A stretch of DNA of 64,000 nt, from NCBI GenBank assembly GCA_008632985.1, contig QPGO01000002.1, positions 558,001 to 622,000 of the forward strand. The letters are read 5' to 3'. Within the stretch, counting starts at the first letter, position 1. Every line of letters starts with the position of its first letter. The stretch comes from Psammoneis japonica. Its lineage: Eukaryota. Positions 1 to 64,000 of this stretch are shown one piece after another. The position numbers and the translations under genes were made by a program. The notes under the pieces are model-generated. The model was not told the origin of the DNA, ran no database searches, and saw nothing but the letters and a program-made list of their open reading frames with translations.

Positions 1-295
1 TCTTTCAGCTCTTGAATCTCCACCACACTTTTGCACATGCGAGGAAAGGCGCTTCTGGCAATAACAGCAGCACCGGAAGCACCAAAAAACCAAATGAAAA
101 AGGATGTCCGGGAGGCTTCCAAAGCCTCGGAAACGATTGGGGCAGCGGTGGTTCCATCCGGAATTGCTTCAAGCCGCGACTTTGTGAAAGCAATTCGTGG
201 GACTCCATTGTCACTCGGACAAAAGGAGTGAACCATGCAGGTCACGATCAGCACAACAAGAAACGTGAGAAGGCGCCTCATGGTGAACGGGACGG
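1..295 (+). repeat. Dispersed repeat X, left part (host of element B)
   Basis: Near-identical to 23861-24154. Confidence 0.9.
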
Positions 296-396
296 ACAGC
301 GCACTGCACAGCTGAACAAATTACCCCGCAGTCGCTTGCTAGAGAGTGAAGTTATAGAAAATCATTGTGACATCGTGCCACTGTTTCTAAGATTGT

Positions 397-621
397 TGTG
401 AAGATTGTCAAATCATCAAGACAGTCATTGTGACCCGCCGCTACAAAGACTTACGTCTTCAGTGCAAACGTCACTCGGGAAACTAGGAGAGCAGACGAAG
501 AGCGTCTCCTCTCCTCACAATTTTCTCTTTAGCAGCTGTAACACTGGCACCTAGAATCGCCCCATGTCCATTGTGATGTCAACATGCTCTGTCTGTTGTC
601 CATTCTCTGGATGTCACAACA
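397..621 (+). repeat. 5' LTR of element A
   Basis: Aligns without gaps to 6480-6704; TGTGAAG...ACAACA. Confidence 0.96.
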
Positions 622-637
622 CGCTTCCTCTGCGCTA
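620..637 (+). promoter_or_regulatory. Putative non-canonical primer-binding site complementary to the D-arm of initiator tRNA-Met
   Basis: Reverse complement TAGCGCAGAGGAAGCGTG resembles the eukaryotic tRNAiMet segment TGGCGCAGCGGAAGCGTG; lies at the 5' LTR boundary. Confidence 0.65.
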
Positions 638-649
638 AAGAAGAAAATC

Positions 650-1965
650 ATGTCGGACGTTTCAAGTGCATCATCGTCCTCAACGTCCGATGAGGACATT
701 CCGTTCGCCCTTGCTCCAGCTCAAGCTGTTACGGGAGCAGTTGACTTTCGCAAGAGTGCTGGACGAAAGCTGTTCGAAAATGGCTCGGAAGCATCAAGTG
801 GAGATGCACTCGACTGCACTCCAGGCGAACTCTTTTTCAGTTCCTCAAGAGTGTTGAAACCAGGGCCAGCCTGCTCGGATGGAATGACCCGACGACAGGC
901 ATTCTTGTGATACCTGAAGACCCTGAAGATCCGGACACGACGCACTCAAACTTGCTCACTGACTGTGGTGAGATCAGCATGGAACGCATCAAGAGACACG
1001 AGGAGTCGCACATCAGGAATCCATGCCGTGCAGCTCAAGATGCTGCCATGCTCGGACACTGTCTGACCAACTCAATCTCCAAGGCTGGGAAGGACAAGGC
1101 ATGCATCCACGATGCATCCCACAAGATCGGAGACAAGATCTCTGGATGTTTGCTCCTCAAGGTCATCATTCAAGAGTCGCACCTAGACATGAATGCAACC
1201 ACGAGCACGATCCGCACGAAACTCGCTGAGCTTGACCAATGCTTGCCGACGATCGGTCACGACATCACGAAGTTCAATCAGTGCGTGGCTCTCCTTCTCG
1301 CTGTGCTAAGGTCTCGTGGCGAAACCACAGAGGATCTCCTGACGAATTTGTTCAAAGGACACCTCGCTGCTTCGGATGAGAACTTTGCCAAGTGCATTGG
1401 CAACAAGCAAGAGGAACACGAGGACGGCAAGGACATCATGCCAAATCACCTCATGACGCTTGTGGACAACAAGTGCAAGAATTTGGTTCAGAAGAAGAAG
1501 TGGAGTGCGCCTGGCAAGGAAGAAGAGAAGACACTTGCTCTGGAAGCCAAAGTCGAAGGCATTGAGAAAAGAGCCAAGAAGCACGAATCTGCTGAGAACA
1601 CCAGAAAGGACGACAAGCGTGGGAAAGGAAAGGATGGTGACAAGCGAAACATGCCCAAATGGATGAAGGACAACTTGCGCCCAACCAAGGATGTGATCTC
1701 CAAGCCTGGGCACTGGAACGGTGTAAAACACTGCCACTGCCACAAGGACGTCGGAGGGAAATGCCCTGGAAAGTGGCGCAAGCACACTCCGGAGAATTGT
1801 TCACATGATCCGGATAAGAACAAGAAGAGAGCGGCCAATGGCAAGAGCGGAAACGAACGGGAGAAGAAGTTCTGCCGCAAACAAGACAGCAAACGACGTC
1901 TCAAGCTTACGAAGGCATACGAGGCAGTGGTCGACAAGGAGCCATCGGACGACGAATCCGAATGA
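650..1965 (+). pseudogene. gag-like ORF of element A, frameshifted near the T-run at ~833
   Basis: ATG at 650 (MSDVSS...FALAPAQA) continues in the frame of ORF 907-1965; C-terminal Cys/His cluster and basic tail; positioned between the LTR and pol. Confidence 0.8.
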
Positions 1966-2028
1966 CTCCTAGAGCACGGCCACAGTTGCAACTGCTGTGA
2001 TGATGGATGTGCAATTGGCGACCTTACA

Positions 2029-5000
2029 ATGTTGTGCTGCGCTTTTGTTAAAGCAACGGCTGCATTCGCATGGCAGGTGACAGCCTGCAATTGCACAAAC
2101 ATCATTTTAGCACTCATCATCGCAGATCGCACCATGGCCTGCGCTCACTCCTCTCCATCCGCCGCGGTCCCAATCATCTGCCTCATGCTCTGCTACAACG
2201 ACAACCCAGGACACTCCCCGCACTACGCACCCAAGAAGAAAAGATGGTGCAAGCTGCGGAAGGGTTGCCGCTGCTTGACCAGCAAGATGCGCCAGGTCAG
2301 AGAACAAGTGGCACAATTCATTAAAGCGATCGACACCAACACCGACTCGTCCAGAAGAGGGAGAATTCGAAGACTCCACCAATCTATGGACAAACTCAAG
2401 AGACCCAGGCGAACACGACACTGTGCCGCAGCACTGGCTGTGGTGGTGGTCGCAATGCAGGCTCAAAACAAGAGCATCATGGAGCACACGGTGACCTTCG
2501 ACACTGACTCAGGACCAGTCGGGGTTGACAATCGGGCCACAGGTTGCATGTCCGATTGCGCGGAAGACTTTGTTGGTGAATTGCGAGACTGCAACAGAAC
2601 CACAAAAGGTTTTGGCGGTTCGAAAACCACCGGGGTGAAGATCGGCACCCTGCCATGGAGATGGAACGACGACGAGGGTAGGACGCATGAGTTCAAGATG
2701 CCCAATTCGTTCCACGCACCAAGTGGGAAGGTCAGGTCACTGAACCCTCAACACTGGGCTAAGACCCAAAGGGACAGCAAACCCAAGGAAGGCATGGGCA
2801 GCAAGACTGACTCAAGGCAGGTGACCCTCTGTTGGAACCAGAAGAAACACCGGCTGACAATGCCGCTGAGTGAAACGACCAACGTGGCTGCATTTCATCT
2901 GGCACCCGGATGCCAAAAGCATGGGGCATTCTGTGCGGAGGTGGACATCGACCCAGCAGAAGAAGTCGAGGATCCTGCACCAGCCAATGAGGCGGCAGTC
3001 GTGAGCGACGATGAGGATCAAGATGATGATGCTGAGGTTGAATGCAATGCTGACGCGCCGCGTGATGAATGGCAACCAATGAACCAAGACCAGTCGCAAG
3101 ACTCAGGGTCGGCACCTGGGGAAATTGACGGGTCAACGGCAGCAGATTTCAACTTAGACGGACCACCGTTGGATGGCAAGCAAGAGGGAGACACGGGCAC
3201 CATGCCAAGTTCCACCTCAGAGGGAGCAGCCGTCAAGCCACCAGCAGTGGTGGAAGATGAAGAGGATTGCCAAGGCTCTGCCGAGGCATCACTGCTCCTA
3301 CGATGCCATCAACAATTCGGCCACATGAGTTTTACAAAACTGCAATGGATGGCAAGATTGGGCACACTGCCAAAGAAGCTGGCAAAATGCAATGCACCCG
3401 TCTGCTCTGCGTGCTTGTGTGCCAAGGCCACTGAGCGCAAGTGGCGAGACAAGACACGACGCAAACAGCAACCGACGGAAAAACCCACACACCCAGGCCA
3501 AGTCGTCTCCGTAGACCAACTTGCATCTCCTGCACCGGGGTTGATTGCTCAAATGACCGGATGGCCAACCACCAAATGGCGCAAGTGTGCTGCGGTGTAC
3601 GTTGATCAATGCTCCAAAATGGGGTGCGTGCACCTGCAAAAGACGGCATCGGCAGCGGAGACGTCAGAAGGGAAACAAGCTTTCGAGCAATGCGCCAAGA
3701 CATGTGGCGTTACAGTCGAAGCCCACCATGCAGACAATGGTGTCTTCAAGGCTGACGACTGGGCATTTGCATGTCGATCACAAGGACAACGGCTCACCTT
3801 CGCAGCGGCAGGCGCTCACCACCAGAACGGCTTGGCCGAGCGTCGCACACGCGAGCTCCAAGAACTCGCCAGGAGCATGTTAACACACGCTCAAAGCCGG
3901 TGGAAGAAAGCAATCACAGCGAATCTGTGGCCTCATGCAATGAGGATGGCCAACGACGCGATTAACAACGCACCGAGTTTCCAAAACAAGGACAGGTTGT
4001 CCCCCATGCAAATGTTCTCCAAGACCCGAGTCTCTGCCAACCCAAAACACTGGAAACCCTTCGGATGCCCAGTGTACGTTCTTGACAGCGCCTTGCAATC
4101 CAACCTGCCACACCACAAATGGAAGCAACGATCAAGGGTCGGAGTCTGTCCAGGCCAAAGCCCAACACATGGAAAGAATGTGGCGCTCGTGCTGGATCGA
4201 GCGACTGCTCTAGTTGGCCCACAATTCCATGTCAAGTTTGATCCCTCCTTCCACACGGCATGGCAAGACAAGCTGGACTCGCAATGGCAAATCAAAGCCG
4301 GCTTCACAGCTCAGAGGGAGGCAACGAAAGCCAACACTGGTGGAGCAGCCAAAACGGCGTCCACACCAGCTCCAACCACGAAGAAGCGGAAAGCAAATTC
4401 AGAGGGAGCTGGGCGAGGCAAGAAACGACAAAAACGAGTTCAATGGGCTGACCTAAATCTGGGACCGCAACAGAGCGGAAACACTGCAGCAGCCACTGGC
4501 CAAGTGGCGTCGAGGCAAGACAGTCCACACGCACAACCTCAGGAAGACGAGGGTGGACCTGCGCCAGCGACTGAATCTCTAGAAGCAGCTCCAGGAGAGC
4601 GCGAGTCTGACGAGACACGAAACGGCACCAATGCACCAAAAGTGACTCGCTCAGGGCGAAAGAGCCAACCGGTCAGCAGACTGACAGAAGCTGTGACGGC
4701 CGAAATCAGTTCCGAAACAAGAAACGATGTCGAGGGTGAGACATTGTGTTTGGCAGCAATGCACCCCCAAGACTCACAAGAACTTAGAAAGACAAGAATC
4801 CCCTCCTTGCCTGTAAAGAATCAGCAGATCCAGACACCATGCACATGCACCAGGCTGTGAAGGAACCGGATCGCGTGCAGTTCCTGAAAGCCATGCAAAA
4901 GGAGGTAACGGATCAAATGGAAAATGGCAATTTCTCCATTGTTCCACGATCACAGGTGAAAAGAGACAGCAAGGTGCTGCCAGCGGTGTGGCAGATGAAG

Positions 5001-6440
5001 CGCAAGCGCGACATTAAGACTCGCAAGGTCAAGAAGTGGAAGGCTCGCTTGAATGTCGACGGTTCAAAAATGAGGAAAGGAAAGGATTGTGAAGAGACGC
5101 ACGCACCGGCAGCATCACGAAACTCAATTCAAATGTCACTTGCCCTGACAGCAATGAACGGGTGGCACTCCAAGCAATTGGACTACATTTTAGCCTTCCC
5201 TCAAGCGCCGGCAGACAAGGAGCTCTGCATGGAAACACCAGCGGGCTTCGAGTTAGTCGACGGCAACACCAAGGATTATGTCCTGAAGCTCCATCAAAAT
5301 GCATGCGGTCAAAAACAGGCTGGCAGAGTTTGGAACAAATGTCTGGTCAACAAGCTCATCAACAAGCTTGGTTTCGAGCAGTCCAAGGTTGATGAGTGCG
5401 TGTTCTATCGTGGGAAAACCATTTGCCTTCTGTGTGCAGACGACTCGCTGATTGCCGGTCCTGATGAGAGAGAAATTAATCAGATCATCAAGGAACTCAA
5501 GGAGGCAAAACTCGACATTACTGTGGAAGGGGACATGCAGGATTTTCTCGGCATCAACATCGTGAGGAAGAACGATGGCACGGTCCACTTGGCGCAACCA
5601 CACTCAATCGATCAGATGCTCAAGGACTTACGACTGGATTCACCAAGTGCCGCACCCAAGGACACTCCGGCGGCATCCTCCAAGATGCCATTAAGGCATT
5701 CCGATTCAGAGCCGTTTGATGATTCCTTCAACTGCCGATCGGTTGTTGGCAAGCTGAATTGCTTGGAAAAATGTGCTCGAAGCGACACAGCGTGCATCAC
5801 CCACCAATGTGCACGGTTCACTGCAGCTCCCAAGGTTGAGCATGCCAAAGCCATGTGGTGGCTTGGCAGATGTTTGTACAAGACCAGAGACAAGGGTGCA
5901 GTCCTGAAACCTGCAAAGGGAAAGGACTTAGAGGTTTACGTGGATGCAGATTTTAGCGGGAATTGGGACCCACGAGAGGCAAGCCAAGACCGAGATGCAG
6001 CACGTTCTCGACACGGTCATGTCATTTCTTGCGCGGGCTGTCCCATTCTTTGGAAATCTCAATTGCAAACCGAGACAGCCTTGAGCAGCACAGAATCTGA
6101 ATGCACAGGCTTGTCGTGTGCTCTACGAGAAGCCACACCCTTGATGGAAATGCTGAATGAACTCAAGCGACACGGCTTCCCTGTCAAGATGTCCACGCCC
6201 AAGATCCATTGCAAAGTGTTTGAAGACAACAGCGGGACGCTAGAGATGGCGCGCGTGCACAAGTGCAGACCACGAACCAAGCACTTGAATGTCAAGTTGC
6301 ACCACTTTCGCGACTGTGTCACTCGAAAAGAAATTTCGACACACGACATCGACACCAAGGACCAACTGGCGGATTGTCTCACTGAGCCGGTTACGGCTGA
6401 GATCCCAGAGACCTTACGTCCTCTGGTGATGGGTTGGTGA
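2029..6440 (+). pseudogene. pol of element A (protease, integrase, RT, RNase H); frameshift at ~4800-4840
   Basis: PR VGVDNRATG; IN HQQFGH..CSAC, VSVDQL, HADNG, NGLAERR, FGCPVYV; RT KARLNVDG, QLDYILAFPQA, CADD (from YxDD); RH YVDADFSG, EDNSG, DQLAD. Confidence 0.93.
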
Positions 6441-6479
6441 GTTTAGACTTTAACTTGCAAGAGACACAATGAGAGGGAG

Positions 6480-6704
6480 TGTGAAGATTGTCAAATCATC
6501 AAGACAGTCATTGTGACCCGCCGTTGCAAAGACTTGCGTCATCAGTGCAAACGTCACTCGGGAAACTGGGAGAGCAGACGAAGAGCGTCTCCTCTCCTCA
6601 CAATTTTCTCTTTAGCAGCTGCAACACTAGCACCTAGAATCGCCCCATGTCCATTGTGACATCAACGTGCTCTGTCTGTTGTCTGTTCTCTGGATGTTAC
6701 AACA
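6480..6704 (+). repeat. 3' LTR of element A
   Basis: Follows the PPT; aligns to 397-621. Confidence 0.96.
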
Positions 6705-7079
6705 GATTGTGAGTGGATCTCGGATGGAGTCGTCTTCCCGTTCCGAGTCGCCAAACACACAGTTCCAAACACTGTTTCCGATAAAACCACATGGCAAATT
6801 CTTCAGTCCCCTCAAGTCGTTGAAGCAGACACTGAATCGGCTTGATCCAATTTACACTCCGACAGTGTTTAGCCACAACCAAGTGACAAGGAAACCCTGA
6901 CAACCTGCTGAAACCCAAATTGGGAAAGGGTGCCAGTCTAAAACCATGCCCTTCCAAGAAGCGCATGGAAGGAATGCGAGCCAACATGCCCGCCAGTGCA
7001 AGCTAACATGCTTGCCAGATGCAAGGAGAAACAGAAAAAGAATCAGTCGAGGAAGCGACCATTCATTCTTCATTCATCC

Positions 7080-10000
7080 TCAATCATCACACACATCGTG
7101 TGGCATCATGCCAACAAGGCCATCTCGCTTGATGCCACCGCACATGATCTTAGTCACAAGATCAGCCGGATTGCATTCCGATCTGGCATGTCCTGTGAGG
7201 GACTCACCCACAGCTGCCGACTCCCCAATGGCATGGCAGCATGTGGAGTTAGACTTCTTCTTCAAAGTCGACTCTGGGCTTTGGGTGTTGTGGACAACTG
7301 ACATGTTGTCCCCACAAATGTGTGATGGTCCGCTGAGCAGGACTCCCATCATCCTGAGTTCACACCTTGGGCCTCGCAAAGCTTCCATGCCCTGCTTCAC
7401 AGCCACAAACTCAGCACCAAAGACTGAAGTCTCGATGGCACTCTGGCGCTTGGAGAACCAGGCAATTGATGCCATGTTCAAATGGATGAAATGACCAGTG
7501 CGAGAGCGTCTCGTCACTTTGTCATTCGCATGATCTGAGTCTACAAATGGACGTAGATCAATGTCCTTGCCCAGAGCTTCTGGTGCATTTGGCGGAATTG
7601 CCTCCTTGGTGTCCCTGCAGAATGCCTGCCAATCACATTCCTTAAAGTCAGACATGTCAACATCCGGGTGCGTTGGATCGAACGCTAACGTGGCATCATG
7701 TCTGTTCTTAAGGCATCCATGCACATGCAGGACTGCGCCGAGATGACCTTCTCCAGGCATGGCAAGGAATGAGGCAAGCTCGGACACCTCTGCTGTGAGG
7801 TCGACTCGTCCAAGTTCCACTGTCCAGCACAGGACTCCTGCCTGCGACTGGCAAAATTGAGCCCGCTCTGCATCAAGCTTTGGCGCAATGTCGAGCTCCG
7901 GTCGACAGTCGCGTGGAAACGGAGCCGTTGCCTTGCATGGTGACGTCCATCCGGGAGCAGACTCATCTAGACACCCCTCGACATTTCCAACGGCCTGTTG
8001 GATGCACTTGCTAGAGCTCATGCTCCACGCGTGGATACCGTTCGGCATTTGCACTTCACGGATCTTCGCCCCGAGGTGCATCTCAGGGTCACCGATGGAT
8101 CCGGGTTTCATCTTGAAGTGTCGGTCCAATTCCTTGAGCGCCAACGTGGCGTCGTGGTGCACCACAAGCACATCGTCGACATGCAACAGTGCACAGGCAT
8201 GGCAACGGAACCCATCATCTGGTCGAACTTGTGCCTTCATCCACACATCGGGATCAGCTGGACATGGTTCCCAACCAAGATGACGCATGCACGATGCCAA
8301 GTGGTTCCTGAAGGATGCACCTGCACTCTTCAATTCGTACAATGCGCGCTTGACTGTGGCACGCTTCCCAGCATTGGGTCCAAACTCAGGTCCCAGAGTT
8401 GTGGTGATCTTCTCGCTGTCAGGTGCGGTGATGTGGGCATTCTCAATGTCTGCAGCCTTAACCTCTGAGTCATTTGGAGCCGCTAGAGCGAAGGCAATCC
8501 TTGCACTTTCACGGGAGACGACGCTTGCGCACGTCAGGGTCGCTGGAGGTTCAGTGGCATGTCCCCCTGCGACATGACGAGCCTTCCGCTTGAAGTCTTG
8601 TAGTTTGACATCAAAGACCAAGTGGCAGCGGATGTGCTGGCAACCCACAAGCTCCTCGTCATTGTCGACAATCTCAAAGGCTTTCGCAACGACTTCGATC
8701 TCCTTGTCTACGGCGTCCTGCCACAAGCGGTCGCCATTGGCCTTGTCGATCTCGACTGCCTCTTCACAGGTCTTGGGAATGCGCATCCCGTGCTCATGAG
8801 TGCGCTTGTGATGTCGCTTGTTCACAGCGGCTGTGATTTGCTGACGTTTCTTGAAGGTAAAGGGAACCCACCATGCAAATGCGGGTTCATCCTCTGTGGA
8901 TCTAGCCCTGGCATACTCTGCCATTTCTGCTGGGTTAGATTCCTTCAAGTCGGACAGTCGTTCCCAAGATGTGGATCCGTCTTTCCATTGCACGCAAAGA
9001 TGCCAGCCTTTGGCAGTCTTGCGCATGGATCGACGTCCTCGACTGTCTTGGATGAAGGCGCCCTCCTTCTTGACAGCATGCCCGTCAGTCTTGTGATCAA
9101 CAATTGCACCCGGCAACAAGTGCTGGTTGCCTTCATTGTCACACTGTGCGAACACATTCTCAGCGATGACATTCGCCGCGAATTCCGCTTCCTGTCCATC
9201 AGGAAACTCGACCTCACACACACGAGTGTCAAGCATTGGGTTTGGGTTGGCCCGTCCGGCAGGTGTGCCGCCCGGATTGAGCTTGCGTCGCTTCACCACC
9301 CCAGTCTGTTCCATGTCCCCGTGAGGCAGCAGTGCTTCTGCGTTGACATGTTGATCGTAGGCTTCGTCTGGCATGTCATCCTCATCGGAGGCACTGGACG
9401 GAACATCCTGTTCCTCTTCATCCTCGTACGGTTCGAAGGTGGGAGCAATTGCATCAGGGTCGTCAAAGTCCCCGACGGTCATGCCAGGGCCTAGCTTGAC
9501 CTCCATCAACCTGTCAAACTTTTCACGCAACGCCGTGTGCGTCTTGTGTCCCTGCTCCTCGGGAGTTGGTGCCCTGTGAGATGAGCGATGGACTGCCTGT
9601 CCATTCTCCTTGAGCATCTTGGCCGTCATAACTGGGCCCACATCCCTGCTCGGACCTGGACATCGCCCCAGGACTTCCTTGTCCTCGGGAAATGAGACTG
9701 CCGTGTCTCGAAACATGACCCAGTCGCACCAGCCCAGTTCGCACATGTGCGAGATGTCAGCCGTCTGACCAGACACAACAGTTTCCGGGACTTCGCCGTC
9801 AAGCTCATAGATGCTTCGAGCGGTGCCAGACCTGACAAGGCCTTCCAGTTCCAGGCAATCATCCCACAGGCATTTTGGGGCCTGTGACTTGACCATCTTG
9901 CGCCCAACACCTCGCTTGAGTTCACGAATTGCGCCCTCTGCGGTGTCAGACCAAGGGGTGTGTGGTTCAGTTTGTCTTGCATGGCAATCAGCCTCCCTGG

Positions 10001-11169
10001 CTTTCTTGCCAAACTGCCCCATTGTCTCTTCTCTCACCCCGTCCACCAGCATGGTGTGGGGCACGCCTTCTTGCGCGAAGAGCAACGATGACGCCTCGTG
10101 CGCTAGACGTTTTGACTTCAATGGACAAGCACGTGCCCATCCATTGGACATTGCGAACACTTGCGTGCACACATTCCCTTGCCCAGACTTGACAGAGGAG
10201 AACATGGTGTCGGAGCACATCTCCTTTGAGACACGCCTGTGTCGCAGTTGTCGATCATTGGTGCGGAAACGTCGCGACAGCGCAGGATGTAGAACCGTCC
10301 TGGCTCCACGCTGTGTCGTAACCTTGAGAGTGTTCTGAGCATCCTTGAGGCTGATGGACCAATTCTCGGCCAAACGTTCAGCGTCAACCTTGAAGCCGCG
10401 CTTCGTCGTCTTGAGCGAAGACAGTTTCATGGATGCCAGTGGCAAACGGTCATCGCATGCATTGGAAACATCACGTGACGGCTGATTCCCCAGAGAGTCT
10501 GAGGTCTCTTGAGCTGCAGTGCGCATCGTCCCCGGTCTCATGCACTCTGCCAAGAGCATCGGTCATGGCATCTTCCCTGGCGTGGAAATCAGAGGAGGCG
10601 GGGTCCCATTCCGGGGACTCACACGTGAGTTCGCACACGCTCCCGTCTTGGGCTGCATCCTCGCATTGAGACAAAGTCGGGACACTGGAGGGGAAGCAGC
10701 TCGAGACTCCCTCCAGGTCCAAAGGCACAGCCAATGAAGTGCCATTTGCGTCCTTGGCGACAATGGCATGTTCCTTGTCGTTGGGCTTTGTCAGCAGAAA
10801 CTTCGGTTTTAATGAAAGTTCCACGTCATTCAGCCACAACTGCATTGGACACAGCAAGTTGTGCTCAAGGTGTGGCACATGGACTGCTTGGTGGACAACC
10901 AAGACGTGTGGGTGGCCCGTCTGAGGATCAGCACAAGCAACAGCTCCACTGACGGTGCGCAGACGCTTGCTGGCACCTGATGTCGGGTCGCACCCTTCCA
11001 TGTCTACTGGCCTGTCATGGTCAAGTAAAATTAAAGCGTGCTTGCCTGGCACGCTCATGTCTGCATGACCATCGATGTCCGTGCGAGACTCTTCGTTCAA
11101 TGGTCCCTTAACCTTTGTCTGGGTCAAGCGTAAAGTCTGCAACGGACTGAGCCACATGACAGCCACCAT
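7080..11169 (-). pseudogene. pol of element B (PR, IN, RT, RH); frameshift near 10550
   Basis: PR DIDGHAD, HNLLCPMQL; IN CSDTMFS, TEPHTPWS..AEGAIRELK; RT FKRKARHVAGGH, ADIENAH, ALYELKSAGA, HVDD; RH FVDSDHA, CGDNMSV, NPADLVTK. Confidence 0.94.
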
Positions 11170-11175
11170 TGGCGG

Positions 11176-12593
11176 TCACTCCTTGTGACATCCAGCCTTG
11201 GGGACATGCTTGCGAGCAGCCTTGCGAATCAACGCCTTGTTGTTGCGGTTTCGATCCTGCTTGGCAGCCGGAGGCTTCATTGGCTCTTCAGTTTCAGATT
11301 CACTGCCACCTTCATTGGATGAATCGTCCATCTGAGCTGAAATGGCAGTGACCGTCTTGGTCAGAGCCTTGATCTGTTTGGCGTTACCGGCCGCCGTGGC
11401 CTTGCCGGTTTTCGTGTCACCACGTGTGTCGCGCAGCGACTTGAGCTTCTTCCCAGCCTGGGGAAACAGCTTGCTGCACTCTTTGGGAGGGCGGCACTTG
11501 TCCTCCACATCATCGGCATGAATGACAGCCTTTTCGTGTCATTGTCCGGCTTGGACTGCTTGATGAAGTCCTTGAGCAGAATGACGCAAGCATCAAAGTC
11601 GTTGCGCAACGTTGCGCTAGACACAATCTGCATCTTGACTGAGTCAAGTGACGAGTCCTTGACACTTGCAAGGAGATGGCAGACCTTGGATCGTGCGTCG
11701 ATCCCGGCATGACCACACTGGGTTGAGCCATCCAGAATCGCGTGTTGTTCAACATGAACTCGCACGCAGCGCTCGAAGTTCCAATTGCGCTTTTCCCCGT
11801 GGCAGGACAAACTGGCAAGGCACTTTTCAGCGGCGTTTGCCATGTCATCTACATTGTTGTAGGCCGTCCTGCCATCCTGACTCCTCTGGGCCGACTTGAC
11901 ATGGGCCCAACTCGTGTGTTCTTGCGTGATGCCTGCAACAATTTCCCGCACTTTGATGTCATCGGCCGTGAACATTTCGGCAGGTTGAGGGTCATTCCCA
12001 GCAGCAAAATGCGGGGCCCTCGTGATCATCTCCTTGATGGGATTGTCACAGTTGGTGGCTGGATCATCGGCCTCGGGAGCCACTTCCTGGTCATCACGGA
12101 TGACGTGCGCTGGCGGCATTTTCGTCTCGCCTCGGCATGCCCGCAGATGCTCCTGAATCGACTCGATCGTCTTCGGCCAGTCCTTCTCGATGATCATTGG
12201 CAGCGTTTTGGGCGGTGCGCAGGTCTCCTCTGTGGCACGGAAGTGTCGGTGGCCTTGCACTCGTGCAAGGTTGATGTCGACAGCTCGCAACGTCCGCGAC
12301 ATGCGCTCACAGTGACGAGCCGCATGCGCGGCGAGCTTGAGGTTCGTCTCGGCTCGCAACGGGACTGACGTCCCCAGGTTGGGTTGGGCGTTCCCTCCTG
12401 CTGGCGGATTCCCTGCCGCAGCCCCTCCTGGGCGACGAATGACCTTGCACAAGGTCTCGACCTCGTGGTCGTCGAGATGACGCAGTTCATCGACTGAGTC
12501 GATTCCCTGCTCATCGGTCAAAGCCGCGGCTGCTTGCGCGGCAAACCCCAGTCGGGTGCAGGCAGCACGCATCGCTGCAGCGACTGCCGCCAT
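11176..12593 (-). pseudogene. gag-like ORF of element B, frameshift near 11520
   Basis: ORFs 11361-12593 and 11176-11508; motifs YxGEKRNWNFE-like (CHGEKRNWNFERC) and LRNDFD, recalled as typical of diatom copia gag; upstream of pol. Confidence 0.8.
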
Positions 12594-13280
12594 GGTTGAT
12601 GGTTACGAACGGTGTAATTTGATGTTCTCGCAAACTTTTGTGTGGTTGTGTACGGAAAGTGAGTGAGGTGCGCGAACTTCGTATCGCTTTTCCACCGTTG
12701 GATAAAAGTAATCGTTATGACTACGATCAACGTGTCTACAGATAGCTGTTTATATTTAATCCACGTGGATTAATATCTGTATGGGAATTCAGATACAACG
12801 GCTACTGTTACAATCTACGTGATCGAATAATGCATGTGCCGATCATCGGCAACGTGCTCGTTCCCTGGTCTACATTGACCAATAGTGAGGTTAAATATAT
12901 ATAATTTATCAATTATATCGCGTCTACATATTCAACTTGCATATGTTTATATGCTCACTCGACGATTTCAAATCGCCACGCAGTTGCCTCCGAGATAACT
13001 TCGGTATGGAAATGGCGTCCCAGATCCAATTTTGCGCTCTGTGTCCGCGTATTTACGCTCATAAAACACATCAGGACAGTCGATACTTTTGTTATCCATA
13101 AGTATTACGGCCGAACTAGCCCTGGGAGTTACATACTCGTCAAGCACGAACGTCGTCTCACGTTCGTCGATGTTTTCATGTCATCTCTGACAAGTTGGAA
13201 CGAATGGTCGTATTGCGAATCGTTCGCAAGCGTAGCAATCATTACCACTGTCGTTACATACGGCGATGGCTCTGATAAAG

Positions 13281-13456
13281 TGAATAAATTACCCCGTAGT
13301 CGCTTGCTAGAGAGTAAAGTTATAGAAAATCGTTGTAACATCGTGCTGCTATTTCTAAGATTGTGAGTAGATCTCGGATGGAGTCTTCCCGTTCCGAATC
13401 GCCAAATATACAGTTCTAAACACTATTTCCGATAAAACCACATGGTAAATTCTTCA
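13281..13456 (-). repeat. 5' LTR of element B (TpA-rich, largely unmutated)
   Basis: Aligns to the split 3' LTR; followed on the minus strand by TATCAGAGCC (tRNAiMet-type PBS core). Confidence 0.95.
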
Positions 13457-13509
13457 CAGCACTACCGGTGTAATGCGCACAGATGCTGTACGGTGAATGA
13501 GACCGAGCG

Positions 13510-15020
13510 AGAGTGGTTTCGGACAAAACAGCACAAGAATCCAACTTGAAACTAAACAACAAAAGAAAATGCCCATGACTTGTTTTGTTTCACCATCTTC
13601 CTGTCATGACACTCATTGTGTCTTTTTCTCAAACCACCTGATGGTTTGTCACGTTCTTGTGTTTTTGTTTTCTTCTTGTGGTGGTGTGTTTGGTGTGCTG
13701 GTGTGGGGGGGAGAGACTCGACAGAGTGCTGCGCCAACATTTTTCGCAACACAAAGTGCACTTGCAGGACCCTCAACAAGCACGCCAAACATCCACAATT
13801 TGTGCTGCAATCTTTTTTGCCACATGCAACACAACAATCAGTTTGCTCCCAAAAAAGCAGCTGACTCTTGACAGTGTTTTTTCTCTCCTCGCACCTCTGT
13901 GCTTCTCTCCTGCCAAGCCAAGCCCCACAGAGGTGTGCTCTGGACAAGAGTCAAAGACCTGCTGTGTGACCTCCATGTGACAACATTTCCAGCATGACTT
14001 GTGTTGACAACAGAATGGATGATGCTGGCCAGAGGCAGTTTCTTTCAGCTTGGGCATCTTCGGGGCGGGTGCTTGTTTCTTCTTTCTTGCTTCCTTNNNN
14101 NNNNNNNNNNNNNNNNNNNNNNNNNNNNNNNNNNNNNNNNNNNNNNNNNNNNNNNNNNNNNNNNNNNNNNNNNNNNNNNNNNNNNNNNNNNNNNNNNNNN
14201 NNNNNNNNNNNNNNNNNNNNNNNNNNNNNNNNNNNNNNNNNNNNNNNNNNNNNNNNNNNNNNNNNNNNNNNNNNNNNNNNNNNNNNNNNNNNNNNNNNNN
14301 NNNNNNNNNNNNNNNNNNNNNNNNNNNNNNNNNNNNNNNNNNNNNNNNNNNNNNNNNNNNNNNNNNNNNNNNNNNNNNNNNNNNNNNNNNNNNNNNNNNN
14401 NNNNNNNNNNNNNNNNNNNNNNNNNNNNNNNNNNNNNNNNNNNNNNNNNNNNNNNNNNNNNNNNNNNNNNNNNNNNNNNNNNNNNNNNNNNNNNNNNNNN
14501 NNNNNNNNNNNNNNNNNNNNNNNNNNNNNNNNNNNNNNNNNNNNNNNNNNNNNNNNNNNNNNNNNNNNNNNNNNNNNNNNNNNNNNNNNNNNNNNNNNNN
14601 NNNNNNNNNNNNNNNNNNNNNNNNNNNNNNNNNNNNNNNNNNNNNNNNNNNNNNNNNNNNNNNNNNNNNNNNNNNNNNNNNNNNNNNNNNNNNNNNNNNN
14701 NNNNNNNNNNNNNNNNNNNNNNNNNNNNNNNNNNNNNNNNNNNNNNNNNNNNNNNNNNNNNNNNNNNTGGACATCAGGGTTGGCCACTGTCAATCAAAAG
14801 TCTAAATCTCAAATGACAGAGGCACAAGATGCATGCTCCAAAAACATCCATCACTCTTCAAACTGTGGTGCAGTGCTCACCCAACAATGAGCAACTTGCC
14901 TCTTTGTTCTTCTCTTGGCTCCTCATTCTCTGAGCCACCTTCAAACCATGTTTTCTCTGCACATGCTGGTGTGCTCAAACACATGTTGTTTTCCAAGTTG
15001 CCGCCAGAAGCTGTGGCCCC
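13510..15020 (+). repeat. Dispersed repeat X, right part, spanning an N gap
   Basis: ~13516-14096 is similar to ~24254-24879; ~14940-15020 is similar to ~25711-25777. Confidence 0.75.
14097..14767. other. Assembly gap
   Basis: Run of N. Confidence 1.
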
Positions 15021-16099
15021 AAACCATCCAACACTCCATCCAATGCTGCCAAAAGCAACAAAAGCACAAGTGCTGTCTCTTGATGCAACATTTGTTGAGT
15101 GCACAATTGTGACCAGAGCTTCTGTTGTGTGTGTGTGTGTGCACCATCCACAATTTTTTATTCCTTGTGAGGTCTGTTTTTGATGTGTCAAAGACTGAGC
15201 TCAATGTGCAATCTCAACCTCAAATGAACAGTTGCACCCAAACCCAATTGATGCATCATGCACAGGAGCAGGGTTTGAGCAGCTGGGTGGTGACAGAAAA
15301 TTCCAGTGTTGTGAAAGTTGTGAGACCATTCTTCACGAGCTTGAGCCCCCACATGAGATGCGCTGATTGTGAGGTGGACAGCTGGATCATGACTTGCTTG
15401 CATGAAACTCCTGTGGACAATGGCGGACTCTCACAAGGTGCTTCTGCATGATCAGCTGCCCCCATGGGCCAGCCTGCAGATGCAGGATGTGCTGTGCAAT
15501 CCAGGGTTGCCCGCTGCACAGTGGCGCAGGATTGTCATTGTCCAAGCCAGCCAGCACTGTGCAATTGTTTGGGCAAACAAAGCTTGACAAACAACCATCC
15601 AATCATTCTCATTAGCTGGAGCTGCTGATGGCATGACTGCCAACAATCTGGGCTTGTGCCCTGTTGCTTGTGGTGCTGCTGATGCCGGTTTTGTCATGCG
15701 CCAAAGAGTGCAGACCTTTGAAACATGCACCAGTCTGCACAGCTGCCACTGCGTGCTGGGTTGACCCAAAGTCTGATGAACCTCACCTGCTGCCAGCCCA
15801 CAAGGCCATGCACTTTGAGGCCCAGATGAAAAATTTGCTCTCATGCCTTGGCCAACTGTGCCCAAATGTGCTGTGGCTGTTCATGGCACACCTTGCCAGT
15901 TTGACAAGAGCAACACTCCTCACTCACAGCTGCATTCTTCCCTGGCTCAAAAGTCACAACCTTCCTGCAACCAGAGGGAGTTTTGCTGGCAATTGAATCT
16001 GACAAACCTGCTCAGGTGGGACCTGGACAATCTGCCATGACTGGAGCTGACATTGCTGCTAAAGTGGGAGCCCTTGTTGATGCATCTTTTGGACAAAAG

Positions 16100-16430
16100 G
16101 CGGGAGATGTCCAAAGTGAAGGTGGCGTGGAATGAGGAGGATGGTGGCACCCCAGAACAGATCGAGGAAGGCAAGAACCCAAATGTGGTCAGCTGTCAAA
16201 ACATCAAATGTCATTTGGGTGGAAGAAATCATGGCCACAAACTTCAAAATGAAACAAGCCAAACAAGTCTTGTTGCTTGACTGTGACACACAGTCAGGAG
16301 CTTTCATCATGGGCAATGGCAAGAATTTTGCAGCCAGTGTGGAGAAATGGTGGAACAGATGCAGGTGCATGCCGGCATTGTGGCAGCTTTGGCACAAAAC
16401 CTGGATGCTTGTGAAGTGCGGTTGATGAGA
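16100..16430 (+). pseudogene. Highly decayed copia RT fragment
   Basis: KVKVAW..PEQIEEGK..VSCQNIKCHL resembles the element B RT region (VAKAF..VGCQHIRCHL). Confidence 0.45.
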
Positions 16431-17479
16431 TTGCAACACTGTTTGTCCGATGGATTTGCCATGGGCCATGGCAAGAGCAGGGCGCAGCTTTTAGTTGGCG
16501 GCAAGATGGTCAAAGAAGTTGCATGAGGCGCATGATGCATCCAGTTTCCAAGAGCATCTCTTGACAATTGCCTGGACAGGATGCACAATGCAGAAGCTGA
16601 CATGCCATAGTCTAGAACCAGAACAGATGCACATTAGAACCAGAGTGGATGTGCCAAGCTCAACCGTGCCTGAACTTCGCCTCTAATCCTGTCAGCATGC
16701 AAATTGTCTCCTCCCCTTCAGCACCGACATGGAGGTTGAATGCCTTCTCTTCTTTCCCCATCTGCTCATGGGGTTTGCTGCTAAACCGCCTGTGCATTGA
16801 TTGGGCTTCTCATGGGCTTTATAAACTGACTGGTTGGAGAGTGGACGTGTGCCTCCAACGAAATTAAAGTGAGTGTGACTGCATTTCCAGACAGCGACGG
16901 GGAATGAGAGGAGCTCGGTCAAATCGGACGAAAAGCAACAGGTCAACGCATCCGCAGTGTGTCTGGGATGACCAGTCCCATCCAAATGAGGCATGTGCCG
17001 TGCCTTGACCAATTCATCCCACAACCACTGCAGATTTTCTCGATGCCATTGACGCGTTTCTGTTTTGCTGACAAATTTCGAAGCTCTCCACCGCCGTCCG
17101 TTTGGGAGAATGACAAAGCACAGTCATTCATTAAAACATTTTGGCACACACGATGGCATCTGATCATGGCGATGTTCCCAACATGCGGAACCGCAAAAAT
17201 CCAGCGCGTGCATCTCCAGCAAATCTCGTTCTGTGCATGTGAGCCATCCAGGCTGCTCCGACACACTTCTTGATTTCCTGCCTCGGGCATTGTGCATCTC
17301 GTGATTTCCGATGACAAACAACACCTTTTCATGCTGATCAGTTTGCCAGTGCAAGAAAGCACGCAGCGAATCGGCAAAGACAAGCCCAACATCGCCGAGC
17401 AATGCCAAGACGGAAGCATGCAGAACAAATGAAATTCTCTCGTGCACTTGCTGATTCCAACCCGTCAAACTGATTCCAA

Positions 17480-17800
17480 CCCCAGACAGAACACTTCACA
17501 GTTGTAACACTTTGTAAGTTGCTCCAGTCGGAAATGTAAAATGTGAATCACCAAGTCACTTGAGGATGGGAATGCCTGCTGATTTGAGTTCCAGCTCCTC
17601 ATTGGCATCTCATCACACTCTCTCGCAACTGAAGACCACAGCTTTCCTGCCTCTTCCAAGGATCTCTGCTCAACGTATTTGGCAAGATGCACGAAGCTGA
17701 TGTTCCAAGCAATGGAGACAGATGCTGGGCGAGGTGCAATCAAAGTCACATCTCCTCCAAGATTGGCAAACGTGCAGCAACATTCAATTCCTTCGGCATC
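17480..17800 (-). pseudogene. Decayed gene resembling the NLGGDA-motif family (recalled as DUF6940-like)
   Basis: FANLGGDVTLIAP...HLAKYV...LW..VA...LHFRLEQLTKCY; family assignment from memory only. Confidence 0.4.
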
Positions 17801-17899
17801 GCATTCTTCGTTCAGTTTCCTTGACATTTTTGTCTAAAGTGCTCTCAAGGTGATGGTTCCCGACCGTGTCGTCACCGCTGCTCATTGTGTCCAGCTGCC

Positions 17900-19500
17900 A
17901 TCACTCCCGCAGAGCCTGCCCGATTGTTGCTTCCAGCATCCCAATCAATTTCCATCCGAAATCTCTGTGTTGTCGTCACTGCCACTGGCAGATCCAAGTG
18001 GATGTTCAGAAAAGGTTTCGGGATCAGCCCCAGCTGCATTCTCTCTAGACAGAGAGACGGGTCCAGGGTGTGCTCAAGTGGAAAATGAATCAACACTTCC
18101 TCTACACTCGAAAAGCATTCCTTTCCACTTTGCCTGTTGCAGAACGCTTGAAAACTCACTCGCAAGAGTTGAGAGAAGCAACAAAAGTCTCGCCCACGTC
18201 CCGGATGAAATGGGAAGCCCTTTTGCCAATCCCCCATGTTTGGCAATGGCTGGCACAGACATGCACCCTTCAAACAAGTCAGACTTGCTAATTCCTCCTC
18301 TCTCCACTGTCTCCCCAAACACATCCATTTGGAGTGGCCCACGCTCCCATTCCAAGGGATCTGTCCGGCCCAAATTGTGAGCGTCACCGCGTCAGCAAGC
18401 GGGTGAGCAACCAACGGCACAAGAACAAAACCGAGGAGCCAAGGTGTGCTTTGACCTGCAACATCACATCCAGCTCATTTTGCCATCAATGTTGTCATCG
18501 AAACTAAAAGGAATGATGGCCGACCTCAATGATGAGAGTGCGCAACGGAACATTGTCTGAGCCCTGTCTTCACTTCATGCGGCAAAACACAGACGGCCGC
18601 AGTGTCACACAGAACAGCCCACCCCATTTTAACAGTACACCGCCGCACATGAAAAGCAAGAAAATGGGATTTGACGCCCAAACGATTCGGCCCTTTCTGC
18701 AGCGGATGGTCCACACCCCGAATGCAACAGAAAGATGAACTGCAATGGCCGAAAGGGCAAGGCCAAGGCCACGCATTGCCCCGTTCAGGCAATTGTGATC
18801 CACCTGGACCTTTGGGCAGAGGCGGTTGCAGCAAACACATGGGGCCAAACTGCGCCACGTTCCCATCTCGAATGAAGTCTGCTCAACAGCATCAAACGTG
18901 GAACTCCCGTTTTCAGTGCCCAATGAAGTCGAGCAACTGGCAATGTGCGTGGTCAAATCAAGAGACCCTGTCGTCGGGTCGACGACAGTGGAACCCGCAG
19001 CACCCACAAAGATTTGCATTGACGGCATGCTCGCAATGGGAGTCGTCGCCGTCAAAGTGAGCGACGGGGGTCTGTTGCAGCACAAGCAGCTGATCCCATG
19101 GAGATTGTAGAATCACACAGAAAGATCCCCAGATCTGGAGACTTGAATGTTCTTTCGACTGGAAGCTGATCTCCCCGTGATCGGGATGGTTCTGGAGCTC
19201 TTGTGCTCGAAACCAATGCATCTAGCGCACGAGTTCCTGGCATCCTGGCTGGACAAAGAGCACGGAACTCATTCCACGAGCCACTTGCAGGATGCAGGCC
19301 ATCTGAGAAAAATCCAGACATGGTCATTTCCAGCGATCCCCTGGCGACAGTGAAGCAAGAGCATCAGGTGGTTCATGCCAAGAGAGTGATTCCGGACCGT
19401 AGCGGTAAAGTGCAGTGTTGCCCGCCATGCCGCGATGATGGTGTGATGCGGCTGGCCGATGCAAACAACGATCAAGATGGAAGATAGATCGATCACCGCG
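17900..19500 (-). pseudogene. Class C GPCR (GABA-B-receptor-like, 7tm_3) pseudogene
   Basis: WTIRCRKGRIVWASNPIFLLFMCGGVLL (cf. xxxVxASQPxFL), DPLEWER and GIAGNDHVWIF, scattered over several frames. Confidence 0.65.
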
Positions 19501-19922
19501 CTGCTGTGGACTCAGCACAGCACAGCAAATGTGATTTAAAGACATCGACATTGTTCAACTGCCCCACACAAACAACATCTAAATGACAAATGTCATGGGC
19601 GTGTGAACAGCGGAAAGCAAGACAAAGATGCATTGCCTCACCAGACTTTTGGCGAAGTCGTCAGGAGCAAACGAGCAAACAAAAGCGCCATGACGATGAC
19701 GATTGCAGCGGCATTCCTGTCCCGAGTTTGGATTCGAGATGATCACTTGGATCAAACCCAGTGCCGGTTTAAATTGTGTCAAAACCAACTTGTCACTTCG
19801 CGGACACGATTCCCTACACGCGAAAATCTGAAAGCTGCAAGCACGCACTTTCCCACGCACTTTCTTCGTCTCACAATCGCAGTTCTGGCAAGAAAGCAAA
19901 GCATCGCATCAACAATGTCACC

Positions 19923-21174
19923 ATGTTGCACGCTTTCCTCTTCTTGAACGCTTTGTTTCTCATTGGCAACTATGGCCGAGCCATCTCTTGCCTGCGTGGG
20001 GATCCTAAAGAGTTCCCGGTGGGCGCGGTGCTCTGCTTCGTCTTGTGTTGCTTGTTGAGGAACATCGACGTCTGGATCGTCGTCCGAACCTTTGTGGTTG
20101 CATTTCTCATCTGGCTCCACACGATCCTTGCTACGGCATTGCCCAAGCAGACAAGGTGGAATTGTTCTGAATTTAACCAGCCTCCCCACGTTCGTCGCAG
20201 CCACTTTGTGGAGGCGCAACGCAAGACGTGTTGTTACGACGTCAATGAGCCATTTGCATCGTAAGTTTTTGTTGCTCTTGTTGCACTGCCTGTCATTATG
20301 ACGCTTGTTTCTAATGTCACCTTCTTTCTTTGATGTTCCATTTCTTGCGTTCAGCTCTGCTGACGGCACTGGTTCCAACAGTGGAGTGGCTCACGAGCCG
20401 TCTTCAAACTACAACCCCCCACCCTCCGTCGATTTTAAAGAAAAAGACAATGTCAAAGCTTCACCCTCCAAGCCGAGCCTTCCAAAGTACCGCTGCAACG
20501 TCAAACCAGAAAAAGACAACGTCCAAGCTTCACCTGTCAAGTCGAGCCCTCCAAAGTGCCAGTGCAGAGTCGGTGAGAGAGTTTTGTGCACGAATGGCAA
20601 TGCCAACGACGTCGCTTCTGCCAAGATCATCAGTGTTCACCGCGACGACAAAACTCCATGCTACACTGTCCTCTTCTCTAATGACAGAGAGAGGCAGACG
20701 GTTGAAAAGAATCTATCGCCCATCCCAAAAACACCAACGTCAGAAAAAGACGACATCGAAGCATCGCCTCACAAGCCGAGCCCTCCAAAGCACCAGTGCA
20801 AAGTCGGCGAGAACGTCAAGCACACGAATGGCAATGCCAACGACGTCGCTTCTGCCAAGATCATTGGCATTCACCTTGACGACAAAACTCCGCACTACAC
20901 TGTCCTCTTCTCCAACGGCAGAGAGCGACAGACAGAAGAAAAGAATCTATCTCCCGCCCCCAAAAAACCGACATCCAAGTACGAGAAGGGCCAAGACGTG
21001 CATCACTGCCGCAACAACACTCGTGCATTGGCCAAGATTCTCAGGGTGTACTTTGATGATGATCTCGTGGCGTGTTGCGACATTAAATGTATGGATGGGA
21101 GCGAGAGGCAGACGATTGACAAGCACCTGGAGGAATGTCCGGCTCCCGAGTTGCAGGGAGTGCGACGAGGCTGA
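19923..21174 (+). CDS. Two-exon membrane protein with three SH3/Tudor-like repeats; partly TpA-mutated, possibly a pseudogene
   Basis: Exon 19923-20260, GTAAG...CAG intron 20261-20354 splicing in frame, exon 20355-21174; repeats of VG..V..TNG..AKI..VH.DD.TP.YTVLFS..RERQT.EKNL. Confidence 0.7.
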
Positions 21175-21949
21175 GTTTTTTGCTGTTGCGGGTGGAGAAG
21201 ATCGTCTGTGATTGCACATCTTATTTTTCGTTCAGGCCTGCATTGTCGTGAAGACGTGTTGGGCAGAAATTGTTTCAGATGTCAGCTTGTGGTGCGCACT
21301 CACTTGTCATTTTGGCACTCGAGTTTAACTGCAGCAGCAAAGTTGGAAGAGGCTTTCCAGATCTCGCATTCAGGCACGCATTGTCAAGAAGACACATGTG
21401 AGTTGGCCGCCGTTTCGGAACTGGTTTTGCACACCGGCAGAAGAGAATGCAAGATCTGTTCGCCTCTGAAAGCCAATGTTGAACAGCAGCAACCCTTGTT
21501 CCAATTTTCAAGTCGAAAACCATTGCAGGACTGGCGGAATCGAATGAGAAAACGAGAAACAAACATTGGACGGGCTTTTTGCGTGCAAGGTAGAAGCTCA
21601 CGGATTCTTGGGTTTAGCATGGCGGGCATGGGGCATGGGAGTGGGGCTGGGGCTCGAGAGGGATCAGTTGGCGTGCTGTAGAGCATTGGCCTGCAGATCA
21701 AGATTGTGAAAACAAAACAAAAATTAGAAAACGCACCACAATCAGAACATCTCTTTCGCGCTTTTGAAAACTCGCTTTCACATCGTCCTGCTTGCAATCA
21801 TCCGCTGACAGTGCAAGTGAGGCAATTGAGACTGTTGTTGAGTGCCAGGTCATTGGTTGAGAGCGTCTGCTTTGTCCAAAGATTGCCACACAGGTTGCGA
21901 CCATCAGCATTGAGCATCTCATGCACCGCACGAATCCACCAGGCCCGTT

Positions 21950-23560
21950 TCAGGCTTGGTCGGCAATCTCAAGGGCGATCTCCATCAGAATGTCAAGGAT
22001 CTTTGCATCGTTCAGGACCCGACAAAGGAAAAAAAGCATCCCAAGTAGCTCGCGGCCAGTTGCAAATCATTTGGTGCCGAGGAGGACGCGTCCGTGGAGG
22101 TGTTGCTTGCATCGGATCGGGCATTGCTGCACACCTCACTCGACACTTTGCCGACGCCTGTCCATTGGCGCCTTGTGCTGATGCTGTGGACGACACAGGC
22201 CATGCCTCAGAACGGCAAGACACACGTGCAGGACTTGGTTGCCATTGCCGATGATGCCCGTCGTCTGTTGCGCGAGCGTCGCAGACATTCTTTCTGTGTC
22301 TTGATGCGCCACAATTGTTCAGGTGGAGGCGAACATGATGGCTTCTTGTCGCCATCTGTGCCGGTTTGTGGCTGCATCGGAGTTGAAGTAGTTTCCGACT
22401 TGGAAACAAAGTTTGCAAAGCACTTGGACCATTTGGCACTGAATAAAAGACGAGCAGCGTGCAACAATAAATTGGCACATGCGTCCGTTCAACAAAAAGC
22501 ATTGATAAAAACAATGACACGTGCCCTTCGCCAAGCATGCGCACTGTCTGGAATGGGATCAATTGTTTCACAAATTCGCCTCAGCTAATCGTGTTCACAA
22601 CCGTGAGGTGGCATGGACAATCCGAGGAACAGTTCTGCCGCCACGCGTCCCAAGGACCACATGTCAACAGCGGAATCGTACGGCAGCCGTAGAGTGGAAG
22701 AACTTCCGGGCTGCGGTAAAATCGAAATTGAATGTAGCTATGAGCCGTGTTTCCTTCACATTGCAAGCCGAACCGAAAGCAATTGACTTGACATTGCTCG
22801 AATGAGACTGCTTCTCGGTCAGCAAGATGTTCTCAGGCTTCAGATTGCAATGAACAAATGATCGCTAACACAATTCCTTCACGCCGTCCACTGTTTTCAC
22901 GAGCAGCGGCCGAACCTTTGTCAAGGGCACCCTCTAACTGCCGATGATTCAAAACCCCAACAATTCAAACACCAAGCAAAGGTGATTCTGATGCGGACTG
23001 TACGATTGCAGGTGCACTGTCTTGCGGTTTTCGCTTTAACGTTAATGGCCAAGAAATCCTTGTCTTTGCTCAGCACCAAAGACATAATCTCCACAGCTGC
23101 TTGTTGTGTACAAGCTTGACTGTTCTTCACCACTTTCAGGGCCACAAAGACTGCCATGATAAACAGGGAGTGAGTTGAGATGCGTTGCATGCCACTGGTC
23201 ATGCGGCTCTCTAAGCCACAAACGCACCGTTCCACCGCCTGGTAGACCTGTTCCTTGCGCAAGGCGTCTGCATGCTTTTCGTGCACCAACAAGCAATCAG
23301 GAGCCACGCGCTAATTTTTTATTGCAAAAACAGAAATGGAAATGAGTTCCACAGCAGCAATTCAAAGTCAACAGGAACAGCATTTTCAAATTCCAAAACT
23401 CCATTTACATGACCTTTGTCCCACATAGAAAGTTTTGCACCAACTGATGCGTTCCTCGGCTCAATCTTTACAAGAGAGAAAAGAGCAGTTGGCAAGATTA
23501 ATGCGTTGTGCAATTCCTCCACTTTCACGCGCAACATGCAGCATGCTTGCCCTTCCAACT
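21950..23560 (-). pseudogene. DYRK/YAK1-type protein kinase pseudogene
   Basis: VALKVVKN..QAAVEI, HCNLKPENILL, FGSAC, YIQFRFYRSPEVL (cf. YIQSRFYRSPEV); many frameshifts. Confidence 0.75.
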
Positions 23561-23860
23561 TCCAACACGTTCCGATCCGGTAAACAAAATGGTCCATCAT
23601 TCCTTTTACAAGAGTGTCTCTGTTTTCTTCCACGCCGCCTTGAACAACTGCTTAAAACAAAGAAGAGGGAAAACAGGAAGCGTCAGAAGAACGAGCTCTT
23701 CCACAAGACATGCAATGCACACACATGAGCATCTGCCAGGGGGTGCACACACACACCTTGCAATGCTCCCGGATCAAAACAGTGTGTCACCAATTCTTGC
23801 AGGAGCACCAAGAGCGCCCGACCGCACTGCGTCTCTCATCCTCCCAGAGTCGGTCCGACA

Positions 23861-25780
23861 TCTTTCAGCTCTTGAATCTCCACCACACTTTTGCACATGC
23901 GAGGACAGGCGCTTCTGGCAATAACAGCAGCACCGGAAGCACCAAAAAACAAATGAAAAAGGACGTCCGGGAGGCTTCCAAAGCCTCGGAAATGATTGGG
24001 GCAGCGGTGGTTCCATCCGGAATTGCTTCAAGCCGCGACTTTGTGAAAGCAATTCGTGGGTCTCCATTGTCACTCGGACAAAAGGAGTGAACCATGCAGG
24101 TCACGATCAGCACAACAAGAAACGTGAGAAGGCGCCTCATGGTGAACGGGACGGGACACGGGACCGCCGCAACAACCGTCACAAAGTGAGCAAGAAAAAT
24201 GAGGATGACGTCAGGCGAGGAATCAGGAAAGCGTGCTGCGTACAGACGGGTGTGTTTCGGACAAGAGCGAGCACAAGAATGCACCTTGAAAGTAAACAAC
24301 ACAAGAAATGAGTGCCTGTGACTCACCGGTGTTTCAATTTTGTCACAACGTCCACCAAGTTTGTTTCACCATCTTCCTGTCTTGACACCCACTGTGACAG
24401 CTTCCCAAAGCACATGATCATTTGTCACACTCGCGCGCTTTTGTTTTCTTGTGTTGTGTGTGTGGCGGGGCAGAGGGACTCCACAGAGTGTGCCAACATT
24501 TTTGCAACTCCACTGTCACAAACTGCACTTGCGGGGCCCTCAACATGCATGCAAAACATCCACAATTTGTGCTGCAATCTTTTTTTTGCCATGTGCAAGA
24601 CAACAGCCAGCCAGTTTGCTCCCAAAAAAGCAGCAGAGCCAACACTCTGTTCTCGCAGTGTTTTCTCTCCTCTGCTTCTCTTGCTTGGCCAAGCCACAGA
24701 GGTGCGCTCTGGACATGAGTCAAAGCCCTGCTGTGTGACCTCCATGTCACCACATTTTTAGCATGATTTGTGTTGACAACAGAGCAGGTGGATGATGCTG
24801 ACCAGACTTTCTTTCAACAGTTTGGTTGGGGGCATCTTTGGCAAGATGCTTTTTTCTTTCTTCTTCCCCACATCATTGCNNNNNNNNNNNNNNNNNNNNN
24901 NNNNNNNNNNNNNNNNNNNNNNNNNNNNNNNNNNNNNNNNNNNNNNNNNNNNNNNNNNNNNNNNNNNNNNNNNNNNNNNNNNNNNNNNNNNNNNNNNNNN
25001 NNNNNNNNNNNNNNNNNNNNNNNNNNNNNNNNNNNNNNNNNNNNNNNNNNNNNNNNNNNNNNNNNNNNNNNNNNNNNNNNNNNNNNNNNNNNNNNNNNNN
25101 NNNNNNNNNNNNNNNNNNNNNNNNNNNNNNNNNNNNNNNNNNNNNNNNNNNNNNNNNNNNNNNNNNNNNNNNNNNNNNNNNNNNNNNNNNNNNNNNNNNN
25201 NNNNNNNNNNNNNNNNNNNNNNNNNNNNNNNNNNNNNNNNNNNNNNNNNNNNNNNNNNNNNNNNNNNNNNNNNNNNNNNNNNNNNNNNNNNNNNNNNNNN
25301 NNNNNNNNNNNNNNNNNNNNNNNNNNNNNNNNNNNNNNNNNNNNNNNNNNNNNNNNNNNNNNNNNNNNNNNNNNNNNNNNNNNNNNNNNNNNNNNNNNNN
25401 NNNNNNNNNNNNNNNNNNNNNNNNNNNNNNNNNNNNNNNNNNNNNNNNNNNNNNNNNNNNNNNNNNNNNNNNNNNNNNNNNNNNNNNNNNNNNNNNNNNN
25501 NNNNNNNNNNNNNNNNNNNNNNNNNNNNNNNNNNNNNNNNNNNNNNNNNNNNNNNNNNNNNNNNNNNNNNNNNNNNNNNNNNNNNNNNNNNNNNNNNNNN
25601 NNNNNNNNNNNNNNNNNNNNNNNNNNNNNNNNNNNNNNNNNNNNNNNNNNNNNNNNNNNNNNNNNNNNNNNNNNNNNNNNNNNNNNNNNNNNNNNNNNNN
25701 NNNNNNNNNNCTCAAACCATTCTCTGCACATGCCAGTGTGCTCAAACACATGTTTTCTGCCAGAAGCTGTGGCCCCAATG
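23861..25780 (+). repeat. Second copy of repeat X without the LTR insertions, spanning an N gap
   Basis: Collinear similarity to 1-295, 13516-14096 and 14940-15020. Confidence 0.8.
24880..25710. other. Assembly gap
   Basis: Run of N. Confidence 1.
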
Positions 25781-27589
25781 TCTGTGACATGTTTTGGTGC
25801 TTGCCAAGAATGAAACTTGTTGACAAACAAAATCATTGCATGCGTGCTGTCTCTGTCCACCAATCTTTAATTTTCTCACTTGTTGGCTGTGCATTCATGG
25901 AAACATTCATTCATGAACAGCTTGATTGTGAAACTTGTTGACAAACAAAATTGTTGCAAACATGCTAACTCTGTTCAGTTGTTGGTTGTGCATTTTTACA
26001 AATGTTAAGTCACAAATGATTTGACCATTTTTGCCTGCGTGGCCCGATTTGCGGTTGGCGGACACACATTTTTTCACACCACACCACCACCACATTGACG
26101 CCAACAGCCGCAATGATGTTGACACAACCCCCGTGCTTCAATGTGTGTTTGTTCAATGCATCTCCTCTCTTGCACACAATTGCTGTCATCTCTTCATTGT
26201 AGATGTGAAAAGTGTCCCCTGTCTTGTTCATGCTGTGTGCTTGATTTGTGGCACAAGAAATGTCGGCCACACTTGTGTGGTCTCGTGCCAGCCATTTGCA
26301 ACCATCACTGACCCATGCTTTGATGTTCATTCATCCATTTCTTTCTTTGCTCACACTTCTTTGTTCCATCTCTTCTTTGTGTTTTCAAAAAGATTGTTTT
26401 GTCTTGTGTTTGCTTTTGGCGGGGTCTGTGAAGAGCGGGCATCTTTCATGCCAACTGCGGCATGTGCCAAAGCCTTCTCCTGGCTTTCCCGGCTGTTGTG
26501 GCAGTGCTCTTTTCAACTGAGGCAGTGGGTGTGTTGGAAGCCAGGAACCAGGATCTTGAGCATGTGGAGGGTGCATTTTCTTTGTCAGGTGTCCGCCGCC
26601 AACATGGGGAGTGCACCTGAGACAGTGGCTTCAGCTGCGACTGTAAGATCCAATGCAAGGCAATCAAAAAGGCCAAAAAGCTTGGAACTGTGGGTGCAAG
26701 AGTGGGAGGCAATGCAATGAAATGACAAGGACAGTTGAAGCAGCCAAAAAAGCTTCTGGATGCCACAAACTGAAGCACAAGATGTTCATCAAGTGGTTTC
26801 AATGCTGTCGTCAATTCGGAGAGACACCGGCCAAATGAGTGTGATGCATGATGCCACCAATGAAAATGAGGAAGTGACAGCTTCAGACAACAGAAGAATT
26901 TGGTTGGTGTTGCCACTCCATTTTATGAATCGATTGGTGTCCAACAGATTGGACAAACAGCAAAGATGTGTTCTTGGAAGCAAGGAGAAGGCCTGGTGCA
27001 TGTGAGAAAGGCACTTGGCGCTGCACCTGCTGCTGCTGGAACTGCTGCTTGGGACTGTGGTGGGGTGGGGTGTATTCCGCCAAATTGTCAACACTGACAC
27101 ATGTCAGTGGAAACGCCCCATTCTTCACCCATGGAATGTTGAAGGTGCCAAATGGGGCTTGTGCCGCATGCATGCTGACACCATCTGATGCCGACGGTTG
27201 GCTCAATTGCTGTGACAATGGATTGATGCTGCTTCTTCTTGTTTGACATTTTCTTGACTCTCCAAAGACTTTTTCAAAGGCATTTCCAGTGCTCGTTTTT
27301 CTCCATTTTGGCCTGAACCCTGACAATGACTTTGGCAAGCACATCCCCACCCAACGCTGCAGGAAGAGAAGCACTGGGAAGAGCAGGAAGAGTTGCTCAG
27401 ATTTAAACTTGCCAAGGCATGGTCTTTGCATCTCATGGAGCAAGCAACACTGCTGCTGCTTGGAAAGCCATTGCCAGATGACAGAGACTGGGAAAATGTC
27501 TCATCTTCTTCCCTCTTGCCATCGCTGCAAATGAAGACAATTGCCAGAGTTCATCAGCCACACATCCTCAGTTCCAAGGGGTTCACTCT

Positions 27590-28035
27590 TGCAACACACA
27601 GCTGCTGACAAGAGTCAATGTATCACGGCGACGTGCCCACAGCCTTTAAATGTCACAAAGGGCGTGACAAAATAACCTTTTGTCTGCATGCGTGCTTTGT
27701 TGTGAATTCATGGCGGAGTGGCACATCGCAACCACTGGGCAGGAGGCCAGGGGTTCGAAACCCTGAGTGGGAGTTGTCTGCAGCAACGTTGATCACTGTC
27801 GAATGCGCAAAACTCTGTGCAGTTCTGTGTGTTCCTTCGCACGTGCCCACACTGTTCCGCCAAAACCGTGCAGTGTCAGCACACGTCAGCAAAGAGCCGC
27901 ATGGACGCGTGACACATGGGGAGGAGTGCAACACACAGCCACTGATGAGAGTCAATGTGTCACGGCGACGTGTTGCAGCCTTTAAATGTCACAAAGGGCA
28001 TGACAAAATAACCTTTTGTCTGCATGCATGCTGCA
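27590..28035 (+). mobile_element. TRIM-like miniature LTR element, copy 1
   Basis: ~110-bp direct repeats at 27590-27699 and 27927-28035; PPT GGGGAGGAG at 27918-27926; CTCT on both flanks; second copy at 58074-58520. Confidence 0.88.
27711..27765 (+). promoter_or_regulatory. tRNA-like Pol III internal promoter inside the TRIM
   Basis: A box TGGCGGAGTGG at 27711-27721; D-stem GCGG/TCGC; B box GGTTCGAAACC at 27752-27762. Confidence 0.7.
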
Positions 28036-28059
28036 CTCTGGTGGCAAGTTTGACGACAT

Positions 28060-29950
28060 GTCTTTTGCTGGTGTCTCCAGTTGGAGCAACAAACTTGCTG
28101 GGGGGGGGGGTGCACCATGATGCACAGGCCAGTGCCACTTGAGAAACTGGGATGGATCATGTGGTGGTTCTCCACATCATCATCATCACCATCAACGCAC
28201 ACTGGTTTGAGTTGCTGCCTGCATGACATGCACCCCAAACGCACTCAGCCTGCGTTTGTTGAGTGGTTTCTTGACCCAAGTGTGGTGTCTTTGCAATCCT
28301 GATTTGGGAAGCTGCAAGCCATGTCTTGGGCAGCAGCAGCAGCAGCCCCTTGCATGATTCCTCCACACAAGAAAATGCCCAGCTGCACAAGGTGTGAAAG
28401 CACCGCACCCACAGATGTGGCAAAGGAGGTTCACAGCATTCTTGGGATGGCATTGGAGGACTCCAGTGGATTGCAGAGGATGCAACAACAACATCAATGG
28501 TTGGGAAGCAAAGGCTTTGTCTTGTGTCCATGCAGCCCTTTGCCTCTCTGACATGACTGGGTTTCTTGGCCCAGCTGCACCACCTGCAAAAACAAGAAAG
28601 CCATCTGTGCAACAGCGCAAGTGCTCTGTCATTTTGGGGTGGCCTTGGAAGACTTGATCAGGTCCCAGAGAATGCAACAACAACAATGGTTGGGAAGCAA
28701 AGGCCTTGTCTTGCATTGGTGCAGCACCTTGTCTCTCTGGCATGGCTGGGTTTGACCAAGCCAAGGACCTTCCTGCTGCAAGAAAGACGTGGGAACTGTC
28801 TTTGTGACAGTGCAAGCACTCCATGTTGTCTTGGGACATTTGCAAGAGACTCCATTGGGTCCTCAAGGAGGCAACAACAACAGCAGTTGTGAAGGAAAAG
28901 CCTCATCTGGTTGTGAGTTTGAGTGCATGTCTTGGTGCCTCCAACTGGAGCAACAGGCTTGCCAAGGGGTGCATGGCACATGAACGGTGCACAGGCCAAG
29001 GCTGCTCAAGAAACTGAAGTGGAGCATGCAGTGGTGGTGCCCCCATGTTCCAGCAAACATTTGCCAAATGCCAAGCCAGATCATCATCATCACTGTCAAT
29101 GCACATTCGCTTGAGTTGCTGCCACCTGCATCATGACATGGGCCCCAAAGAATGCACTCAGTCTGCATTTTTTGAGTGGGTTCTTGACCCAACTGTGGTG
29201 TCTTTGCACTCTTAATTTTGGAAGCTGCAAGCCATGTCATGGGCAGCAGCACAGCAGCCCCTTGCATGATTCCTCCACACAAGAAAATGCACAGCTGCAC
29301 AAGGTGTGGAGGCACCAGCCAACCTGCAAAGAGAAAAGGGAACCATCTGTGTGATGGTGCAAGCACTGCATTGTCTTGGGATGGCTTTTGGCAGCTCAAC
29401 CTGCAAGAAAGACAAGGGAGTCATCTGTGTGACAGTGCAAGCACTCCGTTGTCTCAGGATGGCTTTTGGTGGCTCAACCTGCAAGAAAGACAAGGGAGCC
29501 ATCTGTGTGACAGTGCAAGCACTCAGTTGTCTGAGGACGGGCACAAGAGACTTTGTTGGGTCCAGGAGGAGGCACAAAACACACGGTGGTTGGGAAGGAA
29601 AAGCCTTGTCTTTGGCCAATGCAGCCCCTTTTCTTTCTGATGTGATCAGCTTGCTTTGGTGACCAAGCCACCGCCCCACCTGCAAAGGCAAGGGAGCTTT
29701 TTGTGGACAGCACAAGTGCCCAGACGTCTTTTGCTGGCCCCTTGGGTGATTCCATTGTGTCCCAGGAGAGCCAACAACAACCTTGGTTGGGGAGCAAAGG
29801 CTTGTCTTGTGTCAACAATGTGGCCCCTTTTCTTTCTAACATGACTGGGGCCTTCTTTGGCCCAGCCAACACACCTGTGCAGAGACCATCGAGCCATCTG
29901 TGTGACAGCGCAAGTGACCAGTTGTCTTGGGATGGCTGTGGGAGGAGACT
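28060..29950. repeat. Degenerate tandem-repeat region (~0.9-kb duplication plus ~78-bp units)
   Basis: ~28175-28405 is similar to ~29080-29315; AACCTGCAA-starting units at 29321, 29398 and 29476, with related units at ~28580, ~28770 and ~29890. Confidence 0.7.
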
Positions 29951-32900
29951 CCATTGGGTGCCAGGGTGTGCAACAACAATTGTGGGAACTTTGTGCCAGC
30001 GCATGAGAAGCTCAAGATTTTTGGTTGCAACAATGGCTGGAGAGTGGTGCAAGCCCACATTGGCATGGTGGGCAGCAGCTTTGTCATTGTGAAGGCAGCA
30101 GCAGTGGTGGCAGTTGCCGGGTTTGGACCATCAGCCTGCGCTGCAGCAGCTCCAGCAGCAGAGCCTTGGTTTCTCTGAGGGCTCCTGCTGCTGAGCTCTT
30201 GTGGCTGAGATTGAGCTTGAGATTTGCCAGCTCAACCTGCACAGCAAGACTGTGAAAATTTGCATCTTAACAAGAACACATTGACATGATGAAAGCTGTG
30301 CAGCAAGACTGTGAAAATTTGCATCTTGACAAGAACACATTGGCACAATGACAGATGAGAAATTGACCGACTGCCAACACACATGTAAAACCTGCATGAA
30401 TGGATGATTCATCAAGTCATTTCAATCATTCAAACCTTCAAAACCAAATGTGAGCATGGAATTTTAAAACAAAATTGTCACTTAAAAAATGATGCTGACA
30501 GGAATCACCAGACAGACAGACTCGACATTGTTGCAAAAACACGAACCATCATTTCCTCACAAGACACAAAAGACAAGGCTTGTCAAACATTGTGACACCA
30601 ATGACATCATCAGCAAGGGAAGGCAACAAAAGAGCATCAGGGGGGGGAGGACAATGCAGAACACAAGGCAAGAGAGAGGCAGGAACTGAGGAGTCAGTGA
30701 GTGCATGGAGCTTGGGCAACAATGCAAACAACTGATGATTTTGCCAATTTTTTAACTCAGACATGATGTTGATGACATGCAAAGGGAGACGGAAGGAAAG
30801 ACGGCCCTGCAGGGGCCACACAAAGGTGAGCAAAGCATGTTCAAAACAATGCAAGCACACAATGCTCTCATCTGTTGTGTGCTCTTTTCTCTTCTTTGCA
30901 TGCGATGCTTTGGCAAACTGGCACAAAGCCTGAAAGAGACATGGTTGCATGCAAAAGCAAGCAGAAGTGCTGTTTTTGTCAAGACAAGCAGCCCATTCAA
31001 AAACAAAGCACACACACAGTGCTCTGATCTGTTGCAAGCTCTTTTCTCTTCTTTGCAGGCAAAGCTTTGGCAATCTGGCATGACAAGCAAAAGAGACAAG
31101 GTCACAACATGGAACAAATGACAGGATTGTGCTTGGCAAGCAAGAGCGGATGCAAGGGTCTGCAAAATGAGCAAAGCATCATGCCATCACTGCAGCATGG
31201 GAGAACTGGCAGGAGACAGGAGAAAGCCAAGGAGGGAAGAGCAGGAAACAGGAAGCAAGAACACGTTCACTGCAGAAATGATGAAACACAGCTCTGGCAC
31301 AATCACATTGCAAGAAACATGCAGCCAATGTGAGAGCATCTTAACACAACAAATGAATGTTGCAGTTGTCAGAAATGAACAATGTTGCAAAGCAGTTGTG
31401 GTTGCACCCTTGTCAAGAAGCTTCAATTGTGAATGTGAGCTGAACAATTTTAAAATCATTGTCACAATCTTGTCAAGATTGAATGAAGAATTAGAGTCAT
31501 TTTCATTGAGTGTTAAAGCCTGCTTGGAATGTTGAAAAAATTGTTGAAATTGATTTCGCACAATTGATGAGCACTTGTTTCTGCTCTCTGCTCTAGCTAG
31601 AGAGACATGCTCCACCAATGTGGCAGAGAGTTGCTCGCTGGAGGACTGCTGGCATTTGCTGTGCCCGGCCGGAGCTGACACAAAATTGTGGGCAAACCGT
31701 CATGGCGAATCATTGAACCACTGTCTGTCCTCGTGAAGTTGCTGCCAGCATCCATGAAGCCACCACAGCCAATTTGGTGACTTGCGCGGGGGCGGAAGTG
31801 TGGTGTGCCCCCCCCAGGTGAGCAGACTGCCGCCACCCTGTCCTCATCTGGCTGCTTAGAGCAGCAGCAGTGCTCATCATCAAATGCTTTCACACAGTGC
31901 TGGAGCCACCCACCTTCTGGCTGCTTGCCTCTGACTTTTCAATGTGCCCCCAGCCCACCCTCCAGAAGAGAGCAGAGTGTTTTGCTGTGCACGAGGTTGA
32001 GTGTGGGCGCTGCCCTCTTGGGGGGGGGGGGGGAGGGGCACCCAGAACAGAGTGTCAAGTCCTTGTCTTTCACCAAGGCAGTGTGCTTGTGATCTGGGGA
32101 GATCCTGTGCCCCTTTTGATCTGCTTGGAGATTGATGCCCCCCGCCACTGACATCGCCCAAAAGAACACCATGCCATGATGAGGACTGCACTGGTGCTCT
32201 CAGCTCTGTGAGAGCCTGGTCGTTGTGCCGTTTGCATTTTGATGAGGTGTTTGTTCTGCTGGGCATTTGTTGCTTCTCTCTTTGCTGCCTGTTTCTTCAT
32301 CTTGCTGGTGTGAGGCATGATCTCAAAGATGATGACAATCTTGGATGTGTGGATGCTGCTCATTTGAAAATGTGGTGCAAGTTTTAAACTTTTTTGTGGC
32401 TGGTCAATGGGCATGTGAACAATTTTCAGAAAAGTGGGGAAAATGTCTGAGTGGAATGCCACACATGATTTTTGTCGGGAGATGACCAAGTTTGTCTTTG
32501 GTTGGTTGCATCATCTGGGAGCAGGAGAGAGCTGTCAAGCACACAGCTTCTTTGGTGTCTTGTTGTTGCCATGCCAGAGAGCAAAAAAACTCCTCACTCC
32601 ATCATTGTGGACCAGCACACTGGGAGCCCATTGACAACACAAACTTTGACAGAACAAAGCACCCACAGCTCTGCCATGGTGCTGAGCACAAAGAAGGTGA
32701 AGCAGAAAGCAGCTGGTGGCACAAAATGGCTCTTTTGTCACTTGCCTCATGTGGCAAGCTGGGGCCAACCAGCAGAGAAGGGCTTCTTGAGAGTGCTGCT
32801 TCTTGCCATGTCTCATCCACAACTCTTGCTGAAAACAAAAAGATGCCCATGTCATCAACGATCATCAACTCACCATCCCCTCAGAGCAGAAAATTCTCTC

Positions 32901-34825
32901 CTTCAACCTTTTGTTTGTCACATGCCCACAGGTCAGATTTTGTGAAAATCCAGACACCACCTGTGGCACCAGCAACTCTGGTTGCCACAACACAAGCACT
33001 GCTGGTTGAGTCAGACAGCACTCATGATCAGAGGCAATGCAGCTTGCTTCAAATGTTGGTGTGGCCAGCAACCAGCACCCTGGCTGCAATGAAGCAATGC
33101 CAGCCAGCGCAGCAACAGCACAGAGGGAGGAACAGCTGCTGGGAGCAGCTCACAAAGTGGCAGCACTGGCAACACTGTGCAAGCATTTAATTTTGGTTTA
33201 ACTCAGCTGGACACACCCTTGCAACAAAGGTGCGGCAGTTTCTCACACCATGTTGCTGAAATCAATTTAGTTGGAGGAGCCACTGGAGCCATTTGACAAA
33301 ATTCATGCACTGATGGTGGTGCAAAAATGTGCTCCAAAAATGGGTCAGGTGCAGGGGGGAGCTGAGGATCTGTTTGACAAGCAAACTCTTGCAATGGTGG
33401 TGTCACCTCTGCTCATGCAAATCATACAATGGACACAACCGCTTTGCTGGCATGGAGCAACTGAGCCAAAATCTGGCAGCAGCCAGCAGCAGCTAGGAAA
33501 TGTGTTTGAGAAATGGGTCAAATGGAGGTTTTGGGTCTGCTCCTGCCTGGAGAAGAATCAAACAACAATGGTGACAACAGAGCATGCCGTCTGAGTGGTG
33601 CTTGAGTGATCTTTGATGCTGCTGTGAGAGCTGCTGGGCCAAAGCCAAACAATGGAGGAAGATTTGAGATGTGCGCTGCTCTGACAGGTGTGCAGCAATG
33701 CAAAGATTGGAGGCTGCTTCTGTTGTGCAGCCCAAGCAGCACTGGCATGGGTGCAATGTGTGCTCAAAATGGCCTTCTCAAAGTGAAAAAGTGGGGACAA
33801 CACAACACCAGATGTTGAGGAGATTGCTGGCATCCAGTGCATGAAAACAACAGATGCCTGTGTGACCTGCAGTGGGAGCAGAGCAAGCTCTTGCCATGTC
33901 ATCAAGGGGGGTGTCTTGCACATTAAAAAAAGTCATCAATGTGGTGCAAGAGCCATCAAAACTTGACACTCAAGTTCCAGCGCACATCTCAAACATGTCA
34001 TGGCTTCTCCACCTGCCCAGCACATGCCAAAGCTGTGTTGCAGATGTGACCTCAAACAAGCTGAAGCCAAGAGACAATGCCCAACAACAACAGTTCAAGA
34101 TGAGCAATTCCCAGCAGTGGAGCACAATGTCATCTGGAAAGAAATGAAAGCGAGTGCTGCACACATGCACTCTGCCAGGCTGCAGTCTTTCGATGAGCTG
34201 GCCATCCCTCGAAGAGCAGCCATCAGCCAAAGAGTCGAGTGCACAAAAAGTCAAAATCCACAATGCAGCAAGTGGCAATCAGGTCAGCAAATGCAAGCAA
34301 TTCTACTGCAACATGCATCCACCCCACCAGCTTGGTGCCACTTGTGTCTGTTGTGTGTGTGCAGCCACACTCAGGTGTGGAACAGCCTCAGCAGCACTGG
34401 CAGGCAGCAGCACAGGTCAGTGTGCAGCAAACCACACAGCAAATCTGTTTCAGGAGCAATTTTTGATTGCAAAAGTGGAGCAATGATCGTTTTCCTTTCG
34501 GCGCCATTCCACAGACAGCATTCGATTTCAGCAGGTGTTAATCTGCTGATTTCTTGTCTTAGACCTGGTGCTTTGCGTCGACTCCTCCTCCCTGATGCGT
34601 GCACATCCGCATCCTGCGACGTTACGGTGTTGTATCGCGCTCTCCCCCCCGCGCATCGCCAATCGCCACACTGGACCACACCGGCATGGATGGATTGACT
34701 CTTCACTGGCGTTTGCAATAGCATCCTCTTCTTACTTCCCTCCTAATCACCCTCCTTTCATATCAGCAGCATCAACTGGTACTCCCAATATGATTGATAC
34801 TGGTACAGAGAGAGATAGAAGCGCA

Positions 34826-35771
34826 ATGGGTTTGAAGATTGTTGCTCGAGGTGCAGCTGTCGTGTTTTGCGCTTTGATTGTGCTGGCAGCCTTGAATGTT
34901 GTAATGCTTGACGAAAACTTCAGAAGGTTACTACCGGTATCCAACGGATACAACTTCCTCGGTCATTTATTCAACTGATAAAACAACTCTGTCAGTAATC
35001 GGACACAGCAATGTCTCATCTGGAGTCAACGACGAACCCAACGATCGCGTTGTGCTCCCCAAGCGACTCTTTACGATCGTTGGATTAGAATCATCTGGCA
35101 CAACATTTCTAGCCAATACAATTGCCGAAGCGGTTGGGGCGAAAAAAATTGAACCTTTTGGAGAGTTGGTGCGCAAAACTAACGACAATTCGACAGTCGT
35201 CTTGCACGTGTCTCTGCCATTTGGAATGCCACTCGGGACGAATCCTACCCTGCCTATTATTGATGTCATTCCTCCTGTGGAATGCTCGTTGTGGCCCTTG
35301 ATTAATAAGCGAAAGGAGCCGATAAATCCTCATTGTTTTAAGGAAACCGGAATCAAAACTAGAAAGCAAATGCCTCGGCGTTTCATACTGAATCCAACCT
35401 CTCATGCGCAGTGGTACAGCAGCCGTGGTGTACAAGCGAAAACAATCATTATTGTGAGAGATGATTATGCTCACTTTATCGGCAAACTCAAGTATCAGCC
35501 TCGGCGTCAGGATGCGCTCAAGGAAGATTTGATAGCAAAAAAGCTGTTTGTGGAGGCACTGGAACGTCTTCCTCCGGATGATGTTGTGCTTGTCTCGTAT
35601 GAAGTACTCATGTCATTACAAGCTCCAGCTCTTTTTGATTTGTACAAGCAATTGGGCATTCAAAGTGATTATGTTCCAACGTTTTCCAATGGCAACAAAA
35701 ATTACATACGAGAACCGCTAGGCTGGAGTATTGATCCCGGCGCACATCGGGATGGAAACCTGAGGAAATGA
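34826..35771 (+). CDS. Type II membrane sulfotransferase-like/P-loop protein, paralog 1; apparent frameshift at ~34920-34980
   Basis: Hydrophobic anchor in ORF 34568-34978; body in ORF 34908-35771 (GLESSGTTFL; VSYE); collinear with 42745-43680. Confidence 0.7.
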
Positions 35772-36455
35772 ATGGATTGCGCACGTTTCCTCTAATGCAA
35801 TGCGAATACCGGTAGGACGTCGCAGTCACCACTTACGGTTGCTCTGCACTGCGATGCATGATTGCAGCATGGTGGCTTGACCCTTAAAGTATTGACCAGA
35901 TATATCTTCAAAAGTAGGGAGATACAACTGAGAACAACAACTACAGTTCTTGCTGCTCGCGCATCTCTTGATCATTGGATTCCTCCGGGAGTGATCAGCA
36001 GTCCTGTCCACGTCCTCTTCCACCTTCTTCCTCGTTGTCGCCAGTTTCCGGCTTGTTGGCAACTTGCCAACTAAAAAGTCAATGCAAAACGTCAAGAGAT
36101 AGATGAGGAAATGAAATGCAGAAACTGCGGCGTCGAATGACAAAACTCGCGATAGTCATCCTTGTGGAGCTTCCATCTTATTTTTCACTTTCGTTTCAAA
36201 ATTGATTCTCGAAACGAAGCGCAAAGGCCACGGTCCATAAGGTAAGAGAACCTCGAACAGAATGGTTGGAGTCTGTTGGAATTCTTCTGCCTCCAGATAG
36301 AAATAATCGGGCGGAAGCCTCTAGATCATGGATGGACTCAAAAATAAAAAATAAAAGGTGCTGTGCAGGTTCACCGAGGAATCGAGTTTTCATTTATTAC
36401 AGCCAGCGTTTCAAAAGCAGTCCATGTGCGATTATGGATTCCTAATACAACTAAC

Positions 36456-39445
36456 TTATTCTAGAGACGACTGGTTGGATGGTTTGTCAAGAAGCATGTC
36501 CAGTTGCTTTCTCGCATCTTCAAACAGCAACTTCTCTTTGCGCACAAAGCGAAGCATGTTTAGCTCAGTCCGTGAAAGCGACTCAAGGGGATCTTCATTG
36601 CGCGTCCCCAACCTATGCTTGTCAAGAACTTCATGCCGGTGGATCCTTCCGTCAAGAAACTGCCTCAGCAGATCGTAACCATCTACAGCATCACTGCTTT
36701 CATCTTGTTCTTTCTCCATTTCCGCCTTGATCACGAGGAATTTGGCCACCTGGTCGAGCGAGTCGCCGTGGATGCCCCCAATACAGAAAATAGGGCTTAG
36801 AGAGTCGACGTCGATCTCCGACAGCCGTTCCAAACAATCTTCTGTTTCACTGTTCGAGAGCTTCGACGTTGAAATCGATAAGCTGTTGACCAACGCACAA
36901 TCATAACTGTTGTTCTCTAGAAAGAAGCCGTGGTGGGTCATATAAACGAAGTTTGACTGCGCGTAGTTTTCGTCGACGCGGTCTCCTTCGTTGAAGCTCC
37001 GTGGGGCCGTCGACACACTCGCCGTTCCCTCGTCGTTCAGCTTTACGTCGTGCTCCCACATGAGCTCCCCGTCGTCATTGGGACGCTCATCGCAATTGAT
37101 GTTATCAACCAGGGGATGCAAGTGCGATTCGACGTTCAAGGGGATTCCTCGCGTATTGTGAATGTTAAAAGCCCAAATATATTTCTCCATATCTAGCATG
37201 ATAGAAGGTCCCATAGCTTCAACTAGATCCACGTTCGTGGACAACATCTTGAAGATATCACGAGCATCCTTCTGGCGATTCAACATGTAGCCTCGAGTAT
37301 CAGAACCGGCTAGCATCTCCAATTGCTCCTTTCTTAAGAAGAATGGATACATCACTTTCATTTCTTCCGGCGATGGAATCAAGTTTAAATATGGCCACCA
37401 CCGACTCTCCTCCCGTAAAACAAAGTACTCATACATTAGGAAGATCTCTAAGCATTGATCACACGCGTCCTTTTGATCCATCGTTTGCACCACAGCCTCA
37501 AGCGCTGGGTTTTTTGGAAAGGATAGATGATGTCGACTTACAGTACCCGAGATGGGGTATGAGAAGTAAACCTCACCTTGCTTGATATCCTCCTTGGCAA
37601 CAACTCCAGCCCTCATACCACTGTCGCCAATAAACCTCACTTCGACTTTTGACACATTTGGAGAAAACGATTCAATAAACGAGTTGAAAGAATCAATATC
37701 TTTTTGAGTGAGGCGTCTTGGAGAACCATCTTCGACAGGAACAGTACCACAAAATCCTGTTTCGCTCTCACTACATTGGTCGATCGAATCTTTTTCATTG
37801 TCCGCCGCCGAGAAACCTTTCGCCAGTAGAGTGAGGACGTGCTTGTCAATAATGCGTAGTTGAATTGCAACGTTTGCTCGCTCAATACTAACGCCTTCAG
37901 GTATCCAGGATGAGAGGGAGGCGAAGTATTCCATGTCCTGTTCCACACTTGTTTGCGCAGAGTCCAACAGCCTTCTCGCTGCTCCCTGCAACATGGTGTG
38001 CACTCGTTCCTCCGCGCCTTGATATCGAGTACAGAGCGCCCGCACCAACTCACGGTCGGGTTCTTCATGGTCAAGGGCCTCAAAGCACGGTCTATACGGC
38101 CCGTCGTCGTCACGTGACATTGCAATCATGGTCAAGCGACCCGCATCGCGATTGCTTGACAAAGTTCCATCCGCCCGAACCCAAACATATTCGGGTACGA
38201 AATCGTCGCGAGTTGCTTTCCTGAGATAGTAATTGCTTGAGTCCTTCTCTCCATCCCATAAGTATGACGTTGGAATAGTTACGTAGTGCTGTTGGGTAAT
38301 GTATGGGCCTTCTGGATCCGTGTATTCGTCGGGAACAAATCCACCAGTTTCCACAAAATGACCAACAAGAAAGGGACCGTAGTCTTCAAAGATTTGCTGG
38401 TTCGGTAGCACCGGGCGATCTGCACGAACGCTGTAAACCGTATTGTTCTCATTAAAGTTGTGATAGAGCTCAAACGGACCTTGGTAGTACATGTTACCGT
38501 CTTTTGTCAGAGAGCCGGCTGGAGGTGATGGCGAGTGGTTGAGCAGGTCTGCCATGGGCATCAACACGTGCACCTGGCCTCCATCCATGCCCATGACACG
38601 AGACTCTACAATGGCGAAAAAGTGGTGGAAGTTCAACCAATCAAAAGAGCAAAAGTCACCATCCATGGCTATGTTCTGATCATTTTCCCTGTCCAGGTAG
38701 CCCTTCCCTTTGTGAGCACATCCCACAACCCTAGAGCTTCAATTTCAGAGAAAGCCGACCTTAGTACCTCCTTTCGATCATCAACTGTCTGCTTCATGTA
38801 AGAAAACGTGTCAATGTTTTCAAGCAGAAGAGAATCCCATTCGAGTTCGCTAAACGTGTCAAACCTCGGAGCCAATGTCTGCGGGAGAATATCCAAGTAG
38901 GGAGCAAAGTCAGAAGTAGAATGAAAGCACTGCTCAATCATCAATCGAATAGCCAAGATGATGTTTTGCTGGGTTTCTTGTTCCAGAGCGGATAAGATGC
39001 TACCGAACTTGTCAATAATTGTTTCATTTGATGAAGATTCCGGCGTATCTTGAACTTCTTTTTCGTGCGATGCTTCGATCCATTTCTCGAATGCTTCAAC
39101 TGTTTCGTTGGCGTGCATAAAGAGCTTATCGGGGACTGATACGAGAACGTCTAGCTGCTGGATTGCCGACACTGTCAGTTGACTCCTATTCTTCTCTGCG
39201 CCCGGAATCGTCGGTTTTGCCACCAACCCCAAGCCATTGTAGTCCTTCAGCGCTTCAATGCCAACCGACGGAGAAATGAATCCTCCGTTTCCCTCAAACC
39301 AATGGCGGAAGATATCTGCCTTCTCTTCCACTGATGTGACGGATGCATCGCCTTCAGCTAAAGCAACGGAGGATACACCCAAGAACGCGAGGCACAGAAA
39401 GAGGCAGAAGAAGAAGGCTTTACTCATTGATTTTGATACAAGCAT
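36456..39445 (-). CDS. Secreted protein with two SET (Rubisco-LSMT-like) methyltransferase domains; apparent frameshift at ~38700-38725
   Basis: Signal peptide (FFFCLFLCLAFLGVSSVALA); SET1 GLGLVA..PYLDILP..PMADLLNH..IFEDYG; SET2 RAGVVAKEDI..WWPYLNLIP..PLVDNINC..ENY..HGF. Confidence 0.8.
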
Positions 39446-39735
39446 CTTGTTTTATGGTCTCTCCTCCTCCCCGCACTTTCCATCGGCACAACCCAGCCAC
39501 AACGACGACTTATTGTCGAAATCAACCGTGCGCTCCGCGCACAGTGCGATCTTGGATCTCTGCGCGCGCGGATCTTGCTTCAACTTGAGTTCTTCAATGT
39601 TTTATGTACAGTACTGTAGGAGTAGTTCATGTAGATGGGTGTTTTCATACTCGTATAACATGATTGAATATTATTTCCGTTGGAAGAAGCCAGACAAATA
39701 TCAATTTTTTTGAAATTTTAAAAAATGCAAAAGGC

Positions 39736-39935
39736 CACGTGCTCCCAACCAAAGCACGTGCTTCCTTTATATCACGCATTGCATCACAGGCCGGGACGGA
39801 CGTTGGCGGGATGGATGCTTTTGATGGCACATCACAACCTTTGTGTCCTTGCGAAAGGCCACGTGCTTGATGTTCCCGCCACGAAGAAGACACTCTATAG
39901 GATTGGAACGCCACGTGCTTCCTTCCATGTGACGT
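39736..39935. promoter_or_regulatory. Cluster of four CACGTGCT (G-box/E-box) motifs in a divergent intergenic region
   Basis: CACGTG at 39736, 39755, 39860 and 39912, each followed by CT; TGACGT at ~39930. Confidence 0.55.
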
Positions 39936-40139
39936 CCCTGTGTGATTGGCGAACGAGCATCTCACAAACAACAAAGTAAACGGAAACTTTTCATTTAACG
40001 ACAACCAAAAACGCTTGTGAAATTCTACATACGAAAATGTGATACGAGGACAAGACGAGGAGCGGAAGTTTCTGCCACAAACATCTTGCTCACTTTTCTC
40101 TCTCATACAGCATCACAACCCTCACTCATCTCTGCAAAC

Positions 40140-40601
40140 ATGAAAATCACCGCAATCCTTGTTCTCCTCATTGCCGCCCTCGCTGGGACCTCTGCGTCGC
40201 AACTTCGTTTCGTAAAGCCTGGTGGTGACGTGACCGACCAAGCCGAGAACCATGTGAGTCTTTTTTGATGCGACGTGCGTGACGAGGACATCAATTGCTG
40301 ATTTCTCGTTCTCATTCATGTTTCGTTTCACTTTGCTTGTTTATACCTGCAGGCATCTTATCATCGTGGTCTGAGCATGAGGAGCAGCATGAGTATGAGC
40401 ATGAGTATGAGCATGAGTATGAGCATGACTATGAGCAGCATGTCGAGCATGAGCAGCATGACTATGAGCAGCATGTCGAGCATGAGCAGCATGACTATGA
40501 GCAGCATGTCGAGCAAGAGCACGATGGTGATGTCGAGCTCAAGCAGCAGTCGACGCCTGGATGCCGACGACTCTGTCGAGGATGTTGACGAGGAGTGGTA
40601 G
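40140..40601 (+). CDS. 120-aa secreted precursor of a Ser/Met-repeat peptide flanked by RXL motifs
   Basis: Exon 40140-40253 with signal peptide MKITAILVLLIAALAGTSA; intron GTGAGT...CTGCAG at 40254-40352; exon 40353-40601 in frame: ASYHRGL-SMRSSMSMSM...SSSS-RRL-DADDSVEDVDEEW. Confidence 0.88.
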
Positions 40602-40985
40602 TCGCTCATCTTTTTCAGTCCTTCATATATGCTGCACAAAATGCATCAGCGACATCGACAGCGGAAGGTGATGCTGCCGCGAGGATCGATAGTCACGATT
40701 TAGTTTAGTTTGTAACAACCACCGGTTTGCGACTGATGGGGTTGCCATTTAGGAATTATATTTGCATGTGATACTGTCGCACATTATGGAGAATCGCCTC
40801 CTGCTTTGCAACTACGTAATACGGTAGTACGGCCGATGCTCGCAATCCGAACCGTCCGATATTCAGTAGCAACTGCTTCCGATGTCATACTATGCAATGT
40901 TCGTTTTGCCACGCGTGCGCCCAGCAGTTTCGATGAAGGTTTCTAGATGTAGGGACACTCAACTGAGATAACGTTTATTTTTATA

Positions 40986-41921
40986 TTATAGCTGCATATC
41001 ATTGGAGTCCTTTGTGACGCAGTAAAAAGGCATGCTTTTGGTTTTATCCCTTGAATTTTGAAGTTGGAATGTCAAGAGGTAACCAATGGCCACAAATGTG
41101 GAAACTGCCACGTCTATATACTCTCTGGGGAGCACCCAATATATCAATTGAAAAATGACAAAAACTGCACCCTCGGTCCATTCGGACTTGCCTTCGGATG
41201 GGATCGAGAACTTGTCAGCGAATCCCAATCCCCCAATAAACAACATTGTCAAAATTTTCAACCAAGGACTCTTCAGTGACTCACGAAACGGAATCCGAAA
41301 TAACGGGTCAGCAAGCGTGCATACTACTGGTATACATGAGCGAATCTGACCTCTGAGACCAATGCTTTTGGGTCCCGATATGAACAGGTTCAAAACGAAC
41401 AAAGCCATGGAGAATTTTCTTGGAGCAAACCACACTGCGTCACGGTATTTTGGGTCATGCGTAAATAGAAAGGCAACAGCATACGCAATAGTGGCTGGTG
41501 TGACCCACCTCCCTAACCACTCTGCATCGCGGTATTTCGGGAGTTGAGAAACGATAAAGGAAGCAGCATAAGCAACAGCGAGTGGTGCAGTCAACCACTC
41601 AATTAAGTTCGGAAGCGATGAAATGTCCAGCATGTCGAAACCTCTGTACTTGCAGCCAAAGACAGCACAGCACGTGCGACAGTAGCTTGGTGGGGAGACA
41701 TTGTCGGAAAGAAAGGCAATATGTTCTGTAGTTTTCACGGTACGAATTCGGATGGGGTGAATAAGGTGTTTCGGAGGCAGAAACGAGGCTCCGACAAATG
41801 TGTGCGCAGCAAGTAGCACCACCGCCATCACTGTCTGGAAAACACTCCTCGAGGCGAATCGTCGACCAAATAACGATCTCATCGCCAACTGCTTTTTGAT
41901 GAAGAAGCCCTGTCGCTTCAA
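40986..41921 (-). CDS. Hypothetical multi-pass membrane protein; start uncertain
   Basis: 311-aa ORF in normal-composition DNA; several hydrophobic segments; internal repeat AYA..F....PKYRDA.W. Confidence 0.6.
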   Translation of the reverse strand: MKRQGFFIKKQLAMRSLFGRRFASRSVFQTVMAVVLLAAHTFVGASFLPPKHLIHPIRIRTVKTTEHIAFLSDNVSPPSYCRTCCAVFGCKYRGFDMLDISSLPNLIEWLTAPLAVAYAASFIVSQLPKYRDAEWLGRWVTPATIAYAVAFLFTHDPKYRDAVWFAPRKFSMALFVLNLFISGPKSIGLRGQIRSCIPVVCTLADPLFRIPFRESLKSPWLKILTMLFIGGLGFADKFSIPSEGKSEWTEGAVFVIFQLIYWVLPREYIDVAVSTFVAIGYLLTFQLQNSRDKTKSMPFYCVTKDSNDMQL

Positions 41922-42744
41922 CAGAATAATGTCAGAAAACAGAAAATGCGCTGTGACATGTCAAGGACAATGAACCATGCTGCGCGCACCATGCTGTTTT
42001 GTACGTAATGAACAAGAACGGGAGGTAAAAGGTATGCTGTGTGTTCCCTTCAAAGCCCGAGTAAGCTTAGCGGGGCTGCCGTGACACCTCTTTCGTCATG
42101 GTTGATGTTGGTGTTTGGTGTTCGGTGTTCTGTGTTGAAAAGTTTGAATGTGCGGCGGTCTGTACGTCTCCTCGCTTGAATTCGCGATGATTTATTAAAA
42201 AATATTCGTGGCTTAGATGTGTATTTTTTGTTTTTGATTTCTTCGACTTCCCTCCGACCGCGACGTCGCGCGCTCGCCAAAAACGCGCAGAGATAGACGC
42301 AAAAGTATGTTTGACCTACCGTGTTTTTGGATATTTTCGATGACTTTGAAACTGTGGAACACTTGGGGGTCGCGATTTGGAGTTTTTGACCCCCAGACCT
42401 ATTTTAATGCACGCCCACATGTCTGTAGAATGCATTAAAATACCAACGGTCCAAATCAGGTCGTGTTTAGCATGTCAAAAGTGTTCCACAATTTCGGTTG
42501 CTCGCCAATCAAAGAAATGAGGCACAACATTAATTATTTTAATAATTATATATATTTCAATGATCACACCCAAAACTCATACCTCATCTTCCGAAAAAAC
42601 CGCCAGAGCTTACCCCCCCATGGAATGAGCAGACTCTCAGCTTTCCATCGATGTATCGCATGTGGGGTAACTGTGCGTACAAAATTTCAACTCATCATAA
42701 ATACTCAAGTGCACGGTATGTACTACCGGTAGTAGGGCCCTACC

Positions 42745-43680
42745 ATGACGACGGTTGCACCATGGGCGGCTGTTACGGCGCTCCTTGTGTTGTCATTCCT
42801 CAATATTATACTGCTTCATGATAAATTCAGGGATTGTTCTTTTCCTTTTGGTAGAGACTCAGCTCCGGAGGAGAACATGACACCAGAATTTGGAATACAC
42901 AACGTTGGCTTTATGTCGCACTCTGTTGACCGTGAGTTTCACGTGCTCCCAAAGCGGTTAATCACCGTCCTTGGCTTGGAATCGTCGGGAACAAAGTTTC
43001 TAGCCAGTACAATAGCACAAGCTATTGAAGCGGATCCGAACCCTCTTTTTCCCGACCTTCTTCACAGCAACAATTCTACCATGATTCTTCACGTGTCGCA
43101 GCCGTTTGGCTTTTGGAAAAGCTTACGAAAGAGTATACCCAACGTTACTGATTTCATACCGCCAATCGAGTGTACCAAATGGCCCTTTATTGTAGGTATG
43201 GGCCCACCAAGTCCCTATTGTTTCAATGAGACTGGTCTCAGTGAAAGACTCCGAATGCCAAGACGTTTCATGCTCAACGTTACATCCCATGTGTTGTGGT
43301 ACAAGAGCCGAGGAGTACATGGAACAGCTGTTGTTATTGTGAGAGATGACTATGCTCACTTTCGAGGCAAACTCAAGAATCACCAATATCGCGAAGATGT
43401 GGCTCTCCAGGAAGATTTGCTTGCCAAGGAATTGTTTGTGGAGGCATTTGATCGACTACTCTCGCCATCTGAAATTATACTCGTTTCCTATGAAACACTC
43501 ATGTCGTTGCGTGCTCCAGTTCTCTTTCGACTGTACAAGCAACTGGGGATACAGAGTACTTTTGTTCCAGAATTTTCCAGTGGCAACAAAAAGTATATTC
43601 AAGACCCGAAAGGAGGGACCGAATGGAGCATAGATCCTGGTGGTAACGAGCACAATGTTACGGGCGAGAACGCGATATAG
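42745..43680 (+). CDS. Type II membrane sulfotransferase-like/P-loop protein, paralog 2 (intact)
   Basis: 311-aa ORF; N-terminal anchor; LPKRLITVLGLESSGTKFL; strong similarity to 34908-35771. Confidence 0.82.
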   Translation: MTTVAPWAAVTALLVLSFLNIILLHDKFRDCSFPFGRDSAPEENMTPEFGIHNVGFMSHSVDREFHVLPKRLITVLGLESSGTKFLASTIAQAIEADPNPLFPDLLHSNNSTMILHVSQPFGFWKSLRKSIPNVTDFIPPIECTKWPFIVGMGPPSPYCFNETGLSERLRMPRRFMLNVTSHVLWYKSRGVHGTAVVIVRDDYAHFRGKLKNHQYREDVALQEDLLAKELFVEAFDRLLSPSEIILVSYETLMSLRAPVLFRLYKQLGIQSTFVPEFSSGNKKYIQDPKGGTEWSIDPGGNEHNVTGENAI

Positions 43681-43890
43681 AAACATCGCTGTGAGGAACG
43701 ACTCTATTCCTTCTTTCATTACAGTTCTTGCGCATTGAAACATTGATGGTTGTGTTTGACTATCCTGTCGATTCATGCGTCCTTCATTCCATCCATCGAT
43801 TCGTGCATTGAATCGTGCGTCCGGCGTCTTGGAGATTGCGAATTGCGATGCGCTCTCTCATTTCAGGGCGTATCCAGCATAATAGCAGCC

Positions 43891-44454
43891 ATGACTTCTA
43901 GAAATGAAAACTTGGACAAGGCCGTCCTCTGGAAGCAACTCCAAGAGATTCAGCAACGCGACATGGATGAACTTAAAGAAGAAAGGAAGAAACTAGAGGA
44001 TGAAAAGGAGTCCATGGCAGATGTTGCGGCAGACGAAAGTGACATTATTGAGATTAACGTAGGTGGCGAAGCAATCATTTCTGCACACCGCAGCACTCTG
44101 TGCCTTGCTTCCGACTCCATGTTTGCTCACTTGTTCAGCGGGAGATGGGACGGCTCTTGTGCGCGTGACAGTGAAGGACGGGTCTTTTTTGATCACGACC
44201 CCGAGTTAATTCGATTGATTATGAACTTTCTTCGTATCAAACGAATCGAAGATCCATCGCATCCAATCTCTGCTCCAGAAATACCTAAAGGAAGGAAGAG
44301 CGAATTCATGTGTATGCTGCACTACTTTGGATTAACGGCGTTTTTCTATCCTCCCGACCACAGTAGCGACAACAACACCGACAGGCAGAAGGAGAGCAGA
44401 AGGGAGATTAACGCAGATGACTTTCTTTTGGGCTATGCAGCTAGTGATTATTGA
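43891..44454 (+). CDS. BTB/POZ (KCTD/K-channel tetramerisation type) domain protein with N-terminal coiled coil
   Basis: IIEINVGGE..HRSTLC..SMFAHLFSGRW..DSEGRVFFDHDPELIRLIMNFLR..YFGL. Confidence 0.9.
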   Translation: MTSRNENLDKAVLWKQLQEIQQRDMDELKEERKKLEDEKESMADVAADESDIIEINVGGEAIISAHRSTLCLASDSMFAHLFSGRWDGSCARDSEGRVFFDHDPELIRLIMNFLRIKRIEDPSHPISAPEIPKGRKSEFMCMLHYFGLTAFFYPPDHSSDNNTDRQKESRREINADDFLLGYAASDY

Positions 44455-44557
44455 TTCAGGATTGCGGAAGTTGCAGGATGTAGCCGAAGTTGGACTACTG
44501 TCGTAAAAGAGCATGTATTTCCAAGCTACCGTTATAATCACATCATGCACATTATTC

Positions 44558-45972
44558 TTAATTCTGTTCTGCGGCTTTTTGCCTCGCTTGCTGTCGTTTC
44601 AACATGACTTCGTTCCACTTTTCCATTTTGCGCATTTGTTGTTCCTCTTTTTCCTTGTTGCGCTTGCTGAGCCAGTCCATGACACCACCTTCGGGAACAT
44701 TGGGAGGTGGAGCGGCTCCCACCAAGTCGGACGAGGTCAACATTTTCTGTGATGAGTCGTCCGTTTGAGTCGGAGACAGTTCGGGTGGTGGAAGAGACGA
44801 ACCTCCCGGTGCTCGCAGCAATCCACCCAATCCCCGTTGGGCTTGCTGATATCGAGCTTCCTGCAGCGCTTGAATCCGTCGTTCCTGTTCATTCGCAATT
44901 TCGTCAGCGTCCATGCCCTCGAATTGCTTTAGAATGGACGGCACATCATTGTAACCCTCTCGTGCAATCTCGATCAAGAGTGGAGTAATGCGTTCCAAGG
45001 TATTGTCAGTACGATCGGTTGGGTCCGTATAGGGCTTGACCTTGATGAGATTGCCGGGGTGAAACTGAACGGCTTCAGGATCATCGTCCAATACGACGAT
45101 ACGATTAACATTGCGATTCAGATTGTCCAAATCCTTCACGTGCACTCCATTGTAATAATGCGTCGCATCCCGAAACAATCGATGCATAATGGTCCCGTGC
45201 GGGTCCAAGGAATCCACCACGGGAATGGCAATGGCGTCAATGGAAGGCGTGTACAAGACAATCTCATAGTATTGTGCCATGTCCTGCAAAAACTTGTCTA
45301 CACCGGGGCGTTTGGCGTGACGCCATCCATACCGACGATCCCACGTTGAACTAACAAGCGTCTCTTCCAAATCCAAAACGAGCGTGTGTGGAACAGGAAT
45401 GTCTTTTGGAACGTTGGGTATCTGTAGTTTTATGGCAGCATAAACGATTGGTTGATGAGATTTAAGCCATTAAAGAGTGTTGGTATGCAATAATAATTCA
45501 TACCTGTACTTACCTGAGACCAATCTGGCAAAAGCTTCTCGTGAGATGGCTTAGCAAAGTCATCCGACCATGATTTAATAGCACTCGTCAGGCCAATAGC
45601 CTCCGACAGCTTGGCAGGGGGGCTATTCTCGTCCATGAATCCCCACGTTAACAGCACTGTTGGAACACCCAAGCCCAAGTACCATACCCATCGTGAAGAC
45701 GGCATGATTGCTGAAAGCGATGGCGAGGATGATGAGGAGGAGGCTGCAGCGGAAGTTGTACCGCCACCACCACCCGCTTGCTGCTGCTGCTCTTCTAGGT
45801 AACGCATACCGCGTTCCTTTCTCGCTTTACGAAGTGCCTGACGTTCTTGTGGCGACACATTGCGTCGAGTAATTCCATGATTTGAAGAAAAAGTACGTTG
45901 CTTCACCGAAATGAGTCCCCGTCGCGAGGCGTTGCCAAACATTGTCGTCTTTTGCAGCAGCAATCTAGACAT
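44558..45972 (-). CDS. TIM50: Mitochondrial import inner membrane translocase subunit TIM50
   Basis: Basic presequence, single TM segment, intron 45422-45513, FCP1-like domain LVLDLEETLV..WDRRYGWRHAKRPGVDKFL..VKDL..LNR. Confidence 0.93.
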
Positions 45973-46372
45973 ATTTTTAGACCACAGTATATACAGAGAT
46001 TATGCAAATACCAATCGATACAAGTACAAAGCCTCTTTGCATACAATGTTTTCTTCTTGTTTCACACCATGAGCTCTGTGCTCTGTGCTACTCTGCCCAA
46101 AAACAACACGAACGAAGCAAGAACGCACCACACCACACATCATCTCGCGCGGTCGCTCTCTTGTTTTATTTTCTGACGAGGACAGACGGCACGCCCAAAG
46201 TGTGAGAAAGCCAAACGTACAGTCAGTCCTTCCAAATAGGTCGCGGCTCAGTCGTGAATGGATACGTCATCATTTGGTCGTCGTCAGAACCAACAACCGT
46301 ACAGTATCACAACATGGCTGTGTGTTCCCTTCTCATTGCACACTTTCTAAGAGACGGAACGATTGGAGGAGA

Positions 46373-49341
46373 ATGCCAAATGGCTCAATGATTGTACCAC
46401 TATCATTGGTTCTACTCCTGCAACTGTTGGCGCTTCAAGACACGGTTGCGTTTCTAGCGAATCCACGTCCAACCCACAATGCACGACCAGCAACAGCAAC
46501 AACTCACAATGTCGTCTTTACCAAACTATCCGAAGACTGCTTGGGAGCGCTCGGTATTGCGCAAGAGCAGGCTAGTATTTCGGGATTAAAAGAAATTGAC
46601 GAGACCTACATGCTTTTGGGTCTCTGTCAATTTCCAGGCAAGTGTGAGTCTGTCTTTGAAAAGTACAAGATCAAATGGGAAAATGTGCGACGAACCTTGA
46701 ATTATCTTAACGACAGTGGTTCTAAAAACAAGCCATTGACACTGGCGGATTTTAAAGAAAACGATGCAGACGTCATGTTACCATACGGAAAAGGTCTACA
46801 AGAGCGACTCTTTGAAGCGGGCAAAATTTCGCAAACCATGGGAGCTCCGCAAATCGAAACCGAACACGTTTTTTTGTCCCTCTTGCATTACCAAGAGATT
46901 GATGGAGTCACATATGCGGCGACACGGGGAGATGATTGCAAGGCAATGGAAATTTTGGAGCACGAGGATGCCACGGTGGATGGAGAGGATGTGACACAAG
47001 ATTTGCTTCAGCATTTGATGGAGGAGCGAACCAAATCGAGCACGGACGCCGAGAAATCAACCAGTACAACGCCGTCTGCGCCTCAAACTGCATCACCTAG
47101 CACCCAAAATGCCATGCAAGGTGGTGGAGGCGGAACTGGAAAGCCGGATAGGAGCGAGATTCGGTCCATGATTGCAGAGTTTGGATCCGACTTGACAGCC
47201 CAAGCGGCCAATGGTGATCTAGACGTCGTACAAGGAAGGGACGAAGAAATCGAAAGTGCGCTCCGTATTTTGTTGCGCCGACGCAAGAATAATTGTGTGC
47301 TCATTGGAGAAGCAGGCGTGGGTAAGGCATTCGTTCGCTGGTTTGGGCGTGGTGTCGATTTGTGTTACGTGACGAATGCTCATACACTCTGAATGTTCTT
47401 CTCCGTTCTTGTCTTGTAGGTAAAACGGCGATTGCAGAAGGGTTGGCGCAGATTCTGGCGTCTGACGAATGTCCTGCGCTATTGAAAGGATACAAAATGA
47501 TTTCCTTGGAGGTTTCTTCCTTGTTGAGTGGAACTCAGTTTCGTGGCGCCTTTGAAGAGCGCTTTCGTGGCATTTTGGACGAAATCACGGATGGATCGCA
47601 GTCTAGAACGATTCTCTTTTTGGATGAAATGCATACCCTTATGGGATCAGGCTCAACCGAAGGAAGCGGAATCGATGCCGCAAATCTCTTGAAGCCGTAC
47701 CTAGCTCGTGGACAGCTCAAAGTTGTCGGAGCAACAACGATTACGGAATACAATCGCATGATTACCAAAGATGCTGCCCTCGACCGGCGATTCCAGCCGG
47801 TACTGATTCGAGAGCCAACGGTTGAACAAACAGTCGAAATCCTCAAGGCCCTTGTTCCATTTTATCAATCACATCATCGAGTTGAATTCGAGCCACAAAG
47901 TCTGGAAGCAGCAGCAAAGTTGTCGGATCGATACATTGCCGACCGCTTTTTGCCAGACAAGGCGATTGATTTGTTGGATGAGGCTGGAGCCGTTGCAACC
48001 TTGCGCCGAGTCCCAGATCAAGCTGCCCCCGTTGTGGATGAAAATCTTGTTACGGAAATTGTTTCAGATTGGTCATCCATCCCAGTTGGCACGTTGCAAA
48101 TGGAGGAGAAGGAACGATTGGAGGCGTTGGTAAGCAGATCTTTGGTTCTTTTCCTCAAGACTGGTTCGGATTCAGTTAGCTCAATCTTCGTGCTCCGATC
48201 TTGTATCTTTTTGTAGGAGGAGACGATGGCAGAACGTATCAAGGGACAAGAACGTGCTGTTAAGGCAGTAGCCAAGGCAATTCGACGAGCAAGAACGGGA
48301 ATTCGTGACCACCGTCGTCCGATATCTTCATTGTTGTTCTGTGGACCGACCGGCACAGGAAAGACGGAACTGTGCAAGACGCTAGCCGAAACTTACTATG
48401 GTTCAGAAAAGAACCTGATTCGAATTGACATGAGTGAATACATGGAGAAGCAGCAAGTCACAAGACTCATTGGTCCACCACCAGGATTGATTGGCTATGA
48501 GGAGGGTGGAGTTCTCACCGAGGCTGTCCGCCGCTCTCCACATTCCGTAATTTTGTTGGATGAGTTGGAAAAGGCGCATCCAGATGTTCTCAATTTACTG
48601 CTACAAGTTATTGATGATGGCATCCTGACCGACGGTAAAGGTCGAACCGTCTCGTTCAAAAATACAATTATCATTATGACGTCCAACATCGGCAGCAAGC
48701 GTATTTTGGACTTGGTCAAGGAGAGCAAAGGTGTGACTATGACTGGTAGACCGCCTTATTCTCAATTGGCTAGTGTCGTCAAATCCGAGTTGGAATCAAA
48801 CATGAAACCTGAATTTTTGAATCGGATTGATGACATTGTTATCTTTGAACCATTGACAGATAATGAGCTCTTCATGATTGCATCCATGATGAGTCTGGGA
48901 ATTGTCCTTCGATCGAAACGAGAGCGTGATATTGACGTGACGGTGGAAGGTCCACTGTTGGAGAAAATGGTAAATGAAGGAAGCAAGGCTGCTAGTCAGT
49001 TTGGAGCTCGACCCATGCGCCGAGCCGTGCAACGCATTCTGGAGGATAGTCTATCTGACGCGGTCATGAAGAACTTCTTACAGGCTGGTGACAAGGCAAC
49101 GTTTGACTTGGAAAAGGAGCAGAATCTCGAATGCGACTTGGATGATATGCGAAGGTATAATGTAATAGTTACACGAGAACGCGACGGAGAGACCTTTGCG
49201 GTTGAAATTGAAGAATCGTGTCGTGACATGGCCGCTGAAGCTATAGAAGATATTGGCACTAAAGATGAAGACGATGCGTCACAACGTCCTAATGGTGTCC
49301 AACTGCAGGTGCAGCATCAAAAGCAGGAGCAGCAGACATAG
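46373..49341 (+). CDS. clpC: Plastid-targeted Clp/Hsp100 AAA+ chaperone (ClpC-like)
   Basis: Signal peptide ending TVA-F; Clp-N repeats; Walker A GEAGVGKT and GPTGTGKT; RFLPDKAIDLLDEA; FGARPMRR; introns 47322-47419 and 48130-48216. Confidence 0.9.
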
Positions 49342-49879
49342 AGCCTACTCGTATCGGACGTAGGGACCCACACGCAAGAGCGGGCCTACCAACCAAACAA
49401 CAAACTGCATGCGATAGCCCGTTGTAACAAACTCTCGATGAGCTACTTCTAAAACGACGTGTAGTACAAAAATTTTTTTACCACCCTCTCTTTCTAGGGC
49501 TAGCAGTCGACAGTGCCGGCTCCTGAAATCATGACGAACCGCAGTACTTATCGCCGATTTGTCAACATCAGCCGTCTCAAGTTTGAATTCAAAGTTGGCC
49601 ATGTTGATTCTCGCCGTTGTCGTTGCGTCTGAAAAAGAGCAAACATTTGCAGTGTGCGATCCATCAGAGCATTCTACGGTTCGCAACCAAGTACAAGAAA
49701 TGCATTATCAGCGATGTCTCGTGCATGTAGCTGTGCATGCAAAGCTTTGAGACGATGATCTGATGGTTGAGAGCTGAGAGATCGAAGCGTTATAAAACTA
49801 AGAAAACAGGCTTTTAGAATCATGCCTCCTGTCAACCACAAACTTATGAAATGATGTGTATTAATGATTCCATGTCCGC

Positions 49880-51760
49880 TCATGTAATCGTAGCCGAAGG
49901 AACCGAGAAAGTATCGACAGGATCATTTACCGCTTGTAATTCTAATTCGCAGCTAGCCACTTGGTACTGGTTACTTCCAACGCGGCGTCGATTGTAATAT
50001 CGCTTTCCATAAACTCCTCCCACGACACCAAGGGTTACGACAAGGGCGACTGCCGCCAAAATTCCGCTAAAGCTCCCAGAGGATTCCGACGCTTTGCTCC
50101 GTTCATGGGCAATTTCATCTTTCTTCTCATCACGCTTTTCATTCGTCGGAGTTTCTTCACCGGGACGTTCCCATGGGTTTGGCTCTCCGAATTCATCTAG
50201 AAGAGCCAAATAGTCACAATCACTCTCTGCCCATCCAATTCTTCCATTCTCAACATCAAACGTGACATCATGTCCCATGATAAAGTTAGAGCCCAACGTG
50301 CTACCAAACCCGTCATCTTCATACAAGCGGTTTACATACTGTCCTTCCTTGTATTCCATGTAATGAGACGGCGGCATGGCAACCACGACATCAAAATTCT
50401 CCTCCAATGTTCTGTTTTTGTCTGGAATGGCTGATCCAAGTGTACCCAAGGGGTATGGTGCCGCAGAGACGATTTTTTGGTTTTCCCTGTAGTCACCTTT
50501 CATTTGAAACAGAATCGTAGGAAGCCCATCCAGCTCTTCTTCGGAAAGATCGAGCGGATTGTGATGATAGGGAACATCGGTCATTTCTTTCCACACCCGT
50601 TCAAAGTCATGAGCAAACTTCCTTGGAAAGTACGTGTTGGTAGTACAAGAAGCAATCGTTACTTCACCCCGATCAAGCTCTTCTTCCGACCGTTCTACCG
50701 ATATAATTGGCAAGGAAGCGACACTAGACAGGGCTGAATCGCCTCCTCCACCCTTTCGCATATAAATGGCTTTTACATCCACACCATAGTCTCTGCTTTG
50801 CTTATTGTTCAAAGGGGTGTAGACTACCGGGCTGTTCTCATTGTGGAGGCGTTTATCAAAACCACCCAGTGTAAAAGCACCAGCTTCGGTTCCTTTACGA
50901 GACGCAGTGGGCTGACGTGCATAGCACAAGGAAAACGCAGACCCGTCGCTAATGTTTGCCCTCATGGCTTGGTGCCAGTACGAGTTCTCCGTATTGTCCA
51001 TCCCAAGAATACCGTCAGCGAGCTGTGTCTTGAAGAGGCCCGTCAATTTAGTCTGGCACACAAAATCAAGTTCAAACTGATACTCTCTTGCTTGATCTGG
51101 GTCAATGTCATCGTGGATCTCACCGTCTCCTTCTCCCTTGGCGAGTGCCTTGTCGTGTGGTCCTCCTATACGAAGTTGTTACCAAGCAGTCAAGCGATCA
51201 ACATTTGTTATCTAGAAAAGGAAACGCACACACACACACACGATTCACGTACCCATGTAAGCCATATCCTTGGCTTCCCAGCCAGACCACGAGCTCCCCT
51301 CCATATAAGAAAATCCCATTTCACATTTTCCATTCGTATTCGTGTCGACATTGCAATGTCCCACATGGCAATGACCACAATACACTGGCTGAAACGTCAA
51401 GGATGCAGTCTCGTTAAACCGTCGATCGACGTGGAAGATTTCGTCTCCACAATCAATGCAATTACTGCAGGGAAACCCGATACCAGGACTGTCGGTTCCA
51501 AGAATGAGTGTTTGTCGTTGCGGTGGAGTTCCCGTCCACATGTCAACATAATGAACACCATATCCTTGATAGGCGGCGTCCACCTGCTGGGCAGAAAGAT
51601 CGCGACGCAAATTATGGTGCGAATAGTCTTTGTTGCGCTCTTTGAGCACACGTCGCATGTGAGTGTGTTGGGGAATCAAAGGCATCGTCTTGATGGTTTT
51701 AATTCGAGACAACGCAGGAATGGGCGTTCCGACCAAAACAATAAATGGCAAATATTTCAT
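49880..51760 (-). CDS. A1 aspartic-protease-like membrane protein, copy 1 (both catalytic Asp motifs altered)
   Basis: HYVDMWTGTPPQRQ, YMEGSSW, ADGILG, LGSNFIMGHDVTFD..RIGWA; intron 51166-51252; C-terminal TM segment. Confidence 0.9.
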
Positions 51761-52319
51761 TGTAGAACGCTGTCTTTCAGCAGTTTAAATAAAGATCAAT
51801 CGAACTCAACAGTGAGAAGCGAAGCTCAAGGTATCACGGCATCAATGAAAAAGATACGAGTACGGTATGATAATCACTCTATATATTCCCAGCTTCCTGT
51901 ACCGATCCGGTAGCAGGAGTTGTAGTGCTAGATAAGATATCCAAGAAGAGTATTCTTTCGTTTACGCTCTATGGTTTGCTCGCAACACGCTCCCAACATG
52001 GGAGGTCTCTCGTCTCTATCTTACGACATGGAGAAGTGAGAAGATCATCTTTGTATGATCGTTCGGACGTGTTGCACGCGTCAGCGAATTTTCGAAATAT
52101 CTGAACGGAAAAGGTTTAGTAATATAACGGTCGTCCGTTGGGTTTATCCTAAATGTATAAGTCCAGTAATCTTTCTGTTTTTTATATATAAAAACATACA
52201 TTCATTTTGACTCAATGGTCCGACCCTCGGTACAGTGCAGTACGACCTCGGCGTAGATCTGGTCCTTTTCCCAACACACTCCTGCATTCCAACCAGGCTT
52301 GTCAGGGACATTCATAACC

Positions 52320-52800
52320 CCCTTCCACAGCTTAAGTAAATGAACTGCCATGCAAAGGTTTGGTGAAGAAATCTGCCAGCATCTCCTCAGTGGGACAGCA
52401 TGCAGTGAAACACACATCTCCAGACTTGGTGAGACATGGTGCCGCTCATTGATGTGCCTCATGTGTTCTCACATCCACTGGGTGCTCTCCCACTCCATTC
52501 TGGGAGCAGGGTCAAGCTCTGGTTGTCCTGGTGGATGACATCATTGCTCACCTTTTGTGTCCCTGAGCTTTAAGAAAATGTCTTGCCCGCCACAGCACAG
52601 CAGCAAGCAGGGCATGAAGTCACAAACTCACTCCCGCTGCCAGCTCTGCATTGGTGGAGCTTTTCATGTTTGACTTCTTTTTTGCAGACATTGAGCAGAC
52701 AGACCTCTTGTCTGAAGATGTGGTCACTCTGGTGTGGCACTTTATGCCTTGGCGTGTCAACCCATGCGACCACTTGACATTTCATGGCGATGATGTAATG
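52320..52800 (-). pseudogene. Decayed copia RNase H fragment inside a TpA-depleted insert (~52290-54540)
   Basis: WVD, IHQDNQS, HINER, CPTEEMLADFFTKPLHG. Confidence 0.75.
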
Positions 52801-54951
52801 TTTGCATCAAGATTTTTTGAATGCATCAACAAACACAAAATGGCATTTAAACACAAATGCCTGCAGTTGCAGGAAAACTCTGAACCACAAAAGTTGTTGC
52901 TCAATGACACACACACCTGAGCATGAGTGTGAGCCTGCTCAACTCAGCACATGTGCTGATGATGACACACATCACATGCCACACCCAGCAGCCAACAACC
53001 TCATTGCCCCATTTGTGGAGAGGTGATCTGAAATGTGATTCCTCAGGCCACCCTCAGCCAAGCTTGATTTTCATTTGAAAAAGCCAAAACAGCTTGAACA
53101 GCTCAAAATCTTGTGAAAACCAGCAATTTTTTGTCAAGGTTGGCAACTTCTGAAAAGCTCACTCAGCCTTTTCAAGCTTTGAAGGGGGGGGCTTGAAACT
53201 CACCACCATGTTGCACATATTCCACAGTGCTGCTCTGTGGCAGCTGACATTGAAAGCAACTTTTTAGTGTGCTGGTGTGACACTGTCATCATCGTCATTG
53301 TCCACCAGCTCCTGATGTTTTTGCACTTGTCGCTCTGGCTGTGTTGCGTCATTGCACTGAGTGTGTTGCCCAAGCCTGCCAGCGCTGCTTGAATTGATTT
53401 AACTTTGTGCCCAGCCATGTCCCAAATGTGTTCCAAAATCTGGGTTTTTCTTTGGCACAATTCTGCGCAACTGTCGCACACTTGTGTCCTCATTCAAGAC
53501 ATGCACAGAGCAAACATGAGTGGATCCACAGATTTTTGTGTGCACAACCATTGCACGCTTGGCAAAAGAAAAACATTGGAAGCTCTTCACAAAGGAATTT
53601 TGAGTTCTGCTGGACACAAGGTTAAATCACAGTGCATGTGTTTTTCAACTGCGAAGCACATTGTTTTAAGTTGAGAATGCACGTTGACATTTGCTCACAG
53701 TTGACTTGTTGAAAAATGTGTGGATTGTGGTCATGTGGTTTGCAGTTGCAGCAATGGGCAACAAAGCCAGCTCCATGGCCACCCTCCCTTTTTGCATCTT
53801 TGCTGCATGGATTTTGATGAGAATTGTTTTGATCCCTCCATGCTTTGATGACACAAATGCTGCATGTCATTTTTTTTTTCACCACAATTTCTGCAAGGAA
53901 ATTTGCACCTTCAGAATGAAACAATGCCATGTGGAGACTCCAGGGCACTTCTTGTGGCAATGGCTGGTGCTGATGTCAGAGAAACTTGCAACAGCCCAAA
54001 CAAGACACACCCACCTGTGGGCACATTGTGTTTTTGATTGACTTCTAGACTCATTTTGATGAAACTGACATGCCTTCTCTGTGGCCTTTTTCTCTGTGTG
54101 CAGCTCCTGCACTCAGGCATCTGGTCTTTGTTGACCCCTCTTCTTGCTCTGCAACAGTGTTTTTGTCTTCAATGTTTGAGGCACAATTTCACCCGCACCA
54201 TTCTTTGAGAGATCTTGGCAACGGAGCTGTGAGTCCAGGCTTTTCACCCAGCAAAATGGAAAGAGAAGGATTGCTTTGCCAGGATCCTCACCTCTTTTTG
54301 ACATGTGCAGATGGCATGAACGGCTGGCAGGGAACTTTGGGCCAGGTGGAAAATTTGGCAGGGCAACTCAGAACTTCCCCTGGGTAGAAGGTGCTCTGGT
54401 GGCCAGCAGGCATGCTGTGATGTGTGTCTACAGTGGTTTGTTGCTGTTCATGTTGTTCCACCCAACATTTTCATTTTGGCTGTCATTTTGCCAGCATGGG
54501 TGTCTGTGACTGTGAGAGCTTGCAGCGGCATTTCCAGGCCAATCTTCTACATGGCGCACGTCCTTTGGCAACATTTGTTCACTTAAAGAATCAGATCATA
54601 GAGCTTGCAGCATCCAGTCGTCAATGGATGAAATGTGGAGCTGGCCGCAGAGAAGTAATGGAGTTTTGGCGTGTCGACGACGGCAGAGTTAAGCAAAACA
54701 ACAAACTGCATACAGTAGAGTCCATTGTAACAAAATGTCTTTTGAGCAAATAAAAATGAAGATAAATCGAATCCAACAATTAGAGTACATGCAAGCTCTG
54801 TGACAATGTTCTGGTCAGCCTTTGATGTCTGAGAGATCGAATTGTATAGATTTAAAAAAAAACACTCAGTAGGTTGATAGAAGCATGCACTTGCTAGAGA
54901 CACTGTCAACCAAAAAAATATGAAATGATATGTACTTGATTCCATGTCCGC

Positions 54952-56901
54952 TCAGGTAATCGTAGTCGAAGGAGCAGAGAAAGTATCGACAGGATCTGTT
55001 GCCGCTTGCAATTCTAGTTCCCTGCTAGCCACTTGGTACTGGTTACTTCCAACGCGGCGTCGATTGTAATATTGCTTTCCATAAACTCCTCCAACGACAC
55101 CAAGGGATACGACAAGAGTAACTGTCGCCAAGATTCCGCCAAAGCTTCCAGAAGATTCCGGCGCTTTGCTTTGTTCCTGGGTAATTTCGTCATTATTCTC
55201 TTCACTCTTATCATTTGTCGGAGCTCCTGGATTATTAACAGGAGGGCTTTTGACTTCATCCTCGCTGTCGCTTGCGCCCGTTCCTCTCCCTTTGCCGCCA
55301 TCATCTTCACCGGGACGTTCCCATGGGTTTGGCTCTCCGAATTCATCTAGAAGAGCCAAATAATCACACTCACTCTCTGCCCATCCAATTCTTCCATTCT
55401 CAACATCAAACGTGACATCGTGTCCCATGATAAAATTTGAGCCCAATGTGCTACCAAAACCGTCATCATCATACAAGCGGTTTGTATACCGTCCTTCCTT
55501 GTATTCCATGTAATGAGACGGCGGCACGGCAACCACGACATCGAAATTCTCCTCCATTGTTCTGTTTTCGTCTGGAATGGCTGATCCAAGTGTACCCAAG
55601 GGGTATGGCGCCGACGAGACGATTTTTTGGTTTTCCCTGTAGTCACCTTTCATTTGAAACAGAATCGTAGGAAGCCCATCCAGCTCTTCTTCCGAAAGAT
55701 CGAGTGGATGGTGATGGTAGGGAACATCGGTCATTTCTTTCCACACCCGTTCAAAGTCATGAGCAAACTTCCTTGGCAAATACGTGTCGGTAGTACCAGA
55801 ATCAATTACCACTACACCCCGATGAAGCTCTTCTTCCGACAGTTCTAGAGATGTTATTGGCAAGGAGGCGACATTAGACAGGGCTGAATCGCCTCCTCCA
55901 CCCTTTCGCATATAAATGGCCTTTACATCCACACGATAGTCCCTACTTAGCTTGTCCAAAGGCGTGTAGACTACCGGGCTGTTCTCATTGTGAAGGCGTT
56001 TATCAAAACCACCCAGTGTGAATGCACCAGCTTCGGTTCCTTTACGAGACGCCGTGGGCTGACGTGCATAGCACAAGGAAAACGCAGACTCGTCGCTAAT
56101 GTTTGCCCTCATGGCTTGGTGCCAGTACGAGTTCTCGGTATTGTCCATCCCAAGAATACCGTCAGCGAGCTGTGTCTTGAAGAGGCCCGTCAATTCTGTC
56201 TGGCACACAAAGTCGAGTTCAAACTGATACTCTCTTGCTTGATCTGGGTCAATGTCATCGTGGATCTCACCGTCTCCTTCGCCCTTGGCGAGTGCCTTGT
56301 CGTGTGGTCCTCCTATACGAAGTTGTTTCCAAGCAGTCAAGCGATCAACATTTGTTATCTAAAAAAGGAAACGCACACACACGATTCACGTACCCATGTA
56401 AGCCATATCCTTCGCTTCCCAGCCAGACCACGAACTCCCCTCCATATAAGAAAACCCCATTTCACATTTTCCGTTCGTATTCGTGTCGACATTGCAATGT
56501 CCCACTTGGCAATGACCACAATACACTGGCTGAAATGTCAAGGACATAGTCTCGTTAAACCGTCTATCGACGTGGTAGATTTCGTCTCCACAATCAATGC
56601 AATTGCTGCAGGGAAACCCGATACCAGGACTTGCGGTTCCAAGAATGAGCGTTTGTCGTTGCGGCGGAGTTCCAGTCCACATGTCAACATAATGAACACC
56701 ATATCCTTGATAGGCGGCATCCACCTGTTGAGCAGAAAGATCGCGACGCAAATTATAGTGTGAACCGTCTTTGTTGCGCTCTTTGAGCAAACGTCTCATG
56801 TGAGCGTGTTGGGGAATCAAAGGCATCGTCTTGATGGCTTTAATTCGAGACAACGCAGAAACCGGCGTTCCAGCCAAAACAACAAATGGCAAATATTGCA
56901 T
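54952..56901 (-). CDS. A1 aspartic-protease-like membrane protein, copy 2
   Basis: Close paralog of 49880-51760; intron 56313-56393; second motif IDSGTT intact, first motif reads LGTAS. Confidence 0.9.
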
Positions 56902-57834
56902 TTTAGAATGCTGACTTTGAGCAGTTTAAATAAAGATCGATCGAATTCAACAATGAGAAGCGAAGCTCAAGGTATCACGGCATCAATGAAAATGCGAGCG
57001 TGTTCGCGTACATGATGTGTAATTTGACATGATGAGTCATGCCTGCCTTGATCCGCGATTCTTCAGTCGTGACTCCAGTGAGTGATTTAGATTACAAGTG
57101 CTACGAATTGCTTCACAATTGCGCGATTCACGTGCGCGAAGGTCGAATGTCGTTGCCCGAAGCAACATTCTCCCTTCGCGCAGCCAATCACGTAGAACCA
57201 CGTAGAATTTGTACCAAATGCCGTTGCACCTTCTTTTTTGCCTCCGACCCCAGCGCAAGTGGGCGCATTGTATGGGCAAATTGAGAAGCAACGATGGATC
57301 GGTGCAATGGCATGGAGATGAGATCGAAATGGGAATTTCAACCTTGCTTCCAAGCAGCATGATGGATTCGTGGCGGTTTCCAAGGCACGGCACTCCGATT
57401 TTGAGGTGTGACATTTGTGGAAAAGCCAATGATGTGTGCATGTCATCCTCAGTTGACATCAAGGGAAACATGGCTCGCCTTGATTCATTTGCAGTGTTGA
57501 GCGACAAGGAGAATGACCAGAAAGATGAGGGCAAGAACGCTGCCAAAGAGGGTGCTGAGTTGAGCTGCAAACGCAAAGTGAAGAGCGACGAGTCTTCTCA
57601 AACTGGCAGTCAAGACGATTTGAGCTCTGCATTCATCCCATGACCGGCGCTGCCCGAGCCAACATTCAGGGAGGCATCAGCAATGGAGAGAATGTTGTGG
57701 TTCGAGTTGTGTTCAAATCGACATCCACCATTGGGCATGCACAGGTGAGAAGCACACGGCAAGAGCACAACTCTCTTGCGCACTGCACTCAATGAAGCTC
57801 GCGCTGCTGTTGCAACTCACTTGTCGCAACAGGA

Positions 57835-58030
57835 AATGGTCACACAAGATGGTCAGGAGGTGGAACTTTGAGGCAAGGGCGCGCCATCCCCACAGCAGAA
57901 GCCATGGTCGCACTCATGCTGATGGATGCTCTCATGATGCAACAGGCACAGTGTGAACTTTTTCCCAATGAGGCTGATCAAGATGCCAAACCATGCCCCA
58001 AGGGTGCAACTGCTCACCGCGATGGAGAAC
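57835..58030 (+). pseudogene. Chorismate synthase C-terminal fragment
   Basis: VTQDGQEVEL*GKG then RAIPTAEAMVALMLMDALMMQQAQ (cf. GRHDPCVxPRAVPxVEAMVAL, with the HDPCV part missing). Confidence 0.7.
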
Positions 58031-58073
58031 CTTGGGTGGTTGTCTTAGCCTCTGACGATCCAATCAGTCAACG

Positions 58074-58520
58074 TGCAGCATGCATGCAGACAAAAGGTCA
58101 TTTTTGTCATGCCCTTTGTGACATTTAAAGGCTGTGACACGTCGCCGTGATGCATTGACTCTCATTGGCAGCTGTGTGTTGCACTCCTCCCCATGTGTCA
58201 CGCGTCCATGCAGCTCTTTACTGACGTGTGCTGACACTGCACGGTTTTGGCGGAACAGTGTGGGCATGTGCGAAGGAACACACAGAACTGCACAGAGTTT
58301 TGCGTGTTCGACAGTGATCAACGTTGCTGCGGACAACTCCCACTCAGGGTTTCGAACCCCTGGCCTCCTGCCTGATGGTTGCGATGAACCACTCCGCTGT
58401 GAATTCACAATGCAGCATGCATGCAGACAAAAGGTTGTTTTTGTCATGCCCTTTGTGACATTTAAAGGCTGCAACACATTGCCGTGACACATTGACTCTC
58501 ATTGGCAGCTGTGCATTGCA
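58074..58520 (-). mobile_element. TRIM-like miniature LTR element, copy 2
   Basis: LTRs at 58411-58520 and 58074-58183 with TG...CA ends; PPT at 58184-58192; flanks AACG/AACA; A box 58389-58399, B box 58348-58358. Confidence 0.9.
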
Positions 58521-58619
58521 AACATGTTGATGAAGAGCAGTGTCGATGCCATCGTGCGAATCACACAGATGGCAGATCCTGACTGTGCTTTTAAAGTGAA
58601 ATGAATTTTGGCACTTCAT

Positions 58620-58960
58620 TGAGGTTAATTTGGCTTTCCCACGTGTGCGATCCAAGCCTCCTCAACTTCATGTGATGCCCCACCAGTGTTCACAGACAAG
58701 CACCATGTCATTTGTGATCGCTTGAGGTTGGGTTAGATCGGCTTTCCCACACGATCTGAGCCTCCTCAATCAACTTCAGGTGATGCCCTGCCATTTCATG
58801 AACAAGCTCCATGTCACTCCAATCATTTGCCGGCAAGGTTTGCTCGGCTTTCCTGTTGTCTAAGCCTCCTCAACTTCAGGTGATGCCCTGCCAGCTCACA
58901 GACAAGCACCACATTGTTTCCAATCGACAATGCCCTGCTTAAGGTTGCCTTGGCTTTCCT
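58620..58960. repeat. Degenerate tandem repeat (3-4 units of ~105-110 bp)
   Basis: Recurring GGCTTTCC..AGCCTCCTCAACTTCA.GTGATGCCC. Confidence 0.65.
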
Positions 58961-61900
58961 GTGATCTTCGCCTCCAGAAGAGGCAATGAAGCACTTGGCG
59001 ATGAATTCGGCCTCCTCCTGATGGGCAGCAGCAGCTTTCATCTTCTTCAATTGCTTCCTGCGGCTCAAACCACGCCTGCCACCAGTGGAGACTTCACGCA
59101 TGCTCCATGGGAGCAAATGCCTGCGGAGAAACATCACAACGACAAAAAGTCGGAAGCCAGATTTCCTGATGATGAATGTTTTGGCATGACAGATTGGCAC
59201 ACAATTGCAGGGAACAAGAGGAAGCAAAAACAACTGATGCTCGGTCAAGACCCTAGATGGCATCAAATGAACTCAACAGCGACGAACAGTGAACTGGACT
59301 GAACCACCACATTGCAGTTGAAAACTCTCCATTGAAGCCACTTCCATGCCATCGACAAGGGCCCAACTCACCTCGATGGAAAGAGCCATAAAGGCACCTC
59401 AGGACAGGGACCAAAAACGATGCTCCAGTGGTCCGGTGAGATTTCATCATCGTTCGTTGTGCCTTGTTGAAGCAAAGAAGACGCCGGCCAGCATTCAGCT
59501 CTCTGATCTCTCTGCTGAAAATGCAAATTGCAAGTCTCGAGGAAACACCTGTCAAGAAAAGACTTTCTGTCTTTGAGTCTGCTTCATTTTTTCGGCATCT
59601 CCGCACATTCAAGCTTCTTCAGTTGCTCAATGATTTGTTGGCGAGTTGGCCCTGGAACTTCTGTGATGCAGTTCCTCTCATCGTCTGCTGGCAGTGTGTC
59701 CCCACCAGCAGCACCAGCAGCATCCTGCCACAAGCGCTTCTGAGGTGAGCGCGTTGAACAGATCGCTCATGGTGAATGTGACAGGGACTGCGACAGCAGT
59801 GTGAGGTGTGAGATGAGTTTTGGTGTGTTTTCTGCGCATTTCTACGTGATTTGTGGTGCGAATGGTGAATGTTGCTTCGGGCGCGATGTTCGAGCTTTGG
59901 GCACGTGAATCGCGCAATTGTTTGGCAATTCGCAGTGTTCAGATTTGAGCAATTTTCATCAAATGCAGCATGAGTGTCCGCTGGTCTGTCCACACAAATT
60001 TGGAATGCCAACAACTCTCCTCCGCCCGGAAATCAATTGAAAAACGCCATCTGATCAAAGGTGTGTTCATTGGTGCACAAAGCAAAACACCTTTCATGAT
60101 GTGGTTCCTTTCCTCTTGCGTGGTGGAATGTTGGTTGTGAGGCTGCTGTGCCACATTTTCGAGTGACTCCTGCCGTTCATGTTGGTGCACAGGAGGGCAT
60201 GTGGTGTTGTGCATCCAGAGCACAAGTTCAACCTTGGAGACCATCTGAGCAACTTTCTTGGAGGAGTGGATGAGAGATGGCTTCTCCACTGGCACAGCAG
60301 GAGTGGTCATCTCAAAGCAGGCCATGGGCAATGGGGGCTTCAGCCAGCACATGTTGCTTGATGCACTTGGAGTTTTTCCAAAACACCCCAGCCAGCCATC
60401 TGCAACCCACACAATTGTCCAAGTGTTGGCAAAAAAAAGTTTAAAGTGCCTCTTGACACAGAGTCTTGGGGCTTTTCCCAGGGGTGATCCTTGACTTCCC
60501 CCAAGCACCACATGTTGTGCCAGTTGTTGATGGCTTCATTTTCTTTGGCGCAGCTTCTGCAAGGAGACAAAAAGTTGCTGTCTCTCTTGGAAATGCTGCA
60601 CCCCCTCATCCCAGCCAAGCCACAGTTGAATGGCAGAGAGGATCAGCCCCAGAGAGTGGCAGAGGTGTTTCAGCAGCTGTTTCTTGTCTTCCTTCCTTTT
60701 GTGTCACTCTCATGAAGAGAGTGGCCAAAGGGGAAAGAGGAGATGGGCTCCCATGGTGGTCAGCAGCACATGACGCTGTGTTTGCCAATGCAACAATGCA
60801 GAGCATGAAAGCAGGAGGTTCTGAGTTCCCACATGGATTTCAGTGACAGCAACCAGCACTGCATTCTTGCTTGCTGCCTGTGCTGTGCAAGCAAACAAAG
60901 CCAAGAGGCCACCAACCCCCCTCTGTGGTGGCTTGTCAACAGCTTTTCTGGTTTGCTCTTTGGAATCTTCTCATCATGTGGCAAGTTGAGGATGACAAAC
61001 ATGACTGCAGATGACCCTGGGCTTGATGCTGACCTGGTCAGGTTTTCTCTGCAGCCAACAAGGCAGAGGCAAGGGCAGGCTTGTCAACACAATGTGCGCA
61101 GCTCAGCAGCCTTCTTGAAGGTGGCAAAACAACTGAGTGTGTCAGTGACAGCTCAAAAAAAGCACCTGCTGTGCTGCAGGCATGAAGCAAGGGACAACAC
61201 ACTGAGGTTGGATGGACCAAACCTTGTCACATGGACTTCTGTGCAAGTCTGTGTTTGCAACATCTTGCTCAGTGACCATGCATGCAATCAAAATCTTGCA
61301 CGCACACAGCCTTGCACACATTGTCTCCATTCATGTGTTGTTTTGTGTGGGAACACCCCATTGCACACATTGTCAAGTGCAATGATTCACACACATTGCC
61401 CGCAGTGGGCAACCTGTCACAGCAAAAAAGACATCAAGTCTCAATCTACACTGCCACCGGCACAGCACCATCACTCCCATCAATTGTTGGTTTGGCAGCA
61501 TTGCTGATGCCGACTTGGCTGACCTTCACTTCACCTGCAAAAGCAATTCTGCAGCAGAAGGTCATGAAGGCAAGTTGCTCCTGTGCCACCAGTGTGAAGG
61601 CTGGTGCTGAAAGCATGGTCATCAACAGCGACATTTTTTTGTGTTTTCAAAAGATGCAACTGGGCATGCTGTCTGTGTGTGCAGGATTTTGCTCTTGCAG
61701 CCAGTGTGGAGGTGTCAGAGGTTGGGTCTGTTGGGGGAGAGGAGAGACTTGTGCAACAAGAAGTGATGTCACACTGTTGTCAACCCACACATCATGAACA
61801 AGAACAAAAAATGCTCAAGCACAACTTGCAGTTTGAGGGCACAGAGATTCTCTCCAAACCCCAGAAACCACCAGCAGCAAGCAATGGATTGTCTTTTCAG

Positions 61901-64000
61901 CCACACACACAACTTGGAAAACTTGTTGATGTGCAACAACAGCCAGTTTGGTGTTGCCATGGAATTCTCTGAATGTTCCTGGGATTGCCACCTTTTGCAG
62001 CATTCTTCTGCAGGGTGCATTGGTCCCTGGGGAATTGACATGAGAGCCACTTTGTCACACACATGCTGCAGGCATGCATGTGCAAAAATTGACACATTGG
62101 GGATTTCCCATGCTTCCCCTGTGCTCTCCACTGTGAGCTGCAAACCTGGGTCAAGAAAAAAATGTGCCAGTCACATGATGGCAATTGACTGCATCATCCC
62201 ATTTATGCCACAGCCTTGCACCATCCAACCACCATTTTCACACTTGTCATGGAAGCATGTTGTGGCATTGGAGAGTGGAAAAAAATGGCAGTGAGTTGCT
62301 TCACTCATTTGCACATGAGACTGAGCAAGTGCTGTGCAAAACACTTCACTTTTTCTGGTTGGTGCTGACTTGTGCCATTGACTGTTGCTGTCTGATGCCA
62401 CCTGCTGCACCTTGCAAGCAACAGTGTGGAAACTCCTTGCTGTGCATCTTTTCATTGTGGTTGTCTTGCACACAATGTTGTTGTCCAAGGATCTTTTGGG
62501 TGCACTGTGCACAGCCAACACCTTGGCTCACATGCCAGAACCTCCCCCCCCCATTCAACTGGGTGCCTGGCCCACAGGCCAGGGCTTCATGCAACCAGAA
62601 AGCCTCCTGCTGTGTGTCTCACTGTGCACCACTTGCTGGGCTCCCCTGTGGCACATGGGGTCAGCCATCACACTCCCCTCATCACAGCCTTTGATGTCTG
62701 CCACTCCAACTGGCCTGGTCTGACCCAGTGTGGCACCCTCTGCTGCCATTGTTGAGACCACCACCAACTCTTTCCGCAATCACAAAGTGGCAGTCACCTG
62801 GCTGTGGCTCCAACCACAGTGTTTGCAGCCACACTGGCTGGCATCATGTTGTGAGTGCAGCATGGGTTGTGATGGCATTGGCTGCTGTTGACTGCAAGAG
62901 CACAGTGGCTGAGCAGCAGTGTGACAGCACTTGTGCTTGCAAATGATGGACATTGCTTGAGATGGAGCTGTGGTGCTCAAAAGAGAGCACAGCAGTGCAG
63001 CCACTGCAGTGACTGCTGCAGAGCATGTGACAATGACTGCGTGACATGAGGTGCACTGACAACTCCCACAATGCTCAGCTGTGCTGCCTCCTCAAGTCAG
63101 TGCAACTCCTTTTGACTGATGCAGGTTCCTTTTTTGATGCACTCCCTGAGATGATTGGCGGGATGATGTGTGCACTGTGCTTCATCTGCAAAGCCCAGCA
63201 GATGGGGTCCAACTCCAAGAGCTGCTGCTCACGCAAGCTCTGGTGAGTGGGATGATGAAGTGGTGACTTCACTTTCTTGTTTGTCTTTGACTGCTTGTCC
63301 TGGCGTGGTGGGGGGCAGTGCAGGGTCCATCTTCAAGATCTGTGGTGCTCCAAGAGCATCATGTGGAGCAAGGTCACATGCAGTGTCCTTTGGTCAGCAT
63401 TTGCCCAGAACAGTTTATTCTGGTGGGAACTGGATCAAACTTGGGTTGCCATCAGACACTCTCTCTCCCCTTTGAAGAGGCCAGTGACCCCATGACTCAG
63501 GACATTGCTGTGGCAATTGCCAGCCTTGCAGATCCTGCTTGGCTTGCTGTTGGTCAATGGAAGTTTGTGATTGACTCTTGGCTGCTGACTGATCAAGTTG
63601 TGTCCTCACCTGCACCATCACCTGCCACTCCAAACAAGAGTCAAAGTGCAAGAGTTGTGCCCTGACCTGCATCAGGACCTGCCACTCTGGAAGAAGAGTC
63701 AAAGCAAGGTGCTGACCCTCAAGTTGAAGATGGATTTTGGGTGCCTTTTGGCACATGGCAGAGGAGACCAACAAGGATGCTGGCTCACTTTGGTGGCCTG
63801 TCAGACCCTTTTTGCCCTCTCTCCCTGCCAAGAACTGGAAAAGATTGTCAGATGGATGCAAGGAGATCTTGACCATCTCCACCACAAGAGTTCATCCCCA
63901 CACAACTTGTGGCACCAAGAGATTGAGAAGAGCACAGATGTTGCCATGCACATCTTGGATGTCAAATCAACTGCTCCCAACTCTGATGCCAACATGCTCT

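What the first reader, a model, noticed from the sequence alone, without database searches (positions are those of the whole stretch)
313..13456. Repeat-domain-targeted TpA->TpG/CpA hypermutation ('reverse RIP'): candidate undescribed genome-defence system
Seen: the two LTRs of element B differ almost only at TpA. Of 17 TA dinucleotides in the 5' LTR (13281-13456), 11 read CA or TG in the 3' LTR (313-396 + 6711-6805), e.g. TGAATA/TGAACA, AAATATAC/AAACACAC, CTATTT/CTGTTT. The other differences are one TG/CA pair, one CG/CA, one AA/AG and one 3-bp indel. TA is nearly absent from the repeat blocks but normal in the gene block. Established: LTRs are identical at integration; fungal RIP (CpA->TpA) and 5mC decay (CpG->TpG) are C->T processes and cannot produce this pattern. 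Inference: a context-specific A:T->G:C mutator acts on transposon-rich chromatin. Candidates are a TpA-preferring DNA adenine deaminase (TadA-type enzymes favour a 5' T/U), a modified-adenine pathway, or biased error-prone repair. It would remove Tyr codons, TATA boxes and AATAAA signals.
Basis: partly seen in the sequence, partly recalled or inferred. Interest (0 to 1): 0.96.

Follow-up and report, generated by a model that had tools for sequence, protein, structure and literature searches.

The report
TpA-to-TpG/CpA hypermutation of diatom transposons
In this probable diatom genome, transposon-rich stretches have had nearly every TA dinucleotide changed to TG or CA; this mirror image of fungal RIP has so far been reported only in one 2026 preprint, on an unrelated alga.

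Summary
The two LTRs of element B differ at 11 of 17 TA sites, which read CA or TG in the 3' LTR. Pooled repeat blocks have TA observed/expected 0.11, against 0.59 in gene blocks.

I polarised the change with protein homologues. Of 24 conserved Tyr columns, element B keeps 3; the others read His (8) or Cys (13). Element A keeps 0 of 9. The RT motif Y-x-D-D reads HVDD in B and CADD in A. So the direction is TA to CA/TG. It affects both strands, occurred after insertion and is confined to sharply bounded domains. It is not RIP, not 5mC decay and not the elements' native composition: 78 of 79 related environmental Copia loci have TA O/E of 0.34 or more.

The phenomenon is no longer undescribed. 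A 2026 bioRxiv preprint measured TpA-only hypermutation of integrated viral DNA in Bigelowiella natans. This window comes from a probable diatom, which would be a second lineage.

New details here are saturation across transposons, a TAY (RTAY) context preference, decay faster than CpG decay, and a spared 5' LTR plus leader island. The enzyme is unknown; an adenine deaminase is the leading guess.

The parts
313..13456 (-). Copia-type LTR retrotransposon B. Its 3' LTR is split by the nested element A. ORFs: gag 12602-11361, a 234-aa ORF without a Pfam match at 11175-10471, and integrase/RT/RNase H 10562-7080.
   Evidence: LTRs. RVT_2 E=2.1e-10. 1836 homologues, the best 63% identical, including Fragilaria crotonensis Copia RT. 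Tyr content of the three ORFs is 0-0.4%.
313..396 (-). First half of the 3' LTR of B (the second half is 6711-6805). This is the mutated LTR: 6 TA remain.
6711..6805 (-). Second half of the 3' LTR of B.
13281..13456 (-). 5' LTR of B, almost unmutated, with 17 TA.
397..6704 (+). Copia-type LTR retrotransposon A, nested in B's 3' LTR. LTRs are 397-621 and 6480-6704 (94% identical). The target-site duplication is GATTGT at 391-396 and 6705-6710. ORFs: 745-1965, 1966-4860, 4788-6440.
   Evidence: RVT_2 E=2.8e-34. Tyr 0.2-0.9%. All three ORF-ending stops are TGA.
12601..13560 (.). Spared island: the 5' LTR of B, its roughly 690-nt leader and about 100 bp of flank. TA O/E is about 0.8-1.1 and CpG O/E 1.5-1.8 in 12601-13400, falling to 0.60 and 0.85 in the edge window 13401-13600. 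It lies between stretches with 0 TA (12001-12600 and 13601-14096).
   Evidence: The gag ATG at about 12593 lies within about 25 nt of the left edge.
1..12600 (.). TA-depleted domain 1. CpG is only mildly depleted (O/E 0.6-0.8).
13600..34500 (.). TA-depleted domain 2, made of old, unclassifiable repeats with two N gaps. CpG is also depleted (O/E 0.1-0.4) in 15-17 kb and 26-34 kb.
   Evidence: 11 of 12 long ORFs here have no Pfam match.
34600..52200 (.). Gene block with normal TA (O/E 0.4-0.7) and CpG about 1. It holds SET-domain, BTB, TIM50-like NIF phosphatase, ClpB-like AAA+, sulfotransferase-like and other ORFs.
52400..54500 (.). TA- and CpG-depleted repeat block lying between two copies of a segmental duplication.
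57400..64000 (.). TA-depleted domain 3. CpG O/E falls to 0.01-0.13 from 60 kb onwards.

Best explanation
The repeat domains of this genome have undergone a DNA-level mutational process that converts TpA to TpG or CpA. The genome is a stramenopile's, most probably a diatom's. The process acted in place, after the elements inserted. It hits either strand, has sharp positional limits, and runs roughly two orders of magnitude faster than background substitution and about ten times faster than CpG decay in the same elements.

It kills transposons by turning Tyr codons into His or Cys, changing Ile, Leu and Val codons, and erasing TA-containing signals. TG/CA becomes the common sink. In older repeats ordinary CpG decay adds to that sink.

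This is the same signature that was measured directly in mutation-accumulation lines of Bigelowiella natans (2026 preprint).

Shown here: direction, dinucleotide specificity, strand symmetry, post-insertion timing, domain restriction, and an extended preference (TAT > TAC > TAG > TAA, that is RTAY hit and YTAR spared).

Inferred, not shown: that the process is a host genome defence; that targeting follows silent chromatin, DNA methylation or small RNAs rather than homology; and that the chemistry is deamination of adenine to hypoxanthine (read as G) in 5'-TA-3' by an ADAT2/3- or TadA-like deaminase. I put that chemistry at about 0.4. Oxidation of T at TpA followed by T>C is at about 0.2, and something else takes the rest.
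For: Direction, from conserved residues.
- At 24 columns where at least 80% of 73 full-length homologues have Tyr, element B keeps Tyr in 3 and has His in 8 and Cys in 13. 452 of 516 other conserved columns are kept (Fisher p=2e-15).
- Element A keeps 0 of 5 conserved Tyr columns (all Cys) at the 80% threshold, and 0 of 9 (2 His, 7 Cys) at 60%, against 100 homologues.
- The RT motif reads MYxLYTDD in 9 of 9 intact relatives examined. It reads CLLCADD in A and HVDD in B.

Specificity and strand symmetry.
- Of 85 replaced conserved residues in B, 28 are explained by a single TA>TG change and 19 by TA>CA. A further 7 fit CG>CA, 10 other transitions, 16 transversions and 5 multiple changes.
- 28 against 19 is compatible with strand symmetry (p=0.24).

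Timing after insertion.
- LTR pair B has 11 of 14 events at TA and no transversion.
- LTR pair A has 6 of 11 events at TA plus 2 CA/TG doubles.
- A control duplication in the gene block (50154-51851 vs 55304-56992) has 10 of 101 events at TA, 42 transversions and 1 double (p=9e-9).

CA/TG doubles, which are independent decays of one ancestral site.
- They make up 12 of 28 events in an old repeat pair.
- They make up 9 of the 30 events in the 40 best-supported rows of other copies in run X1.

Not native to the element.
- 78 of 79 related environmental Copia loci have TA O/E 0.34-0.98. The remaining one, L055, has 0.03.
- None of the 73 homologues of B lacks Tyr.

Domains.
- TA O/E changes from about 0.1 to about 0.6-1 within 200-400 bp at 12600, 13600, 34500, 52300, 54600 and 57300.

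Context. Surviving TA sites are depleted for TAT (0.28x) and TAC (0.74x) and enriched for TAG (1.5x) and TAA (1.9x). Two baselines give the same result.

Precedent. De novo TpA-only A>G/T>C mutation at about 6e-7 per site per generation in B. natans (preprint abstract, Results and Discussion read).
Against: - Only two LTR pairs and one 64-kb window could be examined, because no genome is held.
- No de novo events were observed. Rate and current activity are inferred.
- The left edge of the spared island falls within about 25 nt of the gag start codon. A chromatin boundary does not predict that. It could instead point to a mis-join between a mutated and an unmutated copy in the assembly, to gene conversion, or to targeting that depends on homology or on coding sequence.
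- Run X1 may be the sample the assembly came from, so it is not independent support. Only 40 of its 1,818 variant rows were shown.
- The ancestral residues come from homologues 55-63% identical in other organisms, so some of the 85 replacements are ordinary divergence.
- TpA is its own complement, so sequence alone cannot tell adenine deamination from thymine modification.
- No deaminase or other candidate gene lies in the window.
Confidence: 0.82

Rival explanations
1. RIP-like C>T mutation (CpA>TpA, TpG>TpA) acted on the 5' LTR and leader of element B. On this reading the TA-rich copy is the derived one.
For: A pairwise LTR comparison cannot give direction. The 5' LTR and leader island is TA-rich, with CA+TG O/E as low as 0.77.
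Against: - Conserved Tyr codons are lost to His or Cys in the TA-poor parts.
- RIP indices are the reverse of RIP across the repeats: TpA/ApT 0.02-0.4 and (CpA+TpG)/(ApC+GpT) 1.2-2.3.
- TA O/E in the island is about 1, not above it, and its CpG O/E is 1.5-1.8. RIP would not raise CpG.
- CA/TG doubles need a TA or CG ancestor.
Confidence: 0.02
2. The changes were made before integration, by editing of the retrotransposon RNA or cDNA (ADAR-, ADAT- or APOBEC-style). Alternatively the copies descend from source elements that were already TA-poor. In neither case would there be a process acting on chromosomal DNA in place.
For: Both elements are retroelements. Internal Tyr codons are more depleted than the LTRs: 21 of 24 lost in B and 9 of 9 in A, against 11 of 17 TA sites lost in B's 3' LTR and, by my estimate, about 57% in A's LTRs. 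The leader of B is untouched.
Against: - LTR pairs differ mainly at TA.
- Both sense-strand A>G (28) and T>C (19) occur, whereas RNA or minus-strand cDNA editing gives one type.
- The RT active-site Tyr is lost, so these copies could not have copied themselves.
- Old non-coding repeats and flanks are depleted too.
- Different genomic copies carry CA against TG at the same site.
- In B. natans the mutation arises in place in single-copy integrated DNA.
- The higher loss at Tyr codons is explained by the TAY preference.
Confidence: 0.06
3. This is the same domain-restricted TpA process, but the chemistry acts on thymine. T in R-T-A would be oxidised or otherwise modified (for example to 5-hydroxymethyl- or 5-formyl-uracil by a TET/JBP-type dioxygenase), mispair with G and give T>C.
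For: TpA is palindromic, so T>C on one strand equals A>G on the other. The context result can be read equally as R-T-A. From memory, from no call: in dinoflagellates 5-hydroxymethyluracil is enriched at TpA.
Against: No evidence from any tool. Modified T is normally read as T and is only weakly mutagenic. The preprint's authors favour adenine deamination. That too is untested.
Confidence: 0.15
4. Assembly or sequencing artefact: systematic miscalls or a collapsed consensus in repeats create apparent TA>TG/CA changes.
For: The assembly is scaffolded with N gaps. Repeats are multi-copy, with 1,667 contigs laid at 80% likeness or more. The abrupt TA-rich island could be a mis-join.
Against: - 376 of the 1,667 laid X1 contigs are at least 99% like the window, and all 30 bins are covered.
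- The pattern is codon-coherent (Tyr to His or Cys), region-specific and context-specific.
- An unrelated metagenome contig (L055) and 3 of 100 database proteins show the same signature.
Confidence: 0.02

Closest known systems
TpA hypermutation of integrated NCLDV/virophage DNA in Bigelowiella natans (Mettrop et al., bioRxiv 10.64898/2026.01.13.699255; abstract, Results, Discussion and term searches read; supplements not seen)
   Same: - A>G/T>C only at TpA, on both strands.
- Confined to particular regions while the rest of the genome is normal.
- A long-term footprint of TpA depletion with CpA+TpG enrichment, in clusters.
- Low-TpA coding sequences enriched in reverse transcriptase and DDE domains.
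   Different: - Different supergroup branch: a probable diatom (stramenopile) against a chlorarachniophyte (Rhizaria).
- Here the targets are LTR retrotransposons and old repeats, and depletion is near saturation (TA O/E down to 0.02). The B. natans NCLDV region has Rho 0.45.
- Here there is only a historical footprint, with no measured de novo rate.
- The TAY/RTAY context bias, the spared 5' LTR/leader island and the comparison with CpG decay are not in the preprint's main text.
Repeat-induced point mutation (RIP) of ascomycete fungi
   Same: It inactivates repeated and mobile DNA by dense transitions at one dinucleotide. Mutated tracts have sharp limits. Strong dinucleotide skews mark the affected blocks.
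   Different: - The chemistry and direction are opposite. RIP is C>T at CpA and makes TpA and AT-rich DNA. Here A:T>G:C at TpA removes TpA and leaves GC at about 51%.
- RIP indices were tested and are reversed.
- RIP is triggered by homology. Here one LTR is hit (12 of 18 sites) while its twin is nearly spared (1 of 18), which argues against simple homology targeting.
CpG decay through 5-methylcytosine deamination in methylated transposons (known from memory in diatoms)
   Same: It produces TpG/CpA excess in silenced repeats. It is present here in the older repeat blocks (CpG O/E 0.01-0.2).
   Different: It cannot remove TpA. In the young elements TA is already at O/E 0.1-0.2 while CpG is still at 0.6-0.8, so the two processes are separable. 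Some environmental Copia loci show CpG loss without TA loss (CG O/E 0.09-0.3 with TA O/E 0.7-0.85).
ADAR hyper-editing and APOBEC3 editing of retroelements in animals
   Same: Deaminase-type hypermutation of mobile elements. ADAR favours a 5' U.
   Different: - Those act on RNA or on single-stranded cDNA, and so on one strand, before integration.
- ADAR prefers a 3' G, whereas here a 3' pyrimidine is preferred.
- APOBEC gives G>A/C>T.
- ADAR is confined to animals (from memory).
tRNA adenosine deaminases TadA and ADAT2/3 (candidate enzyme family)
   Same: Their natural target is A34 preceded by U33, a 5'-UA context. TadA's substrate reads UAC (from memory). The preprint cites ADAT2 enzymes reported to deaminate DNA.
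   Different: No such gene could be examined for this organism. TAT is preferred over TAC here. Action on chromosomal double-stranded DNA within defined domains is not a known property of the family.

Membership tests
TpA>TpG/CpA regional hypermutation (B. natans type) | Substitutions are A>G/T>C and fall on TpA | tested here: met
   - 47 of 85 replaced conserved residues in B are single TA>TG or TA>CA changes, against 3-4 A>G/T>C changes outside TpA.
- 11 of 14 LTR-B events and 6 of 11 LTR-A events are at TA.
- Tyr is kept in 3 of 24 columns and 0 of 9.
TpA>TpG/CpA regional hypermutation (B. natans type) | Both orientations (TpG and CpA products), that is, either DNA strand | tested here: met
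   28 TA>TG against 19 TA>CA on the sense strand of B (p=0.24). 5 TG and 6 CA in LTR B.
TpA>TpG/CpA regional hypermutation (B. natans type) | Restricted to particular regions of foreign or mobile DNA, with normal spectrum elsewhere | tested here: met
   Domain map. In the control gene-block duplication, 10 of 101 events are at TA.
TpA>TpG/CpA regional hypermutation (B. natans type) | [quoted passage not shown] | tested here: met
   25 of 62 usable windows meet both criteria, in runs of up to 9 consecutive windows.
TpA>TpG/CpA regional hypermutation (B. natans type) | Directly measured de novo rate about 1000-fold above background, active in only some lines | not testable with these tools
   This needs mutation-accumulation or resequencing data. 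Here there are only indirect ratios, roughly 100-fold over non-YR sites in the two LTR pairs. That figure is my own calculation.
Fungal RIP | C>T at CpA giving TpA gain; TpA/ApT above about 0.89 and (CpA+TpG)/(ApC+GpT) below about 1.03 (thresholds from memory) | tested here: not met
   In the repeat blocks, TpA/ApT is 0.02-0.42 and (CpA+TpG)/(ApC+GpT) is 1.19-2.3. The direction is reversed.
Fungal RIP | Triggered by sequence duplication (homology), so both copies are hit | tested here: inconclusive
   The two LTRs of B are hit very unequally: 12 of 18 sites against 1 of 18. All affected DNA is repetitive, and no single-copy DNA inside a domain could be identified.
5mC-driven CpG decay | Loss of CpG with gain of TpG/CpA in methylated repeats | tested here: met
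   CpG O/E is 0.01-0.2 in 15-17, 26-34, 53-54 and 60-64 kb. This is a separate, slower process and does not account for TA loss. Methylation itself was not measured.
ADAR/APOBEC-type pre-integration editing of retroelements | One substitution type on one strand, present identically in both LTRs at integration | tested here: not met
   Both strands are affected. The LTRs differ at TA. Non-coding old repeats are affected too.
Ty1/Copia LTR retrotransposons (the substrates A and B) | LTRs, target-site duplication, gag-PR-INT-RT-RH order with an RVT_2 reverse transcriptase | tested here: met
   LTRs and target-site duplications. RVT_2 E=2.8e-34 in A and 2.1e-10 in B. gag_pre-integrs scores 23 bits in A, below Pfam's cut-off of 28.4. 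No integrase (rve) match at E up to 0.001 in either element. Homologues include 1,200-1,400-aa Copia polyproteins.

The most novel reading that the evidence does not exclude
Diatoms and chlorarachniophytes may share a dedicated genome-defence pathway that writes A:T>G:C changes into chromosomal DNA at 5'-TAY-3'. The likely agent would be a DNA-acting adenine deaminase guided by silent chromatin, DNA methylation or small RNAs. It would permanently kill transposons and integrated viruses. Functionally it would be the mirror image of RIP, would be widespread in marine protists of the SAR group, and would spare active or unmethylated promoter islands.
Probability: 0.35. Interest if true: 0.9.

Novelty: new member of a known kind. 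Interest (0 to 1): 0.78.

Why it matters
RIP has been the only well-known case of a cell deliberately mutating its own repeats. A second system with opposite chemistry was proposed in a single 2026 preprint for one alga.

Finding the same signature at saturation in the retrotransposons of a probable diatom would have four consequences.
- It would suggest the process is widespread in ecologically dominant phytoplankton rather than a curiosity.
- It shows that the process shapes genome composition, leaving TA- and CpG-free blocks rich in TG/CA.
- It would mislead gene callers and TE annotation. Two of the three stop codons vanish, so dead elements give long ORFs, and Pfam matches weaken.
- It offers tractable material, if the process also operates in diatoms that can be transformed, for finding an enzyme that makes A:T>G:C changes in native chromatin. 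Such an enzyme would interest base-editing work.

The TAY preference and the spared island give concrete handles for biochemical and epigenomic tests.

Tried and rejected
- **Whole genome.** None is held for this window. Genome-wide LTR spectra and a deaminase search were therefore impossible.
- **Earlier notes of this scan.** Nothing turned up by place, by words or by sequence.
- **Protein Atlas for taxonomy.** Uninformative.
- **A paralogous 'empty site'.** 1-295 matches 23861-24154 at 98%, but the right flanks are only about 76% alike, with many transversions and indels. The pair cannot serve for polarisation.
- **Classifying the old repeats by Pfam.** 11 of 12 ORFs had no match. One had weak DUF1918/DUF4537 matches.
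- **Read laying.**
  - Only 40 of 1,818 variant rows and 12 of 1,764 contig pieces were shown, so no full copy-by-copy spectrum or family consensus could be made.
  - Three X2 contigs were laid, each only in part (32-49 bases of the stretch).
  - No X3 contig was laid.
- **Naming the organisms behind the three Tyr-depleted database proteins.** No names were returned.
- **Literature.** The searches, with passages read in PMC4504042, PMC2806351 and PMC3145265, found no report of TpA hypermutation or TA-depleted transposons in diatoms. Only the B. natans preprint reports the phenomenon. The library lacks most subscription journals.
- **Preprint supplements.** Tables S2 and S6-S11 may hold flanking-base contexts or a species comparison.
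- **Ideas considered and dropped.**
  - GC-biased gene conversion: not specific to TpA.
  - Selection against stop codons or for nucleosome positioning: cannot explain loss of catalytic Tyr.
  - 6mA-based decay: from memory, known eukaryotic 6mA lies at ApT in active genes.

Full report
**1. What the window is**

It is a eukaryotic window of 64 kb with two N gaps, 14097-14767 and 24880-25710. No genome is held for it.

The gene block at about 34.6-52.2 kb carries compact ORFs: SET-domain, BTB, a TIM50-like NIF phosphatase, a ClpB-like AAA+ protein and others. The NIF protein's best database relatives are 72% identical. Named ones are diatoms: Cylindrotheca fusiformis and C. closterium, both about 67%. 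The retrotransposon proteins are 62-63% identical to Copia elements of the diatom Fragilaria crotonensis.

I therefore treat the organism as a stramenopile, most probably a diatom, with the species undetermined. It is not Bigelowiella natans. That follows from these identities and is an inference.

**2. Anatomy of the finding**

Element B (313-13456, minus strand) is a Copia-type LTR retrotransposon.
- It has 176-bp LTRs and a target-site duplication, (A)CAGC.
- A contig of run X1 joins 306 to 13459. That is an empty site, so the insertion is real and perhaps polymorphic.
- Its 3' LTR is split by a second Copia element, A (397-6704, plus strand). A has 225-bp LTRs that are 94% identical and a target-site duplication GATTGT.

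**3.

The B LTR alignment has 161 matches, 15 mismatch columns and one 3-bp indel.
- The 5' LTR has 17 TA and the 3' LTR has 6.
- Eleven sites are TA in the 5' LTR and CA (6) or TG (5) in the 3' LTR.
- The rest are one CA/TG double, one CG/CA and one G/A.
- TA dinucleotides changed in 11 of 17 cases, against 4 of 142 other columns (p=5e-10).

Across the window, TA O/E per kb is 0.02-0.27 in the repeat blocks and 0.40-0.73 in the gene block.
- Pooled repeat blocks: 270 TA in 40,601 bp, O/E 0.11, CA 1.62, TG 1.67, CG 0.52.
- Pooled normal blocks: 890 TA in 21,162 bp, O/E 0.59, CG 1.03.
- The oldest blocks (26-34 kb, 60-64 kb) are almost free of both TA and CG and consist largely of TG/CA-rich sequence.

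**4. Direction of change**

A pairwise LTR comparison cannot say which LTR changed. I polarised the change in three ways.

(a) Conserved residues.
- Against 73 full-length homologues, B's pol ORF keeps Tyr at 3 of 24 columns where at least 80% of homologues have Tyr. The others are His (8) or Cys (13).
- Every other residue class is kept at 56-100%; in total 452 of 516 such columns are kept (p=2e-15).
- Against 100 homologues, A's RT/RNase H ORF keeps Tyr at 0 of 5 such columns (all Cys), and at 0 of 9 (2 His, 7 Cys) with a 60% threshold.
- The RT active-site block reads MYxLYTDD in 9 of 9 intact environmental relatives examined. It reads CLLCADD in A and HVDD in B.
- Tyr makes up 0-0.9% of the six TE ORFs, against 1.6-4.4% of eight host ORFs.

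(b) CA-against-TG adjacent doubles. These need a TA or CG ancestor that decayed independently in two copies.
- They are 12 of 28 events in an old repeat pair, 2 of 11 in LTR A and 1 of 14 in LTR B. In the gene-block control they are 1 of 101.
- They are also 9 of the 30 events in the 40 best-supported variant rows of other genomic copies in run X1.
- For LTR A, the counts are 2 shared TA, 6 one-sided losses and 2 doubles. They fit independent loss of about 57% of some 12 ancestral TA per LTR. CpG loss there is far too rare (1 difference among 8-9 CpG) to explain the doubles. This is my own calculation.

(c) The elements are not natively TA-poor.
- 78 of 79 related environmental Copia loci have TA O/E 0.34-0.98.
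- None of the 73 homologues of B lacks Tyr. Their median is 31 of 35 Tyr columns kept, against 4 of 35 in B.

The direction is therefore TA>CA/TG.

**5. Properties of the process**

- *Specificity.* Of 85 replaced conserved residues in B, 47 are single TpA changes (28 TA>TG, 19 TA>CA). Seven are CpG>CpA, 10 other transitions, 16 transversions and 5 multiple. Only 3-4 A>G/T>C changes lie outside TpA, although non-TpA A/T sites are far more numerous.
- *Strand.* 28 against 19 on the sense strand is compatible with symmetry (p=0.24). This excludes editing of the RNA or of one cDNA strand.
- *Timing.* The LTR pairs show that much of the change happened after integration. The dead RT motifs mean these copies could not have copied themselves afterwards.
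- *Rate.* In the LTRs about 57-67% of TA sites are lost per LTR, about 6% of CpG sites, and about 0.5% of other positions. That is roughly 100-fold over background and 10-fold over CpG decay. These are my own estimates, based on two LTR pairs only.
- *Domains.* TA O/E switches between about 0.1 and 0.6-1.0 within 200-400 bp at 12600, 13600, 34500, 52300, 54600 and 57300.
- *Extended context.*
  - Among surviving TA sites in the depleted DNA, TAT is under-represented (0.28x the window's normal DNA, 0.29x intact Copia loci) and so is TAC (0.74x, 0.75x). TAG (1.54x, 1.36x) and TAA (1.87x, 1.97x) are over-represented.
  - As tetranucleotides, ATAT accounts for 0 of 111 survivors in A+B and 1 of 158 in the old repeats, against 9% of the baseline. 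TTAA, CTAA and CTAG are enriched 1.3- to 5.4-fold.
  - All ten tetranucleotide classes rank as expected if each strand's A is hit best in 5'-TAT, then TAC, and poorly in TAG and TAA.
  - The three TA left in the independent contig L055 are CTAA (2) and CTAG (1).
  - This preference explains why Tyr codons (TAY) are lost more completely than LTR TA sites.
  - It is a survivor-based inference, not a direct spectrum.

**6. An unexplained feature**

Within element B a 960-bp island (12601-13560) is essentially unmutated. It covers the 5' LTR, the roughly 690-nt leader and about 100 bp of flank.
- TA O/E in it is about 0.8-1.1, CpG O/E 1.5-1.8 and CA+TG about 1 across 12601-13400. In the edge window 13401-13600 the values are 0.60, 0.85 and 1.33.
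- The 600 bp to its left and the 500 bp to its right contain no TA at all.
- The 3' LTR lost 12 of 18 TA sites and its twin lost 1 of 18. Targeting is therefore positional rather than by LTR sequence or homology.
- The island looks like an unmethylated promoter or CpG island, which would fit targeting by silent chromatin or methylation.
- Its left edge lies within about 25 nt of the gag ATG, which that idea does not predict.
- An assembly mis-join with an unmutated copy, gene conversion, or targeting by homology to coding regions shared among Copia families cannot be excluded.

**7. What is known**

Full-text searches found one report of this phenomenon. It is bioRxiv 10.64898/2026.01.13.699255, dated 2026-04-14. 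I read its abstract, Results and Discussion and searched its text for terms.
- In mutation-accumulation lines of Bigelowiella natans, two integrated viral regions mutate at about 6e-7 per site per generation.
- The changes are almost exclusively A>G/T>C, all on TpA, and occur in only some lines.
- The genome has 124 TpA-depleted, CpA+TpG-enriched clusters.
- Low-TpA coding sequences are enriched in reverse transcriptase and DDE domains.
- An ADAT2-like deaminase is proposed but untested.
- Its main text does not mention diatoms or flanking-base context.

By the preprint's own cluster criteria, 25 of 62 usable 1-kb windows here qualify.

Passages read in three diatom TE and epigenetics papers (PMC2806351, PMC3145265, PMC4504042) contain nothing on this.

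The signature also occurs elsewhere in public data.
- One of 79 environmental Copia loci shows it: L055, with TA O/E 0.03, Tyr 0.0% and RT motif C..LHADD.
- Three of 100 representative homologues of A do too (P0360, P0284, P0265). They keep 0-1 of 9 Tyr columns and read His or Cys at 7-8.
- The organisms behind these are unknown.

**8. Mechanism**

The best reading is a host process that deaminates adenine in 5'-TA(Y) on either strand of chromosomal DNA within silenced repeat domains. Hypoxanthine then pairs as G. Ordinary 5mC-driven CpG decay adds slowly to the same TG/CA sink.

The steps that are shown are direction, context, strand symmetry, timing and domain restriction. The enzyme, the targeting signal and the defensive purpose are inferred. 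Because TpA is self-complementary, modification of thymine in R-T-A that gives T>C fits the sequence data equally well.

**9. Verdict**

- The claim of being undescribed is overtaken by one very recent preprint in another lineage.
- I classify this as a new member of a known, very newly described kind, in a probable diatom. It adds four details worth following up: saturation of LTR retrotransposons, the TAY/RTAY preference, decay faster than CpG decay, and the spared promoter-like island.

Noticed in passing
window 12601-13560: A sharp island of normal TA and high CpG covers the 5' LTR, the leader and about 100 bp of flank of element B. Its left edge is within about 25 nt of the gag ATG. Whether it is a protected promoter, a gene-conversion tract or an assembly mis-join is unresolved.
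   Followed up: partly
window 49829-51851 vs 54903-56992: A segmental duplication (87-93% identical) of a gene-block segment that includes an aspartyl-protease-like ORF. The two copies are separated by a TA/CpG-depleted repeat block. Its substitution spectrum is ordinary (42 of 101 events are transversions), and it served as my control.
   Followed up: partly
window 1-295 vs 23861-24154: A 98.3% identical duplicate of the left flank of element B. It looks like the 5' end of a minus-strand ORF starting near 291. It has only 1 TA in 295 bp but normal CpG. The sequences to the right of the two copies diverge.
   Followed up: partly
window 46073-49341: A ClpB-like AAA+ gene is read in three pieces: a frame change near 47326-47392 and an in-frame stop at 48214-48216. 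Short introns are likely. I built no gene model.
   Followed up: no
loci L058, L061, L068, L070, L076 and others: Several environmental Copia loci have strong CpG depletion (O/E 0.09-0.3) but normal TA (0.67-0.85). CpG decay and TpA decay therefore occur independently in different organisms.
   Followed up: no
L055 (whole 2,018-bp contig); proteins P0360, P0284, P0265: Independent public sequences of other Copia families carry the same signature of Tyr changed to His or Cys, or of missing TA. P0360 is a 2,061-aa ORF, plausibly long because TAA and TAG stops have been erased. The source organisms are unknown.
   Followed up: partly
window 745-6440 and 7080-12602: TA loss removes TAA and TAG. 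The three ORF-ending stops in element A are all TGA, and dead elements show long open frames. The reverse transcriptase match is weak in B (RVT_2 E=2e-10), and neither element gave an integrase (rve) match at E up to 0.001. This is a trap for automatic gene and TE annotation.
   Followed up: partly
window 27589-28036, 58073-58521 (inverted) and the 107-nt units at 27590/27927/58077/58411: An old repeat family is present in two distant depleted domains, with internal repeats of about 107 nt at a spacing of about 337 nt. Its type is unknown.
   Followed up: no

Follow-up and report, generated by a model that had tools for sequence, protein, structure and literature searches.

Why do the two long terminal repeats (LTRs) of a single retrotransposon differ mainly at TA dinucleotides, with one repeat holding TA where the other holds TG or CA, and at what stage, in which direction and on which molecule did these changes arise? 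The retrotransposon, here called element A, lies in contig QPGO01000002.1 of Psammoneis japonica, within a stretch of 64 kb that was analysed as a whole and is referred to as the window. An earlier note on this DNA took the differences for mutations of TA in double-stranded chromosomal DNA, made after integration, on both strands and independently in each copy. The reading preferred here, which we consider probable, is a chromosomal, post-integration process that turns TA into TG or CA on both strands and independently in each copy, that is specific to TpA, and that is confined to transposon blocks with the host genes spared.

Element A is a dead Ty1/copia LTR retrotransposon in a host identified as a raphid pennate diatom, and all three features tested for membership of this group were found. 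Its parts, together with a paralogue of its insertion site, are as follows (o/e is the observed over expected ratio).

391..396, + strand, target-site duplication GATTGT, left copy
397..621, + strand, 5' LTR of element A (225 nt, TG...CA; 6 TpA remaining, o/e 0.38)
907..1965, + strand, gag-like ORF (Tyr 0.3%, ending in TGA; aligns with the N-terminal part of the homologous polyprotein)
2029..4860, + strand, protease/integrase ORF (in the gag frame; gag_pre-integrs match)
4839..6440, + strand, RT/RNase H ORF (in another frame; RVT_2, 2.6e-34)
6471..6479, + strand, polypurine tract GAGAGGGAG, directly adjoining the 3' LTR
6480..6704, + strand, 3' LTR of element A (225 nt; 4 TpA remaining, o/e 0.26; differing from the 5' LTR at 13 bases)
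6705..6710, + strand, target-site duplication GATTGT, right copy
13281..13456, + strand, uninterrupted paralogue of the insertion site (a single GATTGT), within an island of normal TA content

Both LTRs have the ends TGTGAAG...ACAACA, the integrase is upstream of RVT_2, the ORFs are colinear with polyproteins of 1,300-1,500 aa and the RT shares 58-67% identity with polyproteins from diatoms and marine metagenomes. In its LTRs, target-site duplication, polypurine tract and gag-PR-IN-RT order element A is like the CoDi-type Ty1/copia elements of diatoms, but unlike those described it has been inactivated by the loss of TpA together with one in-frame stop and one frameshift; an account of diatom copia elements, in the part of it that was available, mentions CpG methylation and not TpA hypermutation (PMC2806351). 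The integrase core was unrecognised by the search.

The GATTGT duplication (6 nt, or 5 nt and one ambiguous base), the polypurine tract and the empty paralogous site together indicate that both LTRs derive from one insertion, and therefore that their differences arose in the chromosome. With the differences private to one LTR that are described below, this upholds the post-integration origin that had been proposed. The paralogue has TA at 11 of 11 sites where the flanks of element A have TG (5) or CA (6). These flanks lie outside the element, which tells against an alternative in which mutation was mainly pre-integration, with A-to-I edited RNA or reverse transcription errors being copied into new insertions and any chromosomal process being minor.

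By repeat search and gapless alignment the two LTRs are identical at 212 of 225 positions, with the 13 differing bases at LTR positions 45, 47, 57, 62, 89, 143, 150, 181-182, 188, 205-206 and 219, and 12 of the 13 are transitions. TA is present solely in the 5' LTR at GCTACA, CTTACG, ACTAGG and TGTAAC (window 443, 453, 485 and 539) and solely in the 3' LTR at ACTAGC and GTTACA (window 6629 and 6698). Two sites are reciprocal, with TG facing CA (GATGTC/GACATC at 577-578 / 6660-6661 and TCCATT/TCTGTT at 601-602 / 6684-6685), and exactly three other differences exist: C/T at 441, T/A at 458, which is the sole transversion, and A/G at 584 (CA vs CG). Every hexamer in the earlier list, six of TA against TG or CA and two reciprocals beside three other differences, is present in the two repeats. 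Scored by type, the events divide into 6 of TG-type and 4 of CA-type, and the claim that both strands are affected is borne out. It is also possible for assembler mixing of copies in this multi-copy family to inflate the LTR differences of element A.

Such a pattern is not readily produced by chance. When 13 random substitutions, 12 of them transitions, were placed on this LTR pair in 20,000 trials, at least six single sites involving TA were found in 3.0% of trials (mean 2.6), and at least six such sites jointly with at least two TG/CA doubles in 0 of 20,000. For comparison, among 16 related metagenome loci with terminal direct repeats, 10 of which had pairs that differed, TA-associated events made up 25 of 258 (22 of them singles and 3 doubles), whereas in element A they make up 8 of 11. 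A hand calculation of independent loss, given two shared, four plus two private and two reciprocal sites, is fitted by about 12 ancestral TA of which the two LTRs lost fractions of 0.5 and 0.67; about two reciprocals are then expected, where two are observed. The caveat raised earlier, that the reciprocal sites could come from CG, can be dropped, since a further hand calculation predicts about 0.02 CG-derived reciprocals; each LTR retains 8-9 CG and there is one CG single.

Taken alone, the LTR differences are unpolarised and can equally be read as CA or TG changing to TA, with TA the derived state and C-to-T mutation at CpA or CpG, ordinary or RIP-like, as the cause. CA and TG are the most frequent dinucleotides in these LTRs (41-43 per LTR) and so are frequent targets of random transitions, and diatoms are described, in the available part of PMC9998398, as possessing DNMT4 enzymes related to fungal RID. 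Reversing the polarity would mean that each reciprocal site needs a double mutation of CG, for which the expectation is the same 0.02. Polarity at the LTR sites of element A rests on its coding region, on composition and on two small LTR elements elsewhere in the window.

27590..28034, + strand, small LTR element a, ~445 bp long (LTRs of 107 nt, target-site duplication ACTCT/ACTCT)
58075..58520, - strand, small LTR element b (target-site duplication ATGTT/ACGTT)

The LTRs of element a differ by three TG/CA doubles, one TA/TG and two CG/CA, and those of element b by four TG/CA doubles and two CG singles. At one CA/TG double of element b, element a has TA in both of its LTRs; over the TG/CA columns of the small elements another copy has TA at 2 of 7 and CG at 0 of 7, which argues both against reversed polarity and against CG as the source of the reciprocals. 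Private and reciprocal TA losses are thus present in 3 of 3 LTR pairs (A, a and b), all three within one 64-kb window, in agreement with the claim of independent mutation in each copy; losses of this kind are not inheritable from one RNA, which is a further point against a pre-integration origin. A search of the window by sensitive BLAST with the LTRs of both types returned the known copies only, and a search of viral_contigs found no relative. A different repeat pair, 1-295 / 23861-24154, is 98.3% alike and has one TpA remaining in each copy. Copies of the flanking repeat family overlap one another in pairs only.

The direction of change, which the earlier note had assumed, can be seen in the coding regions. 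In a comparison of the RT of element A with 120 homologues, changes were found at 17 of the 18 conserved Tyr columns (14 to Cys, 3 to His), the catalytic box being CADD, and 33 of the 48 changed conserved positions are single steps of TA>TG (21) or TA>CA (12). Within the protease/integrase ORF the corresponding counts are 7 of 8 Tyr columns, and 21 of 29 changed conserved positions explained by TA>TG or TA>CA. A second copia element shows the same trend.

7080..12593, - strand, copia element B (on the strand opposite to that of A and of another lineage; TpA o/e 0.14)

Here 11 of 13 conserved Tyr columns are changed (7 Cys, 4 His), with TA>TG/CA steps at 18 of 44 changed conserved positions at a conservation threshold of 60%; its RVT_2 match is weak (2e-10). 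Across the RT and integrase ORFs of A and across B there are no CA>TA or TG>TA steps at conserved positions, nor any reverse residue change of Cys>Tyr or His>Tyr. In controls with normal TpA (L001, L024, L028 and L074) TA>TG/CA steps account for 2 of 167 changes with 0-1 of 18 Tyr columns changed, and the host ClpB has no Tyr>Cys/His among 9-11 conserved Tyr columns. The near-total replacement of Tyr by Cys or His with no reverse steps therefore sets the polarity as TA to TG or CA. The chemistry is almost purely transitional, as A and B together have 39 Tyr columns with a change, of which 37 are single transitions, one is a double transition and one is Y>F.

It is apparent from 1-kb and 250-bp profiles that the loss of TpA follows the transposon blocks of the window.

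1..12600, TpA-depleted block in which elements A and B lie with their flanks (per-kb o/e 0.08-0.24; sharp edge at ~12.5-12.75 kb)
13500..34500, TpA-depleted block (o/e 0.02-0.27; CpG 0.09-0.15 in the oldest parts; two N runs inside)
34500..52250, region of host genes (SET, NIF phosphatase, ClpB, aspartyl protease) with a TpA o/e of 0.4-0.7 and CpG of ~1
52250..54600, insert depleted in both TpA and CpG, flanked by two duplicated host genes that are spared (edges sharp in the 250-bp profile)
57250..64000, TpA-depleted block (o/e 0.02-0.15), running to the window end

TpA o/e is 0.02-0.27 in the transposon blocks against 0.4-0.7 in host genes, a depletion of 4- to 30-fold, and GC is 0.53-0.56 where TpA is depleted against 0.46. 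This is depletion and not the enrichment of TpA that reversed polarity would bring, and together with the lack of reverse steps it makes C-to-T production of TA scarcely credible as an explanation. The process stays within the transposon blocks, whose edges span less than 250 bp, and a 2-kb tandem duplicate of a host gene is spared: the duplicated aspartyl-protease genes (49829-51851 / 54903-56992) are 93.5% alike over a 1,698-bp core, keep a TpA o/e of ~0.6 and differ with an ordinary spectrum (59 of 142 differences are transversions). Fragments of 7tm_3 and DUF6940 genes sit inside a depleted block; a homologue search and an Atlas search for them gave no matches.

Losses of TpA and CpG occupy the same blocks, with CpG o/e falling to 0.01-0.15 in the older ones, and this sharing would suit an origin without any dedicated enzyme, in which a lesion or polymerase bias is left unrepaired in silent chromatin, for example through error-prone patch repair at the T:G mismatches that deamination of methyl-CpG leaves (WA mutagenesis of the polymerase-eta kind). 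Mutations of A that favour the sense strand by about 2:1, similar to the excess described below, are also known both for polymerase-eta mutagenesis in antibody genes and for transcription-coupled adenine damage in tumours. Yet the timing and the spectrum do not fit. In the young elements A and B CpG is still 0.76-0.80 (0.76 in A) whilst TpA is down to 0.14-0.18 (0.18 in A), so the loss of TpA is faster than CpG decay in the same DNA, and CG to TG or CA is ruled out as the source of the TG and CA excess. Among the 16 dinucleotides TA alone drops, to 0.18 and 0.14 against 0.72 +/- 0.10 in 34 unmutated relatives, with clear rises limited to TG and CA, and the deficit of 43 TpA per kb is close to the gain of 40 TG plus CA per kb. 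AA is unchanged (1.08 and 1.00 vs 0.99 +/- 0.05) and A:T transversions are nearly absent (1 of the 39 Tyr changes), neither of which agrees with WA mutagenesis, and the edges of the blocks are as sharp as those of elements. We regard a route without an enzyme as unlikely. The exclusive TpA specificity, the sharp edges and the lack of dipyrimidine changes are left unexplained by UV TA-photoproducts as well as by biased gene conversion, and both were set aside.

Relative to the unmutated relatives the trinucleotides stand at 0.04 for TAT, 0.02 for ATA, 0.17 for TAC, 0.18 for TAA, 0.30 for TAG and 0.32 for TTA, with TAT the most sensitive of the TAN contexts and TAG the least. ADAR prefers a 3' G, and that TAG is the least depleted context is the opposite of what editing of RNA by such an enzyme would give. 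What speaks for a pre-integration origin is the balance between strands, with A-to-G exceeding T-to-C on the sense strand. Tyr>Cys exceeds Tyr>His by 14:3 in the RT of element A, by 26:11 over the whole window and, once metagenome copies bring the set to seven sequences, by 52:28 (p = 0.0097), although this ratio is inflated by the 3' context, TAY being the most sensitive. Likewise, all 7 depleted sequences have a positive difference of TG minus CA o/e on the sense strand, where 34 baseline loci give 0.008 +/- 0.085, and the gain of TG to CA per kb is ~2:1. Both strands are mutated, with a moderate sense-strand excess of 1.4-2:1. Taken together, all single TA steps of the two copia elements divide as 42 TA>TG to 30 TA>CA, the latter making up 23 of 54 for A and 7 of 18 for B. 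The earlier note had offered a TG:CA ratio near 1:1 as a check for action on double-stranded DNA; the involvement of both strands stands, but the ratio runs from 42:30 to ~2:1 and is not symmetrical.

As the sense-strand excess is moderate and CA steps are common, RNA editing is excluded as the sole source, and the earlier judgement that RNA editing and reverse transcription error are disfavoured agrees with 30 of 72 TA steps being TA>CA and with the private and reciprocal nature of the LTR losses. A partial contribution of edited RNA or cDNA would nonetheless also produce a sense excess. The interior of element A is more depleted (TpA o/e 0.18) than its LTRs, as a pre-integration origin would have it, and therefore part of its TpA loss may be older than its present insertion. 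As the main cause, events before integration are distinctly unlikely.

It might also be that the true DNA is still TA, with modified bases at TpA or CpG miscalled or copies mixed by the assembler. Nanopore data are known to contain miscalls at methylated motifs, and the family of element A is multi-copy, with 417 contig pieces in read run X1. X1 is the one DNA run listed as containing the element, and no RNA run was listed. This run contains 64% of the sampled 31-mers of element A at word depths of ~55-60, and 101 of the 417 pieces are at least 99% alike, which fits accurate reads, the run being possibly the source data. Other copies in the run differ from the window by transitions at 668 of 827 differing places, with many TG/CA doubles; the 40 of these places that were listed all lie outside the LTRs. 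Miscalling would neither spare host genes on the same contig nor affect 98% of sites, and independent metagenome assemblies carry the same signature: contig L054 has a TpA o/e of 0.03 with 13 of 17 Tyr columns changed, the signature recurs in contigs L027 and L034 and in the database protein P0201, and TpA o/e is <0.4 in 5 of 80 related metagenome loci. An artefact is thus very improbable.

The mechanism that would follow from the preferred chromosomal, post-integration reading is A:T to G:C change almost exclusively at 5'-TA-3', in every transposon block of the window after insertion, with mutation of the + strand giving TG and mutation of the - strand giving CA. The lesion may be an enzymatic deamination of adenine at TpA to hypoxanthine, which would pair with C, in silenced and probably CpG-methylated transposon chromatin, with transcription-linked exposure or repair as the putative cause of the sense-strand excess. 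That a putative adenine deaminase acting on DNA carries out this step is suggested only tentatively. Of the earlier claim that the target is chromosomal dsDNA, chromosomal DNA is supported, while 'double-stranded' exceeds the data, which would suit a duplex or a transiently single strand. A possible, if doubtful, wider reading is that some diatoms have a natural DNA adenine base editor as a genome defence, recruited to silenced transposons, where the adenine of 5'-TA-3' would be deaminated in chromosomal DNA or the paired thymine oxidised. Such a system would mirror fungal RIP but have an independent origin, and would be present in several environmental lineages.

Like RIP of ascomycete fungi, the process hypermutates chromosomal transposon copies by transitions at a specific dinucleotide, affects both strands and each copy separately, works at a site-saturating speed and inflates LTR divergence. 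RIP itself is premeiotic and depends on a methyltransferase of the RID type. RIP changes C:G to T:A, mostly at CpA, and yields TpA, a decrease in GC and stop codons (described in part in PMC2621366 and PMC7296669). Here, unlike in RIP, A:T goes to G:C at TpA, with TpA vanishing, GC rising and TAA and TAG stops being lost; there is neither a TpA excess nor a GC drop, and the duplicated protease genes are not mutated, whereas RIP affects any duplicate from a few hundred bp upwards. Methyl-CpG decay, itself present in the older blocks, is similar in that a self-complementary pyrimidine-purine step gives TG or CA by transition, with reciprocal TG/CA pairs between copies, but cytosine methylation cannot explain a TpA target nor a loss that outpaces that of CpG in young elements. 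ADAR hyperediting and APOBEC editing, the latter known as G-to-A editing of LTR elements (from the part available of PMC4866542), also target retroelements with a sense-strand excess, and A-to-G with a 5' T/U neighbour is as in ADAR. Such editing is pre-integration, on one strand and common to both LTRs, whereas here the LTRs differ, both strands and the flanks are mutated and a 3' G is disfavoured.

In the literature searched, which lay outside subscription journals, no report of TpA-directed hypermutation in diatoms was found, and term searches of the available parts of PMC9998398, 10.1101/2025.10.24.684338 and PMC2806351 did not find TpA hypermutation either. Removal of TpA by A:T-to-G:C change would require a different chemistry from cytosine-based systems, possibly a natural adenine-in-DNA deaminase. 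To our knowledge, the transposon-directed chromosomal hypermutation in print is essentially C-to-T (fungal RIP and relatives).

Several consequences are of practical importance. The raw LTR divergence of element A is 13/225 (5.8%), and 3/225 (1.3%) once TA-derived changes are removed, so that, as anticipated, dating by LTR divergence overestimates age, in this organism by about fourfold. Other genomes may be screened for the signature by looking for a TpA close to zero, for TG and CA values of about 2 and for replacement of Tyr by Cys or His. Since TAA and TAG are removed and stops are rarely made, mutated elements keep long open frames with their Tyr, Ile and Leu codons rewritten; dead elements thus look intact and homology searches are weakened. 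If the base-editor reading is true, elements would die with their reading frames still open. Over the whole window, 134 frames run for at least 120 codons without a stop.

The only long direct repeat recovered by a repeat search of positions 1-9000 is that formed by the LTRs (397-621 and 6480-6704) of element A, a Ty1/copia retrotransposon on the forward strand. Its interior carries a gag-like ORF, an ORF matching gag-pre-integrase and an RVT_2 ORF, colinear with copia polyproteins of 1,300-1,500 aa from diatoms and marine metagenomes, with a polypurine tract just before the 3' LTR. GATTGT stands at either end of A, and a paralog of its flanks at 13281-13456 lacks the interruption and has one GATTGT only, thus A is a single insertion and the differences between its LTRs arose in the chromosome, as an earlier note had proposed. 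The LTRs align without gaps over 225 bases with 13 differences, all but one of them transitions (12), and every site listed in that note was recovered exactly: four TA only in the 5' LTR, two only in the 3' LTR, two TG/CA reciprocals and three others. When 13 random substitutions were placed on the pair in 20,000 trials, at least six singles involving TA arose in 3% of trials, and at least six of these together with at least two TG/CA doubles in none of the 20,000. TA-associated events account for 8 of 11 in A's LTRs, compared with 25 of 258 between the terminal repeats of related metagenome loci with normal TpA.

The direction of change, which the earlier note could not distinguish from its reverse (CA or TG to TA), is decided as TA to TG or CA by composition, conserved residues, two extra LTR pairs and the arithmetic of the sites. 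The observed/expected ratio (o/e) of TpA is 0.29 for the whole window; it is 0.4-0.7 in the gene region and 0.02-0.25 in transposon blocks, where CA and TG lie at 1.3-2.2; the interior of A (0.18) is somewhat lower than its LTRs (0.38 and 0.26). Comparison of A's RT with 120 homologues, counting columns with at least 80% Tyr, found 17 of 18 conserved Tyr columns altered, 14 to Cys (TGY) and three to His (CAY), and the catalytic box, Tyr-Thr in the family, reads L-C-A-D-D (CTG TGT GCA GAC GAC). Single TA>TG and TA>CA steps explain 21 and 12 of 48 altered conserved positions in the RT and 10 and 11 of 29 in the IN ORF. In element B, a copia element of a different lineage (7080..12593, reverse strand), 13 conserved Tyr columns include seven now Cys and four now His, and TA steps make up 18 of 44 changes. 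Among the conserved positions examined there was no CA>TA or TG>TA step and no conserved Cys or His that had become Tyr. Four relatives with normal TpA had 0-1 of 18 Tyr columns altered and TA steps in 2 of 167 changes, and the host ClpB control had no Tyr>Cys/His across 9-11 Tyr columns.

Worked by hand, two shared, four plus two private and two reciprocal sites in A's LTRs fit independent loss from about 12 ancestral TpA, with per-LTR losses of 0.5 and 0.67 and about two reciprocals predicted where two are seen. The further LTR pairs come from an inverted repeat (27589-28036 / 58073-58521) in which one 445-bp non-coding element is present twice, each time with a 5-bp TSD of its own; the element looks like a TRIM-like miniature LTR retrotransposon.

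Small LTR elements
27590-28034, forward strand: element a, 107-nt terminal direct repeats (TGCAAC...GCTGC), TSD ACTCT/ACTCT
58075-58520, reverse strand: element b, 107-nt terminal direct repeats (TGCAAC...GCTGC), TSD ATGTT/ACGTT

Within their LTR pairs a and b show three and four TG/CA doubles, besides one TA/TG single and CG singles numbering 2 + 2. The LTRs of b have CA and TG at columns 85-86 of the alignment, where both of a have TA, and columns 32-33 read TA, TG, TG and CA across the four LTRs. The caveat that such reciprocals might derive from CG is settled in favour of TA: the LTRs of A have 8-9 intact CpG sites and one single, from which about 0.02 CpG-derived reciprocals would be predicted (by hand), and in the seven TG/CA columns of the small elements TA survives in two and CG in none.

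Sequencing run X1 contains other copies of A's family, and these depart from the window at 827 places. Transitions account for 668 of the places, and 10 TG/CA doubles cover 20 of the 40 places listed from the 827. TpA o/e is below 0.4 in five of 80 related metagenome loci, being 0.03 in L054 and 0.03-0.39 over L054, L027, L034, L041 and L070. Tyr columns have become Cys or His in 13 of 17 cases in L054, 12 of 15 in L027, 6 of 14 in L034 and 12 of 18 in the database protein P0201. The process, as judged from its sequence signature, extends beyond the Psammoneis japonica genome to environmental copia relatives.

The affected blocks have sharp edges at 250-bp resolution, where the TpA count per 250 bp climbs from 0 to 27 between 12.25 and 13.0 kb, drops from 23 to 1 between 13.25 and 13.75 kb and falls from 20 to 4 at 52.25 kb. 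The paralog of the A site lies in a TA-normal island; of the 11 sites at which A's flanks have TG (five) or CA (six), it retains TA at every one. The host genes, at about 34.5-57 kb, encode a SET-domain protein, a NIF phosphatase, ClpB/Hsp104 and two pepsin-like aspartyl proteases. The C-terminal exon of ClpB shares 69% identity with ClpB of Seminavis robusta, and the remaining named top matches are all diatom, mainly raphid pennates (Nitzschia, Cylindrotheca, Fragilariopsis, Epithemia). These matches place the host among the raphid pennate diatoms, the protein collection searched having no entry for the host itself. The proteases form a tandem duplicate:

49829-51851 / 54903-56992: host pepsin-like aspartyl proteases (TAXi_N + Asp), 2 kb, 93.5% alike, 1,698-bp core

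This duplicate has normal TpA, an ordinary spectrum (59 transversions in 142 differences) and no hypermutation, so duplication by itself is not the trigger. A 2.3-kb block without TpA and CpG parts the two copies. The blocks with the deepest TpA depletion are also without CpG (o/e 0.01-0.15), whereas the younger A and B retain CpG (0.76-0.80) whilst losing TpA, which makes TpA loss the faster of two co-located decays. Within one depleted block are two Tyr-poor frames, 17468-17833 (reverse strand, 2 Tyr) with a DUF6940 match (1.5e-14) and 18573-19112 (reverse strand, 1 Tyr) with the start of a 7tm_3 receptor domain (6e-6, under Pfam's cut-off); neither a search for homologues nor one of the Atlas found a match for them, and a host gene or pseudogene may have been drawn into the process here.

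Against a baseline of 34 unmutated relatives (0.72 +/- 0.10), TA is the only one of the 16 dinucleotides lost in A (0.18) and B (0.14), with clear gains in TG and CA only and AA unchanged. The TpA deficit of 43 per kb is close to the TG + CA gain of 40 per kb, and GC rises from 0.46 to 0.53-0.56. Retention varies with the neighbouring base in a strand-symmetric manner (TAT 0.04 / ATA 0.02; TAC 0.17 / GTA 0.14; TAG 0.30 / CTA 0.21). The 39 altered Tyr columns of A and B comprise 37 single transitions, one double transition (CGC) and one transversion. At IN ORF residue 518 (3580-3582) a conserved Tyr is Arg (CGC), which requires both bases of one TpA to be altered, LTR position 188 of A (584 / 6667) is CA in one copy and CG in the other, and the protease duplicate also shows two TA/CG doubles; both adenines of one TpA may occasionally be mutated, giving a new CpG. 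Each of A's three ORFs ends in TGA, which supplies 239 of its 329 stops over six frames, TAA and TAG being scarce. It is because TAA and TAG have been erased that stop-free frames are plentiful, with 134 of at least 120 codons on both strands of the window, many overlapping, and gene calling from ORFs would be badly misled here.

Both strands are mutated in every data set, as the earlier note had claimed, but the ratio is not 1:1, there being a moderate sense-strand excess (42:30 over the single steps in A and B).

Strand balance, TG-type (A>G on the element's sense strand) versus CA-type (the same on the other strand); Tyr-codon ratios are inflated, no context being more sensitive than TAY
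Tyr>Cys versus Tyr>His, A and B: 26 versus 11
Tyr>Cys versus Tyr>His, plus L054, L027, L034 and P0201: 52 versus 28, p = 0.0097
All visible single steps, A and B: 42 versus 30
Gain per kb over unmutated relatives: 26.8 versus 12.8
Post-integration events in A's LTRs: 6 versus 4

The excess tracks orientation, falling on the element's own sense strand in both A (forward) and B (reverse). RNA editing or RT error as sole cause is excluded by the mutation of both strands in every data set. The excess is compatible with an asymmetry linked to transcription or with a small contribution from before integration, and the chromosomal target may be dsDNA, as the earlier note infers, or a transiently single strand. 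A process acting at WA in the manner of polymerase eta would agree with the strand excess, yet it fails on the unchanged AA and on the near absence of transversions (1 of 39 altered Tyr columns).

In this one window, with three LTR pairs compared, the process is shown to act on chromosomal DNA after integration, separately for every copy and on both strands, to be specific to TpA, to proceed almost purely by transitions and to be confined to transposon blocks. We infer enzymatic base conversion from the exclusive use of transitions and the strictness of the dinucleotide rule; in its simplest version it would turn adenine into hypoxanthine at 5'-TA-3', and the silencing state of transposons might recruit it. 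Alternatively the thymine of TpA may be oxidised, a chemistry known from dinoflagellate and kinetoplastid DNA; as TA is self-complementary, adenine and thymine chemistry are inseparable by sequence alone. The logic is RIP-like, although RIP is defined by its base change, the dinucleotide it produces and its targeting of duplicates, none of which is seen here, and the process is distinct from CpG decay and from ADAR- or APOBEC-type editing. No description of it in diatoms was found in the literature searched, most subscription journals lying outside that scope, and as far as could be found it is an undescribed variant of transposon-directed hypermutation. The observation in the earlier note is confirmed, and its interpretation is supported apart from strand symmetry and the claim of dsDNA as the target.

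The 64-kb window also contains two runs of N:

14097-14767: N run, 671 bases
24880-25710: N run, 831 bases

One diverged repeat has a copy ahead of each run (13584-14047 and 24360-24816, 76% alike), a further short match comes after each (14941-15022 and 25712-25778), and the masked sequences are probably parts of a single repeat family. Tandem repeats of ~70 and ~235 bp at 20439-20975 lie within a frame that weakly matches DUF1918 and has 6 Tyr, in contrast to neighbouring sequence. Positions 1-295 and 23861-24154, 23.8 kb apart, are 98.3% identical with one TpA remaining per copy, which looks like a recent duplication of previously hypermutated DNA. Read depth over 1-240 is ~14x that of single contigs, indicating a high-copy repeat.

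What the first reader, a model, noticed from the sequence alone, without database searches (positions are those of the whole stretch)
12595..13500. Protected island: the 5' LTR and leader of element B escaped mutation
Seen: TA is abundant from just upstream of the gag ATG (12593) through the leader (e.g. TTAAATATATATAATTTATC at ~12891-12910) and the 5' LTR, and about 40 bp into the flank. The coding region and the homologous 3' LTR are depleted. Inference: targeting depends on position rather than sequence, since the same LTR is hit at one end only. An open or unmethylated promoter may exclude the mutator.
Basis: partly seen in the sequence, partly recalled or inferred. Interest (0 to 1): 0.72.

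Follow-up and report, generated by a model that had tools for sequence, protein, structure and literature searches.

The report
Retrotransposon promoter spared by TA mutator
In a diatom-like genome a little-known process rewrites TA to TG or CA in jumping genes, but the 900-base start region of this one escaped it and also escaped methylation-type decay, as it did in some sister copies and in a second family, which suggests that an unmethylated promoter patch shields DNA from the mutator.

Summary
Confirmed. Copia element B (minus strand) keeps TA at 72 of 76 alignable TA-type sites in its 5' LTR and leader, against 39 of 222 in its body. Its LTRs differ 11:0 in favour of the 5' copy. Four of 8 independent B loci show the same island; an unrelated copia family keeps more TA in the 5' LTR in 11 of 12 copies, mostly inside mutated flanks. 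Spared islands also lack CpG decay (2 of 234 against 190 of 1416 in bodies); unspared copies do not. This points to an unmethylated, AT-rich promoter/leader. It is not a general 5'-LTR rule: gypsy pairs go 7:11, another copia family often loses its 5' LTR first, and the other three spared B copies abut host DNA. 'Position rather than sequence' is too strong, because the leader exists only at the 5' end. Chimera and conversion are unlikely but untested with long reads. The mutator matches the TpA hypermutation of Bigelowiella viral inserts (bioRxiv 2026). This scan noted the process, and single spared leaders, on other DNA of this genome before.

The parts
12604..13489 (.). Spared island: first to last retained TA; TA o/e 1.0, CpG o/e 1.6, GC 0.42
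13281..13456 (-). 5' LTR of copia element B, 176 bp, TG...CA ends, 17 TA kept
13266..13280 (-). Primer-binding-site-like motif directly after the 5' LTR (likeness to the tRNA-iMet PBS is recalled, not tested)
12594..13280 (-). 5' leader, about 690 bp, AT-rich, no conserved ORF; 12950-13350 is 65-77% conserved in distant relatives
12891..12910 (.). TATA-like (TA)n tract, intact here although ATAT is the most mutable context
12560..12603 (.). Inner edge of the island (last mutated site 12559, first kept site 12604); brackets the ATG and a GC step from 0.42 to 0.6
13457..13490 (.). Flank with 3 retained TA; begins with the right 4-bp target-site duplication CAGC (13457-13460)
11361..12593 (-). 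First ORF (gag by position; no Pfam hit), 410 codons, TA-depleted
10471..11175 (-). Second open frame of the element, 234 codons, no Tyr, no Pfam hit
7080..10562 (-). pol frame, 1160 codons, RVT_2 (copia) domain, 5 Tyr; named best hits are Fragilaria crotonensis RTs at about 61%
6806..6813 (-). Polypurine tract before the 3' LTR
6705..6805 (-). 3' LTR of B, part 1 (mutated)
313..396 (-). 3' LTR of B, part 2 (mutated); left target-site duplication CAGC at 309-312
397..6704 (+). Younger copia element A nested in B's 3' LTR (LTRs 397-621 and 6480-6704), itself TA-depleted (8.8/kb) with no clear LTR asymmetry
13516..14088 (.). TA-depleted repeat into which B inserted (second copy at 24254-24865; left part 1-307 matches 23861-24167)

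Best explanation
A host process converts TpA to TpG/CpA in chromosomal DNA inside silenced, CG-methylated repeat domains. The 5' LTR plus the long AT-rich, CpG-rich leader of some copia families stays unmethylated, probably because it is a nucleosome-poor promoter bound by host factors, so the mutator does not reach it. The signal lies in the LTR-plus-leader sequence, which exists only at the 5' end. Whether it holds depends on the copy: it is stronger next to host genes, can stand alone inside a mutated block (as here), and is lost in other copies. Shown: post-insertion TA loss, the island's recurrence at fixed places, co-sparing of CpG, and copy-to-copy switching. Inferred: methylation state, open chromatin, promoter activity and the enzyme (an adenine deaminase is Mettrop et al.'s guess; error-prone repair is not excluded).
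For: Island kept in 4 of 8 independent B loci: 72/76, 71/73, 73/75 and 72/73 sites, against 18-23% in their bodies. They have different flanks and their own 4-bp TSDs. Sparing does not follow subfamily: spared W and C84 and unspared C57 and C323 are all about 1% apart outside TA/CG sites, while spared C158 and C23 are 4% away. Body exposure is similar in spared and unspared copies (W 39/222, C57 40/223). CpG loss is 2/234 in spared islands against 190/1416 in their bodies (p=3e-11), but 33/175 against 165/949 in three unspared copies (p=0.67). Family F3 (RT 35-38% identical to B, no leader similarity): 11 of 12 LTR pairs favour 5' (87:6); 9 of 12 have at most 3 TA in 600 bp of upstream flank yet keep 33-44 of 46-47 sites; CpG loss is 4/467 against 178/5375. 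Across LTR pairs, CG is kept on the TA-spared side 26 times against 5. Island ends fall at or near a GC step in the four larger copia families and in B. The island outlasted the mutation of the younger nested element A. G000 encodes C5-methyltransferase domains (27 matches). Diatom TEs are CG-methylated (PMC9998398, passages) and a CoDi LTR drives transcription (PMC2806351, section 9).
Against: No methylome, chromatin or RNA data were available. The other three fully spared B copies all have host-like DNA upstream, while C57, C323 and C12, with depleted upstream flanks, are unspared or partial; C12 keeps its 3' LTR near host-like DNA. So within B proper, nearness to host DNA explains most cases and the window copy is the exception. 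Outside F3, LTR polarity follows flank polarity (rho 0.46, p=0.017, n=26). Gypsy pairs go 7 versus 11. Family F1 goes 3 versus 5, with mutation strongest over the gag half. One gypsy family has a spared island inside its pol frame in 5 of 5 copies, so a canonical promoter is not required. Of 9 distant B relatives only 3 have a full island and 1 a partial one. Families are not independent samples.
Confidence: 0.6

Rival explanations
1. Staged spreading: silencing starts in the translated region (small RNAs from coding RNA, as for Arabidopsis EVADE) and spreads along the DNA; the 5' LTR and leader are simply reached last, with no active shield.
For: In B the edge brackets the ATG. In family F1 mutation is heaviest over the gag half, and one copy keeps its 5' LTR while gag is erased. 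Partial copies erode from the gag side (C57 LTR 10/20, leader 16/60; L044). EVADE methylation starts in the body and later reaches the LTRs (PMC8892269, passages).
Against: The 3' LTR, the 3' untranslated part and kilobases of downstream flank are hit while the leader next to gag is not. In F3 the edge lies 400-600 bp upstream of the long ORF. The window's island outlasted the mutation of a younger nested element. A gypsy island lies inside coding DNA.
Confidence: 0.18
2. Host-edge effect only: DNA near active host genes is spared, and 5' ends are spared because they happen to face genes.
For: C84, C158 and C23 have TA-normal upstream flanks; C12 keeps its 3' LTR near host-like DNA; flank polarity predicts LTR polarity outside F3. 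Earlier scan notes describe this pattern.
Against: It cannot explain this locus, which has depleted DNA on both sides and the nearest host-like block about 21 kb away (a 670-N gap at 14097-14767 leaves some room). Nor does it explain 9 F3 copies or L041, L042 and L045. The inner edge is at the same place whatever the flank.
Confidence: 0.08
3. Recent gene conversion or cDNA recombination from an unmutated donor overwrote the 5' end.
For: It would restore TA and CpG together, as seen. Intact copies exist in another family. 10 of 12 F3 islands carry 0 or few private substitutions.
Against: No unmutated B body among 45 matches (40 candidates scored, a lower bound). The two LTRs of a copy share its rare alleles (C158 4 shared, 0 only at 5'; C23 3 and 0). 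Private substitutions are not scarcer in islands (W 2/529 against 10/4103; F3 6/4138 against 93/46737, p=0.58, low power). Island divergence between copies equals body divergence. The F3 edge is graded.
Confidence: 0.07
4. Assembly chimera joining an unmutated 5' end to a mutated body.
For: The assembly has gaps near the element. No long read was available.
Against: The TA-rich 5' LTR abuts this locus's own TSD, which matches the far end. The same edge recurs in 4 B loci and in most F3 copies on different contigs. All full-length B bodies examined are depleted.
Confidence: 0.03
5. Leader TA sites are intrinsically resistant or are held by purifying selection.
For: Context matters in the body: TTAA keeps 51%, ATAT 0%.
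Against: The same leader sites are erased in C323 (8/76 kept). ATAT is kept 42/42 in spared islands, 3/30 in unspared ones and 0/86 in bodies. Selection could hardly hold over 70 non-coding sites in crippled copies.
Confidence: 0.04

Closest known systems
TpA hypermutation of integrated NCLDV and virophage DNA in Bigelowiella natans (Mettrop et al., bioRxiv 10.64898/2026.01.13.699255; read parts 1-3 of 5 and a term search; supplements closed)
   Same: Same change (TpA to TpG or CpA), on DNA, on both strands, aimed at foreign or mobile sequence, with host genes spared.
   Different: Here it is a diatom-like genome and LTR retrotransposons, inferred from copies and not from mutation-accumulation lines. 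The paper's main text has no occurrence of 'LTR', 'promoter', 'diatom' or 'boundary', so it reports no spared islands and no link to CpG decay.
Repeat-induced point mutation (RIP) of ascomycete fungi (recalled; summarised in Mettrop et al.)
   Same: Repeat-directed point mutation after insertion, dinucleotide-specific, leaking into flanking single-copy DNA.
   Different: RIP makes C to T and creates TpA; this destroys TpA. RIP is triggered by homology and should hit both LTRs; here one LTR of a pair is untouched.
Variably methylated IAP retrotransposons of mouse (PMC8555987, abstract; PMC7898769, listing)
   Same: A subset of copies keeps a CpG-dense, hypomethylated LTR, set by both sequence and nearness to active genes.
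   Different: There it is measured methylation without a mutator; here it is read from a mutational footprint, in a lineage without known KRAB zinc fingers (recalled).
Body-first silencing of Arabidopsis EVADE (PMC8892269, passages)
   Same: A copia element marked first in its body, with LTRs reached later.
   Different: EVADE silencing is methylation without TpA mutation and is RNA-guided to both LTRs; here the 3' LTR is hit while the 5' LTR is not.
CoDi Ty1/copia elements of diatoms (PMC2806351, section 9 and passages)
   Same: TG...CA LTR of similar size (176 bp against 163 bp for Blackbeard), 4-bp TSD as for Blackbeard, RVT_2 with diatom best hits.
   Different: CoDi group not assigned here; no TpA erosion is mentioned in the passages seen.

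Membership tests
Bigelowiella-type TpA hypermutation | T/A to C/G changes restricted to TpA, on both strands | tested here: met
   LTR pairs differ almost only at TA versus TG/CA: 11, 18, 13 and 12 sites with 0-4 other differences each
Bigelowiella-type TpA hypermutation | Acts on chromosomal DNA after integration | tested here: met
   Sister LTRs differ; a TSD pair differs as TAAA/CAAA; copies agree on TG versus CA at only 46-67% of body sites
Bigelowiella-type TpA hypermutation | Targets foreign or mobile DNA and spares host genes | tested here: met
   TA o/e 0.14-0.17 in elements against 0.57 in the gene block; one single-copy ORF downstream of a B copy is hit too
Bigelowiella-type TpA hypermutation | Ongoing rate about 1000-fold above background in mutation-accumulation lines | not testable with these tools
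   Needs cultured lines
Bigelowiella-type TpA hypermutation | Shared enzyme (ADAT2-like deaminase proposed) | not tested
   No deaminase search was run; the enzyme is only a hypothesis in the paper
Fungal RIP | C to T transitions that enrich TpA | tested here: not met
   TpA is depleted, o/e 0.14
Fungal RIP | Homology-triggered, both repeat copies hit | tested here: not met
   LTR pairs 11:0, 18:0, 13:0, 12:0 and 0:12
Unmethylated CpG-island-like TE promoter (VM-IAP-like) | High CpG density at the 5' regulatory region | tested here: met
   CpG o/e 1.58 against 0.79 in the body
Unmethylated CpG-island-like TE promoter (VM-IAP-like) | Low methylation in a subset of copies | tested here: inconclusive
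   Indirect only: CpG decay absent in spared and present in unspared copies; no methylome
Unmethylated CpG-island-like TE promoter (VM-IAP-like) | Open chromatin, bound factor, transcription | not testable with these tools
   No RNA holder listed; no chromatin data
Ty1/copia (CoDi) LTR retrotransposon | TG...CA LTRs, TSD, PBS, PPT | tested here: met
   (the PBS likeness is recalled)
Ty1/copia (CoDi) LTR retrotransposon | RVT_2-type reverse transcriptase with diatom relatives | tested here: met
   PF07727 E 2e-10; Fragilaria crotonensis RTs at 61%
Ty1/copia (CoDi) LTR retrotransposon | Assignment to a numbered CoDi group | not tested
   No reference CoDi set was compared

The most novel reading that the evidence does not exclude
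Long-leader copia elements carry a cis-acting shield, a CpG-island-like barrier in the LTR plus leader, that keeps their promoter unmethylated and out of reach of the host's TpA mutator and can also stop the mutated domain from spreading. In 3 of 4 spared B copies the edge between mutated and normal chromosome falls at the leader/gag junction, with mutation running on past the 3' LTR, in one case into a single-copy ORF. This would be a transposon counter-defence against a eukaryotic DNA-editing defence, and TA retention would be a fossil map of germline chromatin at sub-kilobase resolution.
Probability: 0.3. Interest if true: 0.82.

Novelty: new variant of a known kind. Interest (0 to 1): 0.62.

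Why it matters
How the TpA mutator picks its targets is open: the one paper found lists RNA guides and epigenetic marks as guesses. The islands give a direct test. They rule out plain homology recognition, tie the mutator's reach to the footprint of CG methylation, and name exact 0.8-0.9 kb sequences, present in spared and unspared copies within one genome, on which methylation, accessibility and barrier activity can be measured. If the leader is an evolved shield, it is a new host-transposon conflict; if not, TA retention is still a sequence-only readout of past chromatin.

Tried and rejected
Reads: no RNA holder listed. The three runs (one sample) are short contigs; the longest laid piece shown on the stretch is 257 nt and none shown joins a mutated gag site to the island, so they neither support nor refute a chimera. 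An antisense 153-codon frame in the leader (12905-13366, +) has no Pfam hit and is not open in 5 relatives: rejected as a gene. Rfam over 12400-13700 gave one chance hit (E 0.83); no tRNA in the window. No shared motif between the B and F3 leaders beyond a (TA)n tract; best match E 5.6. No nucleosome-scale periodicity in TA retention along the body (low power). No good homologue of flank 13457-13515. The downstream flank of C84 runs into a high-copy repeat, so it could not test spreading. Dropped rows: 2 of 40 copia and 2 of 7 B relatives had no LTR pair; gypsy L101 was dropped as a false pair (67%, 1999 nt); C595 was merged with C323 (63 of 63 mutated states equal); the C232 tandem pieces count as one locus. 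Literature: searches found no paper on TpA loss in diatom transposons or on spared LTR leaders; only the Bigelowiella preprint, whose supplements were closed and may bear on this. A sequence look-up in earlier scan notes found nothing.

Full report
Setting. The window is G000:C3:558001-622000 of a 91-Mb assembly. The named relatives of a host ClpB-type gene and of the element's RT are diatoms (Mayamaea, Thalassiosira, Fragilaria), so I call it diatom-like. Repeat blocks have TA o/e of 0-0.3 and the gene block 34.5-52.4 kb about 0.57.

Anatomy. Element B is a minus-strand copia. It has a 5' LTR at 13281-13456, a PBS-like motif, a leader of about 690 bp, an ATG at 12593, frames to 7080 with RVT_2, a polypurine tract, and a 3' LTR split into 6705-6805 and 313-396 by a younger copia, A (397-6704). 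The 4-bp TSD CAGC stands at both ends.

Observation. 12595-13500 has 75 TA in 906 bp against 41 in 5789 bp of body. The LTRs differ at 11 TA sites, all kept at the 5' end (p=0.001). The leader was richer in TA to begin with, so I tested site by site on aligned copies: 72 of 76 kept in the island, 39 of 222 in the body. The inner edge lies between 12559 and 12604. The flank extension is 3 TA in 44 bp with no homologue to compare.

Sister copies. A search with the 5' end gave 45 matches from 40 scored candidates. They reduce to 8 independent close loci, since C595 repeats C323 and C232 is one tandem locus. Four are fully spared (window, C84 71/73, C158 73/75, C23 72/73), two partly (C57 26/73, C232a 15/36) and two not (C12 17/69, C323 8/76), while bodies keep 10-23%. 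LTR pairs read 18:0, 13:0, 12:0, 5:2, 1:3 and 0:12, each with its own TSD. Sparing cuts across subfamilies. The most mutable context, ATAT, is kept 0 of 86 times in bodies, 42 of 42 in spared islands and 3 of 30 in unspared ones. So the sites are mutable and the state belongs to the locus.

Methylation footprint. CG to TG/CA loss is 2 of 234 in the four spared islands against 190 of 1416 in their bodies, but 33 of 175 against 165 of 949 in C57, C12 and C323. Across 21 other LTR pairs with a TA difference of 4 or more, plus 5 B pairs, CG is kept on the TA-spared side 26 times against 5. If CpG decay reflects 5mC deamination (established chemistry; diatom TEs are CG-methylated, PMC9998398 passages), the island has been unmethylated. 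TA loss (about 80%) far exceeds CpG loss (11-16%), so it is not a by-product of CpG decay.

Other families. I fetched 40 of 150 listed copia RT hits, picked for long open frames; 38 had an LTR pair: 25 favour 5', 10 favour 3', 3 tie (families are not independent). Family F3 (12 copies, RT 35-38% identical to B, unrelated leader) favours 5' in 11 of 12 (87:6). Nine of its 12 copies have at most 3 TA in 600 bp of upstream flank and still keep 33-44 of 46-47 sites in the first 600 bp, against 5-10 of 22 at 800-1200. Its CpG loss is 4/467 against 178/5375. Its edge is graded and lies 400-600 bp before the long ORF. Family F1 (short leader) goes 3 versus 5 (15:52) with mutation heaviest over the gag half. 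Two more families spare only 200-300 bp in most copies. Of 19 gypsy pairs (20 of 150 hits fetched, one false pair dropped) 7 favour 5', 11 favour 3' and 1 ties. One gypsy family keeps an AT-rich 1-kb island inside pol in 5 of 5 copies. Of 9 distant B relatives, 3 have a full island with depleted upstream flank, 1 a partial one, and the rest weak or none. In B and the four larger copia families the spared part ends at or near a rise in GC, which is also present in unmutated or little-mutated copies of F1 and F3.

Neighbourhood. C84, C158 and C23 have normal host-like DNA upstream and depleted DNA downstream; in C23 this includes a single-copy 633-codon ORF with 2 Tyr and intact CpG. C12 keeps its 3' LTR near host-like DNA. 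Outside F3, LTR polarity follows flank polarity (rho 0.46). So host-gene edges, noted earlier in this scan, explain many cases, but not this locus, nine F3 copies or three B relatives. In the three edge copies the inner border is at the same place as here, which is what a barrier in the leader would give; insertion at a pre-existing border is not excluded.

Artefacts. Chimera is unlikely because the TA-rich LTR abuts its own TSD and the pattern recurs on many contigs, but the only reads were short contigs and could not test it. Conversion is unlikely: no unmutated B body was found, sister LTRs share rare alleles, and islands are as diverged as bodies; the private-mutation test has low power, and 10 of 12 F3 islands have no private change.

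Mechanism. Best reading (0.6): a TpA mutator confined to methylated repeat chromatin, excluded from an unmethylated AT-rich LTR-plus-leader whose state depends on both sequence and neighbourhood. A diatom LTR of this size drives transcription (PMC2806351, section 9), which makes a promoter plausible, but nothing here shows transcription or open chromatin. Staged spreading from the coding region (as for EVADE, PMC8892269 passages) is the main rival and may act together with it.

Comparison. The mutation type is that of Bigelowiella viral inserts (bioRxiv 10.64898/2026.01.13.699255; parts 1-3 of 5 read; no mention of LTRs or promoters; supplements not seen). It fails both RIP tests. The copy-specific sparing works like mouse variably methylated IAPs (PMC8555987, abstract), but membership is untested. 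Searches found no paper on spared leaders. Earlier notes of this scan describe the process many times in this genome and single spared leaders or 5' ends twice; the family-wide recurrence and the CpG co-sparing were not in the lines I saw.

Verdict. A real feature and a new variant of a barely known process. Interest 0.62.

Noticed in passing
L099-L102, L106 (e.g. G000:C10:420008-430007), 3000-4000 bp from the 5' LTR start: A gypsy family keeps about 90% of TA sites in a 1-kb AT-rich stretch inside its pol frame (RNase H to integrase) in 5 of 5 copies while the rest is mostly mutated; possibly an internal promoter.
   Followed up: partly
L132/L033 (G000:C23, about 187100-189100): A single-copy 633-codon ORF with a leucine-rich-repeat-like end (judged by eye; no Pfam hit for the part scanned) lies directly downstream of a B 3' LTR and is TA-depleted (2 Tyr) with CpG intact: the mutator has reached what looks like a host gene.
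   Followed up: partly
G000:C84:210278 onward; also C87, C90, C15, C23 and others: A TA-depleted repeat with about 2.62-kb spacing occurs in at least 39 places at 99-100% identity, so it spread or homogenised after being mutated.
   Followed up: no
L053-L058, L060, L072, L075, L078: Copia family F1 has unmutated copies (LTRs 99.7-100% identical) and copies with a 5'-to-3' gradient strongest over gag: a time series of the process.
   Followed up: partly
L034 (G000:C57) element ends: The target-site duplication itself is mutated on one side only: TAAA upstream, CAAA downstream.
   Followed up: yes
B family bodies, window 6806-12594: Strong context preference of the mutator: ATAT, ATAC, ATAG and ATAA keep 0-8%, TTAA 51%, CTAA 38%; private non-TA changes lean to T>C and A>G (40 of 68).
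   Followed up: partly
window 49733-51851 and 54785-56992: Duplicated region at 87% identity, the second copy with a weak aspartyl-protease hit, separated by a TA- and CpG-depleted insert at about 52500-54500.
   Followed up: no
L045 (G000:C231:68000-77999): A B relative whose leader is interrupted by an insertion of about 2.2 kb; the TA-rich patch stays with the LTR-side part.
   Followed up: partly
G000 C43, C10, C59, C78, C27, C297, C301, C34: 27 C5-methyltransferase domain matches, several clustered and broken on small contigs; not typed.
   Followed up: no
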